Assembly: GCA_900321255.1 (NCBI GenBank)
Contig: ONVK01000005.1
Span: 41-64,040, forward strand
DNA length: 64,000 nucleotides
Source: an uncultured Lentisphaerota bacterium
GTDB taxonomy: Bacteria; Verrucomicrobiota; Kiritimatiellia; RFP12; UBA1067
Reading direction: 5' to 3'
The notes under the pieces were generated by a model. It saw only the letters and a program-made list of their open reading frames with translations. It did no database searches and was not told the DNA's origin. The position numbers and the translations under genes were made by a program. Below, in pieces: positions 1 through 64,000 of the stretch (within the stretch, counting starts at the first letter, position 1; every line of letters starts with the position of its first letter).

Positions 1-326
1 TCGGCGATCTTCTCGGCCTCGTCCTTGGCGATGGCTTCCTTGACCTTCTTGGGAGCGCCGTCGACCATGTCCTTGGCGTCCTTGAGGCCAAGACCGGTGA
101 TCGCGCGGATCTCCTTGATGACGGCGATCTTGTTCGCGCCAGCGGCCTTGAGGATGACGTCGAACTCCGTCTTCTCCTCGGCAGGAGCGGCGCCAGCGGC
201 GGGACCCGCGACTGCGACTGCGGCGGCGGCGGAAACGCCCCACGCCTCTTCGAGAGCCTTGACGAGCTCGTTGATTTCGAGAACCGTCTTGCCCGACAGC
301 TCCTTGATGATCTCTTCGTTTGTCAT
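1..326 (-). CDS. rplL: 50S ribosomal protein L7/L12 (3' end runs off the window start)
   Basis: Reverse-strand translation from the ATG at 326-324 reads [31 protein letters not shown]...[31 protein letters not shown], the canonical L7/L12 pattern. It lies directly downstream of rplJ. Confidence 0.95.
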
Positions 327-387
327 TTTTTGTTTCCTTTGTTTTACTTGTCAACCCTTGGCGTTTTTCATCCAAGGGAAATCTGGT

Positions 388-930
388 TTACTGTTGAGCG
401 GCTTCGGCGGCGGGCGCCTCGGCTGCAGGAGCGGCATCGCCGCCCTTCTTGGCCTTCTCGGAGAGGACGCGGGCGAGACGGGTCGCAGGCTCCTTGAGGA
501 GCATGAGAAGCGTCGCACGGAGCTGATCCTTGCCGGGAACCTTGGAGAGGGCCTCGACCATCGCGGCGTCAACGATCTTGTTGTCGTAGTCCGCGCCCTT
601 GACGGACGCCTTGCCGTTCGAGTCCTTGACGAACTCCATGATGGCCTTCGCGACGGCCGTAGGCTCGCCGTGACCGGTGACGATCGCGGAATTGCCCTTG
701 AACATCGCGTTGACCTCTTCGCTCCACCCCTTCTCCTTGGCGACCTTGCCGAGGAAGGTGTTCTTCACGACGAGGAGACGGCTGTCGAGCGCGCGGAGGG
801 CCTTGCGGAGCTTCGCGAACTGCGCGACGGTAACGCCGCCGTGGTCGATGATGAAGCAGTAGTCAGAGTCCTTTACTCGGGCGACGACCTCGTCGAGGAT
901 TGCAATCTTTTCGATTCTCATTTTAGTCAC
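388..930 (-). CDS. rplJ: 50S ribosomal protein L10
   Basis: 180-aa ORF with an L10-like sequence (LRKALRALDSRLLVVKNT...). It sits between rplA and rplL. Confidence 0.93.
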   Translation of the reverse strand: MTKMRIEKIAILDEVVARVKDSDYCFIIDHGGVTVAQFAKLRKALRALDSRLLVVKNTFLGKVAKEKGWSEEVNAMFKGNSAIVTGHGEPTAVAKAIMEFVKDSNGKASVKGADYDNKIVDAAMVEALSKVPGKDQLRATLLMLLKEPATRLARVLSEKAKKGGDAAPAAEAPAAEAAQQ

Positions 931-935
931 CCTCC

Positions 936-1631
936 TTATTCGGCATCACTGACGACCTGGACCGGAACGCCGACGCCCATGGTCGAGGAGATGCTCATGC
1001 CCTTGATGAACACACCCTTGACCGTGGCCGGCTTCGCGGCCTGGACGGCGGAAACGATGGCCTTGATGTTCTCGACGAGCTTGGCGGCGTCAAACGAGCG
1101 CTTGCCCGCGATGACGGCCATGTTGCCCGTCTTGTCCATGCGGAAGTCGACCTTGCCGCCCTTCGCCTCCTTGACGGCGGTCGCCGTATCGTCGGTGACC
1201 GTGCCGGTCTTGGGGTTGGGCATGAGGCCGCGCGGACCGAGGATGCGGGCGCACTTGCGGACTTCCTTCATGGCCTCGACAGTGGCGATCGCGACGTCGA
1301 AGTCGCACCAGCCCTCTTTCGTGACCTTCTCGATGAGGTCGGCGAGACCGACGTAGTCGGCACCTGCCTGACGCGCCTCCTCGGCGTGGTCGCCGCCGGC
1401 GAACACCGCCACCTTGACGGTCTTGCCCGAGCCGTTGGGGAGCTTGACGGTGCCGCGCACCGCCGTGTCGCCCTTGGTGAGCTCCTTGCCGAGACGGAAG
1501 TAGACGTCGACCGTCTCGTCGAACTTCGCGCCGGCGTTGTCCTTTACGAACTTGACCGCCTCCTCGAGGGAGACCTCCTTCTTGGGGGCCTTCTTCAGCG
1601 CGTTGAAATACCTCTTTCCGTGCTTGCTCAT
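936..1631 (-). CDS. rplA: 50S ribosomal protein L1
   Basis: 231-aa ORF with L1 hallmarks (GKRY..., [29 protein letters not shown]). It overlaps the rplK stop by 4 nt. Confidence 0.96.
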
Positions 1632-2053
1632 TCGACCACCTCGATTCCCATGTTGCGAGCCGTGCCTGCGATCATCTTGACCGCCTGCTCGGGATCGTCG
1701 GTGTTGAGGTCGGCCTTCTTCATCTCAACGATCTTGAGAAGCTGGGCCTTGGTGACCTTGCCGACCTTGTTCTTGTTGGGAACGCCGCTGCCCTTGGCGA
1801 GACCGGCCTCCTTCTTGAGGAGCACCGACGCAGGCGGCGACTTGAACTGCAGCGAGAAGCTGCGGTCCTGGTAGACCGTGATGATCACGGGGATGACTAG
1901 CCCCGAGTCCTTCGCCGTCTTGGCGTTGAACTCCTTGCAGAACTGCATGATGTTGACACCAGCAGAACCGAGGGCGGGGCCCACGGGCGGCGCGGGATTC
2001 GCGGCGCCGGCGGGAATCTGGAGCTTTACGACTCCAGTGACTTTCTTTGCCAT
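1628..2053 (-). CDS. rplK: 50S ribosomal protein L11
   Basis: 141-aa ORF reading [42 protein letters not shown], the canonical L11 N-terminus. Confidence 0.97.
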
Positions 2054-2217
2054 ATTAGTGTTCGCTCAGTCGCTTGCTTCGCACGGGCAATCCTGCACTC
2101 CGCTCGCTTCCTCGCTCAACCCTTCTTTTCTCTGTCGGCTCCTTCCGGGGATCCTTCCCGGTGCTTCCGGCGCGCCTCGCGGCGCTTCCGGCCTTTCGGA
2201 CCGTAATTACACGCCTC

Positions 2218-2823
2218 CTACTTGATCGGCTCGAGAGTCTCCTCGACGGGGACTTTCTCGACCTGCCAGTATTCGACGTCGACAGGGACCTTGCGGCCGA
2301 AGACTGCGACTTCGACCTTGAGCTTGCCCTTGTCGGGATCCACCATTGAAACCTGGCCCGTCAAGCCCATGAACGCGCCATCGTTTATCTTCACCGTCTC
2401 GTCGACGCTGAAATCAACCTTCGGACGCTCGGCCATCGCGCCCGCCGAAGGACGGTCGAGGAGAATCGAATCCACCTCGCTCTGCTTCAGCGGCTGCGGC
2501 CTGTCTCCGCCCACGAACCCGATCACGCCGGGTGTCTCGCGGAGGAACTGCCACGTCCTTTCGAAAATCGCCTTCTTCCCGTTTTCGTCGAGCCCCTTCG
2601 CCTCGTCGTAGAGCGCGAGCTCCGCGAGAACGTAGCCGGGGAAGAACTTCTTCGTGATCGTGCGCTTCCTGCCGTCCTTCTTCTCGGTGACGCGCTCGGT
2701 CGGGATCACGCACCGGCCGATGTACTCTTCCATGCGCTCGAGCTTTACGCGAGCCTCGATCGACTTCTGGGCCTTGTTTTCCTGGCCGGTGAGCGTGTGA
2801 AGCACAAACCACTGCTTGACCAT
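2218..2823 (-). CDS. nusG: Transcription termination/antitermination factor NusG
   Basis: 201-aa ORF starting KQWFVLHTLTGQENKA with a C-terminal KOW-like segment (VKINDGAFMGLTGQV). It follows secE, the conserved order. Confidence 0.93.
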   Translation of the reverse strand: MVKQWFVLHTLTGQENKAQKSIEARVKLERMEEYIGRCVIPTERVTEKKDGRKRTITKKFFPGYVLAELALYDEAKGLDENGKKAIFERTWQFLRETPGVIGFVGGDRPQPLKQSEVDSILLDRPSAGAMAERPKVDFSVDETVKINDGAFMGLTGQVSMVDPDKGKLKVEVAVFGRKVPVDVEYWQVEKVPVEETLEPIK

Positions 2824-2861
2824 AGTCTTACCTCTTCGGTCCTTCTGCTACCTGCGGCCCC

Positions 2862-3059
2862 TCACGCCCCCGCGTGGACGACCTTGATGAACGCCTCGAT
2901 CAGCTTGTCGCATACGAGCGTCGTGGCCGCGAGTATGAAGATGAACGAAATCACGACGAGCGTCGACTCCCAAAGCTCGCCCTTCCCGGGCCACGTCACG
3001 CGCTTGGCCTCGGCGGACACGCCGGCCAGGTACTCCTGCGTCTTCTTGAAAAAGCTCAT
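2862..3059 (-). CDS. secE: Preprotein translocase subunit SecE
   Basis: 65-aa ORF with a single C-terminal TM helix and the KRVTWP motif. It lies between tRNA-Trp and nusG. Confidence 0.9.
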   Translation of the reverse strand: MSFFKKTQEYLAGVSAEAKRVTWPGKGELWESTLVVISFIFILAATTLVCDKLIEAFIKVVHAGA

Positions 3060-3079
3060 CTTCCTTTTCCTCGTTCCGT

Positions 3080-3153
3080 TGGCAGGGTAGGAGGGAATCG
3101 AACCCCCATAGGCGGTTTTGGAGACCGCTGCACTGCCATTGTGCTACTACCCT
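3080..3153 (-). tRNA. tRNA-Trp (anticodon CCA)
   Basis: The reverse complement is AGGGTAGTAGCACAATGGCAGTGCAGCGGTCTCCAAAACCGCCTATGGGGGTTCGATTCCCTCCTACCCTGCCA. The anticodon loop is CT-CCA-AA, a GGTTCGATTCC T-arm is present, and the 3' CCA is encoded. Location upstream of secE is typical. Confidence 0.93.
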
Positions 3154-3217
3154 AATTGAGCTCCCTCCCCTCGCGCACTTTCGCCTTTCGGCTAATTCAC
3201 GCTGGGGTCGCTCGAAA

Positions 3218-3367
3218 TCACTTGGTTTCCTTGTGGGTCGTGCGCTTGCGGCAGTGCGGGCAGAACTTCACCTTCTCCAGACGCTCCGTCATTGTCTTCT
3301 TGTTGCGGGTCGTCGTGTAGTTGCGGTTCTTGCACTCACCACAGGCCAAAATAGCGAGTTCTCGCAT
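3218..3367 (-). CDS. rpmG: 50S ribosomal protein L33
   Basis: [49 protein letters not shown] is a 49-aa L33 with a CxxC...CxxC zinc ribbon. I prefer the internal ATG at 3367 over the longer tracked ORF start at 3412. Confidence 0.9.
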
Positions 3368-3398
3368 TTTCTGATCCTTCCGTCCTGGAGGAGACAGA

Positions 3399-3424
3399 GC
3401 CCGGCCGGCCACTTCCGGCCGGGC
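3399..3424 (-). terminator. GC-rich hairpin between tuf and rpmG (possible attenuator or processing site)
   Basis: Perfect 10-bp stem GCCCGGCCGG/CCGGCCGGGC with a 6-nt loop. It is followed on the minus strand by only a weak pyrimidine-rich tract, not a clean U-run. Confidence 0.3.
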
Positions 3425-3447
3425 ATCTCACAGGACTTCTCTTGCTG

Positions 3448-4418
<971 letters not shown>

Positions 4419-4467
4419 TTTTTTAACTCCTGTGAGTAGTTGTTCTTCGTTTGCCTCCGCCCCATGT

Positions 4468-4543
4468 TGGAGCCACCTAGCGGAATCGAACCGCCGACCT
4501 CATCCTTACCAAGGATGTGCTCTACCTACTGAGCTAAAGTGGC
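4468..4543 (-). tRNA. tRNA-Thr (anticodon GGT)
   Basis: The reverse complement is GCCACTTTAGCTCAGTAGGTAGAGCACATCCTTGGTAAGGATGAGGTCGGCGGTTCGATTCCGCTAGGTGGCTCCA. It forms a cloverleaf with anticodon loop TT-GGT-AA and sits upstream of tuf, as in many bacteria. Confidence 0.92.
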
Positions 4544-4567
4544 CTCCGTCTAGAGCGAAAACCTAGA

Positions 4568-4597
4568 TAGTATATCAAAAACGCGCCGATAGGCGCA
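4568..4597 (-). promoter_or_regulatory. Sigma70-like promoter for tRNA-Thr/tuf
   Basis: The minus strand reads TTGCGC-18 nt-TATACT with a TGn extended -10 (TTTTTGATATACT). Confidence 0.45.
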
Positions 4598-4634
4598 AGG
4601 GGGTATTTTTCATCGGACGAACTGCGTCCGGAAC

Positions 4635-4710
4635 TGGTGGCGAAGGAGGGGTTCGAACCCTCGACCCAAGGCTTATGAGTCCTTTGCTCTACCGACTGAG
4701 CTACCTCGCC
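4635..4710 (-). tRNA. tRNA-Met (anticodon CAT; elongator, initiator or Ile-lysidine type not resolved)
   Basis: The reverse complement is GGCGAGGTAGCTCAGTCGGTAGAGCAAAGGACTCATAAGCCTTGGGTCGAGGGTTCGAACCCCTCCTTCGCCACCA. The anticodon loop is CT-CAT-AA, with a GGTTCGAA T-arm and an encoded CCA. Confidence 0.88.
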
Positions 4711-4739
4711 AATGTCGCCTCAAGTGACAACAGGCGCGT

Positions 4740-4769
4740 AGTTTACCAAAACAGCGCGCCCGCCGTCAA
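4740..4769 (-). promoter_or_regulatory. Sigma70-like promoter upstream of tRNA-Met
   Basis: The minus strand reads TTGACG-18 nt-TAAACT preceded by TGG (extended -10). It is nearly identical to the rpsB promoter at 8682-8710. Confidence 0.5.
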
Positions 4770-4777
4770 GGGCGATT

Positions 4778-5422
4778 TCACTCAGAATCGCGGACGGCGT
4801 CGATCAGCTCGTCGGACGTGATGAAACGCCCCTTCGCGCGGCAGACGAGGATGCGGCCGATGAGCGCGCTCTCGAAGTCGGAGATGCAGACGCCGTCCTT
4901 GCGGTCGCGGAGTATCCGCATCAGGTCCTTCGCCGTGACAGCGTACTTCTGCTCCCTGCGGGGGACGAAGAGGTTCGTCACGGCGAGAAGCGCCTCGACG
5001 ACGGGATGCAGTACAGCCGCGAGCAGGCGGTAGACGCGCGCCATCCTCAGGCAGAAGAAAAGCGGACGCGCGGCGCAGAGCATCTTCGGCATGAACTCGG
5101 AGACATACAGGACCACAAGCGCGGAGGCGACGCTCCAGACGGCGCATCCGGCGCGCGAGCCGCCGAGCAGCTCGATCGAGAGCGCGGCGGAGGCGGAGGA
5201 GAACGCGACGCCGGCGAGGTTGTTGCCTATGAGCAGCGTCGTGAGCGTGCGGGACATGTCCGAAAGCGCCGACTGGACGATCTTCGCCTTGCGCCCGCCC
5301 GCGCGGGAGAGGTGGAGTATGCGCTCGCGGCTCACGGAGAGGAAGCCCGTCTCCGCGCCGGCGCAGAACGCGGCGAGAAGCAGCGCGGCGATCGCCGCGA
5401 GGAAGAGGAGGAACACCGTCAT
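4778..5422 (-). CDS. DUF21/CNNM transmembrane-domain protein (short form, no clear CorC_HlyC domain)
   Basis: MTVFLLFLAAIAALLLAAFCAGAETGFLSVSR... is the typical DUF21 N-terminus. I chose the start at 5422 (ATGA overlap with the upstream stop) rather than the tracked 5566. Confidence 0.7.
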   Translation of the reverse strand: MTVFLLFLAAIAALLLAAFCAGAETGFLSVSRERILHLSRAGGRKAKIVQSALSDMSRTLTTLLIGNNLAGVAFSSASAALSIELLGGSRAGCAVWSVASALVVLYVSEFMPKMLCAARPLFFCLRMARVYRLLAAVLHPVVEALLAVTNLFVPRREQKYAVTAKDLMRILRDRKDGVCISDFESALIGRILVCRAKGRFITSDELIDAVRDSE

Positions 5423-6678
5423 GCGTCGTCCTCCTCGGTCCGTTCGACCGCTGCGTCGGTTTCCTCTATCAGTTCCTCGTCGGATGTCGTCGTCGGACGC
5501 GAAAGCACCTCGAACCTGACAAGCGTGACGCGGCGGCCGCGACGCTTGAGGACGGTCGCGCGGCATCCGTCGGCCTCGATCTCCTGCCCGACGTGCGGAA
5601 TCCTCTCGGCGTGGAAAGTGACCCAGCCGGAGAGGCGGTCGGCATCCTCGGCCTCGAGCTCGAGATCAAGCTCGCGGTTCACCTCCTCGAGGCTCGCGCG
5701 CGCGTCGATCTCCCAGACATTGTCGCCCTTCTTCACGATCGCCGGCTCCTCGCCCGCGTTGCCGCCGAACACGGCGGGGCCCATGATTAGCTCGAGGACG
5801 TCGTTGAGCGCGATGATCCCCGCCGTCCCGCCGTATTCGTCGAGCACGACGGCGAGACGCCTGCCGCTCTTGGCGAACATGACGAACAGGTCGTCGAGCG
5901 TCATGTTCTCGGGAACGAAGACCGGCTCCTCGCTCCTGCCGGTGCGGACGTCGAGAACGCCCTCGATGGCGTCGGGCGTGCGGCGGAACTGCGGGAGGAA
6001 ACGGTGCTTCGCGTTCGCGACTGCGGCGGCGCGCGCCTCTTCGGGAAGGTCCAGGTCGACTCCTTCGATGTCGACGCGCGGCGTCATCTCGTCGTTCGCG
6101 TGTATCTCGGAGAGCCGCAGGACGCCCTCTATCATCTCGACGTCCTCGGAAAGCGACTCGTCCCTCTCGGCCGCAGACTCGAGGACGGTCATCAGCTCCT
6201 CGTCGGAAAGAGCCCGCCTCTCGCGCTCGAGGGCGGGCGCGAACGCCTTGGAGGAAAGCCGCAGGACGTTGTTGAACGGACGAAGGACGATGCGCCAGAA
6301 CTTGAGCAGCCGCGCGCACGGCGGCGCAAGGCGCTCGGCATAGCGGAGCGCGAGGCGCTTCGGGGTTATCTCGCCGAAGACGAGCAGAAGAAGCGTCATC
6401 GACGGAACGGCAAGCCAGCTCCCGCCGGGGACATACGCGCGGAACGCGAGGAAGCCGAGCGTCGAGATCGCGAAGTTTACGAGCGTGTTGCCGACGAGAA
6501 GGGTCGAGAAGAGAACGGCCTTGTCGGCGAGGCACTTCGTGATGAGGGCGTCCGCTGCGGCGCTCTTCGCGCGGATGCGCTCGCGCTGGGCCCCCGTCAA
6601 AGAGAAGAGCACTGTCTCCGCCCCGGAAAAGAACGCCGAGAGCAGAAACAGTGCCGGCAATGCGACAAGCACCGCCAT
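5419..6678 (-). CDS. CNNM/CorC-family Mg2+/Co2+ efflux (hemolysin-like) protein: DUF21 + CBS pair + CorC_HlyC
   Basis: MAVLVALPALFLLSAFFSGAETVLFSL... (DUF21), then CBS-like segments, then the C-terminal GWVTFHAERIPHVGQEIEADGCRATVLKRRGRRVTLVRF (CorC_HlyC). The start at 6678 is used. The longer tracked ORF (to 7458) is an Arg-rich readthrough overlapping tsf. Confidence 0.85.
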   Translation of the reverse strand: MAVLVALPALFLLSAFFSGAETVLFSLTGAQRERIRAKSAAADALITKCLADKAVLFSTLLVGNTLVNFAISTLGFLAFRAYVPGGSWLAVPSMTLLLLVFGEITPKRLALRYAERLAPPCARLLKFWRIVLRPFNNVLRLSSKAFAPALERERRALSDEELMTVLESAAERDESLSEDVEMIEGVLRLSEIHANDEMTPRVDIEGVDLDLPEEARAAAVANAKHRFLPQFRRTPDAIEGVLDVRTGRSEEPVFVPENMTLDDLFVMFAKSGRRLAVVLDEYGGTAGIIALNDVLELIMGPAVFGGNAGEEPAIVKKGDNVWEIDARASLEEVNRELDLELEAEDADRLSGWVTFHAERIPHVGQEIEADGCRATVLKRRGRRVTLVRFEVLSRPTTTSDEELIEETDAAVERTEEDDA

Positions 6679-6686
6679 GTGCGGAC

Positions 6687-7520
6687 TTAGGCGCCGAGCT
6701 GGAGGCGCGCGAAGCGCTTCACGGTGATCGGCGCGCCGATCTCCTTCGCGACGGACGCGAGGTACTGCTCGACGGTCTGCTCGCCGTCTGCGACGTAGTC
6801 CTGCTTGACGAGGCAGATCTGCGTGCAGAACTTGGAGGCCATGCCCTTCTTGATGCCGACGAGGGCCTGTTCGGGGGGAAGCTTGCCCTTCTGCTCCTTG
6901 AGCGCGTTGAGCTTGATCTCGAGCTCGGCGTCGATCTCGGCCTGGGGAACATCCTCGGGCTTGACGTACTTCGGCGCGTTCGCCGCGACCTGGAGGCACA
7001 CCATGTGCGCCGCCTCGTCGAGCTTCTCGCAGGGCTTGTCGCAGACGAGCTCGACGAGAACGCCGATCTTGCCGCCCATGTGGATGTAGCCGCTGAGGCA
7101 GCCGGCGCCCTCGAGCACATAGCGCTCGCTGCGGCGGATCTTCACGTTCTCGCCCGTCTTGGTGAGGAGCATCTTGTAGTCGTCGTTGAGCGTCTGCTCG
7201 ATGTCCTTGCCTTCGAGAGCGACCTTTGCCGCGTCGTCGACGAACTTGATGAACGCCTCCGTCTTGGCGACGAAGTCGGTCTCGCAGTTGACCTCGGCGA
7301 GGGCCATCGACTTCTTGTCGTCCGCGACGGCGAGGGCTACGATGCCCTGCTTGGACTCCTTGTCGACGCGCTTCGCGGCGACGGCGAGGCCCTTCTCGCG
7401 GAGGAACTTGACGGCCTCCTCCATGTTGCCGTTGGTGGCCGTGAGGGCTTCCTTGCACGCTCCCATTCCGGCGGCGGTCGCCTCGCGGAGCTCCTTGATC
7501 TGCTGAATAGTGATTGCCAT
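6687..7520 (-). CDS. tsf: Elongation factor Ts
   Basis: 277 aa starting MAITIQQIKELREATAAGMGACKEALTATNGNMEEAVKFLREKGLA, with the UBA-like N-terminus and EF-Ts core. It follows rpsB. Confidence 0.95.
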   Translation of the reverse strand: MAITIQQIKELREATAAGMGACKEALTATNGNMEEAVKFLREKGLAVAAKRVDKESKQGIVALAVADDKKSMALAEVNCETDFVAKTEAFIKFVDDAAKVALEGKDIEQTLNDDYKMLLTKTGENVKIRRSERYVLEGAGCLSGYIHMGGKIGVLVELVCDKPCEKLDEAAHMVCLQVAANAPKYVKPEDVPQAEIDAELEIKLNALKEQKGKLPPEQALVGIKKGMASKFCTQICLVKQDYVADGEQTVEQYLASVAKEIGAPITVKRFARLQLGA

Positions 7521-7552
7521 TGTTTTAAACCTTTCTTTTCCTTAACTCTGCC

Positions 7553-8575
7553 TCACTCGGCCTTCGGGGCCTCCGCCGCAGGAGCGGCCTCGGCGGCTGC
7601 GACGACGGCTGCCTCCGCCTCGGCGACCTTGGCCTTGCGCTTCGCGGCGAGATCTGCCTTCGCCTTGGTCTCGGCGGCCTCCTTGGCGGCGCGCGCGGCG
7701 GCCTTGACGTTCGCGGCGACGCCAGACTTCTTCGAGGCGGCTCCGCCAGCGGCGGCCTTGCGGGTCGTGGCCTTCGCACGACGCTCGGCGCGGGCCGCCT
7801 TCTCGGCGTCATCGCGGTTCTTGCGCTCCTGCTCGCGCTTGCGGTTCTCCTCGGCGGCCTTCGCGCCGTACTCGTCGTTAGCGCCCTTGACGACCTTGAC
7901 GAGGCCGTTGAGGATCAGTTCGACGCCGCGGACGGAATCGTCATTGCCGGGGATCACGTAGTCGATCGGCTCGGGGTCGGCGTTGGTGTCGACGATCGCG
8001 ACGACGGGGATGTGGAGACGCACCGCCTCCTTGACGGCGTTGGCCTCGCGAACGACATCGACGACGACGAGCGCGCCCGGGAGCTCCGCCATGTCGGCGA
8101 CGCCGGTGAGGTTCTTCTCGAGCTTGTTGAGCTCGCGGCGGAGCATCGAGGCCTCCTGCTTGTGCTCGGAGAGCTCGCCGCCGTTGGCCTTGGCGGTCGC
8201 CTGGAGCTGGCGCATGCGGCGGACGGACGAGCGGATGGTCTTCGCGTTCGTGAGCGTGCCGCCGAGCCAGCGCTCGGTCACGTAGAACTGCTCGACGGAC
8301 TCGGCCGCCGACTTGACGAGCTCGGAGACCTGCTTCTTCGTCGCGACGAAGAGGATCTTCTTGCCGCCGAGGACCGTGTCCTTGAGGAACTGCGCGGCCT
8401 CGTCGAGGAGGGCGACGGACTGGGTGAGGTCGATGATGTGGATTCCGTTGCGCTTGTCGAAGATGTATCCCTTCATCTTCGGGTTCCAGCGCTTCGTCTG
8501 ATGGCCGAAGTGAAGACCGGCATCAAACATGTCCTTGAGCGTGATGCCCGTGAGGGCGGACGTAGGCATTTCCAT
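7553..8575 (-). CDS. rpsB: 30S ribosomal protein S2 with a long Lys/Ala-rich C-terminal extension
   Basis: The S2 core is present (GLHFGHQTKRWNPKM, VATKKQ, ERWLGGTLTN). It is followed by about 100 aa of low-complexity K/A/E-rich tail. Confidence 0.93.
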   Translation of the reverse strand: MEMPTSALTGITLKDMFDAGLHFGHQTKRWNPKMKGYIFDKRNGIHIIDLTQSVALLDEAAQFLKDTVLGGKKILFVATKKQVSELVKSAAESVEQFYVTERWLGGTLTNAKTIRSSVRRMRQLQATAKANGGELSEHKQEASMLRRELNKLEKNLTGVADMAELPGALVVVDVVREANAVKEAVRLHIPVVAIVDTNADPEPIDYVIPGNDDSVRGVELILNGLVKVVKGANDEYGAKAAEENRKREQERKNRDDAEKAARAERRAKATTRKAAAGGAASKKSGVAANVKAAARAAKEAAETKAKADLAAKRKAKVAEAEAAVVAAAEAAPAAEAPKAE

Positions 8576-8681
8576 TTTGTTTTCTCCTTGAATCCTTTGT
8601 TCAGATTAATCCGCTTTGGCCGAGGATGGACTACCCCGGCTCATTCGCTTCATCCCGCCCACCATGGACAAGATGGCGCGT

Positions 8682-8710
8682 AGTTTACCAAACGGCGCCG
8701 ATTCCGTCAA
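8682..8710 (-). promoter_or_regulatory. Sigma70-like promoter for rpsB-tsf
   Basis: The minus strand reads TTGACG-17 nt-TAAACT with TGG extended -10, about 105 nt upstream of the rpsB ATG. It overlaps the stop codon of the upstream gene. Confidence 0.55.
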
Positions 8711-11472
8711 GGGGTCGCCGTTATCCTGTAGACGTGGCGGGAGTACGCGGGATAGGCGTCGGAGAACTCTCCGTTCTCAAAGGCGATCCTGCGGTTTTCG
8801 TAGAGCACCTCGGCAACGCCCCTGCGCGGCGCCTCGGGCGGCAGCGTGAAAACGACCTCTTCGAGAGGCCCTGCGTCGATGTTGCAGGAGAAGACATACC
8901 AGTCGTCGCCGCACTTCGACGTGCGATGGCGGAGGAGGTCCGTTCCGACCGACGCGCGCGCCGGCTCGCACAGCTCCTCCGAGAGGATGAAGTCCTTGAG
9001 TTCCTGGGCCTCGCGGTTGAAATCCACCATCGCCTGCCAGTTGGCCCTGGAGCCGACCATGTTGATGAACCAGGTGACTCCCGAGCAGCCGGCGCATATC
9101 GCGCCCCAGCTCTGCGCGAACTGCTCGCCGTACGACGGCTGCTTGTAGTGTATCGAGTTTGCGCCCGTGAGGAAGAACCAGCAGGGAACGCCGGGCCGCG
9201 CCTTCATCATCTCGTCGACGTTGCGGAGCACCTGGTCGACCGTGTTGAACTCCGCTGCGGTGAGATAGGCGTCGAGCATGAAGATGTCTGTCCTCAGGTC
9301 GGCGAACCGGCTCGGAAAGCCGAACGTCGTGTTGTTCATCTGCACCGGGGTGTAGGGATAGTGCTTCTTCTCCTCGATCATGAAGTCGCGCACCTCGTCG
9401 CTGGGCCGGGCAAGCTCCGGCTCGTCGGTCGCCACGCGGCTGATGATGTTGTCGTAGTGCATCAGCCGCGCACGCGTCTCTGCGCGCGTCTCGGTCTTGC
9501 CGTCCTGGTCTCCCGTCCAGAGAATAAAGTCCATGCCGAGGTCGCGGCCTGCGTCTAGCATCTCGATCGCCATGTCCGTCAGCTTCCTGTCCGAGAAGGT
9601 GCAGATGTGCACATAGCGGAAGCCGCGCCTCTTCATGATCTCGAGCTGCTCGTAGCGCCCGTTCCTGTTCTTCGGGTTTTCGCGGTTCAGGAGGCAGTTG
9701 GCAGCCATCAGGACCTTTTCGCCGCCGTGGACCACGGAACGCGAGAATCGGTTCACCTGCGTGGCGCCCTTCCAGTAGGGGAGCTTCACGACTTCCACGG
9801 GCCAGCTGCGGCCATGCGCCCTTACGGAGACGGCGTTCGTGCCGCATGGCATCTTCGTGATGTCGAGCGAGACCTCCTCGACGGCGCCCTTCTCGTCCCA
9901 GATGCGCCAGCGCGCCTCCGGCTCGTTCATGTAGAAATCGAGTCTTCCGAGCACGACCGGCTCCGCGGACGACTTCTTCGCCGCGGCGACGCGCGCCCAT
10001 TTCGCGTACACGTCTGCGGGCAGGTCAAGCGAAGCCCAGTATGCATCGTCTCGGAAGTCGCCGTTCTTCGAATAGGATGTGCCGGGGCACTGCGGGTTGA
10101 CGCTGTGGCGGTCGTTGCGGCCGAGATTGAAGAGCCAGTGCCGGTCCATGCCGTTCTCGGCTATGTCTGCGAATGGGACCGCGACGAGATACTCGACGGC
10201 TCCGCCAGCATCGCGCGCCTTCACCGTCCAGCCGCCGTCCCACGTCTTGTCCTCGCCGTACGCATCGGCGCGGCTTCCGTTCGGCGCGCAGAAAAGGTGG
10301 TAGTTCTTCTTCTCCTCGGTCGGACGCAGGAGCACCTCGACCGAGTCGCTCATGCAGATTCCCGTATCGTCCTTGAAGTACGACGCGTGCCTGAGCTGCG
10401 AGACATCCTCCCCGTAGTTGCGGAAGCCGATGTAGAGCCTGTCGTCGTCGCACGCGAGGAAAGCCTGCGTGCGGTTGATCGGCTCCTGGCGCCTGATGTA
10501 GAACTTCCCCGCATTCGTCGCGAACTTCTCCCATGTCGAGATGTCCACGCTCGGCTTCACTCCGACGGGGAGCTTTTTCACCTGTATGGTCGGCGGGCGC
10601 TCGACCTTGTCCTGCGCCCCGAAGCGCGACGCGTCAAGGTCGCTCGGCCGCCATTCGGTCGCGCCGTCGCCGAATTCGAGCTGGAGGTCGTCGAGCCAGA
10701 TGCGCCCGTCGTACATGCCGGGTTCCTGGACGCAGAACGTGACGGGGCTGAAAAGCCCGGGAGCCGGCATGTTCGTCGTGGAGACCTCGTAGCGTCTCCA
10801 TTCCGTGGAGAGGTCGAAAGTGCGCCTCTCCTGGCCAAGGCCCACGGTGATCTTCATCCCGGGCCTGTCGGCCTTCATCCAGCCGGTGAAGACGCCGTGC
10901 GCGCCCTTGCGCGTCGCGGTGCGCCACGGATAGAAGCTGAGTTGCCCCCAAAGCCCGTTTACGGCGAGCCTGAGCGACTGGCGGCCCGAATGCCGTTCGG
11001 CGGCATCTACCGCAAAGCTCTCCGTCCACTTCTCGTACTCCTCGCCGGAGTGGTCGCGCCAGTTGAAGCTGCCGCGGTTGCAGTAGTATGGCGGCACGCC
11101 GTCTTCGTCGTGCTCGAAGCCGGAGTTGACGATGAGGTTCGGGGAGGCGTTGGCGTCTTCGGGGAGCGACACCACGACGTCGTCGATGATGCGCGCGCGG
11201 TTGCGCGCCGCGAACACCACGGCCGGGTTCTTCCCTCGGTCGCATTCAACGCGGTTCGGCCTGCGTTCCTCGCCCTCGGCCCACTCGAGGACATACTTCT
11301 CGGGCACCGAGCCGCGCCAGACCGCCTTCGCGCCGGGCATTACGACAAGATGGCCGCCTTCGCTTCTTATCTCGCCATCCGCCCGCCAGTGCTCCGCGAG
11401 CGTCTGGTTGGTCGCAAAGTCGTCGGTGAAGACGCTTATCGCGGCAAGGACAAGCATTGATGCGGTCGACAT
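8707..11472 (-). CDS. Secreted multidomain putative glycoside hydrolase (CBM4/9-like + CBM9/DOMON-like + TIM-barrel-like C-terminal domain)
   Basis: 921 aa. NLIVNSGFEHDEDGVPPYY...HSGRQSLRL matches the CBM4_9 pattern. FYIRRQEP...DDRLYIGF...DSVEVLL...WLFNLGRND matches the CBM9-like pattern. The C-terminal roughly 400 aa are paralogous to 43912-47217 and contain a DEPE motif. The exact family was not identified. Confidence 0.6.
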   Translation of the reverse strand: MSTASMLVLAAISVFTDDFATNQTLAEHWRADGEIRSEGGHLVVMPGAKAVWRGSVPEKYVLEWAEGEERRPNRVECDRGKNPAVVFAARNRARIIDDVVVSLPEDANASPNLIVNSGFEHDEDGVPPYYCNRGSFNWRDHSGEEYEKWTESFAVDAAERHSGRQSLRLAVNGLWGQLSFYPWRTATRKGAHGVFTGWMKADRPGMKITVGLGQERRTFDLSTEWRRYEVSTTNMPAPGLFSPVTFCVQEPGMYDGRIWLDDLQLEFGDGATEWRPSDLDASRFGAQDKVERPPTIQVKKLPVGVKPSVDISTWEKFATNAGKFYIRRQEPINRTQAFLACDDDRLYIGFRNYGEDVSQLRHASYFKDDTGICMSDSVEVLLRPTEEKKNYHLFCAPNGSRADAYGEDKTWDGGWTVKARDAGGAVEYLVAVPFADIAENGMDRHWLFNLGRNDRHSVNPQCPGTSYSKNGDFRDDAYWASLDLPADVYAKWARVAAAKKSSAEPVVLGRLDFYMNEPEARWRIWDEKGAVEEVSLDITKMPCGTNAVSVRAHGRSWPVEVVKLPYWKGATQVNRFSRSVVHGGEKVLMAANCLLNRENPKNRNGRYEQLEIMKRRGFRYVHICTFSDRKLTDMAIEMLDAGRDLGMDFILWTGDQDGKTETRAETRARLMHYDNIISRVATDEPELARPSDEVRDFMIEEKKHYPYTPVQMNNTTFGFPSRFADLRTDIFMLDAYLTAAEFNTVDQVLRNVDEMMKARPGVPCWFFLTGANSIHYKQPSYGEQFAQSWGAICAGCSGVTWFINMVGSRANWQAMVDFNREAQELKDFILSEELCEPARASVGTDLLRHRTSKCGDDWYVFSCNIDAGPLEEVVFTLPPEAPRRGVAEVLYENRRIAFENGEFSDAYPAYSRHVYRITATP

Positions 11473-11532
11473 GTATCGCTCCTTTTGTCGTATGGACGTT
11501 CAACGGTTGGCCGCAGGCGCCCCGCGGCAAGG

Positions 11533-11763
11533 TTATTCGACGACGATCTGGTAGAAGCACGTCGGCTCGTTGGGGTCGCGCGCAATCGTGAAGAGGAGCT
11601 CGCCCGCAGTCGCGACAGGATTTTCCATGGGCACGACCTGCGCGTCCTTCAGCCCTTCGAGCGTCGTCGACTTCTTGTAGCCGTAGACATGACCGACAAT
11701 GGCATTGTCGATTGTTATCTTGATTCCGTCGCTCCCGTTGTCGAACCCGGAGATCGAGGGCTT
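11533..11763 (-). other. Shared C-terminal domain, copy 1 (ends CFYQIVVE)
   Basis: ...GHVYGYKKSTTLEGLKDAQVVPMENPVATAGELLFTIARDPNEPTCFYQIVVE* aligns with the termini at 16616-16864 and 32630-32878. Confidence 0.75.
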
Positions 11764-13296
11764 GTAGTCGTCGGGGAGCGGTTTGGTCGGATCGACTGGG
11801 TCGTCGGAAGCATCGAACTCGCCCTGGTAGCAGCCGATGTCGACCTTGCCCTTGTAGAGACGCGAATGCCCAGCCAGGTCGGTGGCGGCGGACATCCATT
11901 CAAGGACTGCGCCGTGCGCATTCAGCACCGAGCCGTCCGCGGGACGGAAGTCACCGCTCGAATAATTCGCGAACTTGATGCCCTCGTTGTCAGCGCGGCA
12001 AGAGAGATTGGAGCTGACGCCCGTAGTGTCGACATTGACAACTGTCATAAGGTCCGGATTCTCCGATGCACCTTTGAACACGCAGTTCGCGACCTGCACT
12101 CCAGCAGGTAGTCCGCTGTAGTGGAAAGTGATGCCGCAGCCGCCCTTGGTTATCTTGGCACCCTCGCACTTCCACTCTGTGTTGCCCCAGAATACGCAGT
12201 TCTCCAGCAAGGGGGTCATCGCGTCGGCCTTGCAGAACACCCCGCCGGCGTTGTCCACGAACGTGCAGTTCACGTAGGAGTCCGAGCCGAACAGCTGTAT
12301 GGGAAGTTTGTTGTCAACAAAGAGTGTGTTACGGCACTCTGGGGTTGACTGATCATTGACCCAGGGACGCGTCGAGATTCCGTTCACGGCACTGATGGCG
12401 TCAGTCTCCATGAGTGTGTCATACTTCGCCTTCGCCGCCGCATAGCAGTTGGAGACGATGCAGCGGTCGATGACGGAGTATGCCTCTCCGACGAGCGGAC
12501 CTTCGTCGATGCCGGCGAACACGCAGTCCTCGACAAGAAGGTGCGCCCTGCCGCCGGACTGCGACATGCAGATGATGCCTGTGGAAGTCGGCAGCACCGC
12601 CACTCCCATGTTCGAAAACACGCAGTTTGAAACGACCGACGAGCTGTGCAGCATCACGACGCTCCAGGCCTGGCGCGTACAGGCGTCAAACGTCGAGTTC
12701 TCCACCCAGAAACTTCCGCAAACCGCGCCGCCCTGCGAGACAGAGTTGTCGCCATGCGAACCGCAGGCCTTGAAGTCGCAACCGGTAATGACCGGATAGT
12801 TTGCGCGAGCTTCGATTCCGCTGCTGCCAACGTCCGCACCGTCGGATGTAGCCATGCCGCCCGCGCGCTTGCCGTGGCAGTTGACGAACTCGCAGTCGCG
12901 GATTTCGAATCCTGACATGGCATTGTCGCCCGAGGAGACATACACCGTGGCATTGTCATTGAGGTCTGAGGCGTTCTGGATCGTCAAGCCGGAAATCTTG
13001 ACGTTAGGCGCGTGCACGTAGAATACAGCGTTAGCCCTGGCCGGTTCTGCCGTCGAGCCACCGTCAAGAATCGTAAGACCCTTGCCTGCACCTGTTATCG
13101 TCACAGACTTGGTAATTGTGATCTCATTCGTAACCTCATACAAACCCTCATTGAGGATAATCTCGTCGCCGCTGGAAGCGGTGGAGATTGCCTTGGAGAG
13201 TCCGGCAAAGTCACTTACCGTGGTTTGCGCGGCACCGGCGGTGAATGAAATGCTCGCGACAAGCGCGGCTGTTGCTATGAGAGTTTTCGTGTTCAT
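11533..13296 (-). CDS. Secreted right-handed beta-helix (pectate-lyase-fold, choice-of-anchor-Q-like) protein with a (C/G)FYQIVVE C-terminal domain
   Basis: 587 aa with a signal peptide (MNTKTLIATAALVASISFTAGA). It has repeated NC/ENS beta-helix rungs and a DIGCYQ motif. The last 76 aa are homologous to the C-termini of the two giant proteins. Confidence 0.7.
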   Translation of the reverse strand: MNTKTLIATAALVASISFTAGAAQTTVSDFAGLSKAISTASSGDEIILNEGLYEVTNEITITKSVTITGAGKGLTILDGGSTAEPARANAVFYVHAPNVKISGLTIQNASDLNDNATVYVSSGDNAMSGFEIRDCEFVNCHGKRAGGMATSDGADVGSSGIEARANYPVITGCDFKACGSHGDNSVSQGGAVCGSFWVENSTFDACTRQAWSVVMLHSSSVVSNCVFSNMGVAVLPTSTGIICMSQSGGRAHLLVEDCVFAGIDEGPLVGEAYSVIDRCIVSNCYAAAKAKYDTLMETDAISAVNGISTRPWVNDQSTPECRNTLFVDNKLPIQLFGSDSYVNCTFVDNAGGVFCKADAMTPLLENCVFWGNTEWKCEGAKITKGGCGITFHYSGLPAGVQVANCVFKGASENPDLMTVVNVDTTGVSSNLSCRADNEGIKFANYSSGDFRPADGSVLNAHGAVLEWMSAATDLAGHSRLYKGKVDIGCYQGEFDASDDPVDPTKPLPDDYKPSISGFDNGSDGIKITIDNAIVGHVYGYKKSTTLEGLKDAQVVPMENPVATAGELLFTIARDPNEPTCFYQIVVE

Positions 13297-13334
13297 GACG
13301 CGGATATTTTCGCAAATACCCGCCCGTCAAGCAA

Positions 13335-13350
13335 CTACTCACATGGGTAA
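13335..13350 (-). promoter_or_regulatory. Palindromic operator (degenerate copy) abutting a -35 element, upstream of 11533-13296
   Basis: The minus strand reads TTACCCATGTGAGTAG followed immediately by TTGCTTGACG. There is one mismatch to TACCCAnnTGGGTA. The -10 is less clear (AAAATA). Confidence 0.5.
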
Positions 13351-13366
13351 TTCGTTCAAACAAGGA

Positions 13367-14494
13367 TCAGAGGCCAAGCTCCGCGGCTTGCCTGGCGGCG
13401 ACGCGCTCCGACTCTACAGCGGCCGCGGCGCGGTCGATCTGAAGACCGAAGGCCGCGCCTTCCACGCTGCCGCGGTCACCGATCGGCTCGTCGCCGAAAT
13501 GCGTCGCCATGATGGAGAAGATGCGCGAGAAGTTCGCGTCGCAGGAGCTGAAGTGCGTATCCTTCTCGCTTATGCGGTTGGTGAGTACGACCTCCACCGC
13601 GTCAAGGCCCGGATCGATCAGGAAATAGCATCCCGTGGCGCCCGCGTGCCCGACGGCTTCCATCGTGTTGACGTCGGCGAAGTACTGCCCGAACCCAACG
13701 AACCCGGACTTCGCGAAGAAAGCCGGCGTGCGGTTGAATTCCGGCTTGAGGCAGCGGCGGAGAAGCGCGTCGACGCCCTGCGGCGTGAGAATGCCGTTCC
13801 TTCGCGTGCGGCGGATGTCGAGGAGATGGCGGCCGAACCTGACAAGGTCGGGCGCGGTAATCTGAAGCCCAGCCTGGCCCTGGTGCGCCGCGAAAGCCGA
13901 ATGCTCCATGCCGAGCGGACGGAAGATGCGGTCGCGAGCAAGATCAGCGACATCCGCCGCCCCCGTCACCTTCTCGCAAATCTCGGCGAGGATGTCGTAA
14001 CCCTGCGACATGTAGCGGAATCTCTCGTTAACCTCCGCTTCCTTGAACATGGTCTCGTAAAACTCGTCGTGACGCCCTGCGTCCACCGATTTCGCCACAT
14101 GGCCCGTCTTGTTGCGCCAGCCGGAGGTGTGGGTCATCAGGCTGATGATAGGCACGTCCGCGCCCTTGAACTCGGGAATGTACTTCTGCACATAGTCGAG
14201 AAGCGACACCTTCCCCTCTTCGGACAGCTGCATCAGCAGAGTCGCGGTGAAGACCTTCGTGATGGAGGCGACGTGAACAGGCGTGTTCTCGTCAAATCCC
14301 TTCCAGCCCTTCTCGGCGACGAAGCTGTAGCGCGTCTTCCCGTGCTGCTCGTAGGCGCAGCTCATGCACTTGAGCGCACCACCCTCGAATTCGCCCGTGA
14401 GAAAGGCGTCCACGCGCGCCTTCGCGCCGCCGTCGGCCGCGATTGCGGAGACGGAGAGGATTGCGGTCATGGCTGCGATTGCGTTGACTTTCAT
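13367..14494 (-). CDS. Serine hydrolase of the beta-lactamase/PBP4* (class C-like) family
   Basis: 375 aa with a signal peptide and the SxxK motif in VHVASITKVFTATLLMQL. Fold-typical YxN-like and HAGATG segments are also present. Confidence 0.75.
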   Translation of the reverse strand: MKVNAIAAMTAILSVSAIAADGGAKARVDAFLTGEFEGGALKCMSCAYEQHGKTRYSFVAEKGWKGFDENTPVHVASITKVFTATLLMQLSEEGKVSLLDYVQKYIPEFKGADVPIISLMTHTSGWRNKTGHVAKSVDAGRHDEFYETMFKEAEVNERFRYMSQGYDILAEICEKVTGAADVADLARDRIFRPLGMEHSAFAAHQGQAGLQITAPDLVRFGRHLLDIRRTRRNGILTPQGVDALLRRCLKPEFNRTPAFFAKSGFVGFGQYFADVNTMEAVGHAGATGCYFLIDPGLDAVEVVLTNRISEKDTHFSSCDANFSRIFSIMATHFGDEPIGDRGSVEGAAFGLQIDRAAAAVESERVAARQAAELGL

Positions 14495-14507
14495 GTCATT
14501 GTTCCTT

Positions 14508-16610
14508 TCATTTCAGATTCAATGTCGGCCGGCGCTCCCCGGCGAGATCCTTCTCGCGCAAAAGGCGCCATGCGTTCTCGCGAATGTCGTCCATCCCCTT
14601 GCGCAGGTGGCCGCAGGGAAGAGGGAACAGTCTGACGAGATGCGTCGCATGCCCCGGCACGGAGGCCTCGTACTTGTCGAGGAACACGCCGACGTCCTCC
14701 TGCCGCCACACGTCGCGGACGCGCCATTTGCACATCAGCCCGGCCGTCGCGAGGTCGAACGGCACGACCTGCTCGCGGTTCGACGTGTTGTAGAGGCCCG
14801 CGGCTATCGAGCCGTCGGCGAGCGGACGCGCCCAGATCTCCCACCCATCCCCCTCGGCAATGCATCCTGCGCCCTTCCCGAGCGGATCCTGGTCGATCTC
14901 GACCACTTCGTCGTTCGAAAGGAGCGAGAGCGTGAAGTCGTCGATCTTCGTGAGATCGCAGCCGATGAGCAGCGGCGCGGCGAGGAGCGACCAGAGCGAC
15001 ACGTGCGTGTACTGCTCGTTCGGCGCGAGGCGCGACGGCCCACCGTCGTTCCAGCATACGTTTCCGACGCAGAGCATGTCGGGGTCGTTCCACGCGCCGG
15101 GCTCGGTGTAGTAGAAGAGCTTCTTCTGCTTCTCGATTGCCGCGGAGACCGAGCTCCACGTGTCGAACACGTCGCCCGTCGTGCGCCAGCTCTGCGCACC
15201 GACGAGCCGCCCCCACGCGCTCACGTTCTCCATGCCGTACTGGCAGAGCGAGAAGTAGATGTCGCGCTCCTGGTGCGCGAGCGCACGCCCCATGACGAGA
15301 TACGGATACATCGCGCGGTCGAGCCCCTTGCCGAAAGCGACGTCGTCGTAGAAGCACCAGTCGTGCTTCAGGTAGTCGAAACCCCAGCCCGCGAACGTCT
15401 TCGCGTCGAACTCCTCGTGCTGCCAGCTTCCCGCGGCGCGCCCGCAGGTAAAGGGACCCGGGCTCGAGTAGATGCCGGCCTTGAGGCCCTTCGCGTGGAT
15501 GTGGTCCACCAGCCCCTTCATGTCGGGGAAGCGCCGGTTCGCGGCGATTCGCCCCTCGTCATCGCGCAGCGGCCCATCGAGGTCGGGATCCTCCTTCGCG
15601 CGCTCGGGGATGTTCTGCCAGAAGTCGTCGATGTTGACGTAGGCGTATCCGTGGTCGGCAAGCCCCGTCGCAACGAGCGCATCCGCCGCCGCGCGCACCT
15701 TCGCGTCCGACACGCTGCCGCCGAAGGCGTTCCAGCTGCTCCAGCCGAGCGCGGGCGTAAGGCCTATCTTCTCCCCGACTTTGATCGTCAGCGTCTTCTC
15801 GGCCTTGCCACAGGCGTTTTCCGCGGCGATCGTCACGGGATAGTCGCCGGGCTCTTTTATCGAGCCGGTGATGACGCGCGTATCGGGGTTGAAGAACAGC
15901 CCCGTCTGCGCCGCAGCGAAGTCGTCTCGGTCTACCGCCTCGACTTTCAACTTTGGACTTTTAACTTTCAATTTCATCGGCCGCCGGCCGGTGACGGGCA
16001 CGCGATAGAGGATCGGCTTGCCAGGACGCACGCCGTAGACGCACGGACCGTTCACGCGCGGCGCATCCGCCGCGGGCGGCGTGAGAATGCCGAGCTGGCG
16101 CGAGGTCTTCCGGACGTCGTTCGGGAGCCGCGCGCCGTCGCGGCACAGGACGCGCGCCTCGCCCCAGACCGCGAGAACGCCTTCGCCGGACCCTTCGACC
16201 GGATCGACCGCCAGCGTCATCGCCTGCACGCCCGTCACGTCGACATGCGCCTTCACCTCCTCCTTGTCGCCGAAGGCCGTCTGCGGCGAAACCCAGAGCT
16301 CACGGCCGTCGCCAAGGACGCGCAGCACGACGGCCCCCTTTGCGCCGGACTTGTCGACGCCGCACGAGGCCTCGAACGAAAGCGCCTCGCCGCCAAGCGG
16401 AATCTCCACTGCGAACGCCGCCGGCATCCGCATCCCGAAGAAGTGCTTGTGCGCGGACGTGGAGAACCGCTTCTCAAGCGCCGTGCAGGCGACTTCGACC
16501 GCGCCTTTCCCGCGCACGACCCTCGAGACGTCGAACTGCTCGCAGGGGATCTGCTGCCCGGCAAACGCCGTTCCCGCGGCGACAAGCGCCCATGCCAACA
16601 ACCTTTTCAT
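14508..16610 (-). CDS. GH27 alpha-galactosidase with an N-terminal NPCBM-like carbohydrate-binding module and an Ig-like linker
   Basis: LGWSSWNAFG...YVNIDDFWQ...GLKAGIYSSPG...YLKHDWC is the GH27 signature. The N-terminal segment (FEASCGVDKSG...VLRVLGDG) is NPCBM-like. ATG 16610 is preferred over the tracked GTG at 16619 because GGAG lies 9 nt upstream. Confidence 0.85.
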   Translation of the reverse strand: MKRLLAWALVAAGTAFAGQQIPCEQFDVSRVVRGKGAVEVACTALEKRFSTSAHKHFFGMRMPAAFAVEIPLGGEALSFEASCGVDKSGAKGAVVLRVLGDGRELWVSPQTAFGDKEEVKAHVDVTGVQAMTLAVDPVEGSGEGVLAVWGEARVLCRDGARLPNDVRKTSRQLGILTPPAADAPRVNGPCVYGVRPGKPILYRVPVTGRRPMKLKVKSPKLKVEAVDRDDFAAAQTGLFFNPDTRVITGSIKEPGDYPVTIAAENACGKAEKTLTIKVGEKIGLTPALGWSSWNAFGGSVSDAKVRAAADALVATGLADHGYAYVNIDDFWQNIPERAKEDPDLDGPLRDDEGRIAANRRFPDMKGLVDHIHAKGLKAGIYSSPGPFTCGRAAGSWQHEEFDAKTFAGWGFDYLKHDWCFYDDVAFGKGLDRAMYPYLVMGRALAHQERDIYFSLCQYGMENVSAWGRLVGAQSWRTTGDVFDTWSSVSAAIEKQKKLFYYTEPGAWNDPDMLCVGNVCWNDGGPSRLAPNEQYTHVSLWSLLAAPLLIGCDLTKIDDFTLSLLSNDEVVEIDQDPLGKGAGCIAEGDGWEIWARPLADGSIAAGLYNTSNREQVVPFDLATAGLMCKWRVRDVWRQEDVGVFLDKYEASVPGHATHLVRLFPLPCGHLRKGMDDIRENAWRLLREKDLAGERRPTLNLK

Positions 16611-16615
16611 GTCCG

Positions 16616-16864
16616 TCACTCCACGACTATCTGGTAGAAGCCACTCGGCTCGTTCTCCGCTTTCGGAATCTCGAGCGTCAGCACACCGTCCGCCGACGCG
16701 GGATTTTCGAAATACACGACGGGCGCGTCCTTGAGCCCTGCGAGGGTTACGGACTTCCTGTAGCCGTACCGATGACCCGCCGCGGCGTTGCCGATAGTGA
16801 TGGACACCTTGTCGGACGACACGGCGAACGGAACCTCAACCCCTTCGCCTCCGATCACCGGCGC
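16616..16864 (-). other. Shared C-terminal domain, copy 2 (ends GFYQIVVE)
   Basis: APVIGGEGVEVPFAVSSDKVSITIGNAAAGHRYGYRKSVTLAGLKDAPVVYFENPASADGVLTLEIPKAENEPSGFYQIVVE*. It is also similar at nucleotide level to 32630-32878. Confidence 0.8.
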
Positions 16865-19800
16865 GTCGGGCTCGGTTGCCGAGCCGCTTCCGCCGAGCCC
16901 CGTCAGCTTCAGCGCGCAGATGCGGCTAACGGTCGTTGCAGTCACCGTGAAGCCAAGAACAGTCTTGGTCGTAGTCGCGCCGCCGTCCGAGACGAGATAG
17001 ACGCCGTACGAGCCGTCGCTCAGCTGCGGACCGAGCGCGATTCCCTCGTACACGATCATGTTGTCTTTGTCCGTGCCATGGAAGTCGATCAGCGGCGACC
17101 CCTTCTCGACCGCGGTGAACTGCGCGTTAGTAAGCGCCGATACGCCGGAGACTTCCGTTGCCGCGGCAAGCGCACCTGTCGTGATGCGGTAGATGCGGCA
17201 GCGCCCCCAAGTCGCCGTGCTGACTTCGCGCTCGAGCGCGAGGAGCGATCCGTCGGGCAGCGCGCAGAGACCCGAGAGCCCGCTCTGCGCGGAGATCGTA
17301 TCTGCGCACGGATCGCATGCATACGCCCACTCTCCCGCCGCCGTCCATCCGTCCTGCGCCGTCGTGCGCGTAAAGCGTGTCAGGCGCACGACCGTGCTAA
17401 CCGTCGTATTTCCGCTTGACGATTCGCCGTCGCACGTGAGCGCCTGTTCGTTCGCGGTCCACATCGTGAGTCCATCAGGCGAGATCGTCAGGGACTCTAG
17501 CGACAGGTTGGAGCGCAGATGCTCGCGCTGGACTGCAGGGACGGGCGCGGTTCGTCCCGTAGCCGTTCCGTCAAGCGCAAACTCTGCAATCGACGGCGGC
17601 TCCCATTCGTCGCTGATCCACAGAGCGCCGGAGAGCGGATCGCGCGCAAGCCCCTCGGAGTTACGGCATCCCGCCGGCGTAACCGCCGCGCCGAGCGTCT
17701 GGCTCTCGATGGCGCCTGTCGCAGAATTGATGCCGATCGTCAGCGGATATATCTTCGCATATCCGTCGTTGTCGTCATGGTCCTGCAATACATAGAACAA
17801 TCCGCCCTCTCCGGAATACGTGATGCCGCCGCATCCGTTCGCGCCAAATGGATATTCCGCAATCTTCGCGAGATGCAGAGTGTTGGTGGTGTCCGGTCCT
17901 GGGACGATCGGCTCGACCGTCTCGCCGCCGCCCGATCCTCCGCCACCCGAACTCTCGCCAAGGTCGCGCACCTGCACGGCGGCGACGAATCGTCCGGCGC
18001 CGGATCCGCCCATCTTGAACGTGACGACGTGCGACGCGGCCTCTGCCGTAAACGAACCGTAGACCGTCGCGCCGGAGGATCCGTTCCCGTTCTGGATGCT
18101 GACGGACGGCAAATCACCGATCGTGATGTAGGCGTTGCCATACGAGTTGCGCGCCAGTATCTGCAGGAGATACGCGTGGCCCGCTGTCAATCCCGAAAGC
18201 GTCAAATGGATTTCTCCCATGCCGGTGTCCACGCCGAAGTTCCAGGCCGTGCCAAGGAGCGAGCTACTTCCCGCGTCCGCGCCCGCATTGACGAAGGCGG
18301 GACTGAATGAGATGTTCGCTGACGAAAGATCGGCCCCGGCCTGAAACGTAACATCACCCAAGGTGCGGTCGGTCGAAGCGCCGCGATAGGCATAGAGAAG
18401 CATGCCTTCGGTGCGGAGCATCGTTTCGTCAGACGCAGGCAATGTCGCAACGGTCCAGTCGACCATAGGCACGGGATCATCTCCTCCGCCCGACCCACCT
18501 CCGCTTGTCTGCTGCACGATCGGATAGTCGGCGGCGACGAACGTCTTGTTGCCTGCGAGCGTGAATACGACCGGGTTGCCGCTCACGATCTCGTAGCCCT
18601 CGGCTGCGGCAAAATTAACAGTTACCTGCGTATTCGAGACAATCGTGTAACTGCCCGCAACCGCCGCCACAGCGACGCCGTTCGTCGTAACGGAATCAAG
18701 GTCAAGCCCCGTCATTGCGGGAATCGTCAGCTCGCAGACCAGCGTCACAGGATCGGGATCGACAGGATCGTCGCCACCGCCGCCGCCCTCGCCAAGGTTT
18801 CGCACCTGTATGGCGTTGAGCACGCGGCGCCCACCAGAGCCGGAAAAAGCAATCTCGACGTTCGCAGTCGCGCCAGCGGCCTCGAACACGCCCGTGAATA
18901 TCGCACCGTACTTGGCGTCGTCGCCCTGCAGTCCGACCGGCCCCTTTCCGCCGATGGAGATATTCACTCCGGGCGACCAATTGTGGTGCGCCAGTATCTG
19001 GACCAAGTAGCGGTTCCCGGCCGTCAGCCCCTTGAGCGTCAGCGTTGCGCTGTTCTGGTTCTGGCTCCACACCCATGTGTTCGCGAGCATCTTCCCGAAG
19101 TCGCCCGAAGCGCCCTCAGAGCCCGAATTGCCGTCCGTTGCGTTGAACGCCGGCGAGATCGATGTGCCTGCGGTCTCGAGATCGGCGTCCGCCGCGAACT
19201 CGATTCCGTTGACCGTCACCGACGAGACGGCATAGGCGTAGAGGAGTGTCCCGTCCGTGCTGAAAAAGCTCCCGTTGGCCGTCGCGGCCGCGCCAGTCCA
19301 GCCGGTCTCGACGGGATCCCCGCCACTGCCGCCACCGCCGCCACCACTCGACGTAGCGATCGTGAAAGAGACCGACTTCGCCGCCGAGGTCTTGTTCTTG
19401 TCGGTAGTGATCGTGACGCCGCATGTGTATTCGCCGTCGGCGAGATTCTCAATGGAGAAGGTCGCCGTCGCGCCGGTCTGGTTCGAGAGCGCTGCGACGG
19501 GGGTCCCGCCATTTAGCGCATAGGAGACGGAATAGGAAGTGGCGTTAGTCCCGGCATCGTCCGTCCCCATCACGATGCCGGAGAGAAAAAGCGACACGCT
19601 GCTCCCGTTCGGAGTCGCGGAGACCGACCCGATCGACGGCTCGACGACCGTCGCCCCGCCTTCTCCGCCGCCACCCGATTCTCCGTCAGAAATCTCGCGG
19701 ACCTGAACGGCATTGAACGGCATCTTGCCGCTCCCGCCCTGATAGGTGATCGTCACGTCCTTCGTCGCGCCGACGGCCGTGAAGACGCCCGTGACGAGCG

Positions 19801-22800
19801 CGCCGTACTTTCCGCTCTCAGCATTGTCGCCGTGGATGTGCACGGGGTCACACCCGTTAGCGGAGACGATCGTCGTATTGTTAAAAAAGTTGTGCGCCAG
19901 GAACTGGACGAGGTACTTCTTCCCGCCTGCGAGATTCGAGAGCGTCAGCGTGACCGTGTGCGTGCCCGCACCGTCGCTGTCCCAGTACCAGCCGTTGCCG
20001 AGGGTGAGACCGAAGTTGCCGCCGACGCCTTCGTTCAAGAAGTCGCCGGTGAAGCCGTCAATGTTGGGCGTGAAGGAAATCTTCGGAGGATTATCCGAGG
20101 ACTGGAGGTTTATCGACCGCTCGAACGGGATGCCATTGATGGTCCCGCCGTTGCACACGTAGCCGTATACGAAGGTGCCCTCAGTGCTGAAGGAGTTTCC
20201 GGACGCGTCCATCAGTGTCGAAGTCCAGACGTCGGAGACGGCGGACGTGTTGACGTAGAAGACGACCGACTTCGTCTTCGTCCGGCCCTTGTCCGTCGTC
20301 ATCGTCACCTCGCAAGTGTGGTTGCCGTCCGCAAGGCCTTCAAGCGTGAACGAGCTGTCCGTCGTCTGGTCGGTTAGCGCCGTCGCGGCGGAGGATGCTC
20401 CGTCGAGCTTGTAGGTGACGGAATACTTTGTCGCTGGAACAGAATTGGCGTCCGTGCCCAAGACCACGCCAGCGAGCGAAATCGTCGCATTCGATCCGCT
20501 CGGCGCCGCGGTGAGCTCCGTGATGCGCGGATACTTCGGACGGTTGTTCATCGCGCGGTTCTGCGCGAACAGCCAAACGAACCGGTGGTTCGGCGCGCCC
20601 GCCGTGACGTCGTCCGTCCTTGAATAGCATGTCGTCCAGGCGTCGTGGCTGTTGTTCTCAAGCTTCTCGAAGATGACGTCCGACCCGAGCGCCCTGAGTG
20701 CCGTGACGATGCCCTCGGTCTGCTCGACGGGAATGGTCGGGTCGCCTCGGTTGTGGACGGCCAAGACAGGGACGTGCGCGATGTCGGCCGCACAGGCGGG
20801 ATCGCCGCCGCCGCAACACGGCATCGCCGCGGCGAAGAAGTCGGGACGGCGGCAGATCGCGTCCCATGTGCCATGCCCGCCCATGGAGAGCCCGGTGACG
20901 TAGATGCGGTTGGCGTCGACATCCGCCATCGCGGCGTAGGAGTCGAGAAGGTCGAACACCGCCTGGAGCGCCGAAGACGGCTTGTCCTGGAACGTGCACG
21001 TTGTCGAATTCATGGAGAACTCCGCCCACTTGACGTCGTTAGGACACTGCGGAACGAGAAGCCTGTAGCCGCTGGAAACGCCCGCACCGTCGAGATAGCT
21101 CTTGATGTTCGTCATCTCGTTGATCGTGAACGAATTGTCGACGCCGCACTGACCGTATCCGTGAAGGAACACGACGACGGGAACCTTGCCGCCGTTCGGA
21201 TCGGCCTTCGCCGCGACGCGGTAGGGGAGGTGAAGCTTGTTGGACGCGATGAATGTCTTCTTGACGAATTCGCCCGTCAGTTCTTCGCCGCCGCCACTTT
21301 CTCCGCCACCGGTCTCGCCACCACCACTTTCGCCGCCGCCACTTTCACCGCCGCCAGTCTCTCCGCCACCGCCTTCTCCTCCGCCCTCTCCGAGTTCGCG
21401 TAGCTGGATGGCCTTGACCTCGAACTTGCTGCTCGATCCGGAGAAGTTGACGACGACATTCTCCGTGGTGCCGGATGCCTCGAACACACGGGTGATAACG
21501 GCGCCGTACTTGTAGTCGTTGCTGTCGTTTGCGGTGACTGGGGCGATGTCGCCCGCAGAAACAGTTATGCCGCTGCTGTTGTGGTAGTGGCTCGCCACGA
21601 TCTGGACGAGATACTTGCGTCCGGACGTAAGCCCCTTGAGCTTGAATGTGACGTCCGTAGACGTTCCGGACATGTTCCACCACCAGAAGGCGTTGATGAT
21701 GTTGTTGTTGACGCCGAGGCCCCAGCCATCGCCGCCGGCCTTCGCAGGAGTTGTCTCGAGCGACGCATTCGAAGGATCGGAGCTCGACGCGAACGTCACC
21801 CCGCCGGCCGTGTCGCCGCCCTTCGCGATCGCGAAGACCTGCGTGCCGTCGCCGCGTATCGCGGAGCCGTCAGCTGTCATCGGCGCGACCTTCCAGCCGA
21901 CCGCGTCCGCCTGGGAATCCACCAGGAACTTTACGCGCTTCGGCGCGGAGACCATGCCATCGCCGGTCTTCACCATCACCGCGCAAGAGTGCCAGCCGTC
22001 GGCGAGATCCGCAAGCGAGAACGACGCCGTCGCGCCCGTCTGCGCCGTAAGCACCGTCGCCTCGGCGGCCGTGTCGAGCTTGGCGAGAACGGAGTAGGAC
22101 GACGCGGCGACACCGTTCGCGTCCGTGCCTTTCGTCACGCCGGAAATCGAGATCGTCGCCGACGTGCCGCTAACCTGCGCGGCAACGTCGCCAAGTGCGG
22201 GAAGCGTCACCGAAGAGGCGCCGGCCGCAGCCATGGCGGCGGAGATCGCAGGCGCCATGATCTCGCGGTAGCCCTTGGCCGAAAGGTGCAGGAACATGTC
22301 GGGATAGTCGCCGTCCTTCTCGAGGTACATCTCGCCCTTGAAGGTTCCGTCGGCGTTGAGGAACTGGCTGCGGACGTCGACGAGGATCACACGCTGTCCG
22401 TCCGCGTATGTCTTGATGATTTCGTTCGCCGTCTCGTTGTTGGCATACTGCGCCATGCCGGTCGCGTTATGCTGCGCGTTCGTGTAGCCGTAGGGGAGGA
22501 TCGGCATCAGGAGGACCTTCGACTCGGGATGCTTCGCGAGAACGAGATCCAGAACAGCCTTCACGCCCGCGGCGATGTCCGCGGGATCGTCCTTCGCCGG
22601 CTCGCGCTGGATGGTGTTGTTCGTGCCGATCAGGAGGTTGAAGAACTTCGTCGTGTAGCCGTCGAGGCATCCGCCCTCGAGACGCCACAGGAGGTTCTCG
22701 GTGAAATCGCCCGTGCGCCCGAGGTTGAACACCTTCGAGCCCAGTCCGTTCATGGAATCAGGATCGCTCGAGGACCACTTCTGCGTGATGGAGTCGCCGA

Positions 22801-23686
22801 GAAGGACGATATCGTAGCTCTTGCCGCCGATTGCGGACAAGTCGAACAGGTACTTCTCCCAGAAGAAGTTCTCCATCACCGCCTTGGACGACGGATAGGT
22901 TGCCGTCACCATATTCGCGGGACGCGCCGTCGCCACGAAGTCGGCGGGCATCGCGGCGCCGCTCGAAGCGGCGTCGACGTAGGGCGCGACCGCCTGCGCC
23001 CAGACTTCGTAACCGGACGCGTTAAGGGTGGCGTGATCGGCGTTGAAGAGCGAGGTCTTAAGCGTGTGGTGGTCCGACTCGAGGAAAAGGTCAGACATGT
23101 CGACCCACGTGCAGCCGTTCGCCTGGGCGTAGCGGCGGATTTCGTTGTTGACGAGGTCGTTGCGCGGACGCACGGGGTCGGACTCGTCGAGCCCGCGCGG
23201 CAGAATCGCCTGGACGACGATCTTGGCGGAGCTGTAGTTGGCCGCGAGGTAGTCGATTATGTCGCGGACCGCGCGGATGGTCTTGCCTGGCCCCTCCTCG
23301 GCCTTTGTGTAGATCGCGGAATTGTTGCCGCCGACCATGAGGAAGATCGCCTTGGGGCTTCCGATCTCGCCGTTCTGAATGCGCCAGAGGACGTTCTCGG
23401 TGCAGTCGCCGTCGAAGCCGAGGTTGAACATCGCCTTGTCGCCGGTGAAGTGCGACGCAAGCGCGGCCGCGCCTGTCGTCTCCCAGTCCTGCGTAAGTTC
23501 GTCACCGATGAAGACGATGTCCTTCTTTACGGAACTGTCCGCGAGCGCCGCGACCTTCTCGGCATGGCGTGCCGCCCACCAGTCGTCGACGCGAGAGACA
23601 GGCGTGTTCGCGCGGAAAGCCGCAAAGACATTCGACGCGACAAATGCGAGGCAAGAAGCAACGAGGAATTTAAGTGTTTTTGTCAT
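16616..23686 (-). CDS. Giant secreted mosaic protein A (2356 aa): 2x SGNH/PAF-AH-like esterase, 3 Ig-like modules, 4 malectin-like CBM modules, alpha/beta-hydrolase esterase, phytase-like beta-propeller, shared C-terminal domain
   Basis: Signal peptide MTKTLKFLVASCLAFVASNVFA; start 23686 chosen. SGNH domain 1 has GDELT (Ser replaced by Glu). SGNH domain 2 has an intact GDSIT...GTNN...HLSAKGY. The esterase has LHGYGQCG...GLSMGGHG. The phytase-like region has NSEGLARD...ISDEW...LESLTISPDG...LLALERE...YEGIALGP...LVSDGG. The protein ends GFYQIVVE. Confidence 0.85.
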   Translation of the reverse strand: MTKTLKFLVASCLAFVASNVFAAFRANTPVSRVDDWWAARHAEKVAALADSSVKKDIVFIGDELTQDWETTGAAALASHFTGDKAMFNLGFDGDCTENVLWRIQNGEIGSPKAIFLMVGGNNSAIYTKAEEGPGKTIRAVRDIIDYLAANYSSAKIVVQAILPRGLDESDPVRPRNDLVNNEIRRYAQANGCTWVDMSDLFLESDHHTLKTSLFNADHATLNASGYEVWAQAVAPYVDAASSGAAMPADFVATARPANMVTATYPSSKAVMENFFWEKYLFDLSAIGGKSYDIVLLGDSITQKWSSSDPDSMNGLGSKVFNLGRTGDFTENLLWRLEGGCLDGYTTKFFNLLIGTNNTIQREPAKDDPADIAAGVKAVLDLVLAKHPESKVLLMPILPYGYTNAQHNATGMAQYANNETANEIIKTYADGQRVILVDVRSQFLNADGTFKGEMYLEKDGDYPDMFLHLSAKGYREIMAPAISAAMAAAGASSVTLPALGDVAAQVSGTSATISISGVTKGTDANGVAASSYSVLAKLDTAAEATVLTAQTGATASFSLADLADGWHSCAVMVKTGDGMVSAPKRVKFLVDSQADAVGWKVAPMTADGSAIRGDGTQVFAIAKGGDTAGGVTFASSSDPSNASLETTPAKAGGDGWGLGVNNNIINAFWWWNMSGTSTDVTFKLKGLTSGRKYLVQIVASHYHNSSGITVSAGDIAPVTANDSNDYKYGAVITRVFEASGTTENVVVNFSGSSSKFEVKAIQLRELGEGGGEGGGGETGGGESGGGESGGGETGGGESGGGEELTGEFVKKTFIASNKLHLPYRVAAKADPNGGKVPVVVFLHGYGQCGVDNSFTINEMTNIKSYLDGAGVSSGYRLLVPQCPNDVKWAEFSMNSTTCTFQDKPSSALQAVFDLLDSYAAMADVDANRIYVTGLSMGGHGTWDAICRRPDFFAAAMPCCGGGDPACAADIAHVPVLAVHNRGDPTIPVEQTEGIVTALRALGSDVIFEKLENNSHDAWTTCYSRTDDVTAGAPNHRFVWLFAQNRAMNNRPKYPRITELTAAPSGSNATISLAGVVLGTDANSVPATKYSVTYKLDGASSAATALTDQTTDSSFTLEGLADGNHTCEVTMTTDKGRTKTKSVVFYVNTSAVSDVWTSTLMDASGNSFSTEGTFVYGYVCNGGTINGIPFERSINLQSSDNPPKISFTPNIDGFTGDFLNEGVGGNFGLTLGNGWYWDSDGAGTHTVTLTLSNLAGGKKYLVQFLAHNFFNNTTIVSANGCDPVHIHGDNAESGKYGALVTGVFTAVGATKDVTITYQGGSGKMPFNAVQVREISDGESGGGGEGGATVVEPSIGSVSATPNGSSVSLFLSGIVMGTDDAGTNATSYSVSYALNGGTPVAALSNQTGATATFSIENLADGEYTCGVTITTDKNKTSAAKSVSFTIATSSGGGGGGSGGDPVETGWTGAAATANGSFFSTDGTLLYAYAVSSVTVNGIEFAADADLETAGTSISPAFNATDGNSGSEGASGDFGKMLANTWVWSQNQNSATLTLKGLTAGNRYLVQILAHHNWSPGVNISIGGKGPVGLQGDDAKYGAIFTGVFEAAGATANVEIAFSGSGGRRVLNAIQVRNLGEGGGGGDDPVDPDPVTLVCELTIPAMTGLDLDSVTTNGVAVAAVAGSYTIVSNTQVTVNFAAAEGYEIVSGNPVVFTLAGNKTFVAADYPIVQQTSGGGSGGGDDPVPMVDWTVATLPASDETMLRTEGMLLYAYRGASTDRTLGDVTFQAGADLSSANISFSPAFVNAGADAGSSSLLGTAWNFGVDTGMGEIHLTLSGLTAGHAYLLQILARNSYGNAYITIGDLPSVSIQNGNGSSGATVYGSFTAEAASHVVTFKMGGSGAGRFVAAVQVRDLGESSGGGGSGGGETVEPIVPGPDTTNTLHLAKIAEYPFGANGCGGITYSGEGGLFYVLQDHDDNDGYAKIYPLTIGINSATGAIESQTLGAAVTPAGCRNSEGLARDPLSGALWISDEWEPPSIAEFALDGTATGRTAPVPAVQREHLRSNLSLESLTISPDGLTMWTANEQALTCDGESSSGNTTVSTVVRLTRFTRTTAQDGWTAAGEWAYACDPCADTISAQSGLSGLCALPDGSLLALEREVSTATWGRCRIYRITTGALAAATEVSGVSALTNAQFTAVEKGSPLIDFHGTDKDNMIVYEGIALGPQLSDGSYGVYLVSDGGATTTKTVLGFTVTATTVSRICALKLTGLGGSGSATEPDAPVIGGEGVEVPFAVSSDKVSITIGNAAAGHRYGYRKSVTLAGLKDAPVVYFENPASADGVLTLEIPKAENEPSGFYQIVVE
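17954..19305 (-). repeat. Dispersed cassette block in gene A: CBM 'X' - bridge - CBM 'Y' (read 5'->3' on the minus strand)
   Basis: Nucleotide-level similarity to 36160-37495 and, for the Y part, to 41733-42237. The same antisense shadow ORFs recur (e.g. ...RYAWPAVNPE.V.WISPMPVSTPKF.AVPRSELLPA...). Confidence 0.8.
21284..21388 (-). repeat. Seven tandem 15-bp units encoding a (G/S/T)GGGE linker
   Basis: The units are ttcgccgccgccact / ttctccgccaccggt / ctcgccaccaccact / ttcgccgccgccact / ttcaccgccgccagt / ctctccgccaccgcc / ttctcctccgccctc. They encode GEGGGEGGGGETGGGESGGGESGGGETGGGESGGGE. Confidence 0.9.
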
Positions 23687-23717
23687 GGCAGAAATCTCAG
23701 TTTGATTTTCTGCCTGT

Positions 23718-23762
23718 ATTGTACCTATTCTATCGTCCAAGCTCAATTACCCAGCTGGGTAT
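23718..23762 (-). promoter_or_regulatory. Operator + promoter of giant gene A
   Basis: The minus strand reads TATACCCAGCTGGGTAA-TTGAGC-17 nt-TACAAT. TACCCAGCTGGGTA (23748-23761) is a perfect 14-bp palindrome. Confidence 0.65.
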
Positions 23763-23788
23763 AAGGATCGAGCGACGTTGCGAGCTTG

Positions 23789-26700
23789 TCATTCGCCGAA
23801 GCGGATGCGGTAGGCGAATGACTTTGCGTCGCATTCGACCTTGAGCGTGTTTCCGGACTGGCTCCACACGGGCGTCTTGGCCCCGTCCTGCGAATCCACC
23901 GCATCGACGCCAGCAACAGCGCGCCCTGCAGCGCCAAAAACGGCAAGGTCGATCTCGACCGAGAAAGCTCTGGAATACGGCAGCGGAACAATCGTCCAGT
24001 CTGCGAAGCGCAGCGCTCCGTCGGTCGCAACTCCGCCAAAAGACACGGCGCGCCCCGCAGGCGGCTTGCGAGCGTCAACGAAGAGCCCGTTTGCCGACTT
24101 TGCGAAGGCGAAGCGAAGGCCGTCCTTCTCCACGATACCGCTCTCCGTGCCACGCGTATGCGCGTAGTAGCCGTAGGGCGGCAGCACCTTGCCGTTCGGA
24201 AGCCGCCACGTCTCGTTCGTCTGGCGGTTCACCCAAACTTCGCCACCGTTCGAGAAAAACGCATGCTGGCGGTGGATGCTGCCTTCGTACTTCAAGTCGA
24301 GGAACTCGGCGCGTCCGAGTTCGGCGCAGGCATCGTGCTGGAGCCAATACGTCTTTACCGCATTCCGCGAAAACGGCCCGTCGCACATCGGATTGCGTCC
24401 GCCGAGAATGGCGTTGGAAAGATAGTCGTCTGAAGCATAGCCGTGGAGTTCGGCGTCGCCGCCAGTGTGCCAGCCGTCCTCCTCCTGATAGCGATTCCCG
24501 AGCCCACCCGCGAACAGGACGTAGTAGCCGTGCGTCACTATGTCGTGCCACGGCGTGCGCTCGCTGTCGGCGAAGTTCCCGCTCCCAATCACCTTCGCAG
24601 CGCCGAAGTGGTCGCTCTGCCCGGCGTCCGCGACGCCCACGAGATGATCCTGCCCGGCCTCGCTGACGCATACAGTATCTGGGCGTCCGAAGCCCATGCG
24701 ATAAGTCTGGAAACCACGACCCCAGTTCGCCGAGACCTCGTTCTTCGTATGGAACCGGCCCTCGCGGTCCAAGTAGTCGAACGGGCCATGCGCCGTAAAG
24801 ACATCGATGAAAACCGCCTCTGGGTCGTAGCCCTGCTTCAGCAGCCTGGCGTTCCTAAAGCACCATGGAAAGAACGCGTGCGGCGCAAATCGGTAGGCGC
24901 GCGCGTGGCGGCCGGGATTGAACCAAGTCTGCTCAGGGGTGCCATCGAGCTTGAACGCCACGAGGTCATAGGAAAATCCATCACAGTCTGGATAGATGTC
25001 TGCGTAGTTGTCATGCGGGCAGAAGAGAATTCCGGCATCGCGGCAAGCTTTGCGCATCGCGCCAAACGCCGCGGCGTCTCCACGTGGCGGATAGATGTCT
25101 GGGAAACGGTAGTCGTATCCCCAGCGCTGCCAGTCGTGCTTTACGAAAATCGCGTCGTTGAGGCCGTACTTCGCCGCAAGCGCAATGTCCGCCGCCGCTT
25201 TTTCGTAGTCACCACCCCACTGGTCGAGGCACATCCTCGAACCGAGCGCGGCATGACCCGGGCTTGCCTTGTATCCTGACACGGCGCGGAACCGGCGCGC
25301 CGCCTCGAACGAACCCTTCGACGAGGGGACGAACGTGAACGTCGCGTCGTGGTGTGCGTGGAGCGAGAAAATGTTCCGAGAGCCGTCGCAGTCCACCGAA
25401 TCAGGCACAACGTCCACGGCATGCACCACGGAAAGCCCGTTTAAGTAGTCTGTACCTACATGGCGCGTGGAGAGCAGGAATCCGCTGGCGCGGGCCGAAA
25501 ACCTCTTCGGTCCCTCGATTACGTTGCCGAAGCCAAAGTAGACGCGGTGCGGAGTGACGCTCGCAGGCCCCACGGCAAGATCGACGATGCGGGGAAAGCC
25601 GCCTGCGCCACGCTTCGCGCCGGGAATGGACCAGGAAACGCGCAGAGTGCCCTTCTCCTCGCGGATCGACGCAATTGGCTCGGGCGCAGGGGAGCCGTCG
25701 TCCGTCTCGACGCGCGCGGCAAACCCGCGGAACACGACAGACTTATCGCCGTCCGTGAACGCAAGCGCGCCATCCACAAGCCCGCGCTCGCCATAAGCGA
25801 TTCCAGCTCCGTACACAATGCCGCCGGCATCGAGGCGCCAGCGTCCGGCCGCAGGATCAGTCCCAGACGTGCGCGCCGTCTTTGCCGCCGCAAGCGCCAG
25901 CGCGCAGCGCGCAGCCCAGTCGGCTTCACCGGGAGTCCTTGGCTGCGGACCGATTAGCAGCTTCACGTCGCCCCAGCCACCGCTGTCGTAGCTTGTGTCC
26001 ATCTTGGGGCCTGGCCCCGTCCAAAGGCGAAGCGTGACTTTCTTCCCGGCCCACGGGGCGAGATCGCCCGACATGTCGCGCCATAAATCCACGTCATTCA
26101 CAACCTGCGAGCAGACGACCTTCGGTTCTGCACCTTCTTCCAGAACGAGAACCTTGTACTCCACGCCGTCTGACGACGACTTGCCGCGGTAGGGGTCCAG
26201 AAAATTCGAGCAGGAAAACGCTAGTGGCGTCACGCCAGGCAGATCGAGGGAAAAGTCACTCCAGATGAACCCTGCCCCCTTCTTGTATGGCGGATGGCTT
26301 TTGAAACCGTTCTTCGCGATGCCGTCTGCCGACATACGGTCCTTCGACATCAAGGCGCCCCATTCGTCAGTCGATCCCGACTCCGGCACCTCGACGACCT
26401 CCCCTCCGACCTCAAGTGCAGTCGTACGCGCGAAACCGTAGTCGAGGCGGAACACGCCGGGGCTAAGTCTGGACGGAGCGATCTTCGGCACGCGGCGCGG
26501 AGCATCTGGATTCTTGAACATGAACACCGCGACCGGGTGCGGCGCATCGTCTTTCTTTGCGCCGGCAGGCGTAAACCGCGCATGAACAGGATAGAGGGCG
26601 TCGAGCGCACGCGGACGCGCAGCGCCAGTAAACGACAGCCCTTTCTTCTCTCCTGGCGCAAGCGAGATGGTCCCCTTTGGCCCCGTCACATCCCAGTCGT

Positions 26701-26959
26701 CGTTCATCCACACTTCTAGCTCTCCGGAGACCGGCTTGCCTGTTTTGTTTTCAAGCGTCACGGGAAACAAACGAGGAGCGCCGGCATGAACCTCGGTGAC
26801 GCCCAAAGGCCAGAGGAACTTGTTCTTGCCGGAACGGTCTATCTTCTGCGGGAAAGACCCTATCTCGACCTTCACGCCGCAACGCTCATCCACCGGCGGC
26901 AGGTATGCAGCCGCCGTTAGCACAGTCGCTGCGACGAAGAGCGAAAGCAGAAATTTCAT
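23789..26959 (-). CDS. Large secreted hypothetical protein, possible glycoside hydrolase (family not recognised)
   Basis: Signal peptide MKFLLSLFVAATVLTAAA. The start at 26959 makes an ATGA overlap with the upstream stop. A central region rich in W/D/Y (FVKHDWQRWGYDY...CPHDNYADIYPD) is suggestive of a sugar-processing barrel only. Confidence 0.5.
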   Translation of the reverse strand: MKFLLSLFVAATVLTAAAYLPPVDERCGVKVEIGSFPQKIDRSGKNKFLWPLGVTEVHAGAPRLFPVTLENKTGKPVSGELEVWMNDDWDVTGPKGTISLAPGEKKGLSFTGAARPRALDALYPVHARFTPAGAKKDDAPHPVAVFMFKNPDAPRRVPKIAPSRLSPGVFRLDYGFARTTALEVGGEVVEVPESGSTDEWGALMSKDRMSADGIAKNGFKSHPPYKKGAGFIWSDFSLDLPGVTPLAFSCSNFLDPYRGKSSSDGVEYKVLVLEEGAEPKVVCSQVVNDVDLWRDMSGDLAPWAGKKVTLRLWTGPGPKMDTSYDSGGWGDVKLLIGPQPRTPGEADWAARCALALAAAKTARTSGTDPAAGRWRLDAGGIVYGAGIAYGERGLVDGALAFTDGDKSVVFRGFAARVETDDGSPAPEPIASIREEKGTLRVSWSIPGAKRGAGGFPRIVDLAVGPASVTPHRVYFGFGNVIEGPKRFSARASGFLLSTRHVGTDYLNGLSVVHAVDVVPDSVDCDGSRNIFSLHAHHDATFTFVPSSKGSFEAARRFRAVSGYKASPGHAALGSRMCLDQWGGDYEKAAADIALAAKYGLNDAIFVKHDWQRWGYDYRFPDIYPPRGDAAAFGAMRKACRDAGILFCPHDNYADIYPDCDGFSYDLVAFKLDGTPEQTWFNPGRHARAYRFAPHAFFPWCFRNARLLKQGYDPEAVFIDVFTAHGPFDYLDREGRFHTKNEVSANWGRGFQTYRMGFGRPDTVCVSEAGQDHLVGVADAGQSDHFGAAKVIGSGNFADSERTPWHDIVTHGYYVLFAGGLGNRYQEEDGWHTGGDAELHGYASDDYLSNAILGGRNPMCDGPFSRNAVKTYWLQHDACAELGRAEFLDLKYEGSIHRQHAFFSNGGEVWVNRQTNETWRLPNGKVLPPYGYYAHTRGTESGIVEKDGLRFAFAKSANGLFVDARKPPAGRAVSFGGVATDGALRFADWTIVPLPYSRAFSVEIDLAVFGAAGRAVAGVDAVDSQDGAKTPVWSQSGNTLKVECDAKSFAYRIRFGE

Positions 26960-29019
26960 GCTCGAACGGATTGCCGTGGACATTCTACCTGATCACGACA
27001 ACCGTTCCGACATCCGCACCGAACAGATATTCGCAATCGCTCTTTCTGCGAAGCTTTCCATTTGGTAGAGCCGGCAAGCTTACCCTCAAAAGCCAGCGTG
27101 GGTTCGCCATTCACACGCAGAGCCGCAAACGCCGTGACCGCCTTGCAGTGCTTGTACGCCGCCAAGTTCTCAGGATCCGTAATCGTGAACGTCGCACCGG
27201 GCTCGAATGTAAGGTTGCCGTCAACATCTGCATGTTTGCCCGCGAACAGGTCTGCGCACGAGGCGCGTAGCGAGTTCGTCACCGTGATGTCGCACCCCGG
27301 CACGCTGCCGGCGCCACTGAAGGAGGAGAGGAAGAGCGGCGCTGGGTTCGCGAACCGCAACGTCGCGCCATACGCGACGCGGACGGACGTGTTGCTCGGC
27401 ACGACGCCGTCCGTTTCGGCGTAGAGCGTGCCCGATTCGACCGCGATGCCGTAGAACGTGTTGGTGGCGTATAGATGGAGATCGTGCTCACCACGCTTCA
27501 CGAGTTCACCGCCAAGACACGCGTTGTCCGAGAGCGTAAGCGCGCATTCCCAGCGCGTGGTGCGGTCGGGACTCTCCACGTACGCCTTCGCGTTGTCGCT
27601 GTAGTCGCAGCCGCGCGAAGTGAGGACGACGCGCGTGTGCTTCTTCGTGGCGAAGTCGTATTCAGCGTACGCGCTCGCGCCCCAGCCGGCCTCGTCCTCG
27701 AACACGATGCGCGCGGGGCCGATGTAGTTGGCCGTCGTGTAGTCTCCCTCGGTCGGCAGCGTGATGGACTCCACGCCCTTTCCTGTCGGTGCCGCAAACG
27801 AGAACGGCATGTGGCTCGCGGGGTCGTTTCCAGTGGATTCCGACGTGTCAATGACAAGACCCTTCTTCCAGATCACAAAATGACTGGGATTAGCCGTGTA
27901 GTAGTTCGCATCGTTCTGCGAACCGTTGGTCCAGTCGTAACCCATCGTCGGCATTAGCGTTCCGCCGTCGGCGTTGACGACAATGCGCGAAGCCGCGCCG
28001 GCGGCCCTGTGCTTGAAGAAGCGCGCCGCCTTTACCATTGCGCCATCCTTCACGTTGAAAATATTCGTGGAAACGGTTCCGCCGCCACCTCCGAAGCGCA
28101 GCGTCTCGGTCGCGAGCAAAGTTCCATCGCCCGACACCGTGACGTCGGAAGAACCGCCGTAGTCACTGAGATAAAAACGCTCGCTCTGTCCGCCCTGCGC
28201 GACACGTGTGTCGTTCGTGCCGCCGCTCACGTGGAACACGGCCGAACCGCCGCGGCCGACACTTAGTTTTCCGTTGTCCAGCTTGAAGAACCCGCCCGTC
28301 TGGATAAAGCTGCCGAAACTGCCGGCAACCTTCGCGACATAGACGTCATTGCTCGCATACGCTTCACCGCCCGACATGACCCAATGCGCGGTGCTCGACG
28401 CAGTAGGTCCGATTTCGGTCTTGCCGCCCACGCCAAGAACGCCGCCGGCCTGGTGGAAGACACCATAGTTGCTGTCAGGGCCTACGTAAATCGCATTGAA
28501 TAGCGCATGCCCGTCGCCGACCATCGACCTACTTCCGCCTTTCAGGACGAACGAATTGCCGAACACGCGCGAAGCCGTACTGGTCATGGCCAGAAGCCCC
28601 TGGTCAATCTGCACTGGGCGCGGAAGTTCGACGGCACCGTTCACGTAGAGCGTGCCCGACCCCTGTTTCCGGAAGATTTGCGACGAACCGGTCCCGCTGC
28701 CGGCCAGGGTTCCGTTGAGGTAGTGTACGTTCTGCCCTACGGTTACGAAATAGAGCGCGCCTTCCTCGATCACCACGTCGCCGGCATACTCAAGAGTCGT
28801 CGTCCACAGCTCCACCTTGCCGGCGCCCCTCTTAACGACTCGCGAATAGCCGTCAATCGCCGCTTCGACTTTGTATGATTCATCCGACTCGGCCGAGACA
28901 ACGTAATCCGCCCCGTCCGGACCAGCGCTGCCGGCAAACGTAGAAACCGGCGCTCCCGCCATGACCACCGCGCCAAGCGCCGCCAACATTACAATTCGCC
29001 TAGAATATCCTGCCATCAT
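26956..29019 (-). CDS. Autotransporter-associated beta-strand repeat (PATR) protein, secreted
   Basis: 687 aa with a signal peptide (...AGAPVSTFA). It has repeated segments such as VKRGAGKVELWTTTLEYAGDVVIEEGALY, QGSGTLYVNG and LVKRGEHDLHLYATNTFYGIAVESGTLY. A GAGGTG SD precedes the ATG. Confidence 0.7.
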   Translation of the reverse strand: MMAGYSRRIVMLAALGAVVMAGAPVSTFAGSAGPDGADYVVSAESDESYKVEAAIDGYSRVVKRGAGKVELWTTTLEYAGDVVIEEGALYFVTVGQNVHYLNGTLAGSGTGSSQIFRKQGSGTLYVNGAVELPRPVQIDQGLLAMTSTASRVFGNSFVLKGGSRSMVGDGHALFNAIYVGPDSNYGVFHQAGGVLGVGGKTEIGPTASSTAHWVMSGGEAYASNDVYVAKVAGSFGSFIQTGGFFKLDNGKLSVGRGGSAVFHVSGGTNDTRVAQGGQSERFYLSDYGGSSDVTVSGDGTLLATETLRFGGGGGTVSTNIFNVKDGAMVKAARFFKHRAAGAASRIVVNADGGTLMPTMGYDWTNGSQNDANYYTANPSHFVIWKKGLVIDTSESTGNDPASHMPFSFAAPTGKGVESITLPTEGDYTTANYIGPARIVFEDEAGWGASAYAEYDFATKKHTRVVLTSRGCDYSDNAKAYVESPDRTTRWECALTLSDNACLGGELVKRGEHDLHLYATNTFYGIAVESGTLYAETDGVVPSNTSVRVAYGATLRFANPAPLFLSSFSGAGSVPGCDITVTNSLRASCADLFAGKHADVDGNLTFEPGATFTITDPENLAAYKHCKAVTAFAALRVNGEPTLAFEGKLAGSTKWKASQKERLRISVRCGCRNGCRDQVECPRQSVRA

Positions 29020-29054
29020 GGGTTCACCTCTTCTTTCTGGGATTTTCCGATGGC

Positions 29055-29099
29055 ATTATAACAACATGCCAAATCTGGCTCAACTACCCACCTGGGTAG
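29055..29099 (-). promoter_or_regulatory. Operator + promoter of the PATR-protein operon
   Basis: The minus strand reads CTACCCAGGTGGGTAG-TTGAGC-17 nt-TATAAT. The palindrome lies at 29084-29099. Confidence 0.65.
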
Positions 29100-29104
29100 C
29101 CAAC

Positions 29105-32100
29105 TTACTTGGACTCGACGGAAATCCGCACGCCAAACGCATCGCCGGCGCGAATTGGCGCCGTCAAATAGGCGCAGAGGACGCCTCCGATTGGCGAAAA
29201 AGCACGGTCACCGCGATCTGTTTTTGCAAGTTCAAACGGCAATTCGGATTCAATCATGACGACCGAGCTGCCCTTTTCGATTCGAACGCACCCATTTCCA
29301 ATTTCGACACGGTCGGTATTGAGGGCGACTACGGGGAGGATGAAGCGCGCGTCTACGTCGCATTTACCACAAAGCGAAAACACTTTTTCGTCAACGCGCG
29401 AAACAAGTTCGTATGCAGCTCCGCGGCTACCTCGCTTTCCCGTAAGCTGTCCGCGCGCGCTGCACACAACTGCATTGGAAACGCATGCTGCCTTCATTGC
29501 GACGTCTACATCACGCGCAGAACTGGACATATCGCCCGCCTCTATGCGCGGCATCATAGAAAGAACGGTGCGTTCATGGCGAAGATCCTGAAGATTCCTT
29601 GCTTCGATGATGCTGTAGTCCGCCATCGTGCCGACGATCAGCGGACCGACAGCTTCGTGCCAGAGCAGGGAAGGCCCGCCGCCGGAAACTCGATGTCCGA
29701 CCATGCCCTGCACGAAGGAGTCGCCGCCGGCAAATGTGGCGCGCCATGGGCCGACCGCGGCAAGCTCTACGCCTATTGAGGGGAAAGACTTTAGGCCATA
29801 GCAATTTTCGCGCGGCAGACGCGCATCAGCGCCCTTCCTGGGAATAGAGCCGCCACGAAGAACGTCGACAATTGACTTTATATGCGCGAACGAATGGTGT
29901 ACGCACGCCGGCTCGTCGGCCGCCTCGTACTGCACACCGCCCGCCAAGAGGCCAGCAGAATTAGTGCATCGCCTGAACAGTTCAAGATAACGTTCCATCG
30001 CCCTGCCCGCCCATGGAACGCCTGCCTTCGCAAGTGCGGCAAGAACCGGCAGCATGCCGTCTGAAGTGCGGCTGCCGTAGTACGTCCATTTCGGACTCCT
30101 GCTTCCGAACGAGTCGTCTATGCCGCCGTCTGGAAGAATGAACTCGGCATGCGCGATAGCCGAGGCAAGGACTGCATCCTTCATCTTCGCGTCGCCGCAC
30201 ATCTCTGCATATGCGAGAAGCGACGGCAGCGTCTCTTCAAGATTGTAGCCAAGATCGACATACGCATGCCCGTGCGGAGAACGCTTGCTCATAGGCGCAC
30301 CTTCTCCCGTGACAAGGCCGTCAGGCAGGAACTGCGCCATCAACTTCTCGGACATGGCCTTTGCGCGCGCAGTCTTGTCGTCGTCTTTCAGCACCACCCC
30401 GGCAAGAGCCATTGCCTCGCAAAAAGCCGCAGGGTAGTTCACGTTGGTTGTATTCACGAACTTGTCGTCGAACCTTTCGACCACAAAATCTGTCTCGCGC
30501 TTGAAAATCTCGCTCCATCGGCTGTGCAAGTCTTGCGGCAAGTGTTCGCCGTAGTAAAGGAGCGTCTTGCCAATGGCGATTTGCGCAAACACGGTAGTGC
30601 CCCACCACAGGGTCTGGTAGTCGTTGTAAACTCCACCATCTTCTCTAAGCATCGTCGCCTCAGACCATTCGACTGCCTTCTCCGCCGCCGCAAGGTACTT
30701 CTTGTCTCCGGTAGTGGACCAACGATAGACAAGCGGATAGACGAGGTCGCATACTCGGCCATGCATGACGCCGCATGCAGGGCACGCGATTCCGCCGTCA
30801 ATCATCTTGTCGCCCGTACCCGAAATCTGACGAGCAAGAAGCGCATCGCACCACGTGGCGAAAAGACTTTCCGCAGAAGAGCGGCCTGCGGATGCATCTT
30901 CCATTTTCTTGATCTTCATCCAGACGAAACCGAGTTTCTCATGGACCGCGACTTTCAAAATCCCGTCTTCGATTCTCGCTTCACCGCGCCCGCCGATGAC
31001 AATCGGCTCCAGACCTTCAACATTCAAGTAGTCTGACAGCGGCAAAGAAAACTCTTCGCTTGCGTCAAGTTCGCGGAAAAGAAGCGCCGTCCCTGCCGAT
31101 CCATCTTTGGCCGCCGATACGAAACCCGTCCAAGCGAGGCCATCTGGAGCGCTGCCCACGGGATATATGTAGCCGTCATGGATTGCATCGCGCTCGCGTT
31201 TCCATTGGGCGATAAGCGGCTTCCACGCTGCGACTGTCTCCTGCGAAAGATTCTGTATTTCAAACCAACCGAGAGGAGAGGAATACATCGATATCGCGAA
31301 AATCGCATCGCGCGGCCAGCAAATTGGGGTAAGCGGATCGCCATTGGGATAAAGCCCGCTCTTGCGCTCGGGGTTCAAGACCTCCATCCGCAGGCGCACG
31401 GGATCGACAACGTGAGCGAGGCCCCAAAGATTCCTCAACGTGCGATGAGGCCACCAAAGGCGGACGTCATTCTCCCTGATGTACCTGTTTTCCACGAAAA
31501 CGGGGCCGATTCGGGGGAATGCAAAATATCCGGGACGCCTCCCAGCCGTTACGTCGAGATCTATGGTGATGCGACCATCAGACTCGTCCATCAGCCTGTC
31601 CATCAGCATCGCCTGCCTGGAAAGCGCAAGTGGCGTTGGCGTATGCATGGAATCGAACTTGAAGTAGTCTACGCCGAGATCACGGTGAAGAGACAGAAGG
31701 AAGTCAGCGTCCTTGTTCCAGTTCGCCGCGTCGTTTGAAGAATCAGGCCCGAACCAAAGCCCGAACTTCATGCCTCTCGAACGCGCTTCGCCAATCACTT
31801 TCCCAAGTCCGTTCGGGAACCTGACCGGATCGACATCCCAGAATCCTTCGACCTCCCACCACGAACCCCAGCGCCCTTTTTCGCCGGCGGCGAGACTGGC
31901 GGAATTTGCCGAACGCCCCTTCTGCCAGCCGTCGTCGATTTGTATCACGTCCACGCCAAGCTCAGCCCCAGAGGCGACCTCCGCAAGCAAAAAGCGTTCG
32001 TTGATGCAGGCATCTCTGTTGCCGTCCCCCCAGGTGTTGGAAAGGAAGAGTCCGTCACGACCGGCGACATACGGTCTGAATCTCCTCTGGAAATCCGTGG

Positions 32101-32512
32101 CCGCGCGAATGCGCCCCGCCTTCCCGCCCCGATAGCGGATGCTAACGCCCTGATAGTCGTTTGAAAGAACGGTCACTTTCCTTCCCAGTGGATCCACATG
32201 CCAATCAGGTGAATTGGACGTGCGGGCATGAGGAAGCGGCGCCTTGCGGAAAAAGGCGATCCCTTCTCCAGTAAGCGAGTCCTCGATGAAAAGCGCGGGC
32301 GCAGAGACGTCAAACGGCTTTTCGCAGCGGGAAAGCAGATATTCCTTCTCGAAATAGAGCTCGTCGTGCCTGTCCGTGTCGTCCATCAGCTGGACTTCGA
32401 CAAGACGCGGATGATTCCACGAGTAAGAATAGACTTCACTATCCGCAGCCGCGCATGATAGCGCGCAAGAGATGGCGAGCAAGGCAAGCAGACCTGATGT
32501 TCTGACTGACAT
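29105..32512 (-). CDS. GH36-like alpha-galactosidase fused to a C-terminal alpha-helical, (alpha/alpha)6-barrel-like domain
   Basis: LSNTWGDGNRD...GVDVIQIDDGWQKGR...GMKFGLWFGPDSS...VDYFKFDSMH is clan-D GH36/27-like. The C-terminal roughly 600 aa are helix-rich with W/Y/H motifs. The start at 32512 (MSVRTSG..., signal peptide) was chosen because a TATAAT box directly abuts the earlier ATG at 32539. Confidence 0.65.
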   Translation of the reverse strand: MSVRTSGLLALLAISCALSCAAADSEVYSYSWNHPRLVEVQLMDDTDRHDELYFEKEYLLSRCEKPFDVSAPALFIEDSLTGEGIAFFRKAPLPHARTSNSPDWHVDPLGRKVTVLSNDYQGVSIRYRGGKAGRIRAATDFQRRFRPYVAGRDGLFLSNTWGDGNRDACINERFLLAEVASGAELGVDVIQIDDGWQKGRSANSASLAAGEKGRWGSWWEVEGFWDVDPVRFPNGLGKVIGEARSRGMKFGLWFGPDSSNDAANWNKDADFLLSLHRDLGVDYFKFDSMHTPTPLALSRQAMLMDRLMDESDGRITIDLDVTAGRRPGYFAFPRIGPVFVENRYIRENDVRLWWPHRTLRNLWGLAHVVDPVRLRMEVLNPERKSGLYPNGDPLTPICWPRDAIFAISMYSSPLGWFEIQNLSQETVAAWKPLIAQWKRERDAIHDGYIYPVGSAPDGLAWTGFVSAAKDGSAGTALLFRELDASEEFSLPLSDYLNVEGLEPIVIGGRGEARIEDGILKVAVHEKLGFVWMKIKKMEDASAGRSSAESLFATWCDALLARQISGTGDKMIDGGIACPACGVMHGRVCDLVYPLVYRWSTTGDKKYLAAAEKAVEWSEATMLREDGGVYNDYQTLWWGTTVFAQIAIGKTLLYYGEHLPQDLHSRWSEIFKRETDFVVERFDDKFVNTTNVNYPAAFCEAMALAGVVLKDDDKTARAKAMSEKLMAQFLPDGLVTGEGAPMSKRSPHGHAYVDLGYNLEETLPSLLAYAEMCGDAKMKDAVLASAIAHAEFILPDGGIDDSFGSRSPKWTYYGSRTSDGMLPVLAALAKAGVPWAGRAMERYLELFRRCTNSAGLLAGGVQYEAADEPACVHHSFAHIKSIVDVLRGGSIPRKGADARLPRENCYGLKSFPSIGVELAAVGPWRATFAGGDSFVQGMVGHRVSGGGPSLLWHEAVGPLIVGTMADYSIIEARNLQDLRHERTVLSMMPRIEAGDMSSSARDVDVAMKAACVSNAVVCSARGQLTGKRGSRGAAYELVSRVDEKVFSLCGKCDVDARFILPVVALNTDRVEIGNGCVRIEKGSSVVMIESELPFELAKTDRGDRAFSPIGGVLCAYLTAPIRAGDAFGVRISVESK

Positions 32513-32539
32513 ATAACAGCTCTTTGATTGTTTGAGCAT

Positions 32540-32568
32540 ATTATATAGTTTTCAGGCCAGAACCTCAA
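32540..32568 (-). promoter_or_regulatory. Sigma70-like promoter for 29105-32512 (only a proximal half-operator present)
   Basis: The minus strand reads TTGAGG-17 nt-TATAAT. The 15 nt upstream (TGAGTTGATGGGGAA) keep only the promoter-proximal half-site. Confidence 0.45.
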
Positions 32569-32629
32569 TTCCCCATCAACTCAGCACTCGCTCGGCTCAC
32601 CTCTTCGCCCCACTTGTCTTAATCGGACA

Positions 32630-32878
32630 TTATTCCACTACGATCTGGTAGAAGCAGCTCGGCTCGTTCGCGGCCTTCGGAATCTCGAGCGTCAGGATAC
32701 CGTCTGCCGCAGCGGGATTCGCGAAGTACACGACCGTCGCATCCTTGAGGCCGGCGAGCGTCGTCGACTTCCTGTAGCCGTAGGTGTGCCCTGACGCGGC
32801 GTTGCTGATCGTGATCGACACCTTGTCGGATCCGACTACGATCGGACTTGCAACCCCTTCACCGCCGATCACTGGCGC
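32630..32878 (-). other. Shared C-terminal domain, copy 3 (ends CFYQIVVE)
   Basis: APVIGGEGVASPIVVGSDKVSITISNAASGHTYGYRKSTTLAGLKDATVVYFANPAAADGILTLEIPKAANEPSCFYQIVVE*. Confidence 0.8.
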
Positions 32879-35800
32879 GTCTGGCGCGGCGGCTTCGACA
32901 AAGACCGCCGTCCAGTCGTCCGTCGAATCCGCAAGCGGCGTCTCGTTGTCGAAGCGCGTCGCCTGGAGGGCGTAGCCGCCTTCGTCTGTCCGCTTATCGC
33001 AAAGCCCGAAGTGCAATTCGCCAATCTGGACGGTTGCGCCCGTCTTGTCGGCGATCTTCATGGCGATGCTTCCGTTCGTGATCTTTTCCCATCCGGCAGC
33101 CGCGTAGTCGGCCTGGTCGAGTCGGATGGACGCGAAGCCCGGAAGATCGACGTCTCCAAGGACGACCTTGCACTTGGGCGTGCCGCCCGCCTTCCCGCAG
33201 GACACCTCGACGCCTTCAAGATTCACGACGCCGGACGAGACGTTCGTGATGACGATGAACTCGCCCGAGTCGCCTTTACCATTGAGCGTCGAACCGTAAA
33301 TGGTGTGGAAACGGAGGTTGGCCTGGTCGGGATCGCCGCTGTCAGGCGCGGTCATCAGTACCTGGGTCGTGCCGTCGGCGGCGAAGACCTGCAATATGGC
33401 CGTGTCGGAGAAGGTCGCGTTGCCGACGATCACCTGGTCCGTAAGCGCATCCGCGTGCGTGGCGACATAGGCGCGGCGATCCGCGACGACGTAGATCGCG
33501 TCCTGCGCGTCGCAGACGGTGCCAGCGGGAAGCGTCCACTCGACGGCCGTCTTGAGCACCCATCCGCTCATGTCGACGACCTCGTTGTTCCCATTGGAGA
33601 TCACGACCACGCCGTCGGCGAGACCCGAGAGGTCGGCCGTAATGTTCGGAGCCAGCGTCTCAATCGGGCTCTGCGCCTCGGGGATGCCGGCGTTGAGACG
33701 CGAGCCGTAGCCGACCGTCTTCGCCGTGTTCGTCACGGAGTGCGTCACATAGAGGTGCTCGCGGCGCGGAACGACGTAGTTGTCCCAGATGTCCTGGATA
33801 CCGGCATCCATGCTGGCGGGACGGCTGGACGACGACCACACGTCGATGTTGCTGTCGGTGCCGTTGTTGGGCCACTTGGCCGCGTCGCTTGCGGCGTCAG
33901 CGCGCATCAGGCCAGCCATCTCGCGCATTTTCGCCATGAAGGGAACCTCGCTCTCTGGCGTACCCGGCTCCTTGAGCTCCTGGTCCATCAGCGTCCTGAG
34001 GCGGCGCAGGTAGAGGCGGCGGAACTTCGCGGACTGCCACACAGCCTCGAACCCGTCGTTGCCGTAGTTGATCGTAGTGGACATCGCTGACGACGAATAG
34101 CACCTGACGCGGCTGCCGCCGTAGAACGGGTGCGATTTGAACCAGTCGTTCGTCGCGAAAAGGCCGTTTCCGCCGACGCCGTTGTCGCGGTAATATTGGC
34201 CGAAGCTCAGGTTGAAGTCATAGCCGAGCGGCATCCACGTACCGGTGCCGCGCGCACCCTGGAGCATGTCGGGGTTGTCGTAGTACGCGCAGACGTTGGC
34301 CCACACGTCGTCCATCTCCTGGGTGATGCGCGCGGAGGCGAGGTAGTTGAGCCACGCCGGGAGGTCGAACTTCTCGACGACGAACTTAGTGAGCGCGGCG
34401 TTATCGAGCCCCGTGGACCCTCCGTCCGGCGAACTGGACACCTGCTGCGCCGCAGTTATCTTGGAGCGTAGCTCGTTCTGTAGGACTGTGATGTTCGACT
34501 CGTCCTCGTCGTCAGGAGTCTTCTTCTCGATGCCACCCGCCGTCGTTCCCGATCCGCTCCTCAGCGTGCCGACGTTCTTGTATCCGTAGCCGAACTTGTC
34601 GAGACCGTAGACATCCTCGATAAGCTCGTCGGTGAAGCGCTCGGAGTTGAACGCGAGCTGGTAGAACTCGCCGTTCAGGTTGCAGCGGACGGGGAAGTCG
34701 AAGGGAACGAGGTTCCCCATCTTGCGCCACAGCCAGAAAGCGATCATCTGGCGCATGTAGCTCGGGTCGGCGAACTCGCTGATGAGCGAGGTCTTGCGGA
34801 TCTCCTCGACCGCCTCGCCCGTCACGGCGTCGGTCATCGTCATGGGATGCGACTTGGCGAACCTGAGGCCGTGGCCCTTCTTCGTGAAGCCAGCGGACGT
34901 GTTGCCGCGAAGGTCGATCCGCACGTAGTCGTAGTAGTTGGAGGTCGACGAATCGTAGATGGCGACGCGCGCGTTGTGGGGAACGAGCGAAAGATTCTGC
35001 TTGTCGGCGTCGACGTCCATCTGCATCAGGTGGTTGCCGCTCGCAAACATGTGCCACGTCGGGAGCGTCGCGCTGTTGAGTTCGCCCGGTTCGACGATCG
35101 TGCCGTACCACTCGTAGCCGTCGTCCTTGTTGTTGAAGCTCGGGGAAGTCCACTCCACGCCCTCGCCGTCGGTGATCAGGACCTTCCACTGCATCAGGTG
35201 TCCTGCCGCGGGGAAGTAGCTAGAAGGAATCGTCGCCGTGTACTGGTCGCCCCAGTTGGCGTCCGTCGTCTTCGTGGCAAGGTTCACTTCGTTCGTGACG
35301 AGAGTCGCGTCGTCGAGGTCCTTGCGGTAGACGAACTTGATGGACTGGATCTGGTCCGCCGCACGCGGCGTGAACGTTCCATCGGGGTTCATCACGCCGT
35401 TTATCGGGAGCGTCACCGAATAGTCCTCGCCTGGAACGGCGGGCGGCACGGGGGCCGCAAATTCGCTTGCATATGTCGTCTTTGCCTGTCCCGGCTTCTC
35501 GTAGAGCGGACCGACGTTCGGGCCGATGCGGACGAGTCCAGCAGTCGAGGTGTTCGCCGTGCCGCGCGTAGGCGTCGGGCACATCCAGCGGCGAGTGCCC
35601 TCGCCATCCGCGGCGTCTCCGACGATGATCGACCACCCTTCCGGCAAGTCGCTCGGGATGACGACCGTGTCGACGACGCTTACGATGTTGCTGGCATTGC
35701 TGACCGGCGCGTAGTAGAGGCGCACGTAAGGCGACTTCTTCGGGTTCACCTTGTCGCCCCACACGAGGATGTCGCCGTAGTTCTCGAAAATCATCGGCTT

Positions 35801-38800
35801 GCCGTCGAACGTTCCTTCCGCAAACGCGCTCACCGTCTTGTCCTTGCTGTTGGAATAGCGCTCGGACGTGTAGAAGATCGCGCGACCGTGAGGCGGGACA
35901 AGGCGCGACGGGAAGTTGCCGTAGCCCGCGGGATCGGTCTTCTTGCCGCGGTTCACGCGGATGAAGCGGTAGTCGGCGAGATCGGCCCACTTGTCGGACG
36001 TGTTCTCGACTTCGACCCAGCCAGACTCGAGTCCGTTGACGTCCATCCCTTCCATGCCGTTCAGCGTCCGCGCGTCCGTGGGCTTGGGCAGTATCTCGCT
36101 GATCCTGAGGACGCACCCCTCCGCCATATTGCCCTCGGGATCGACATAGGGCGACTCCCCTTCAAGCTCGCGCACCTGCACGGCGTTGAGCGCGCGCCAA
36201 GCGGCCGCGCCCGAATATTTTATGACAACACTCTCGGAGTTGGCAATCGCCTCGAAAACATAGACAAGCGAGGCGCCATACTTGTTGTCATTGCGCATGG
36301 CCATCGCTTCGAGATCGCCGGCGCTTATCAGCGCATCGCTCCACTGGTTGTGCGCGAAGAACTGCGCGAGATAGCGCTTCCCGATCGTCAAGCCCTTAAG
36401 CGTTACCGTCAGCGTGCTCGTCGAGTTGGCCCACTCCCACGAGTTATTCAGCATCGTGCCGAAATCGCCTGCGACACCCTCGCTGCCCGAGTTGCCGTCC
36501 GTCTGCGCCAGATCCGGCTGCACGGTCGTATCGGCCGTGTTGAGGTCGGCATCCGCGGCGAAGGCAATTCCGTTGACCGTCACCGACTGGACGGCGTAGG
36601 CGTAGAGAAGCTTGCCGTCCGTGCTGAAAAAGCTCCCGTTGGCCGTCGCAGCCGCGCCGGTCCAGCCCGCATCGACGGAACCGCCGCCACCACCGCCACT
36701 CGTCGTCTGCACGGTCGGATAGTCGGCGTCGACGAACGTCTTGTTGCCCGAGAGGGTGAATACGACCGGATTGCCGCCCGTGATTTCGTAACCCGAGGCC
36801 GGGGCAAACGTCACCGTCACCTGCGTGTTCGAGACGATAGAGTAGTTTCCGCCGACCGCCGTCACCGCGACGCCGTTTGTCGTCACCGACTGGAGCTGAA
36901 GCCCCGTCTTCTCTGGAATCGTCAGCATGCACACAGGCGTCGTCGGGTCGACAGGATCGATCGGATCTTCGCCACCACCGCCGCCGCCCTCGCCGAGGTC
37001 GCGGACCTGGAGGGCGGCGACGTAGCGCGCGGCGCCGGATCCGCCCATCTTGAACGTGACTACTTGCGACGACGCTTCCGCCGTGAACGAACCGTACACC
37101 GTCGCGCCGGACGAGCCGTTCCCGTTCTGGGTGTTGACGGCGGGCAGGTCGCCGATCGTGATGTAGGCGTTTCCATACGAGTTGCGGGCCAGGATCTGCA
37201 AAAGATACGCATGGCCGGCCGTCAATCCCGAAAGAGTCAGATGGATCTCGCCCATGCCTGTGTCCACGCCGAAGTTCCACGCCGTGCCAAGGAGCGAACT
37301 GCTACCGGCATTCGCGTCCGCATTGACGAAGGCCGGATCGAAAGAGATGCTCGCGGAAGACAGGTCGGCGCCCGCCTGGAACGTCACGCCGCCCAGGGTC
37401 CGGTCCGTCGAGGCCCCGCGATAGGCATAGAGAAGCGTTCCGGCCGTCTGGAGCATCGTTTCGTCCGACGCGCTCAGCGTTTCGACGGTCCAGCCCTCCG
37501 CGACGATTTCGCCGCCGCCGCCCGACGTGCTGACGACGAACGAGGCGGTCTTCGTGGCCGTCTTGCCCTTGTCGGTCGTGATCGTGACTTCGCAGGTGTA
37601 GGAACCGTCGGCGAGATCGGCGATCTGGAACGAAGCCGAAGTACCGGTCTGGTTCGAGAGCGCCGCCACCGCGGCCCCGCCGTTCAAAGTGTAGGATACC
37701 GCATAGGATGTCGCGGCAACGCCTTCGTCGTCCGTGCCCAGTTTGACGCCGGAAACCGAGACCGTCGCGTTCGAGCCGCTGACGCTGGAATCCGCCGACG
37801 TAATCGACGGCGCGATGACGATCACTCCGCCGCCTTCGCCGAGGTTTCGCACCTGGACGGCGTTGACCGGGCGATCGCCGTTCGAGCCGGAAAAGAGAAG
37901 CTCGACATCCTGCGTCTCGTCCGAAGCCGTGAAGATACCGGTCAAGAGAGCACCGTACTTTCCGCCCGCCTCGTCAGAGCCGTGGACGTGCTGCGCTTCG
38001 CAGCCATTGGCAGAGACAAGCATGCTGTTGCTCCAGGCCGTGTGCGAGAGGATCTGGACAAGATACCGCTCACCCGGCGTCAGGTTCTTCAGCGTCAGCG
38101 TCACTGTCTTGGTGTCCGTCGAGGAATCGGTCCACGTCCAGCCATTCCCGAGGATTAGTCCGTAACCTGTATCTGAAACACCTTCGTTCATGAGGCTGCC
38201 GTCAAAGCCGGTAGGCGCCGGCGTGAAGGCGATGCTATGTGTGGATGCGAGTGGAAGCGCCCGCGTGAACGCGACGCCGTTGACGGTCTGCCCCTGCGTC
38301 GCATAGGCGTAGACGAGCGTGCCCTCCGTGCTGAACTTCGCGCCGGCGGCGTCCATCGGTTCGGACGTCCAGCCGACCGGCATCGGCGGCGGCTCGCCAA
38401 TCCTGAAGTTGACGGACTTCGCCGCGGACGTCTTGTTCTTGTCGGTCGTTATCGTCACCGCGCAGGAATAGACCCCGTCGGCGAGATCGGCGATGTCGAA
38501 CGAAGCAGTCGAAGCGCTTTGGCCCTCGAGCGCAGCCACGTCAGACGCATTGGTCAGGGAGTAGAAAACCGAATAAGAGGTCGCCGCAACGCCTCCGTTG
38601 TCGGTTCCCATCTCTATGCCCGAAAGCGAGATCGTCGCCGTCGTGCCGTTCGTCGAGACGGAAACCGACCCGATCGACGGCGCAATGACCGGCGCCGGCG
38701 GCTCGCCGATCCGGAAGGAGACGGACTTCGCCGCGGATGTCTTGTTCTTGTCGGTCGTAATCGTCACCGCGCAGGTGTATTCGCCGTACGCGAGACCGGA

Positions 38801-40681
38801 GATCGTGAACTGCGCGGACGCACCGGTCTGGCCCGAAAGCGCAGCCACGGACGCCGCGTTGTTGAGCGAGTAGGAGACGGAATAGGAATTTGCGCTCTCA
38901 CCGGCATCGTCCGTCCCCAGCACGATGCCCGAGAGAAAAACCGTCGCCGCCGTTTCGTTCGTCGTGGCGGTGACCGAGCCAACCTTCGGCTGGACGACGA
39001 TCGGCACGCCGCTCGCGCCGAGGTCGCGCACCTGGATGGCGTTGATGCCGTAGTTTCCGTCGGACGTGATGGTGAACGTCTTTGTTGCCTCGGTCGCCGT
39101 GAGGGCACCTGTAAGAACACCGCCGCAGGACCAGCCGTCGCCGTAGACCTTGATGAAATTCGGATCCCAGTACGACTCCTTGATCCAGACATGGGCCTTG
39201 CTGTCGCTGTTGTAGTTGCGGTAGCCGAATATCTGGACGAGATAGACGTGACCAGGCGTGAGGTTCTTGAGTGTCACCGTCTTGTCGCCCTGATTCGCCC
39301 ACCAGCAACGGTTCAGGAGGTCATAGTAAGAGCCAGAGATGCTGCTCGGAGCCGACGCGCCGGAGGTCTGGCTGTACGGCCAGGAAATGTCGCCCGAGAT
39401 GTTCGCGTTGTTGTTTCCGGCAGCTGCGAACGCAACGCCGTTGACCGTGCAGGCCGAGGGGGCATACGCATACTTGAGCGTGCCGTCCGTGCGGATGGCG
39501 CTGTCGTCGGTTGGAAGCGGGCTCGCGTACCACGGCTCGGTCATCTTGAAGTCGAGCAGAGTCACGAGCTCCTTGTTGTCGGCCGTCGTGACGGTCACCT
39601 TGCAGGTATGGTCGCCAAGGGCGACGTTCGGGATCACAAACGAAGCCCGGGTGCCCGTCTGGCCGGAAAGCGCGCGCGTCTTCGCCCCGCCGTCGAGCTC
39701 GTAGTCGATCGAATAGGTCGTCACGGCGTTCGCGTTCGCGTCCCTTCCGAGGGAAATGCCGAAGACCGTGATCGTCGCAGAGCCCGCGCCGTCCGCGTTC
39801 GGGGCGGCCTTGGCGTAGCCGATGGAAGGATCCGCCGTCTGCGGCTGTCCGGCGGGAACCGCGAGATACTTGTGCATCGCGTTCGAGATGGCGGGACGCC
39901 AGAAATCGGAATAGGTGAAGAACTCCGGATGGAGGCAGAGTCCCACGGCATCGTATCCGCCGTGGCCGCCCTCGCGGTAGCATGTCTTGTCGGGCATCGA
40001 ATTCTGCTGGAGATACTGGCTGCGGAGGTCCACCCAGAACACGCGCTTGTTGTCGACGAACTGGAGGATGTAGTCGTTGACCGCTTCGCTCATCTCCGTC
40101 ACTTCGGCCGCCTCGAAGTACTTGCTATCGAAGCTGTAGGGGAGAATCGGCATCAGGAGGATCTTCGCGTTCGGATGTTTCGTCGCCATCTCACACAGCA
40201 TGAGACGGATCGACTCGGCGACATCCTCTGCGCGATCGGCATGCTCGTTGTGGTCGATGCACTTCTGGTGGCCGTTGTTGATGCCGACCATCAACGTGAA
40301 GTACTTCGTGGTATAGCCGTCAAGCGCACCGTTCCGAAGACGCCACAGGAGGTTCTGGACGCGATCGCTGCCGATGCCCATGTTGAACGCCGCGGCGTAG
40401 TTGATGGGATTCCCGTCGAGGGCCAGACTCGGGTTGTTCCAGAAATCGGTGATGGAGTCGCCGAACAGGACCACGTCGAAGTCCTTGCCCTGGCTGCCGC
40501 TGATGTCAGCGCTGAAGTGGTTCCTGTGGTAGTCGTCCGTGCGCTCCTTCGGCGTACACGGCTCAGAACTGTGATCAGATCCCGGCACCTGGGTGCCGAT
40601 CACGATCGGATCGCCGAACGCAACGAGCGAAGCGGCGGCGAGGACTGATGCTGCGACTTTTTTCAATGTGTTTGTTTTCAT
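32630..40681 (-). CDS. Giant secreted mosaic protein B (2683 aa): SGNH esterase, 4 Ig-like modules, 4 malectin-like CBM modules, LTD-CotH-LTD-LTD block, shared C-terminal domain
   Basis: Signal peptide MKTNTLKKVAASVLAAASLVAFG. The SGNH domain has an intact GDSITDFW...GINN. The first lamin-tail-like domain is CVLRISEILPKP...WVEVENTS (around 36115-35750). The CotH-like core is FTKKGHGLRF...LISEFADPSYMRQ...NGEFYQLAFNSERF...YGYKNVG (around 35080-33800). Two further LTD-like segments lie around 33660-33100. The protein ends CFYQIVVE. Confidence 0.85.
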   Translation of the reverse strand: MKTNTLKKVAASVLAAASLVAFGDPIVIGTQVPGSDHSSEPCTPKERTDDYHRNHFSADISGSQGKDFDVVLFGDSITDFWNNPSLALDGNPINYAAAFNMGIGSDRVQNLLWRLRNGALDGYTTKYFTLMVGINNGHQKCIDHNEHADRAEDVAESIRLMLCEMATKHPNAKILLMPILPYSFDSKYFEAAEVTEMSEAVNDYILQFVDNKRVFWVDLRSQYLQQNSMPDKTCYREGGHGGYDAVGLCLHPEFFTYSDFWRPAISNAMHKYLAVPAGQPQTADPSIGYAKAAPNADGAGSATITVFGISLGRDANANAVTTYSIDYELDGGAKTRALSGQTGTRASFVIPNVALGDHTCKVTVTTADNKELVTLLDFKMTEPWYASPLPTDDSAIRTDGTLKYAYAPSACTVNGVAFAAAGNNNANISGDISWPYSQTSGASAPSSISGSYYDLLNRCWWANQGDKTVTLKNLTPGHVYLVQIFGYRNYNSDSKAHVWIKESYWDPNFIKVYGDGWSCGGVLTGALTATEATKTFTITSDGNYGINAIQVRDLGASGVPIVVQPKVGSVTATTNETAATVFLSGIVLGTDDAGESANSYSVSYSLNNAASVAALSGQTGASAQFTISGLAYGEYTCAVTITTDKNKTSAAKSVSFRIGEPPAPVIAPSIGSVSVSTNGTTATISLSGIEMGTDNGGVAATSYSVFYSLTNASDVAALEGQSASTASFDIADLADGVYSCAVTITTDKNKTSAAKSVNFRIGEPPPMPVGWTSEPMDAAGAKFSTEGTLVYAYATQGQTVNGVAFTRALPLASTHSIAFTPAPTGFDGSLMNEGVSDTGYGLILGNGWTWTDSSTDTKTVTLTLKNLTPGERYLVQILSHTAWSNSMLVSANGCEAQHVHGSDEAGGKYGALLTGIFTASDETQDVELLFSGSNGDRPVNAVQVRNLGEGGGVIVIAPSITSADSSVSGSNATVSVSGVKLGTDDEGVAATSYAVSYTLNGGAAVAALSNQTGTSASFQIADLADGSYTCEVTITTDKGKTATKTASFVVSTSGGGGEIVAEGWTVETLSASDETMLQTAGTLLYAYRGASTDRTLGGVTFQAGADLSSASISFDPAFVNADANAGSSSLLGTAWNFGVDTGMGEIHLTLSGLTAGHAYLLQILARNSYGNAYITIGDLPAVNTQNGNGSSGATVYGSFTAEASSQVVTFKMGGSGAARYVAALQVRDLGEGGGGGGEDPIDPVDPTTPVCMLTIPEKTGLQLQSVTTNGVAVTAVGGNYSIVSNTQVTVTFAPASGYEITGGNPVVFTLSGNKTFVDADYPTVQTTSGGGGGGSVDAGWTGAAATANGSFFSTDGKLLYAYAVQSVTVNGIAFAADADLNTADTTVQPDLAQTDGNSGSEGVAGDFGTMLNNSWEWANSTSTLTVTLKGLTIGKRYLAQFFAHNQWSDALISAGDLEAMAMRNDNKYGASLVYVFEAIANSESVVIKYSGAAAWRALNAVQVRELEGESPYVDPEGNMAEGCVLRISEILPKPTDARTLNGMEGMDVNGLESGWVEVENTSDKWADLADYRFIRVNRGKKTDPAGYGNFPSRLVPPHGRAIFYTSERYSNSKDKTVSAFAEGTFDGKPMIFENYGDILVWGDKVNPKKSPYVRLYYAPVSNASNIVSVVDTVVIPSDLPEGWSIIVGDAADGEGTRRWMCPTPTRGTANTSTAGLVRIGPNVGPLYEKPGQAKTTYASEFAAPVPPAVPGEDYSVTLPINGVMNPDGTFTPRAADQIQSIKFVYRKDLDDATLVTNEVNLATKTTDANWGDQYTATIPSSYFPAAGHLMQWKVLITDGEGVEWTSPSFNNKDDGYEWYGTIVEPGELNSATLPTWHMFASGNHLMQMDVDADKQNLSLVPHNARVAIYDSSTSNYYDYVRIDLRGNTSAGFTKKGHGLRFAKSHPMTMTDAVTGEAVEEIRKTSLISEFADPSYMRQMIAFWLWRKMGNLVPFDFPVRCNLNGEFYQLAFNSERFTDELIEDVYGLDKFGYGYKNVGTLRSGSGTTAGGIEKKTPDDEDESNITVLQNELRSKITAAQQVSSSPDGGSTGLDNAALTKFVVEKFDLPAWLNYLASARITQEMDDVWANVCAYYDNPDMLQGARGTGTWMPLGYDFNLSFGQYYRDNGVGGNGLFATNDWFKSHPFYGGSRVRCYSSSAMSTTINYGNDGFEAVWQSAKFRRLYLRRLRTLMDQELKEPGTPESEVPFMAKMREMAGLMRADAASDAAKWPNNGTDSNIDVWSSSSRPASMDAGIQDIWDNYVVPRREHLYVTHSVTNTAKTVGYGSRLNAGIPEAQSPIETLAPNITADLSGLADGVVVISNGNNEVVDMSGWVLKTAVEWTLPAGTVCDAQDAIYVVADRRAYVATHADALTDQVIVGNATFSDTAILQVFAADGTTQVLMTAPDSGDPDQANLRFHTIYGSTLNGKGDSGEFIVITNVSSGVVNLEGVEVSCGKAGGTPKCKVVLGDVDLPGFASIRLDQADYAAAGWEKITNGSIAMKIADKTGATVQIGELHFGLCDKRTDEGGYALQATRFDNETPLADSTDDWTAVFVEAAAPDAPVIGGEGVASPIVVGSDKVSITISNAASGHTYGYRKSTTLAGLKDATVVYFANPAAADGILTLEIPKAANEPSCFYQIVVE
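36160..37495 (-). repeat. Dispersed cassette block in gene B: CBM 'Y' - bridge - CBM 'X' (order permuted relative to gene A)
   Basis: Y (36989-37495) matches A 17954-18460. The bridge (around 36700-36985) matches A around 18490-18780. X (36160-36668) matches A 18788-19305. Confidence 0.8.
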
Positions 40682-40710
40682 AAGAAATCCACCTTCCTGA
40701 GTTTGGCACT

Positions 40711-40756
40711 ATTGTATAAATTCCTTCCCTTGTGCGACAACTACCCTACTGGGTAA
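40711..40756 (-). promoter_or_regulatory. Operator + promoter of giant gene B
   Basis: The minus strand reads TTTACCCAGTAGGGTAG-TTGTCG-18 nt-TACAAT. The palindrome has one mismatch. Confidence 0.6.
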
Positions 40757-40815
40757 AAGCAACTCGCCGACATTTTGCGCCGATGCAAGGAGAAATCTTT
40801 GTCAGCGACGGCCGC

Positions 40816-42315
40816 TTACTTGCAGATAAAATAGAACCCACGCGAAGACACTGGCCCATCCGCCGGCAGCTCCCGCACCTGGATGGCGTTGATCGGGCGA
40901 TACCCGGTCGCGTTGCCCGAGTATGTTACCGCGACATCCTCCGTCGCGTCCGTGGCAGAGAAGGTACCGACGATGGACGCGCCATACTGATACGTCGTAT
41001 CGCTGCCGTTGGGACCGATATGCTGAGGCGGCGTCCCGTTTACGGAAATCATCATGCCGGCCTCTTCAGACCGCGAGCTGAAGGAAACGATCTGGACTAG
41101 ATAGTTATGCCCGCTGACCAGATTCTTGAGCCGAAGCGTCATCGTCGTTTCCGAAACGGAGGAAGACCAGTAGAGTGCACGTTTAAGCAGCCAGCCGTAG
41201 TTCGTCCAATCAACGTGCCCCATTCCTTCGATATGCCCCGAAAAAGAGGGGGTCACACTGATGTTCTCGGCCAAAGCATCGCTACTGGCGCCGCGGCGGA
41301 ACGAAACGTCGTGAACGGGTTGGTTTTGGTCGAGGGTCGCGTAGGCGTAGACAAGCGTCCCGTTCGTGAGGATCGAAGTCTCGTCCGGTCCCATCGGCGA
41401 AACGGTCCACGGCGCGACAGGCGCTTCACCGACACGGAAAACAAGATTTGTCGACGCGGTCTTGCCTGCATCTGTCTCAACCGTGACCGCGCACGTGTAT
41501 TCGCCGTCGGCGAGGTTCGCGATATTGAACGAGGCCGTCGCGCCGGTTTGGTCGTTGAGCGCAACGACCGCCGGCGCGTTGGTCAGCGAATAGGAGACGT
41601 CGTATGACGTCGCGGCCGCGCCCTGCGCATCCGTCCCCAGCACGATCCCGCCCAGCGAGACAGTCGCCGTGGCTTCTGTCACCGAAACGGATGCCGATTC
41701 GATCGACGGATCGACAACCGATGGTGCCGCCGCTCCGAGGTCGCGGACCTGGACGGCGGCGACATAGCGCGCGGCACCCGATCCGCCCATCTTGAACACG
41801 ACATCGTGCGAAGATCCGACCGCCTGGATGGTGCCGTAGACCGTTGCGCCGGACGATCCGTTTCCGCTTTGGATGTTGACGCGCGGCAGATCGCCGATCG
41901 TGATGTATGGATTGCCCCATGCGTTGCGGGCCAGAATCTGGACGAGATACTCATGGCCGCTCGTAAGCCCCGAGAGCGTCAACCGGATTTCGGCCATGCT
42001 TTGCGAAGCGCCGAAATTCCACGCCGTACCGAGAAGCGAGCTGCCGCCGGCGTTCGCGTTCGCTTCCGTGAAGGCCGGATCGAAGGCTATGTTCGCCCCC
42101 GAGAGGTCGGCACCGGCCTGAAACGTCACGTCGCCGAGAGTCATTGCCGACGATGCGCCGCGATAGGCGTAGAGAGGCGTCCCGGCCGTCTGGAGCATGG
42201 TTGCGTCAGATGCTGGCAATGTTTCGACTGTCCATGTGCCGTCCGTCGCGGCGGGCGCGGATGCGGCGAAGAAAGCCACGATGGCAGCAAAGGCAATGGA
42301 GAAAGGCATTTTCAT
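40816..42315 (-). CDS. Secreted CBM-Ig-CBM protein C (499 aa) made only of the cassette types found in giants A and B
   Basis: Signal peptide MKMPFSIAFAAIVAFFAASAPAA with AAGGAG SD. It has a Y-type malectin-like module, one Ig-like module (..LGTDAQGAAATSYDVSYSL..LADGEYTCAVTVETDAGKT) and a second CBM ending INAIQVRELP. No enzymatic domain and no FYQIVVE tail are present. Confidence 0.8.
   Translation of the reverse strand: MKMPFSIAFAAIVAFFAASAPAATDGTWTVETLPASDATMLQTAGTPLYAYRGASSAMTLGDVTFQAGADLSGANIAFDPAFTEANANAGGSSLLGTAWNFGASQSMAEIRLTLSGLTSGHEYLVQILARNAWGNPYITIGDLPRVNIQSGNGSSGATVYGTIQAVGSSHDVVFKMGGSGAARYVAAVQVRDLGAAAPSVVDPSIESASVSVTEATATVSLGGIVLGTDAQGAAATSYDVSYSLTNAPAVVALNDQTGATASFNIANLADGEYTCAVTVETDAGKTASTNLVFRVGEAPVAPWTVSPMGPDETSILTNGTLVYAYATLDQNQPVHDVSFRRGASSDALAENISVTPSFSGHIEGMGHVDWTNYGWLLKRALYWSSSVSETTMTLRLKNLVSGHNYLVQIVSFSSRSEEAGMMISVNGTPPQHIGPNGSDTTYQYGASIVGTFSATDATEDVAVTYSGNATGYRPINAIQVRELPADGPVSSRGFYFICK
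41733..42237 (-). repeat. Y-type cassette copy in gene C
   Basis: Similar at nucleotide and protein level to 17954-18460 and 36989-37495 (WTVETLPASD.TMLQTAGT.LYAYRGAS...LLGTAWNFG...GSSGATVYG...VAAVQVRDLG). Confidence 0.8.
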
Positions 42316-42336
42316 GGCAAAGCTCCTTTGACGAAA

Positions 42337-43833
42337 TCAGCGAAGACTGATCTTGAAACCAGCAATCGCATGGAACTCATAGCAGCCGATGTCTGGCAGC
42401 GCATCATCACTTACAAGCCCCCTTTTCAGGCAACGCTTGTGGCCGGCGAGATCGCTGGCCGAATTCATCCAGTCGGCCTTGACTCCGGCATCGATCATGA
42501 CAGACGAGCGTTTGAGCGTCCAGTCGCCGGCTGCAGCATCCTTGAACCCAGGGCCCTTCTGCGCCGCGAGCGCCGTGAGGCGCGAAGATTCGCCCGTCGC
42601 GTCAGCCGCGAGGACCGCCGCGACATCTGCGTTGTCAGTGCCGCCTTCTACGACAGTGGTGCCGATCTTGATAAGATCCTGGAGCGGAGTGGTGGGATGC
42701 CAGTAGATGCCAGGGACGCCCTTGAATTTATTGCCATAGGGCCATTCGGTCTTTTCGATGTTGCCCCAGAACACGCAGTTGGTGATGGCAAAGTTCAATG
42801 ACTGCACGTTGTCGCAGACAAGGCCGCCGACATTGCGGACAAACGTGCAGTTCACAATCGGAGGCATTGCGTCCATCCTGAACGGATACTTGTTGTCGAT
42901 GAAAAGACAGCTTGTGATTCTGCTGAAGCTCTTGTCGCCCGAAGCGTCCAGGCGATAGATGCTGGCAAGCGTCGATGTCACGGTCGACTCGTTGTTGGAT
43001 ATTACGCAACGGTCGAGGATGACTTTTCTGTGGAACAGAACGTCATCCTGATTGTGGCCGACGTTGTTCGCGATAAGGCAATCCACCAAACGCGAGCACC
43101 CCTGCTGCTCCCGCTGTTCCTTGGACCCGACAAGACCGCGCTTCGTCTGTGTGTGGTTGCGGAAAATGCAGTTCGTCACCGTAGAGTAGCTCGTGACGTC
43201 AATCGCCGCGTGATACTGATTCTTCGAAACGTCCGAGCAGTAGCAAGCGTCAAAGACCGAGCCCTCGACCCAAAGCGCGCCGAAGATAGCGCCGCCGCCG
43301 CCTTCCTCTCCAACTGTCGCAATCCCGCAACGAAGGAAGGTGCAGCCGCTGACGATGCCGTAGTTCTCCCGCGGTTCAAAGGACGTGTAGCTGTTCTGCC
43401 CGGCATAGATCGCCCCGCCGTACTTCGCCGAACAGTCGATGAAATCGCAGTCCTTGATCATCGCGGTCTGCGAAACGCTCGAGGAGCTGAAGCTGATCGC
43501 CCCGCCGTTGCCGGCATAATACGCGTTCCTGAACGTGATCCCCTCAACCTTGAAGTTGCTCCCGCTTACATAGAGGATGCGGAACTGCGAACCTCCATCG
43601 ATTATTGCGCTGGCCTTGCCGTTCGCGGAACGAAGCGTCACGTTCGCCGCCGAAACCGGAAGTTCCCCCCTGATGAGGCTGTACTCGCCTGCCGCAAGCG
43701 TGATAACATCTCCGGGATCCGCATCGTTAAGGGCTGCACGGAGATCATCAACCGTCGAGACGGTGGAACTGGCGGCAACGGCGGAAGCCGCAAACAGAGC
43801 GGCGGAAACAGCAGGAATGATGGATATTTTCAT
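42337..43833 (-). CDS. Secreted right-handed beta-helix (choice-of-anchor-Q-like) protein, paralog of the N-terminal part of 11533-13296
   Basis: 498 aa with a signal peptide. It has the VSTVDDLRAALNDADPGDVITLAAGEY entry motif, repeated NC/beta-helix rungs and DIGCYE near the C-terminus. No shared C-terminal domain is present. Confidence 0.7.
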   Translation of the reverse strand: MKISIIPAVSAALFAASAVAASSTVSTVDDLRAALNDADPGDVITLAAGEYSLIRGELPVSAANVTLRSANGKASAIIDGGSQFRILYVSGSNFKVEGITFRNAYYAGNGGAISFSSSSVSQTAMIKDCDFIDCSAKYGGAIYAGQNSYTSFEPRENYGIVSGCTFLRCGIATVGEEGGGGAIFGALWVEGSVFDACYCSDVSKNQYHAAIDVTSYSTVTNCIFRNHTQTKRGLVGSKEQREQQGCSRLVDCLIANNVGHNQDDVLFHRKVILDRCVISNNESTVTSTLASIYRLDASGDKSFSRITSCLFIDNKYPFRMDAMPPIVNCTFVRNVGGLVCDNVQSLNFAITNCVFWGNIEKTEWPYGNKFKGVPGIYWHPTTPLQDLIKIGTTVVEGGTDNADVAAVLAADATGESSRLTALAAQKGPGFKDAAAGDWTLKRSSVMIDAGVKADWMNSASDLAGHKRCLKRGLVSDDALPDIGCYEFHAIAGFKISLR

Positions 43834-43867
43834 GGCAGCCCTCCTATCGTTTCAAAAAGACGCCACA

Positions 43868-43911
43868 ATTGTATCCATTCCGGCAAGACAAGACAACTAC
43901 CCAGTTGGGTG
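43868..43911 (-). promoter_or_regulatory. Operator + promoter of the beta-helix / protein C operon
   Basis: The minus strand reads AACACCCAACTGGGTAG-TTGTCT-17 nt-TACAAT. The operator starts immediately after the stop codon of the upstream gene. Confidence 0.6.
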
Positions 43912-46900
43912 TTATTTTACAATGCGGTAGATGTGCCGCGAAAAGCCGTCGAAGGAATCGCCGAAGATGCCGTTCTTCGCCTGAAGCGAGCGGTTCTCGT
44001 ACATGACCTCGACCTTCGCGTCCGCCTGGATCTCCGGCGGAAGCCGAAAGCCGACGAGCTTGTTGGGATGCGGGTTGACGTTGGCGGTGTAGATGCGCCA
44101 CTCGTCGCCGTGCCTGCGCGTGAGGCAGCGGATGTAGTTCTCCGTCTCGCTCGAGATCGCGCCGCCGCAGAGCTCGTCCGAGCAGAGGAAGTCGACGTTG
44201 TCGAGAATCTCGCGGTTGACGTCCACAAGCGCGTCGTAGCAGCAGCGCGAAGTCGGCATGTTGACGAACCAGCTGAGTCCCGACGCGCCGGCCGCGATCG
44301 AGCCCCAGCACTGCGCAATCTGCTCCTTGTAGGACGGGATGCGCGGATGCAGCGAGTTCTCGCTCTCCATGAAGTACCAGCAGGGCTTGCCTGGCGCGAT
44401 GGAGCGGAGGACGTCGACCTTTGAGACGACCATGTCGAGCGTCGTGCCGTCGCAGGTGAGGTAGTAGTCGACCATCAGGATGTCCGTCGGCAGCCCCGCG
44501 AAGCGCCCCGAGATGCCCATCCAGCAGTTGTTCATCTGTACGGGGTTGTAGGGGAAGAGCTTCTTCGTGCGCTCCATGAACGCCCTGCACTCGTCCGCCT
44601 TGCGGTATTCCGGCTCGTCGAGGACAAGCCAGTTGATGACGTTCTCGCTGTCGAGCATCCTGTACATCTTCTCGCGGGACCAGTCCGTCGCCGAGTTGTC
44701 CTCCCACCTCCTGATCTCGCCGACGTCGTCGAGGGTCTGTCCCTCGCCCGTCCAGACCGTGAACTTAAGGCCCTTCTTCGCCGCGTAGGCGAGCGTCTTC
44801 TGGTTCATCTCGATGTCGCGGACGTTCAGGTTGTTCTGGAGGTTAAGGTACTTGAACCCCGCGTCGCATATGATGTCGACCTGCTTCGACGTGCCGTCCT
44901 CCTGCGGCGCGTTCTCGCGTCCGATGAGGCACGGCGAGCTCATGAACACCTTCTCCCCGTCGTGGACGAGCGTGCGCGACCACTGGTTAATCTGCGTCGC
45001 GCCCTTTTTGAACGGAAGCTTGCGCACCTCGCTTTTCCACTCCTTCCCGAGCGCCTTTACCGTGACGGCGTTTGTCCCGTTCGCCATCTTCGAAATGTCG
45101 ACCGACACCTCCTCGAAGCCTCCGTTCGCGTCCCACACGCGGAAGCCCGCCGTCTTCTCGTTCATGTAGAAGTCGTAGTGCCCGAGGACGAGCCCCTCCG
45201 CCGGGACCGTGTAGCCGCAGAGCGCGTTCTCCGCCGCGGTGTAGGGGGTCTTCCGCTCGGGCCTCGCGTGGGGAGTGGGCTTCCCGAGCGTGAAGTTCGC
45301 CGCGTCGCCGGATTTCGGCTTGTACTCAGTCGCGTATGTCTTCGCGCTGTCGAACCCTCCCTCCGGCGCGTCGACCATCTCGAGCTGGAGGTCGTCAAGC
45401 CAGATCGACGCCTCGGTCGTGCGCTGGTGGAGATCCGGCACGTCGAACCAGACGGGGCTGAAGATTCCTGGGGATGGCATGTTCGTCGTCGTTATCTCGT
45501 AGCGCGTCCACTCCGTCTTAAGGTCCACGATCTTCGCATCCTTCGACAGCTTCAGCTTGAACTTGACGCCGGGTTCGGACGCCTTGGCCCACACGGAGAG
45601 GACCGCGCTCCTGCCCTTCTGGGTCGGGGTGTTCCAGGTGAAGAAGTCGAAGCTGCGGACGAACGGCCCGATGTTGAGCCGGAGCGACTGCTTGCCGGAG
45701 TGCCGCTCCTTGCGGTCGACCATAAAGCACCTAAGGTACTTCTCCTTGTAGTCCTCGACAGACACCTTGTCCATCGCGCAGAAGTTGCGGTTGCAGTAGT
45801 GCGGCGGCACCCCGTCGCTGTCGTATTCGAAGCCGGAGTTCGCGATGAGGTTCGGACTGTCGTCGCCCTGCAGCGCGTATATCGTGACGCGGCGAACCTC
45901 GAAAGGACACTGGAAGTTGTCGATGACGAGCGGATTCGACCTCGCCACTCCGTCGAAGCCGACCTTCTTCTTCGGCGTCGGTGCGGTGAAGTAGTTTGCC
46001 TGGACGCCGTTGATGAGGAACGTGTAGCCCATCATCTTGTCGCCGATCCTGCGGCGTTCGAAGCGGACCGTCACCGGCTCGCCCTCCTTGAAGTTTGCGA
46101 TCCACGGATAGCAGCTGCGCGTTGCCTGGCCTTCCGCCGGCGCGTAGAGACTCACGCCGTATCCGTCGCTCCTGACGCCGTAGTTGCCGTAGTCGCAGCC
46201 CATAGACGCCCAGTGGTAGTCGCCGTCCTTCGGATCCTTGATCTTGCTCCACTCCGGATAGCACACGAAATCGGCCTCGACCGCGCACTCGTCGGGAAGC
46301 TCGCCCTTCCACTGGATGCCGTCGCCCGTGTTGCCGCTCGGCACGCGCACCGCGCCGTCCTTCACCTCGATCTCCTTCTGCGCGTGCCCGCGGAAGTCCC
46401 ACCGCTCCGCGAAGACCTTGGGGTTCGTGAAGTCGTCCTCGAAAACCGGCACCGAGAAGTCGATCCCCTCCTTCCCCTTGACCTTGGCCTTCGCCTTGTC
46501 CTTCTTCTCGGCCTTCGGGCCGGCCGTCAGCGGGACATCCGTGGCGCTCGCGTAGAACTTCTTCGCGACCTTCTCGTAGAGCCCCGCGACTCCGCCCTTC
46601 ACCACGGGCACGAACTCGGCGACCTGCTTGCCGTCCCTGTAGAACGACGCGCCGTAGAGCGACATGTCGTAGCAGGCATATGACTTGGGCGTCCCGTCCG
46701 CGCACGTCATGCCGAAGAACGAGACCGGCACCTTTCCGGTCGCCGTGCGCTCGCCTTCGAGCTTCATGCGGAAACTTCCCCACGAGACGTTCCGTCCGTC
46801 GTAGACGATAGCGATGCGCGAGCCGATTACTGCGTCGTTGACCTCCTGGAGTCCGCAGTGGATCCACCTGTCCCGGCTCTTGCGCCCGAGGCTCACGAAC

Positions 46901-47217
46901 GTCTGGTACGCCTGCGCCTCGTGTCCGCCGAGGGCCAGGTTGTAGAGATTGCGGAACCCTTCGGAATCCTCGGCGTCCTCCTGTCCGAAGAACGCCGTCG
47001 TCTGCTTCGCTTGGTCGAACTTTCCGCCGAATATCTGGTTGAACGGACCCTCGAACATCAGTTCGATCCTGAACGTGAGCCCGCTCTCCGGAAGCAAGTC
47101 GGTCTTGACGACGCTGCCGTGGGAGGATTTCACATACTCGACTTCGTAGTCGTACGGAGCCGCGGTCACGACGGTCATCGAAGCGGCGAACAGGGCAAAT
47201 GCTATTTGTGGTTTCAT
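43912..47217 (-). CDS. Secreted multidomain putative glycoside hydrolase, paralog of 8707-11472, with extra N-terminal lectin/DUF1080-like modules
   Basis: 1101 aa, starting MKPQIAFALFAASMTVVTAAP. NLIANSGFEYDSDGVPPHY...HSGKQSLRL is CBM4_9-like. The C-terminal catalytic-like domain with LDEPEY is collinear with 8707-11472. The tracked 1663-aa ORF extends artefactually, antisense through the kinase gene. Confidence 0.65.
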   Translation of the reverse strand: MKPQIAFALFAASMTVVTAAPYDYEVEYVKSSHGSVVKTDLLPESGLTFRIELMFEGPFNQIFGGKFDQAKQTTAFFGQEDAEDSEGFRNLYNLALGGHEAQAYQTFVSLGRKSRDRWIHCGLQEVNDAVIGSRIAIVYDGRNVSWGSFRMKLEGERTATGKVPVSFFGMTCADGTPKSYACYDMSLYGASFYRDGKQVAEFVPVVKGGVAGLYEKVAKKFYASATDVPLTAGPKAEKKDKAKAKVKGKEGIDFSVPVFEDDFTNPKVFAERWDFRGHAQKEIEVKDGAVRVPSGNTGDGIQWKGELPDECAVEADFVCYPEWSKIKDPKDGDYHWASMGCDYGNYGVRSDGYGVSLYAPAEGQATRSCYPWIANFKEGEPVTVRFERRRIGDKMMGYTFLINGVQANYFTAPTPKKKVGFDGVARSNPLVIDNFQCPFEVRRVTIYALQGDDSPNLIANSGFEYDSDGVPPHYCNRNFCAMDKVSVEDYKEKYLRCFMVDRKERHSGKQSLRLNIGPFVRSFDFFTWNTPTQKGRSAVLSVWAKASEPGVKFKLKLSKDAKIVDLKTEWTRYEITTTNMPSPGIFSPVWFDVPDLHQRTTEASIWLDDLQLEMVDAPEGGFDSAKTYATEYKPKSGDAANFTLGKPTPHARPERKTPYTAAENALCGYTVPAEGLVLGHYDFYMNEKTAGFRVWDANGGFEEVSVDISKMANGTNAVTVKALGKEWKSEVRKLPFKKGATQINQWSRTLVHDGEKVFMSSPCLIGRENAPQEDGTSKQVDIICDAGFKYLNLQNNLNVRDIEMNQKTLAYAAKKGLKFTVWTGEGQTLDDVGEIRRWEDNSATDWSREKMYRMLDSENVINWLVLDEPEYRKADECRAFMERTKKLFPYNPVQMNNCWMGISGRFAGLPTDILMVDYYLTCDGTTLDMVVSKVDVLRSIAPGKPCWYFMESENSLHPRIPSYKEQIAQCWGSIAAGASGLSWFVNMPTSRCCYDALVDVNREILDNVDFLCSDELCGGAISSETENYIRCLTRRHGDEWRIYTANVNPHPNKLVGFRLPPEIQADAKVEVMYENRSLQAKNGIFGDSFDGFSRHIYRIVK

Positions 47218-47224
47218 GTCTCTA

Positions 47225-47269
47225 ATTATAAATGAACGGTAACTTCCCGTCAAATACCCGACTGGGTAT
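47225..47269 (-). promoter_or_regulatory. Operator + promoter of 43912-47217, in the divergent region shared with the histidine kinase
   Basis: The minus strand reads CATACCCAGTCGGGTAT-TTGACG-17 nt-TATAAT. Only 7 nt separate the -10 from the ATG, so a leaderless transcript is predicted. Confidence 0.6.
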
Positions 47270-47288
47270 GGGGAAAGCAATTTCCCGA

Positions 47289-47317
47289 TTGCCGAATTTC
47301 GCCAAATTCTGTAAAAT
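47289..47317 (+). promoter_or_regulatory. Sigma70-like promoter of the histidine kinase / response regulator operon
   Basis: TTGCCG-17 nt-TAAAAT, with 9 nt to the ATG at 47327. The -35 lies 20 bp from the palindrome at 47254-47269. Confidence 0.45.
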
Positions 47318-47326
47318 ATACGGTGA

Positions 47327-49099
47327 ATGCTGGGATGTATCTCCATTTTGCTACTGTCCGCCACGCTTGTTGACGCAAGGCAGGTCGCCTCTGGCGACTT
47401 CATCGGGCAGCGCGTCTCCATCCGCGGCGTGGTCTCCGCGGCGGTACGCGACGACATAGACGACGGCTTCAACTGGGTTCTGCTAAAAACGCCCGAGGGG
47501 ACCGTCTGCGCGTCAACCGACAACAGGGTCCACTCGCTGGAGGAGCTCCTCCCCCTTCTCGACGCGGATGTCGAGTTGACCGGCACCGTACAGCGCTTCA
47601 CCCACTGGCGCAAGTTCCTCGGCTGCCAGATGCTTTTCGACAATGTCGCAGAAGGCGACAGCATCAAGGTCATAACGCCCGCTTCCGAAGACCCGTTTTC
47701 CGCGCAGCCCCTGACGAACGCCTCGTGCCCACACCGCCAGACGACGACAGGCACCGTGGTCGCCATGACCGGAGAATGCTTCTTCCTGCGCCATGACGAG
47801 GGGCTCCTCCGCGTGCGTCCCGTCGATCCCGACGACGTCCCGCACCTCGGCGGGCTCGTTACTGTCAGCGGCTTCATCGAGCAGAACCAGTTCATTCCGC
47901 TGATGACCGGCGCGCTCTGGCGCACCGAGCCGGCAAAGCCCGCTCGCCCCGAATCGGCTACGGACATCACCGCGGACGACCTCTTCAGGACCGACCCGCG
48001 CTCGCACTCGGGCGGCAGCTTCCACCGGTACGTCAACATGGACATCAGCGGGAAGACGGTCCGCCTCGCCGGGCGCGTCGAATACGCCGCGCGCGAGGCG
48101 CGCGGACCGGCGGGCTTCCGCATCGACTGCAGCGGCGAATCGGTTTTCGTCGACCTCTCCGGCTTCGCGCCCGAGACCGTCTCCGCGCCGAGACAAGGCG
48201 CCGTAGTTTCTGTCACAGGCCTCTGCCTCGCCGACTTCGACACGAGCGGCAGCGCCATATTCCCTCGATTTCTCGGTCTCACCATCATTCCGCGCACACC
48301 GGAAGACCTGCAGATAATCCGTCGCGCCCCCTTCTGGACGATCGCGCGGCTTGCCTTGATGCTCGCGCTCGCCGTTCTCGTGGCAGTCGGCTTCGCCGTG
48401 TGGTCAGCGGCGCTGAAGGTAGTCTCGACGCGGCGCGGCAGGGAACTCGCGCGCGAACAGATTCGCGGAGCGCGCGCGGAGCTGAAGGTCGAGGAGCGGA
48501 CCCGGCTTGCGGTCGAGCTGCACGACTCAATCTCCCAGGTGCTTACCGGCGTGGCCCTCCAGATCGACGCCGCGTCCGGAGCGGACGGAAAAGGCGCCAA
48601 GAAGTTCCTCTCGACCGCGCGCAACATGCTCGCGTCCTGCCGCGAGGAGCTTAACGGGTGCCTCTGGGATCTCCGCAGCCGCACCTTCGAGGAGAAGGAC
48701 ATGACGGAGGCCGTGCAGCGCACGCTCGCCCCGCATGTCGGCTCGGCGAAGCTCGCGGTGCGCTTCAACGTGCCGCGCGAAATGATCTCGGAAGCGACTG
48801 CGCACGCCGTCCTGAGAATCGTCCGGGAGCTCGGCACGAACGCCGTCAAGCACGGGCACGCGAAGAACATAAAGATCGCCGGCGAATTCCACAGCGACAC
48901 CATATCGTTCTCGGTGCTCGACGACGGATGCGGCTTCGATCCCGCCGAAGCGCCGGGACCGGCCCAGGGCCACTTCGGGCTTCAGGGCGTCCGCGAACGC
49001 CTCAACGCCTTCAACGGCACGATACGCTGCGACAGCGAGCCTGGCTGCGGAGCGAAGTTCACGGTCGTTCTGCACACCTCGCCATCGGAGGAGAAATGA
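47327..49099 (+). CDS. NarX/DegS-class sensor histidine kinase (HisKA_3 + HATPase_c) with a large periplasmic domain
   Basis: 590 aa with a signal/TM segment and a second TM (LALMLALAVLVAVGFAVWSAAL). The H-box is RLAVELHDSISQVL, followed by N and G boxes (RELGTNAVKHG, DDGCGFD, GLQGVRERL). The roughly 330-aa periplasmic part looks like three beta-barrel (OB-like) repeats. Confidence 0.88.
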   Translation: MLGCISILLLSATLVDARQVASGDFIGQRVSIRGVVSAAVRDDIDDGFNWVLLKTPEGTVCASTDNRVHSLEELLPLLDADVELTGTVQRFTHWRKFLGCQMLFDNVAEGDSIKVITPASEDPFSAQPLTNASCPHRQTTTGTVVAMTGECFFLRHDEGLLRVRPVDPDDVPHLGGLVTVSGFIEQNQFIPLMTGALWRTEPAKPARPESATDITADDLFRTDPRSHSGGSFHRYVNMDISGKTVRLAGRVEYAAREARGPAGFRIDCSGESVFVDLSGFAPETVSAPRQGAVVSVTGLCLADFDTSGSAIFPRFLGLTIIPRTPEDLQIIRRAPFWTIARLALMLALAVLVAVGFAVWSAALKVVSTRRGRELAREQIRGARAELKVEERTRLAVELHDSISQVLTGVALQIDAASGADGKGAKKFLSTARNMLASCREELNGCLWDLRSRTFEEKDMTEAVQRTLAPHVGSAKLAVRFNVPREMISEATAHAVLRIVRELGTNAVKHGHAKNIKIAGEFHSDTISFSVLDDGCGFDPAEAPGPAQGHFGLQGVRERLNAFNGTIRCDSEPGCGAKFTVVLHTSPSEEK

Positions 49100-49728
49100 A
49101 AAAACCGGAAAAGAAGACAAAGGTACTCCTCGCAGACGACCATCTCGTCGTACGGATGGGACTTTCGGCCATCATCTCGCTGGAGAAGGACATGACCGTC
49201 GTCGCGGAGGCGGAGAACGGCGAAGACGCCGTGCGTCTCGCCGCCGAGAAGAAACCGGACGTGGTGGTCATGGATCTCATGATGCCAAAGCTCGACGGCG
49301 CGAAGGCGACGGCGGAGATTCTCGCCGCCAACCCGGAGGCGAAGGTGATAATCCTCACGACGTTCGGCGGCTCCATCGACGTGAAGCGCGCACTTGACGC
49401 GGGCGCACGCAGCGCGCTCATCAAGGCGACGTCACAGCGCGATCTCATCGCGGCGATCCGCCGCACGGCCGCCGGGGAGTCGGTCATCTGCTCCGAAATC
49501 AGCAACACGCTCGAGTCGGACGCCGACTCCGTCGACCTTTCGGAACGCCAGATCGAGATTCTCTCCTATGTCGCGAAAGGCCTCAACAACCGCGAAATCG
49601 CCGAAGTGATGCATGTCGGGCGCGACTGCATCAAGGCCCATCTCAAGACTATATTCGCGAAGCTCGGCGTAGCCTCGCGCTCCGAGGCCGCCGCACTCGC
49701 CGTCAACCGCAGCATGGTCAAGGTCTGA
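49096..49728 (+). CDS. NarL/FixJ-family response regulator (REC + LuxR-type HTH)
   Basis: 210 aa: VLLADDHLVVRMGL...VVVMDLMMPKLDG...LTTF (REC) and LSERQIEILSYVAKGLNNREIAEVMHVGRDCIKAHLKTIFAKLGV (GerE/LuxR HTH). It has an ATGA overlap with the kinase stop. Confidence 0.92.
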   Translation: MKKPEKKTKVLLADDHLVVRMGLSAIISLEKDMTVVAEAENGEDAVRLAAEKKPDVVVMDLMMPKLDGAKATAEILAANPEAKVIILTTFGGSIDVKRALDAGARSALIKATSQRDLIAAIRRTAAGESVICSEISNTLESDADSVDLSERQIEILSYVAKGLNNREIAEVMHVGRDCIKAHLKTIFAKLGVASRSEAAALAVNRSMVKV

Positions 49729-49767
49729 CGGCCGCGGCAGCGGAAGACTTACATTCCGCCGCGGCCG
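49729..49767. terminator. Perfect 10-bp GC inverted repeat at the convergent junction of the response regulator and secY
   Basis: CGGCCGCGGC-19 nt-GCCGCGGCCG. The second arm lies inside the last codons of secY, and there is no U-tract on either side. Confidence 0.3.
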
Positions 49768-51155
49768 CGAAGCGAGCCGTGCGAGAGGAAGCCCTCGTAC
49801 TTGCGGACGAGGAGATGCGACTCCATGATGCGGAGCGTATCGAGCGCAACGCCCACGATGATGAGGAGCGACGTGCCGCCGAAGAACGAGGCGATCGCCC
49901 ACGGAATCGACATCCAGCCCATGAGGACGAGAGGGATCAGGGCCACGACGAGCAGCCCCGTGCCGCCGATGAGCGTGATCTTCGTCATCAGGTCGTCGAG
50001 GTACTCGGCCGTAGCGCGGCCCGGGCGGATGCCGGGAACGTAGCTGCCGTCCTTCTTGAGGTTGTCGGAGATGTCGACGGCGTTGAACTGGGTCGCGACC
50101 CAGAAGAACGCGAAGAACATGATGAGCGCCGCGTAGATGACGAGATAGAGGATCGACGGCTTGGAGGGGTTGGAGAGCCCCTGCGCGAAGGCGTTGAGCT
50201 TGCCGGAGATGCCGCCCGCGGTCGGATCGGTGAGCTTGACGAGAATCGCGGCCGGGATCTGGATGAGCGGCTGCGCAAAGATGATCGGCATGACGCCCGT
50301 GTAGTTGACCCTGAGAGGCATGAACGTCTGCTGCATGCCGTAGGTGCTCCCGCCTCCGACGGAACGGCGGGTCGTGTGGATGGCGACCTTCCTGACGCCC
50401 TGGGTGAGCATCACCGTGCCCATCACGACGAGCAGGAAGAAGATCACGAGGATCGGGAGCTCGGCGATCGGGGCGTTAGCCCTGACGCCGCCGAGGCCGA
50501 AGTAGCGCGCCCACGCGTCGATTAGCGCCTGCGGGAGACGCGACGTGATGTTGATCATGATGATGAGCGACGCGCCGTTGCCGATGCCGAAGGTCGTGAT
50601 CTGGTCGGCGAGCCACATGACGAAGAGCGAGGCCGTGGTCATGCCGATCACCGTCATCAGATGGAAGCCGATGCCGGGGTTCGCGACGATTTCGGTGCCC
50701 GCAAACGCCGGGCCGAGCATGCCGGGGTGGCTGAGGACCGTCGCGATGCCCCATGACTGCACAACGCAGAGCACGATAGTGAGGTAGCGCGTGATCTGGG
50801 CAAGCTGCTGGCGACCCGACTCGCCTTCCTTCTTCATCTTCTCAAGCGCCGGGATCACCGAGCCGAGCAGCTGGATGACGATCTGCGCCGAGATGTAGGG
50901 CCAGATCGAGAGGAAGCCGATCGCGCACTGCCCGAGCGCGCCGCCGGTGAACACCTCGAACCAGTCGAGCATGCCGCCGCCCGCGCTGTTCGCCTTGAAG
51001 TCGGCGATGATGCGCTGAAGCGCCTGCCAGTCGACGCCAGGCGTCGGTATCTGCGAAACAAGACGGCACACGAACACGAGGCCGAGCGTAATCAAGATTT
51101 TCTTCCGAAGCTCCGGGATGCGGAATGCGTTCGAAAATCCCTTCATCATCGCCAT
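49749..51155 (-). CDS. secY: Preprotein translocase subunit SecY
   Basis: 468 aa starting ELRKKILITLGLVFVCRL, with multiple TM segments and the typical SecY C-terminus. Confidence 0.95.
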   Translation of the reverse strand: MAMMKGFSNAFRIPELRKKILITLGLVFVCRLVSQIPTPGVDWQALQRIIADFKANSAGGGMLDWFEVFTGGALGQCAIGFLSIWPYISAQIVIQLLGSVIPALEKMKKEGESGRQQLAQITRYLTIVLCVVQSWGIATVLSHPGMLGPAFAGTEIVANPGIGFHLMTVIGMTTASLFVMWLADQITTFGIGNGASLIIMINITSRLPQALIDAWARYFGLGGVRANAPIAELPILVIFFLLVVMGTVMLTQGVRKVAIHTTRRSVGGGSTYGMQQTFMPLRVNYTGVMPIIFAQPLIQIPAAILVKLTDPTAGGISGKLNAFAQGLSNPSKPSILYLVIYAALIMFFAFFWVATQFNAVDISDNLKKDGSYVPGIRPGRATAEYLDDLMTKITLIGGTGLLVVALIPLVLMGWMSIPWAIASFFGGTSLLIIVGVALDTLRIMESHLLVRKYEGFLSHGSLRGRGGM

Positions 51156-51197
51156 TTTTTATCTCTCTTTCCTTCTACGTTGCGAAAACTTTTGTAT

Positions 51198-51227
51198 ATT
51201 ATATCAAAAATCAGCCGCCCCTTTCAA
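51198..51227 (-). promoter_or_regulatory. Sigma70-like promoter for secY
   Basis: The minus strand reads TTGAAA-18 nt-TATAAT with TGA extended -10. It overlaps the smpB 3' end. Confidence 0.5.
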
Positions 51228-51663
51228 GGTCACGCCTGAGGGCCTTCTTCTTGAGGGCGTCGCGCTTGTCGTGGAGCTGCTTGCCGCGGCACACGCCGAG
51301 GTCAACCTTTATGCGCCCGTTTTTGAGGAAAACCCTGAGGGGAATGAGCGTCAGCCCCTTCGCCTCGGTCTTGAGCTGGAGGTCGCGCACTTCCTTCGCG
51401 TGGACGAGGAGCTTTCGCATCGACTTCGGCTCGTGGTTGAAGCGGTTGCCGAACTTGTAGGCAGCGATGTCCGCCCCGACGAGCCAAAGCTCGCCCTTCA
51501 GGACGGCGCCGTAGCTCCCCGAGAGCGACACCTCGCCGTGGCGCACGCTCTTGACCTCGGTGCCCGTAAGCACTATACCGCACTCGATCGTCTCGAGCAC
51601 GGTATAGTCATGTCTCGCCTTCCTGTTCTCGGCGAAGACCGGATTGAACTTCTTGTCGGCCAC
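51211..51663 (-). CDS. smpB: SsrA-binding protein SmpB (GTG start)
   Basis: 150 aa: NRKARHDYTVLETIECGIVLTGTEVKSVR...GRIKVDLGVCRGKQLHDKR, the canonical SmpB pattern. Confidence 0.93.
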   Translation of the reverse strand: MADKKFNPVFAENRKARHDYTVLETIECGIVLTGTEVKSVRHGEVSLSGSYGAVLKGELWLVGADIAAYKFGNRFNHEPKSMRKLLVHAKEVRDLQLKTEAKGLTLIPLRVFLKNGRIKVDLGVCRGKQLHDKRDALKKKALRRDLERGG

Positions 51664-51942
51664 TTAGTCCGAGTAGAGCGAATTCACGTTGACGTGCTTC
51701 TGGTTCCACTTCGTCTTCGCGTCCTCGGCCTTGGCAATGGCGTCGAAGTCGATTTCAGCGATTAGTTTGCCTTCGGCGACCTCTCGGAGCGCGATGTCGC
51801 ACTTGTCCTCGTCGAGCGACTGGGGCTTCACGAGCGGCTTCGCGCCGTTGATGAGCTCGCGCTCGCGCTTGGAAATGAGGTTCACAAGCACGGGAACGGA
51901 AGGTATCTTCTCGTGGGCCTTCTTCAAAAGTTCGTTGTTCAT
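51664..51942 (-). CDS. rpoZ: DNA-directed RNA polymerase subunit omega
   Basis: 92 aa. IPSVPVLVNLISKRERELINGAKPLV...DIALREVAEGKL fits the RpoZ pattern. Confidence 0.75.
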   Translation of the reverse strand: MNNELLKKAHEKIPSVPVLVNLISKRERELINGAKPLVKPQSLDEDKCDIALREVAEGKLIAEIDFDAIAKAEDAKTKWNQKHVNVNSLYSD

Positions 51943-51982
51943 CTCTGTCTTCTCTCCAGTTGGAAGCGCGTATTATATCAAA

Positions 51983-52537
51983 TTATTTCACTTCGCGGTA
52001 GGCGTCAACCGCTTTTTTCCACGCAGGGGTGCCGCAGTAGCCGCACGGCTTGAACTCCGGGCAGAACCCTCGGTAGACGCATTCCGGGACGCAGCAAGCA
52101 GCGACCTCGGGCTCCTTTTTCGCGATTTCGTCGACTACGGCCCTCCACGCCGCGCGCGTCTCCGCGCTCGCCTGCCCGCACAGGCGGCGACGCGAAATGA
52201 ACATGACGGCCTGGGCGTTCGCGAAGCACTCGTGCATGACAGGCGCGTCCTGGCGGTTTGCATCGCGCTGGACGCCGGTCCTGTCGGTGCGCTGGGTCGA
52301 GACGAAATGCTCGATGCCGAATTTATGGCGCACGAAATGGACACTCACCCAGTACGGGAGGTCCACCCACTTCCAGTTGAAGCAGAGCTTGCGGACCGGC
52401 GAGTGCTCGGCGAGCAGTATGCGCTTTTTCCACTTTGAGCTCGGCTCTCCCTCGCCCTCCTCGCGGCGGATTGTCGTTCTGGCCGCGTCGGCGACCTCGC
52501 GCCACGTGCCCTTGACCTTCAGGAACTTGATTTTCAT
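51983..52537 (-). CDS. Divergent ThyX-fold protein with a C-terminal six-cysteine cluster
   Basis: 184 aa. AEHSPVRKLCFNWKWVDLPYWVSVHFVRHKFGIEHFVSTQRTDRT aligns with the ThyX EHSP...RHR....S.RY block, but reads RHK and STQRTD instead. The C-terminus is ACCVPECVYRGFCPEFKPCGYCG. The start has an ATGA overlap with the upstream stop. Confidence 0.5.
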   Translation of the reverse strand: MKIKFLKVKGTWREVADAARTTIRREEGEGEPSSKWKKRILLAEHSPVRKLCFNWKWVDLPYWVSVHFVRHKFGIEHFVSTQRTDRTGVQRDANRQDAPVMHECFANAQAVMFISRRRLCGQASAETRAAWRAVVDEIAKKEPEVAACCVPECVYRGFCPEFKPCGYCGTPAWKKAVDAYREVK

Positions 52538-53442
52538 TTCATCCCTCCATTGTTGAAGCCGTGTAGAATTTCCGCATTTGCCTGGCGCGGGCGGAACGCG
52601 ACGCGGCGCCAGCCAATGAGCAAATCGTACTTTAGAAGCGTGTCCGCCCCGATGCGGTTCATCGGCTCCGCGACGACCATTGGACGGATCGACAAGGGGA
52701 TTCCAAGCGTGAGCACCCCTTCTCTGCCGACGACGGGCCTCAGGGCGTTGCCCACGCCATTCACGTCGGTAGCGGAAATATCCGCCTTCTCGTCCGTCAC
52801 CGGCCATCCGGTTTCGCGCCCGAGAAACGTCATCGTCGCGGCCGAGTCGACGATAAGCGGGATATCCTTCTCGCCGCAGCGCGCCTTAAGGTCGATGCTG
52901 AAGGGATCGGACGCGGCGCGATCGACGGCGTTCGTAAACCCGGCGAGGCGGTCGCGCCTCGGCGCAAAGACGACTTCGCCGGAACCCAGGGAAACGAGCG
53001 TCGTGACGCGCCCGACGACGTTCATGCCAATTACGCCGTCGATCTTCTCGCCGATCCCCTTCTGGAAATGCGAGATGTCGAGCACCATCACGTCGAAATC
53101 GCAGAACTCAGCTGGCCCCACCTTGAACGAATCGGCATGCACAAGAGACGGCGCGCCCTCGACATTCGTTACGCCCGCAAGGACGACCTTCTCAAGTTTG
53201 CGGTCCTTGAGTTCGCGCTCGACAAAACCCTTGTCCAGAGTCGTGTGCGTCGCTCCGGTGTCGAATAGGAGCGTGCAGGGCTTGCCGTCCACTTCGCCGC
53301 GAACGATCGGCATGTTGTTGCCGAGAACGCGCACCGCAACAGGCGTGTCGTTCGTGGGGGCGGTTTCGGGCAGAAACGGCACCCGCCCGGCGAAGGCGGG
53401 TACCGATGCGGCAAAAACCAGAAATGCCGCGGACAGTCTCAT
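52534..53442 (-). CDS. Secreted single-chain, two-lobed retropepsin-like aspartic protease
   Basis: 302 aa with a signal peptide (MRLSAAFLVFAASVPAFAG). Lobe 1 has LLFDTGATHTTL and lobe 2 has LIVDSAATMTFL. Each lobe has GMN/GAD-like flap or dimer-interface segments. Confidence 0.7.
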   Translation of the reverse strand: MRLSAAFLVFAASVPAFAGRVPFLPETAPTNDTPVAVRVLGNNMPIVRGEVDGKPCTLLFDTGATHTTLDKGFVERELKDRKLEKVVLAGVTNVEGAPSLVHADSFKVGPAEFCDFDVMVLDISHFQKGIGEKIDGVIGMNVVGRVTTLVSLGSGEVVFAPRRDRLAGFTNAVDRAASDPFSIDLKARCGEKDIPLIVDSAATMTFLGRETGWPVTDEKADISATDVNGVGNALRPVVGREGVLTLGIPLSIRPMVVAEPMNRIGADTLLKYDLLIGWRRVAFRPRQANAEILHGFNNGGMK

Positions 53443-54038
53443 CAGAAGCCGAGCGCCGCCTTGGTCTGCTGCTTGCGGATCTCCTGCTCGTCGGTCCAGG
53501 CGATCTCCCCGCTCGCGATGTCCTTCATGTTCAGCGTGAACTTGAAGTAGCGGTCCGTCACGCCGTCGACCTGCTGGCGCATCTCGGTAAGCGCGCCGTA
53601 CAGGTACAGCTGCGCGGCGGACTGCTGGCCCGCGGCGACGGCCTTTGAGGGGTCCGTCATTCCGTTGAGCGCCTGGTCGTTCATGAACTGGAGATCGGTC
53701 GCCGATGTCGTGCGGTCCATGAAACGAAACTTGCGCGAGCGCACGAGCTTGGTGCGGATCGAGTCGGTGATCGACTGCATGTCGAGGTGCATCGTCGAGC
53801 GGTTCTGCAGCGGCCCGATGTCTAGAACCGGCTTCCCGGCGACGTACTCGGCGATGAACTCGCGGTCGGCGAGCATCGAATCAACCATCTTCTCGACCGT
53901 CCGGCGCACGTCCTGCGGCTCGATCGCCGCCGACATCGCGCGCTGGTCCAGCTGAACCTCGCGCGCCCTCGGTCCCGCGCACCCGCACAGCAGCGCCGCG
54001 AGCGCGACGCCTCCGACAACCATAGTCTGCTTCATCAT
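53442..54038 (-). CDS. lpoB: LpoB/YcfM-family (COG3417) outer-membrane lipoprotein
   Basis: Lipobox LLCGCAG. PVLDIGPLQNRSTMHLDMQSITDSIRTKLVRSRKFRFMD...LYLYGALTEM matches the LpoB-family pattern. The start at 54038 is preceded by AAGGAG. Confidence 0.6.
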   Translation of the reverse strand: MMKQTMVVGGVALAALLCGCAGPRAREVQLDQRAMSAAIEPQDVRRTVEKMVDSMLADREFIAEYVAGKPVLDIGPLQNRSTMHLDMQSITDSIRTKLVRSRKFRFMDRTTSATDLQFMNDQALNGMTDPSKAVAAGQQSAAQLYLYGALTEMRQQVDGVTDRYFKFTLNMKDIASGEIAWTDEQEIRKQQTKAALGF

Positions 54039-54073
54039 GTAGTCTCCTTTGTGAATGTATTGCAACGCTTATG

Positions 54074-54487
54074 TCAGATTCCCTGGGCGGTGTCGGTTTC
54101 GCGCACCTGCAGGCGGGCCGTCACGCCCTTTTCGTTCGGCGCCATCCCCGTGAAGGTCGTGACGTCGTTTCCGTCGAGGACTATCGCACGGAACGGCTTG
54201 CCGTCGGGATCGATCTCGGTCCCCTCGAAGTCAAGCCACACCATCCTGGCCTGCAGCTCCTGCCTCTTGTGCGTCAGCGACTCGAGCGTCACCGTGGCCC
54301 TCTTGATGCCGTCGACGTCTCCGTATGTGACGCGGACGACCTTGACGCGGTTTGCGAGGCGGGTGGAGCACTCGAGAATCGAGGCGTCCCCCGTCTGGGT
54401 ATCGACCGTGACACGCGTTCCCGCCGTCTCGACGCACCCTGCGAAAATGGCGGCTACGGCCGCCAGCACGACTGTCTTCATTGTCAT
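54074..54487 (-). CDS. ycfL: YcfL-family (DUF1425) lipoprotein
   Basis: 137 aa with lipobox IFAGC. ATVTLESLTHKRQELQARMVWLDFEGTEI fits the YcfL pattern and the gene is adjacent to lpoB. ATGA overlap with the upstream stop. Confidence 0.6.
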   Translation of the reverse strand: MTMKTVVLAAVAAIFAGCVETAGTRVTVDTQTGDASILECSTRLANRVKVVRVTYGDVDGIKRATVTLESLTHKRQELQARMVWLDFEGTEIDPDGKPFRAIVLDGNDVTTFTGMAPNEKGVTARLQVRETDTAQGI

Positions 54488-55878
54488 TTGTTTATCTCCT
54501 TGCCGTTTAAATACATGCCAGGCGCCCCAACAGGGCCGGCCGCGGCAGATGCGCCGCGCACAACAGACCCCGCGTCGGCTATCCACAAAACGCGCGTCTC
54601 GCCCGCCGCAAGCGGAACCTGCGCCGTGATGATCCGTCCGTCGACCGAAACCGACACGGCGTAGACGCCTGGCTTCATGCCGTCGTCGCACCATACCTGC
54701 TGAGACGACGGAAGGGTGCGCCAGCTTCGCGTGTCGGCCGACCTGCAGGCCGAGACGACCACGTTGAACAGGAACATGCCGAGCTGCGCATATTCGTTCC
54801 CCGAGGCGTTCACCGCCGCCTGCGCGCCGGCCTGCGCCACGGCGCGCGTCACGTTGCGGGCGACTATGCCGGGCATCTGCTCCTTCAGGTCGCGCGCCGC
54901 AAGCGAGCGCACGCTCACCGCCAATGCCGCCGCCTTCGCGCCAGAGGAACCCGCAACGGACACGTTGTTCTCGCCAAACGGCACGGTTGGATACTTCGGG
55001 ATCTGCACCGAAAAGCCGGTGTAGAGCGGAATCGGGATCTCAAGCGATTCACGCATCGGCACGAAACCCTGGTCGTAGAAGACGACGAGGCGCGCCGAAT
55101 CCGCACGCGGCGAGGCGCTTCCGCCGGATCGCGCCGCGTCGGCGGCGAAATACGGGTTTTCGGGGCGTATCGCCGCCGCCTTGCGGTAGCTCTGCCACGC
55201 CATGTCCAGCTCTCCGTTCGCCTCGAAGAGGATGCCGGTAAGCCACCAAAGGGCGGGGTTCTCCCACGAATTGCGCGTCGCCGCGATCATCTCGTCGAGG
55301 CTCGCCGACTGCGATGCCACGATGGAACGCGACGATGCGCTCGCGCCCTCCGGATCCTTCGCGAGGTCGGCCCCGCAAGTCTCGGCGAGCGTGTCCTGAA
55401 CATATACGGCAAGCCGCGCGTCGATCAGCGCATCCTCGCGCAGCCCCGCCAGAAGCTGGGCGATTATGCCGTATTCAAGCGCGAGGTTGATCTCGTACGG
55501 GGGAAGATAGTATTCGCGCGTGCGGTCGTCGGTGATCGTGGCCGAAAGCGCGGTGTTGCCCCAGTCGGAGAGCTTCATCTTCGGCGCCGTCTCGCTGCGC
55601 TCCACCGCCGAGTCGACTGCCGCGCGGAACCGCCTCGTCGCCTCTCCGTAGCTGCCCGCGAGCAGATTGACGCGACCGGCCTCGACGAGACCGAGGTTCC
55701 GGGAATAATGGCTTTCGTCGGCGAGTTCGGCGCTCCACGCAATTGCCGCGGCGTCGTCGCCGCGGGCGAGAGCCGCGACCGCGGCCATCGCCTCCTCGTC
55801 GACGGTGACGCACCCGCTGAACGCCGCAACAGCAGCGGCGACGGCGAGAATCGAAAACCGATCCGCCAGCAGCTTCAT
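54484..55878 (-). CDS. COG3014-like helical-repeat lipoprotein commonly linked to lpoB/ycfL
   Basis: 464 aa with lipobox AAFSGC and an alpha-helical repeat-like N-terminal half. Its operon position is upstream of ycfL-lpoB. Confidence 0.45.
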   Translation of the reverse strand: MKLLADRFSILAVAAAVAAFSGCVTVDEEAMAAVAALARGDDAAAIAWSAELADESHYSRNLGLVEAGRVNLLAGSYGEATRRFRAAVDSAVERSETAPKMKLSDWGNTALSATITDDRTREYYLPPYEINLALEYGIIAQLLAGLREDALIDARLAVYVQDTLAETCGADLAKDPEGASASSRSIVASQSASLDEMIAATRNSWENPALWWLTGILFEANGELDMAWQSYRKAAAIRPENPYFAADAARSGGSASPRADSARLVVFYDQGFVPMRESLEIPIPLYTGFSVQIPKYPTVPFGENNVSVAGSSGAKAAALAVSVRSLAARDLKEQMPGIVARNVTRAVAQAGAQAAVNASGNEYAQLGMFLFNVVVSACRSADTRSWRTLPSSQQVWCDDGMKPGVYAVSVSVDGRIITAQVPLAAGETRVLWIADAGSVVRGASAAAGPVGAPGMYLNGKEINK

Positions 55879-55882
55879 GCCG

Positions 55883-57010
55883 TCAGTTCGTCTGCTTGAT
55901 GACGACGGGCGGACGGCCGCCGTAGGTTACGTCGCGCCAGCTTGACGAGTCGTGGTTGACCTTGATGCCGCGCGTCATGGCGGCTTCCGCGTAGCCCTGC
56001 GCGACATTCGCCCTGAGCGCCTCGACAGAGCCCCACTTCTCGATGCCCTCCTCGCTCATCTCGAGCGCAATCTCGAACACGGCTCCAGGCTGGACGTTGA
56101 TGGTTCCGGTAAAAGGCTCCATCCACGCGCGCGACACCTTGATCTGGTGCAGCCCCGGCGTCGCCATGAACTGGCCGGGGGCAGAGCCGACAACGGCGCC
56201 GTCAAGCTCGACCGTCGCGCCGCCGACAACCTTGCGGAGCTCCTGGAGCTGCTCGCCGGAAACGCCCTTCGTCTGGCTCTCGAGCGCCGCGATGACGCGG
56301 TCGATCGTCGTGGAGACGGTGAAGGGAACCATTCCCTGCGCCTCGGCGGGACGCCTCCAGCGGGCGGACTTCTGCGCCACGACGGGCGTCACCTGCGCGA
56401 TCCACTTGTCGAAAAGCATCTGGTAATAGCCCATGGGATCGTCATCGCCCGCGCCGAGAATGGGCATCTGCAGCGCCGGCAGCGGAACGCTGTCGACGCT
56501 CGCGCCTGTCGCGTCCATGATCTTGAGCGTCATGCGCAGCATGTAGTTCTTCGCCGGCTGCCCGCCGATGTTGCGCGCCATGGCTCGCGCGTCCGCAATC
56601 GTCGCGGCGGCGATGTAGTCGCAGCCAAGCATCTGCGAAACGCGCGGGACAGACCCGCCCGTGAAGATGCCCGGCACAAGCCCCGTCTTCTCCTCGTCCG
56701 TCGTCACCTTGTAGCGGCGGAAGGTGTCGGCTACCTGCGCCGAGTCCATCACGGCAAAGCCTTCGATCTCGGCAAACGCCGCCGCGAGACGGTCGCGAAC
56801 GCCGTCAACCTCGTCGTCCATCCCCGGGACGCGCGTGCGGTTCTGCACGAACACGGCGATTTTCCTGAGCTCCGAGCGCTGCTGCTGCCATTCGACCGTC
56901 TCGACGACCGTTGTGGTCACGTTCTTGACGACTGTCGTAGTCGTTGTCGCCTGCTGCGCAAAAGCCGCGAAGAGACCCGCCGCGAGAGCGGCCGCTATCA
57001 TGTGTTTCAT
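55883..57010 (-). CDS. Secreted envelope protein with an LpoB/CsgG-like N-terminal region and a PEGA-like C-terminal domain
   Basis: 375 aa with a signal peptide. KIAVFVQNRTRVPGMDDEVDGVRDRLAAAF...FAVMD resembles LpoB/CsgG-like modules. GATVELDGAVVGSAPGQFMATPGLHQIKVS...INVQPG is PEGA-like. Confidence 0.4.
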   Translation of the reverse strand: MKHMIAAALAAGLFAAFAQQATTTTTVVKNVTTTVVETVEWQQQRSELRKIAVFVQNRTRVPGMDDEVDGVRDRLAAAFAEIEGFAVMDSAQVADTFRRYKVTTDEEKTGLVPGIFTGGSVPRVSQMLGCDYIAAATIADARAMARNIGGQPAKNYMLRMTLKIMDATGASVDSVPLPALQMPILGAGDDDPMGYYQMLFDKWIAQVTPVVAQKSARWRRPAEAQGMVPFTVSTTIDRVIAALESQTKGVSGEQLQELRKVVGGATVELDGAVVGSAPGQFMATPGLHQIKVSRAWMEPFTGTINVQPGAVFEIALEMSEEGIEKWGSVEALRANVAQGYAEAAMTRGIKVNHDSSSWRDVTYGGRPPVVIKQTN

Positions 57011-57034
57011 ATGGCGTCGTCCTTTAATAAAGCG

Positions 57035-57415
57035 TCAGAAATACCAGTTGATGATCGGCAGGAACGGAATGTCGTTGTCCTGGATGACGTTCACGACACC
57101 GACCTGGACGCCGTACATCTTGCGCGTCACGTTTATGACGCCGAGCTGCCAGCCGCGGAAGACGTCGGTCGTGTTTATTACGCCGATCTGCCAGCCGTCG
57201 AAGTCCTCGACCCAGTTGAACACGCCGATCTGAAGGCCCTTTACGTTCCAGAACCCGGGAGGAAGGCCGACGGGCGTCACGATGTTGATCGAAAGCGGTG
57301 TGTAGCTCCGCATGACTTCGGAGGGAGGGTTCTTGCCCTCGAGATACAGGTTGGCATCGGCTCCAAGCGCGACGGCTGACACCGCCATCGCGGCGGCAAA
57401 GAAAAGACTTTTCAT
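57035..57415 (-). CDS. Small secreted protein with G(W/V)Q(I/L/V)GV(F/I/V)N repeats (LA_2272-like surface repeat family)
   Basis: 126 aa with a signal peptide (MKSLFFAAAMAVSAVALG). The repeats are GLQIGVFNWV, GWQIGVINTT, GWQLGVINVT and GVQVGVVNVI. The start at 57415 follows AAAGGAGCAGGAG. Confidence 0.6.
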   Translation of the reverse strand: MKSLFFAAAMAVSAVALGADANLYLEGKNPPSEVMRSYTPLSINIVTPVGLPPGFWNVKGLQIGVFNWVEDFDGWQIGVINTTDVFRGWQLGVINVTRKMYGVQVGVVNVIQDNDIPFLPIINWYF

Positions 57416-57452
57416 CGGTCTCCTGCTCCTTTCGTAGTTTTCTACAGACGAA

Positions 57453-57481
57453 ATTATACCAAATCCAGAGGCCTGACGCAA
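57453..57481 (-). promoter_or_regulatory. Sigma70-like promoter for 57035-57415
   Basis: The minus strand reads TTGCGT-17 nt-TATAAT with TGG extended -10. Confidence 0.5.
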
Positions 57482-57492
57482 AGCAGAAAGCG

Positions 57493-60235
<2,743 letters not shown>

Positions 60236-61322
60236 TACTGCTGCTTCTGATCTTCGGCGTGCGCGGCGACGCGGCGATCGCTTTCTGGATGAGCCCCGAC
60301 ACGTCGTTGGTCGCCGCAGCGACGCCGGCTTTTACGGCGTAGTAGATTGCCTTGTGCGAAGAGCTGCCATGCCCGATGATGACTGCGCCTGGGACGCCCA
60401 GGAGAGGCGCTCCGCCGTAGATCTCGGGATCAAGCTGCTTCTTGAGCGCGCGGAACGCCCCCTTCAGGAGTAGCGCGCCGAGAACACGCCAGGGCCCGCG
60501 GAAGCACTCGCGCTTGAGCCAGTAGCCGATGGCCTTCGCGATCGACTCGGTCGTCTTGAGGACGACGTTGCCGACGAAGCCGTCGCAGACCGCGACGTCG
60601 ATCTGGCCCTTGTAGAGGTCCTTGCCCTCGATGTTGCCGACGAAGTTCAGGTCCTTCACTTCCTTGAGGAGCGGGAAGGTCTGCTTCGTCATCTCGTTGC
60701 CCTTGCAGTCCTCGGTGCCGATCGAGATAAGCCCGATGGCGGGAGTCGTGCGCTTCAAGACGGCCTTCGAGTAGGCGTTGCCCATGATAGCGAACTGGAC
60801 GAGCCACTCGGGGTGGCAGTCCATGTTCGCGCCAGCGTCGAGAACGACGAGCGGGCGGCGAGGCGTGCGGTTGGGCATCACCGTCGCGATGGCCGGGCGC
60901 TTCACGCCCGGTATGCGCCCGAGAGTCAAAATCGCGCTTGTCGCGACGGCCCCGGAATTGCCCGCCGACACGAACGCATCGGCGCGGCCTTCCTTTACGA
61001 GGCGCATGGCGACGTTGATCGAGCAGTCCTTTTTCTTCCGGACGGCGTCAACCGGAGACTCGTCCATTTCGGCGACGTCAGGCGCGTGGACAATCTCCAG
61101 CTGGCCGTGTTCAATCGCCGTCTGGGCGGACTTCTTGAGGTCCTTGGGAAGCTTGTCGAGCTCGGCCTGGATAGGCGCGAGCTGTCCGACGAGCAGAACC
61201 TTCACCCCGGGGATGCCGGCGGCGGCCTCAACCGCCCCGACGACTATCTCGCCGGGGGCGTGGTCACCGCCCATCGCATCAAGAGCAATCCGCGTCATAT
61301 GCGGAAACCTCCCGAAACCTGG

Positions 61323-61505
61323 TTACTTGGCCGCGGCGACGACCTTGCGGCCCTTGTACGTGCCGCACTTCGGGCACGCACGATGCGAACGGACGGCAGC
61401 ACCGCACTCGGGGCAGGTGCCGATCTGGGCGAGGATGGGCTTCTCGAGGGAAGCGACGCGCTCGCGTTTACGGCGCTTGGACACACGATTCTTAGGACTT
61501 GCCAT
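61323..61505 (-). CDS. rpmF: 50S ribosomal protein L32
   Basis: 60 aa: MASPKNRVSKRRKRER...CPECG...HRACPKCGTYKGRKV. Confidence 0.93.
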   Translation of the reverse strand: MASPKNRVSKRRKRERVASLEKPILAQIGTCPECGAAVRSHRACPKCGTYKGRKVVAAAK

Positions 61506-61947
61506 TTTCTCTTTCTCCTTGCTTGTTCAAACTGTCGAGCACGTTCCACCGATCGTCCGACGGCATTTCGACCGTCTGTTCGACTCCCGGGCAGGTCTCG
61601 TCGCAGACCGGGTATGTCGGTAGGGCGAGTATTATACTCTCTCTTAGCTCTTCCGTCAAATCGACCTCTGGCGAATCCTCGCCGATTTCGAAGGACGCCG
61701 TGAAGTCCTCGACCTTGATCGTGTCGTCGAAATCCTTGCCGCAGCGGCTGCACACGAGGTCGAAATCCTGCTCAAGACGGCCTCTAACGAGAAGTTCCGA
61801 GCCAAAGACCTGGATCTGGAGTACATAGCGGACGCCGCCGAACGGCTTCACGAACGGCTCGTCAAGGTCCACGCAGTCGACTTCGCCCTCAAGCTCCTCG
61901 CCCTCGGGGTCGACGCGCGACGTGTCTATTGTCAGTTTTGTCTCCAT
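61492..61947 (-). CDS. yceD: YceD/DUF177 family protein (large-subunit ribosomal RNA accumulation protein)
   Basis: 151 aa from METKLTIDTS. It has the CSRCGKDFD...CDETCPG zinc-ribbon-like motifs and the conserved position upstream of rpmF-plsX. The tracked longer ORF start is rejected. Confidence 0.8.
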   Translation of the reverse strand: METKLTIDTSRVDPEGEELEGEVDCVDLDEPFVKPFGGVRYVLQIQVFGSELLVRGRLEQDFDLVCSRCGKDFDDTIKVEDFTASFEIGEDSPEVDLTEELRESIILALPTYPVCDETCPGVEQTVEMPSDDRWNVLDSLNKQGERENGKS

Positions 61948-61956
61948 GTGGCTGAT

Positions 61957-61965
61957 ATTATACCA
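61957..61965 (-). promoter_or_regulatory. Extended -10 promoter (TGGTATAAT) for yceD-rpmF-plsX; leaderless transcript predicted
   Basis: The minus strand reads TTTTTTGGTATAAT-9 nt-ATG. No good -35 element was seen. Confidence 0.4.
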
Positions 61966-62236
61966 AAAAATCGGGGCGGCGATCGACCCCATAGCGCGCA
62001 CTTGCTTTCGCGATACATGTTGACTACTATTTGCCAACCTGTGCGTGTTTGCCTTCCAGTGTGCGGCTGCGGTCAGGGCAACCGTGCTCGCCGCCTTATC
62101 GTCGTCTCGCTTAACAACTTGCAACCACTACCACGCTTCTGCGAACTCTCTTATGCAAGGCGAAAATACGTCGCCGTCAGACTCTAACCGATTCTATCAG
62201 ACCCCAGTCAACCCCGCCGCTCCTACCAAATAACTC

Positions 62237-62254
62237 CGCGGCAAATCTGCCGCG
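62237..62254 (-). terminator. Rho-independent-type terminator after the helicase-S24 gene
   Basis: The minus strand reads CGCGGCA-GATT-TGCCGCG followed by GAGTTATTTGG. It starts 10 nt after the stop codon. Confidence 0.5.
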
Positions 62255-62263
62255 AACAGTTGG

Positions 62264-64000
62264 TTAACCGTTCAGCACCTTGTGCAGATAGGCGACAACG
62301 GCTATGTCATTATTGCGCTCCACTGCAATATCAGAATACTCGTGGTTGATTGACCGGAGCAGCGTCTTATCGCCCTTCTTGACAAGCTTCTTTAGCAAAT
62401 ATGCACCACCAGACTCGGGATCGGAAGATTTGTCGTTGCGCTGTGCGAGAACGATTTGGTCGGCGTAATTTCCACCGCCAACCTTTCTCACAACGCAGAG
62501 ATCGCCGTCATGGATTGTCGGCTCCATCGAATCGCCCTCAGCGCGAACAACAACCATCGTATTGTCGAGCTTGCCAATTCCCTCCGCCTTGACCCAGCCC
62601 TCGGGCGCGACATCTCTTCCCTCTCCCAGCACGCCGCACGCCGCGCGAAGCGAATAGAGCGGAAGGTAACTACGATACCTGAGTGAATACCCGACGTTGG
62701 CGAGGATTGCGTCATCAGAGGCAGACTGCTCCGTCTTGCCTGCCATCGCGTTGTAGTCTTCGCGCGACAGCACCGTGTTGTAGAGTCCGACGTTTTCGCC
62801 TGTGTGCTTGTCTATGCCGGTATACGTAAGACTCGCGTCCTCGTAGCGCTTGAACTTGTACACCGCGTCGTTCATCAGCCCCTCGTTGAACACGTTCAGC
62901 GACACAAGCAGCTCGAAGTCCTTGACGTTGAGCCCCGTCACGCGCTTGAAAAGTTCCGGCTCAAGATCTGTGATGACGTCGACAAGGCTCATCTCGCGAT
63001 AGTCCGTCAGATACATGAACACCGGGATGCGCGTAGCGAACTTGATGAGCTTCTCCTGAATCTCCTTGCGCTTCGACTTGTACTCCTTCTCCTCCTGGCT
63101 GAGCTCCTTCTTCTCCTTCGGCGTGAGCTTCTTCCCGGACTTCATCGCCTTCTTCACCGCCTCGGACTTGTTGATGATCGTCTCAATCTCCGTGTTGAGG
63201 CTTCTGAAGCCCTCGATCCTCATCAGCGCGTCCATCGCCTTCTCGTTCGCCATCAGGCGCTTCAGCGTATCGTTGTCGACGTTGACGAGGAGCGCGCTCT
63301 CCCAGCGCTTCGCAAGCAATGTTGCCGAGGTTCCCGACATCGCCATATCGAGAATGTCCACTGCGTTGACCTGCCGCATGGAGCTTCCGTCGTACGCCAG
63401 CACGGGAAGGAACTTGATGAACTCGTCGACCTTCTTCTCGGGATTCGACTCGGCGACGTTCAACCGGCAGCTGTAGTCCGATATCTGCTTCAGCGCCCGG
63501 TCGAGCGCAAAGTCGAACACGTAGCAGACCTTCTTTACGATTTCGGTCGTGCCGTCGTCCCGCTTCACCTCCCACGGACTCTGCACCCTGAACGCCGCCT
63601 GGAAGTAGGTCTCAGGACTCGACAGGTTCCGCAGCATGAAGATTCCGCTCCACGGCCTGATCGTGACTCCCGTCGTCAGCTTCCCGCACGAGAGCGTGAT
63701 CGTCTTCGACTCGAGCGGATCACGCATGGACGCCCTCACGGGGCCCAGTGCCGCCAATCCAATCCCCGCCCTCGTCCCCGCGCAGATGTTGACCTTGTAG
63801 TCATGGTAGAAGACGTTCTGCTTCTTCTTCAGCAGATTCGCCATCGCATGGCACGACGCGACATTCGGCAAAAACCAGAGCGTATGCGACAGCACGTTGA
63901 GGAGACGCGCGTCCGAAAACGGCATCGGCGGCTTCTCCGCGCCGAGCTTCAGTTCCTCGACCGCGGTCTCGAGATACGAGCCGCGTATGAGGTTCAGCCA
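62264..64000 (-). CDS. C-terminal part of a superfamily-2 (restriction/DEAD-like) helicase fused to an S24 LexA-like peptidase domain (5' end beyond the window)
   Basis: Helicase C-terminal motifs are present (ITLSCGKLTTGVTIRPWSGIFMLRNLSSPETYFQAAFRVQSPW). A long helical and K/E-rich region follows. The S24 domain is VVVRAEGDSMEPTIHDGDLCVV...GAYLLKKLVKKGDKTLLRSINHEY, with both Ser and Lys of the dyad present. The reading frame stays open upstream of the tracked Met to the window edge. Confidence 0.7.
   Translation of the reverse strand, partial: WLNLIRGSYLETAVEELKLGAEKPPMPFSDARLLNVLSHTLWFLPNVASCHAMANLLKKKQNVFYHDYKVNICAGTRAGIGLAALGPVRASMRDPLESKTITLSCGKLTTGVTIRPWSGIFMLRNLSSPETYFQAAFRVQSPWEVKRDDGTTEIVKKVCYVFDFALDRALKQISDYSCRLNVAESNPEKKVDEFIKFLPVLAYDGSSMRQVNAVDILDMAMSGTSATLLAKRWESALLVNVDNDTLKRLMANEKAMDALMRIEGFRSLNTEIETIINKSEAVKKAMKSGKKLTPKEKKELSQEEKEYKSKRKEIQEKLIKFATRIPVFMYLTDYREMSLVDVITDLEPELFKRVTGLNVKDFELLVSLNVFNEGLMNDAVYKFKRYEDASLTYTGIDKHTGENVGLYNTVLSREDYNAMAGKTEQSASDDAILANVGYSLRYRSYLPLYSLRAACGVLGEGRDVAPEGWVKAEGIGKLDNTMVVVRAEGDSMEPTIHDGDLCVVRKVGGGNYADQIVLAQRNDKSSDPESGGAYLLKKLVKKGDKTLLRSINHEYSDIAVERNNDIAVVAYLHKVLNG

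Follow-up and report, generated by a model that had tools for sequence, protein, structure and literature searches.

A two-component system with a predicted triple-OB sensor is the probable regulator of a glycan-degradation island in an uncultured Kiritimatiellia bacterium

Kiritimatiellia are abundant in the rumen and gut, where they degrade complex glycans, and most of them are uncultured. HisKA_3 kinases near glycoside hydrolases have been noted in one isolate of this group (PMC10880615), and our literature search for studies of Kiritimatiellia regulators returned nothing relevant beyond that remark. We asked what controls a 36-kb glycan-degradation island (~11.5–47.2 kb) in a stretch of 64,000 nucleotides from an uncultured Kiritimatiellia bacterium of the rumen (contig ONVK01000005.1 of assembly GCA_900321255.1, positions 41 to 64,040; hereafter, the window). 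A two-component system (TCS) is the only regulator found in this island. From sequence comparisons, we consider this TCS to be the probable locus-specific regulator of the island, its response regulator activating six promoters via the palindrome TACCCAnnTGGGTA.

Island genes with a Pfam match encode beta-helix proteins, GH27/NPCBM and GH36-like alpha-galactosidases, GDSL esterases, and phytase-like, CotH/LTD and beta-lactamase-like proteins, while four proteins of the island match no Pfam family. The protein encoded divergently from the TCS had no match in Pfam, NCBIfam or PDB sequence searches, and its earlier label, hydrolase, is putative. The TCS consists of a sensor histidine kinase (HK) and a NarL/FixJ-type response regulator (RR); the RR start (ATG) and the HK stop codon overlap in ATGA. 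A preliminary description of this DNA held that a HisKA_3 kinase and a REC-LuxR regulator are its sole plus-strand genes, and Pfam, the GC pattern of the open reading frames (ORFs) and the strands of the three tRNAs, all minus, bear this out for the credible genes of the window. The remaining long plus-strand ORFs are high in GC1 and low in GC3, the pattern of antisense shadows; the one exception, at 57515–58177 (+), was assigned as a shadow on account of its overlap with the shifted 3′ part of the minus-strand gene leuS. The −10 of the predicted TCS promoter (9 of 12 consensus matches in a consensus scan) ends 9 nt before the HK start codon, so that the predicted mRNA would be leaderless or nearly so. 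The predicted promoter of the divergent gene begins 1 nt downstream of the palindrome, with a −10 ending 7 nt before the ATG (leaderless, predicted). Coordinates are given in Table 1.

Table 1 Features of the TCS, its candidate target promoters and the palindrome copies, in positions of the window
Feature	Position	Strand	Details
Divergent gene	43912-47217	-	1101 aa
Divergent-gene promoter	47225-47253	-	TTGACG, 17 nt, TATAAT; 11/12 consensus matches
Palindrome TACCCGACTGGGTA, proposed RR-dimer site	47255-47268	.	16-bp dyad with flanks, 47254-47269
TCS operon promoter, predicted sigma-70-type	47289-47317	+	TTGCCG (47289-47294), 17 nt, TAAAAT (47312-47317)
Sensor histidine kinase (HK)	47327-49099	+	590 aa; Pfam
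Periplasmic sensor domain	47378-48337	+	HK residues 18-337, ~320 aa
Cytoplasmic transmitter	48494-49075	+	HisKA_3 residues 390-452 (His399); HATPase_c 494-583
Response regulator (RR), NarL/FixJ-type	49096-49728	+	210 aa; Pfam
Motif copy, CACCCAACTGGGTA in gene orientation	43898-43911	.	Upstream of beta-helix gene 42337-43833
Motif copy	40742-40755	.	Upstream of gene 32630-40681, 2683-aa CotH/GDSL/LTD protein
Motif copy	29085-29098	.	Upstream of gene 26956-29019
Motif copy, perfect 7-0-7 TACCCAGCTGGGTA	23748-23761	.	Upstream of GDSL/phytase-like giant gene, largest ORF in 16616-23746
Motif copy, 1 mismatch	13336-13349	.	Upstream of beta-helix gene 11533-13296

With one mismatch allowed, six copies of TACCCAnnTGGGTA were found in the window versus 0.28 expected, and none of 100 shuffles reached six. 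The copies lie only upstream of the first genes of minus-strand transcription units within the island, and all six are 14-bp dyads (5-4-5 or 6-2-6) placed 1 nt upstream of a predicted −35, in the pattern TTGnnn-17/18-TAnAAT, with their centres at ~−43.5. The −10 hexamers are good and the −35 hexamers weak (e.g., TTGAGC, TTGTCG, and TTGTCT), which fits the expectation for activator-dependent promoters. Given the copy number, arms too short for a stable hairpin, and the fixed promoter register and conservation across diverged orthologous promoters described below, it is extremely unlikely that these palindromes are mere chance occurrences or structural repeats (hairpins, or relics of a mobile repeat).

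We defined an orthologous system by an RR at least 55% identical to that of the window, which yielded 10 distinct loci (210 kb; HK 50–80%, RR 55–95% identical). The motif is present in all 10, which come from related lineages of rumen bacteria and lack phylogenetic independence, with 18 perfect and 26 near-perfect sites. Each of the 26 keeps the same register, a TAC-N8-GTA dyad of 14 bp separated by 1 nt from a weak −35 downstream. The genes neighbouring the system vary from one orthologue locus to another, and conservation of orthologous promoters is limited to the palindrome, the TTG and the −10, with diverged spacers. Perfect sites number 8.6 per 100 kb in the orthologue loci, compared to 0.18 in 66 paralogue loci and 0.49 in 45 loci with other HisKA_3 kinases.

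The invariant position also bears on the direction of control. The palindrome had earlier been called an operator, a term that in its repressor sense does not suit sites found 26 times out of 26 at ~−43.5, just upstream of a weak −35. NarL-family regulators can repress, and a site abutting the −35 could occlude RNA polymerase; an RR that represses from the palindrome and induces upon signal-dependent release is nevertheless very improbable, since the sites are positioned upstream of and not over the −35, as in the NarL activation complex at −43.5, the −35s are uniformly weak next to good −10s, and phosphorylation in the NarL family normally promotes DNA binding instead of relieving it.

Whether this particular RR reads the palindrome is a separate matter. 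A remote transcription factor, either another LuxR-type regulator or a CRP/FNR-type dimer, might bind it while the TCS controls something else. CRP/FNR-type dimers recognise 14-bp 5-4-5 dyads that overlap the −35, and FNR-type sites are close to those seen here in their geometry and in their class II position. Two loci, L125 and L126, have TACCC promoters on contigs of 35–37 kb with no orthologous TCS within the 21–23 kb in view, where the only TCS is paralogous (RR 43–44% identical); in these loci the regulator may be remote, or another RR may use the site. TACCC-type sites also occur beside other regulators, namely one TACCCGCGCGGGTA promoter site in L043 (RR 52% identical, helix DGVKKHLK) and two TACCCAAGTGGGTA sites in L015 (36%-identical RR with another kinase type), and thus the motif is not exclusive to the orthologue group. 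The check for co-occurrence in relatives therefore had a mixed outcome: every orthologue locus carries the motif, and L125 and L126 carry the motif without an orthologous TCS in view. Against a remote factor, which we regard as distinctly unlikely, stand the motif's presence at all orthologue loci, its ~48-fold enrichment over paralogue loci, the lack of a second regulator in the island, and two comparative observations on paralogous systems.

The first of these is that paralogous TCS loci have other palindromes at the same promoter position, in classes that track the recognition helix of the RR. Across 80 family loci we counted 43 perfect 5-4-5 palindromes abutting promoter-like sites, compared to 1.7 ± 0.95 in locally shuffled sequence; the promoter filter is needed for this count, as unfiltered whole-locus counts are swamped by GC-rich coding sequence. 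Class TACCC goes with the helix DC(I/V)K(A/S)HLK, class TACAA with V-N-x-H-L-R (L008, L011, and L012, whose RRs are 59–63% identical mutually), and class CCCTAC-N4-GTAGGG with V(K/R)(E/D)(H/Y) (three times in L051, once in L082, and twice in L123), while further classes are CCCTCA (L007 and L062) and TATAC (L048 and L059). A family-wide rule, TACnn-N4-nnGTA, was dropped because many paralogues use palindromes lacking TAC (CCCTAC, CCCTCA, and TATAC), as was a helix code in which K...K would specify CC and N...R would specify AA, because K-x-H-L-K is also found in loci without TACCC.

The second observation concerns homologues of the divergent gene. In L123, one that is 82% identical lies near a paralogous TCS; this locus has no TACCC site, and CCCTAC palindromes abut the −35 of two neighbouring genes, with no palindrome seen upstream of the divergent-gene homologue itself. 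L124 has a homologue of the gene with neither the TCS nor the motif. The palindrome class of L123 differs from that of the window along with the TCS type. Co-occurrence in orthologues, co-variation of paralogue palindromes with the recognition helix, and the swap in L123 all lend support, at the level of sequence, to the earlier proposal that the RR is cognate to the palindrome.

The preliminary description further suggested that one site, at 47254–47269, could serve both the divergent gene and autoregulation of the TCS. The first half is supported, as the divergent promoter is in the fixed register, with the site centred at ~−43.5; the second half fared worse, the spacing to the TCS promoter not being conserved (its −10 lies 25 to 43 nt from the site). 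In the window the site is centred at ~−62.5 of the TCS promoter, with 20 nt separating the 14-bp core from the TTGCCG, in agreement with the distance given previously. That a single RR dimer activates both the divergent gene (from −43.5) and, as positive autoregulation, the TCS operon (from ~−62.5) would accord with the location of a site between the divergent gene and HK in the window, L005, L120, L121, and L122, with the roughly helical phasing of centres at −44.5, −53.5, and −62.5, with the action of NarL from upstream positions such as −77.5 at ogt, and with the paralogue locus L038 and, nearly, L122, in which one palindrome is symmetric between two divergent promoters. In the orthologues, however, the centres relative to the TCS promoter are −44.5, −49.5, −51.5, and −53.5, of which −49.5 and −51.5 are out of phase, and L001, L002, and L119 lack any site upstream of HK, whereas the 1-nt distance to the −35 of the target never varies. 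The variable or absent site on the TCS side indicates that autoregulatory sharing is not conserved, and we consider such dual use of the site less likely than not.

The RR has the two hallmarks of the NarL/FixJ class, a receiver with an acidic pocket and a phospho-acceptor aspartate (Response_reg, residues 10–122, E = 7.8e-27; D14, D15, and D60) and a C-terminal GerE/LuxR helix-turn-helix (residues 148–202, E = 4.7e-15). Aligned with NarL, D60 corresponds to D59, K180 to K188, A181 to V189, and K184 to K192, so that both base-contacting lysines of NarL (K188 and K192) are kept in the recognition helix (...DCIKAHLKTIF...). Solved relatives in a PDB sequence search were VraR (the best, E about 3e-42), ChrA, NarL, DesR, and ComA. 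Equivalence to NarL or NarP was rejected on NCBIfam scores (131 bits versus a cut-off of 250, and 111 versus 343, respectively).

HK belongs to the HisKA_3 (NarX/DesK/LiaS) kinase class, with matches to HisKA_3 (E = 2.7e-10) and HATPase_c (E = 5.7e-14), an H-box reading ELHDSISQ, and a histidine, H399, that is invariant among 48 homologues. It is organised as an N-terminal hydrophobic segment, a periplasmic domain, one long transmembrane/signalling helix, HisKA_3 and HATPase_c, with no HAMP domain. NCBIfam matches to NarQ, MctS, UhpB, and LiaS are confined to the transmitter (343–588 in the NarX/NarQ scoring) and fall far under the equivalog cut-offs; an identity as NarX (68 bits versus 578) or NarQ (85 versus 553) was rejected, and UhpB and LiaS equivalog identities were likewise rejected on score.

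The periplasmic region extends over residues ~18–337, between the hydrophobic segment and the transmembrane helix starting at 339, and most probably folds, with high confidence from modelling, into three tandem OB folds. Its AF2 model (pLDDT 91.2, pTM 0.87) has three beta modules, predicted as OB folds at approximately residues 29–117, 138–236, and 244–332, and in the full-length model (pLDDT 83.6) an unbroken helix covers residues 339–418. A Foldseek search of the periplasmic model against the PDB gave 90 matches at E ≤ 1e-3, among them the tandem-OB proteins RPA70, CST, and HIN-200 and the OB domains of Asp/Asn-tRNA synthetases, with probability 1.00 (e.g., 1x56, rmsd 3.0 across 109 columns). 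Profile–profile alignment with hhalign related modules 1 and 3 at 92% probability, and pairs 1–2 and 2–3 at 44% only. The preliminary description had envisaged a large periplasmic domain of ~330 aa with three OB-like repeats and had called for a fold prediction and fold-database search; at ~320 aa, and with tandem-OB matches from that search, the domain agrees well with the model it put forward. Pfam gave no family at cut-off for the domain, only a sub-threshold match to DUF5818, and a literature search for OB-fold kinase sensors found nothing relevant. OB folds bind many kinds of ligand. At E ≤ 1e-3 the domain has 860 relatives among cluster representatives; of the 150 listed, almost all are 570–715 aa long.

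Several known systems resemble the one described here in part. NarX/NarL also pairs a HisKA_3 kinase with a REC-LuxR/GerE regulator, and the half-site here, TACCCA(G/T), resembles the NarL consensus TACYYMT; inspection confirmed the fit of TACCCAG at six of seven positions noted before. NarL activates yeaR from a 16-bp site just upstream of the −35 and centred at −43.5, and the sites at all orthologue promoters have this position relative to the predicted −35 and −10 hexamers. The difference in geometry from the 16-bp 7-2-7 site of NarL/NarP, pointed out in the preliminary description, is real (TAC-N8-GTA here, TAC-N10-GTA for NarL), but it is no obstacle, as the RcsB box, TN(G/A)GA-N4-TC(T/C)NA, is a 14-bp pseudopalindrome of 5-4-5 geometry. 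The sensor of NarX is a helical periplasmic domain, unlike the triple-OB sensor without HAMP predicted here, and NarL targets respiration genes, whereas the candidate targets here encode secreted carbohydrate-active enzymes. RcsB, which binds a 14-bp 5-4-5 site as a LuxR-type homodimer, as we propose for the RR, differs in half-site sequence and acts in a phosphorelay with auxiliary partners on a very large, loosely defined regulon; the sites described here are sharply defined and in fixed register to the −35. VraSR and LiaSR share the combination of a HAMP-less HisKA_3 kinase and a NarL-type RR, and VraR is the closest solved regulator by sequence, yet LiaS and VraS are intramembrane-sensing kinases for envelope stress, with hardly any extracellular part, while HK has a 320-aa periplasmic domain and lies in a glycan-degradation locus. 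In its logic the system is like the hybrid two-component systems (HTCS) that govern polysaccharide utilisation loci in Bacteroidetes, with one periplasm-sensing regulator per glycan locus and many paralogues, each dedicated to its locus. An HTCS combines a beta-propeller/Y_Y_Y sensor, HisKA, REC, and AraC output in one polypeptide; the present system has two proteins, an OB-fold sensor, HisKA_3, and LuxR output, and Pfam found no HTCS domains in it.

We propose that the triple-OB domain in the periplasm detects a signal, for which an oligosaccharide set free from the substrate of the island is the likeliest candidate, and that this signal would pass through the single continuous transmembrane/signalling helix of the predicted structure to the HisKA_3 transmitter. 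HK would then phosphorylate D60 of the RR, as expected from its family, and the RR would dimerise on TACCCAnnTGGGTA, 1 nt upstream of the weak −35, from where we infer that it activates the six sigma-70-type promoters in the manner of NarL at yeaR. The site at 47255–47268 would primarily be the activator site of the divergent gene, and positive autoregulation of the TCS from ~−62.5 would be an optional, lineage-specific addition.

More tentatively, we suggest that the triple-OB domain may mark a large, undescribed family of glycan-sensing HKs, spread over Kiritimatiellia and their relatives and comprising at least 400 clusters at 50% identity, in which the helix of each NarL-type RR specifies its own 5-4-5 palindrome at −43.5. 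If these proposals are correct, the palindrome would delimit each glycan-degradation island from sequence alone and link it to its sensor, and a readable regulator-to-promoter code would make the regulon of every glycan locus in these uncultured gut bacteria predictable. OB folds would be a type of extracytoplasmic carbohydrate sensor new to two-component systems, and the triple-OB domain, with ~320 soluble residues, would be a new and experimentally tractable ligand-binding module. The paralogous RRs, with their distinct and equally spaced palindromes, form a natural series for the reading of DNA by LuxR recognition helices and could also supply orthogonal inducible promoters.

A second palindrome, GGGAAAGCAATTTCCC, at 47271–47286, ends 2 nt before the −35 of the TCS promoter. 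Tested for recurrence, it proved to be the sole perfect copy in the window; elsewhere it was found only in the near-identical loci L003 and L004, and the 79% orthologue lacks it.

The preliminary description had named a HisKA_3 sensor kinase and an adjacent REC-LuxR response regulator as the only plus-strand genes in the window (62% G+C), and Pfam searches confirmed the domains of both. The regulator start overlaps the kinase stop codon (ATGA). The claim of uniqueness holds because most other long plus-strand open reading frames (ORFs) resemble antisense shadows in their G+C by codon position, one overlaps the frame-shifted 3′ end of leuS, and the three tRNAs are all encoded on the minus strand. 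The strand bias over positions 1-64000 is extreme, with every credible gene except the two of the two-component system (TCS) on the minus strand, and in most orthologue loci, too, the TCS and its target genes point in opposite directions. The window is 99% identical to RUG12088, a contig of an uncultured rumen genome, and relatives are labelled Kiritimatiellia.

A palindrome of the TACCC type, TACCCNNNNGGGTA, occurs six times in the window at no more than one mismatch, compared with 0.28 copies expected, and none of 100 shuffled sequences reached six. The transcription units concerned lie between 11.5 and 47.2 kb, and in each the palindrome precedes the first gene; read along the minus-strand genes, all six copies are TACCCAnnTGGGTA, 1 nt, TTGnnn, 17 or 18 nt, TAnAAT. 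A consensus scan of the region between the kinase gene and the divergent gene returned two promoters, one of them the TCS promoter proposed in the preliminary description. Assuming transcription starts 7 nt after each predicted -10, the palindrome centre (47261.5) lies at -43.5 relative to the divergent-gene start and at about -62.5 relative to that of the TCS. At the palindrome promoters only TTG is retained of the -35 hexamer, as is typical of activator-dependent promoters, and the earlier label "operator" should probably be replaced by "activator site".

A second perfect palindrome with a 6-4-6 layout, GGGAAAGCAATTTCCC, lies between the TACCC site and the TCS -35, 2 nt from the latter. It has a single perfect copy in the window and is absent from the 79% orthologue; L003 and L004, which are near-identical loci, are the only others that have it. 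It may be fortuitous, or a different regulator may act through it in this species. At many promoters, including both in this intergenic region, the -10 is only 6-9 nt before the ATG and there is no Shine-Dalgarno sequence. The kinase gene has this spacing in every orthologue checked (L001, L002, L119-L122), as do several of the island genes, which suggests that the mRNAs are leaderless; the leaders of other island genes are normal and contain GGAGG-type sites.

Coordinates of features in the window and, where named, in comparison loci
Feature	Position	Strand	Details
Kinase ORF	47327-49099	+	590 aa; HisKA_3, HATPase_c (Pfam)
Regulator ORF	49096-49728	+	210 aa; receiver domain, GerE/LuxR HTH (Pfam)
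TACCC site	47255-47268		14-bp palindrome
Divergent-gene promoter	47253 to 47225	-	TTGACG-17-TATAAT; consensus scan, 11/12 matches
TCS promoter	47289-47317	+	TTGCCG-17-TAAAAT; consensus scan, 9/12 matches
Second palindrome	47271-47286		GGGAAAGCAATTTCCC
Short -10-to-ATG spacing	47225-47217		divergent gene
Short -10-to-ATG spacing	47312-47327		kinase gene
Divergent gene	43912-47217	-	1101 aa
Giant secreted protein	16616-23746		2376 aa; GDSL esterase domains, Ig/Fn3 repeats, alpha/beta hydrolase, phytase-like domain
Giant secreted protein	32630-40681		2683 aa; GDSL esterase domains, Ig/Fn3 repeats, CotH kinase domain, lamin-tail domain
leuS	57493-60235	-	appears damaged
leuS C-terminal part	57493-58020		other frame
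ORF overlapping leuS 3′ end	57515-58177	+	leuS 3′ end frame-shifted
EF-Tu gene	3448-4418	-	broken
EF-Tu N-terminal ORF	3660-4418
EF-Tu final 71 residues	3448-3663		separate ORF
CNNM overlap region	4778-6650	-	two overlapping ORFs
CNNM + CBS + CorC ORF	5419-7458	-	Pfam
CNNM-only ORF	4778-5566	-	Pfam
HipA-type gene and small ORF, L125	13440-14890		Couple_hipA, HipA_C
HipA-type gene and small ORF, L126	16859-18332		Couple_hipA, HipA_C

Among comparison loci retrieved through kinase homology, the motif was concentrated beside TCS orthologues. Ten orthologue loci (kinase 50-80%, regulator 55-95% identical; 210 kb) contained 18 perfect sites and 26 at no more than one mismatch, or 8.6 perfect sites per 100 kb, compared with 1 and 7 (0.18 per 100 kb) in 66 paralogous family loci (547 kb) and 3 and 12 (0.49 per 100 kb) in 45 other HisKA_3 loci (609 kb). 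The 1-nt register to the TTG hexamer was kept in 26/26 orthologue sites. The genes neighbouring the TCS vary widely between these loci (e.g., rhamnosidase, GH43, GH92, GH123-like, and CotH giants), and conservation in orthologous promoters is limited to the palindrome, TTG and the -10, a phylogenetic footprint. The co-occurrence in relatives that had been proposed as a check was thus found, and the regulator-motif link appears well supported by comparative genomics.

An unbiased scan of 80 family loci for perfect 5-4-5 palindromes followed within 0-3 nt by a promoter-like site found 43, versus 1.7 ± 0.95 in locally shuffled sequence, and the palindrome classes track the recognition helix of the regulator. 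TACCC accompanies the helix DC(I/V)K(A/S)HLK in the orthologue group; TACAAATTCTTGTA accompanies V-N-x-H-L-R in L008, L011 and L012, whose regulators are 59-63% identical mutually and at most 55% to others; CCCTAC-N4-GTAGGG accompanies V(K/R)(E/D)(H/Y) in L051 (three sites), L082 and L123 (two sites); and TACAC...GTGTA accompanies DCVKAHLR in L038 and DGVKRHLN in L050. Further classes are CCCTCA...TGAGGG (L007, L062) and TATAC...GTATA (L048, L059). Of the computational arguments that the LuxR-type regulator encoded in the locus would be the reader of the palindrome, this co-variation is the strongest. The TCS is one of a large family with a seemingly readable promoter code.

Paralogue locus L007 also contains at least six short palindromes of the CCC(C/T)TA(A/G)GGG type within 130 bp (about 3980-4110), separate from the ACCCCTCATATGAGGGGT site abutting the -35 at 9572. 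A more distant NarL-type system (regulator about 36% identical, different kinase type) in L013 and L015, from Kiritimatiellae/Lentisphaerae MAGs, has three kinds of promoter-adjacent TAC-N8-GTA sites (TACACTTTGGAGTA, TACTCGGACGAGTA and TACCCAAGTGGGTA); NarL-type regulators of that phylum may commonly use such dyads.

In a reverse test, the loci of divergent-gene homologues (L123-L126) were examined for the TCS and palindromes. In L123, a paralogous TCS (regulator 43% identical) lies near a homologue with 82% identity; TACCC sites are absent from the locus, and CCCTAC palindromes abut the -35 of both neighbouring genes, with none seen upstream of the homologue itself. L124 has a 75% homologue with neither a TCS within 10 kb nor the motif. 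TACCC promoters occur in L125 (two) and L126 (one), where only a paralogous TCS is in view, itself matching CCCTnC-type palindromes also found there. No orthologous kinase was present within the 21-23 kb fetched, and, judging by the lengths of contigs in the kinase-cluster listing, these contigs probably carry none. Either the regulator can act away from its own gene, or a different regulator can read TACCC; TACCC-type sites also occur beside other NarL-type regulators in L043 and L015. The proposal that the TCS is the cognate regulator of the palindrome has good support from comparative genomics, with L125 and L126 the main evidence against it. On these two related contigs, an insertion between the glycan-locus genes and the paralogous TCS comprises a HipA-type kinase gene and a small ORF, which look like a toxin-antitoxin pair.

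The preliminary description had also suggested that one site serves both the divergent gene and TCS autoregulation. The site centre lies about -44.5 from the TCS start in L122, -49.5 in L120, -51.5 in L005 and -53.5 in L121, and no site was found upstream of the kinase in L001, L002 or L119. Shared use seems possible in the window species, and where the arrangement is symmetric, as in L122 and paralogue L038, it is likely, but with site-to-promoter geometry varying among orthologues it is not conserved.

The closest solved relatives of the regulator are VraR, ChrA, NarL and DesR; a NarXL orthologue was ruled out by curated score cut-offs. In an alignment with a NarL sequence numbered consistently with the residues given in PMC10853779, D60 corresponds to D59, K180 to K188, A181 to V189, and K184 to K192; NarL Lys188, Val189 and Lys192 make base-specific contacts (PMC10853779). 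A NarL dimer centred at -43.5, just upstream of the yeaR -35, recruits RNA polymerase via the alpha C-terminal domain (PMC10853779). As first described, the dyad differs in geometry from NarL sites, being 2 bp shorter, despite the similarity of its half-site to the NarL heptamer. RcsB, a NarL-family regulator, binds TN(G/A)GA-N4-TC(T/C)NA (PMC7913699), also a 5-4-5 box, and the geometry of the TCS palindrome therefore has precedent. The TCS is a variation on two-component systems of the NarL type, and its sensor domain is undescribed.

The full-length kinase model (pLDDT 83.6) has three beta modules and a single helix that starts at residue 339, crosses the membrane and reaches the H-box; a HAMP domain is absent. 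Modelled alone (pLDDT 91.2, pTM 0.87), the periplasmic domain matched only OB-fold proteins in Foldseek, many of them tandem-OB, including RPA70, CST, HIN-200 and Asp/Asn-tRNA synthetase anticodon-binding domains. Modules 1 and 3 are homologous (92% probability) and module 2 is more diverged; the model and the fold search that had been called for agree with the three tandem OB-like repeats predicted earlier. The domain has no Pfam family, DUF5818 being sub-threshold only. Among 1.84 billion cluster representatives, 860 proteins were found at E <= 1e-3, and 413 reached E <= 1e-10; of the best 150 of the 860, nearly all have kinase length (570-715 aa), and many matches listed carry an additional N-terminal stretch of about 100 residues. 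Aligned homologues are 29-71% identical in the periplasmic part versus 41-79% over the whole protein, which would fit ligand diversification. Judged purely by genomic setting, the ligand would be a glycan fragment.

The island, flanked by housekeeping genes (rpsB on one side, a SecY-like ORF on the other), encodes by Pfam beta-helix proteins, a GH27 alpha-galactosidase with NPCBM, a GH36-like protein, GDSL esterases, a phytase-like esterase, a beta-lactamase-like protein, and CotH and lamin-tail domains among two giant secreted proteins; glycan-degradation loci do not usually include a CotH kinase domain. Pfam identified no regulator besides the TCS among island genes. The divergent protein matched no family and no PDB entry, and it has only 23 homologue clusters.

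The leuS gene looks damaged. Its 789-aa ORF contains an exact 24-residue tandem duplication and the C-terminal anticodon-binding part is in another frame, probably through assembly error in this metagenome-assembled genome. The EF-Tu gene is broken: its N-terminal ORF appears to lack the segment normally following LLARQVGVP and then goes out of frame, and the final 71 residues are in a separate ORF. The two overlapping ORFs that both match the CNNM transmembrane domain may represent a duplication or another frameshift, and the N-terminal third of the longer one overlaps a 277-aa ORF that lies downstream of rpsB, where tsf would be expected.
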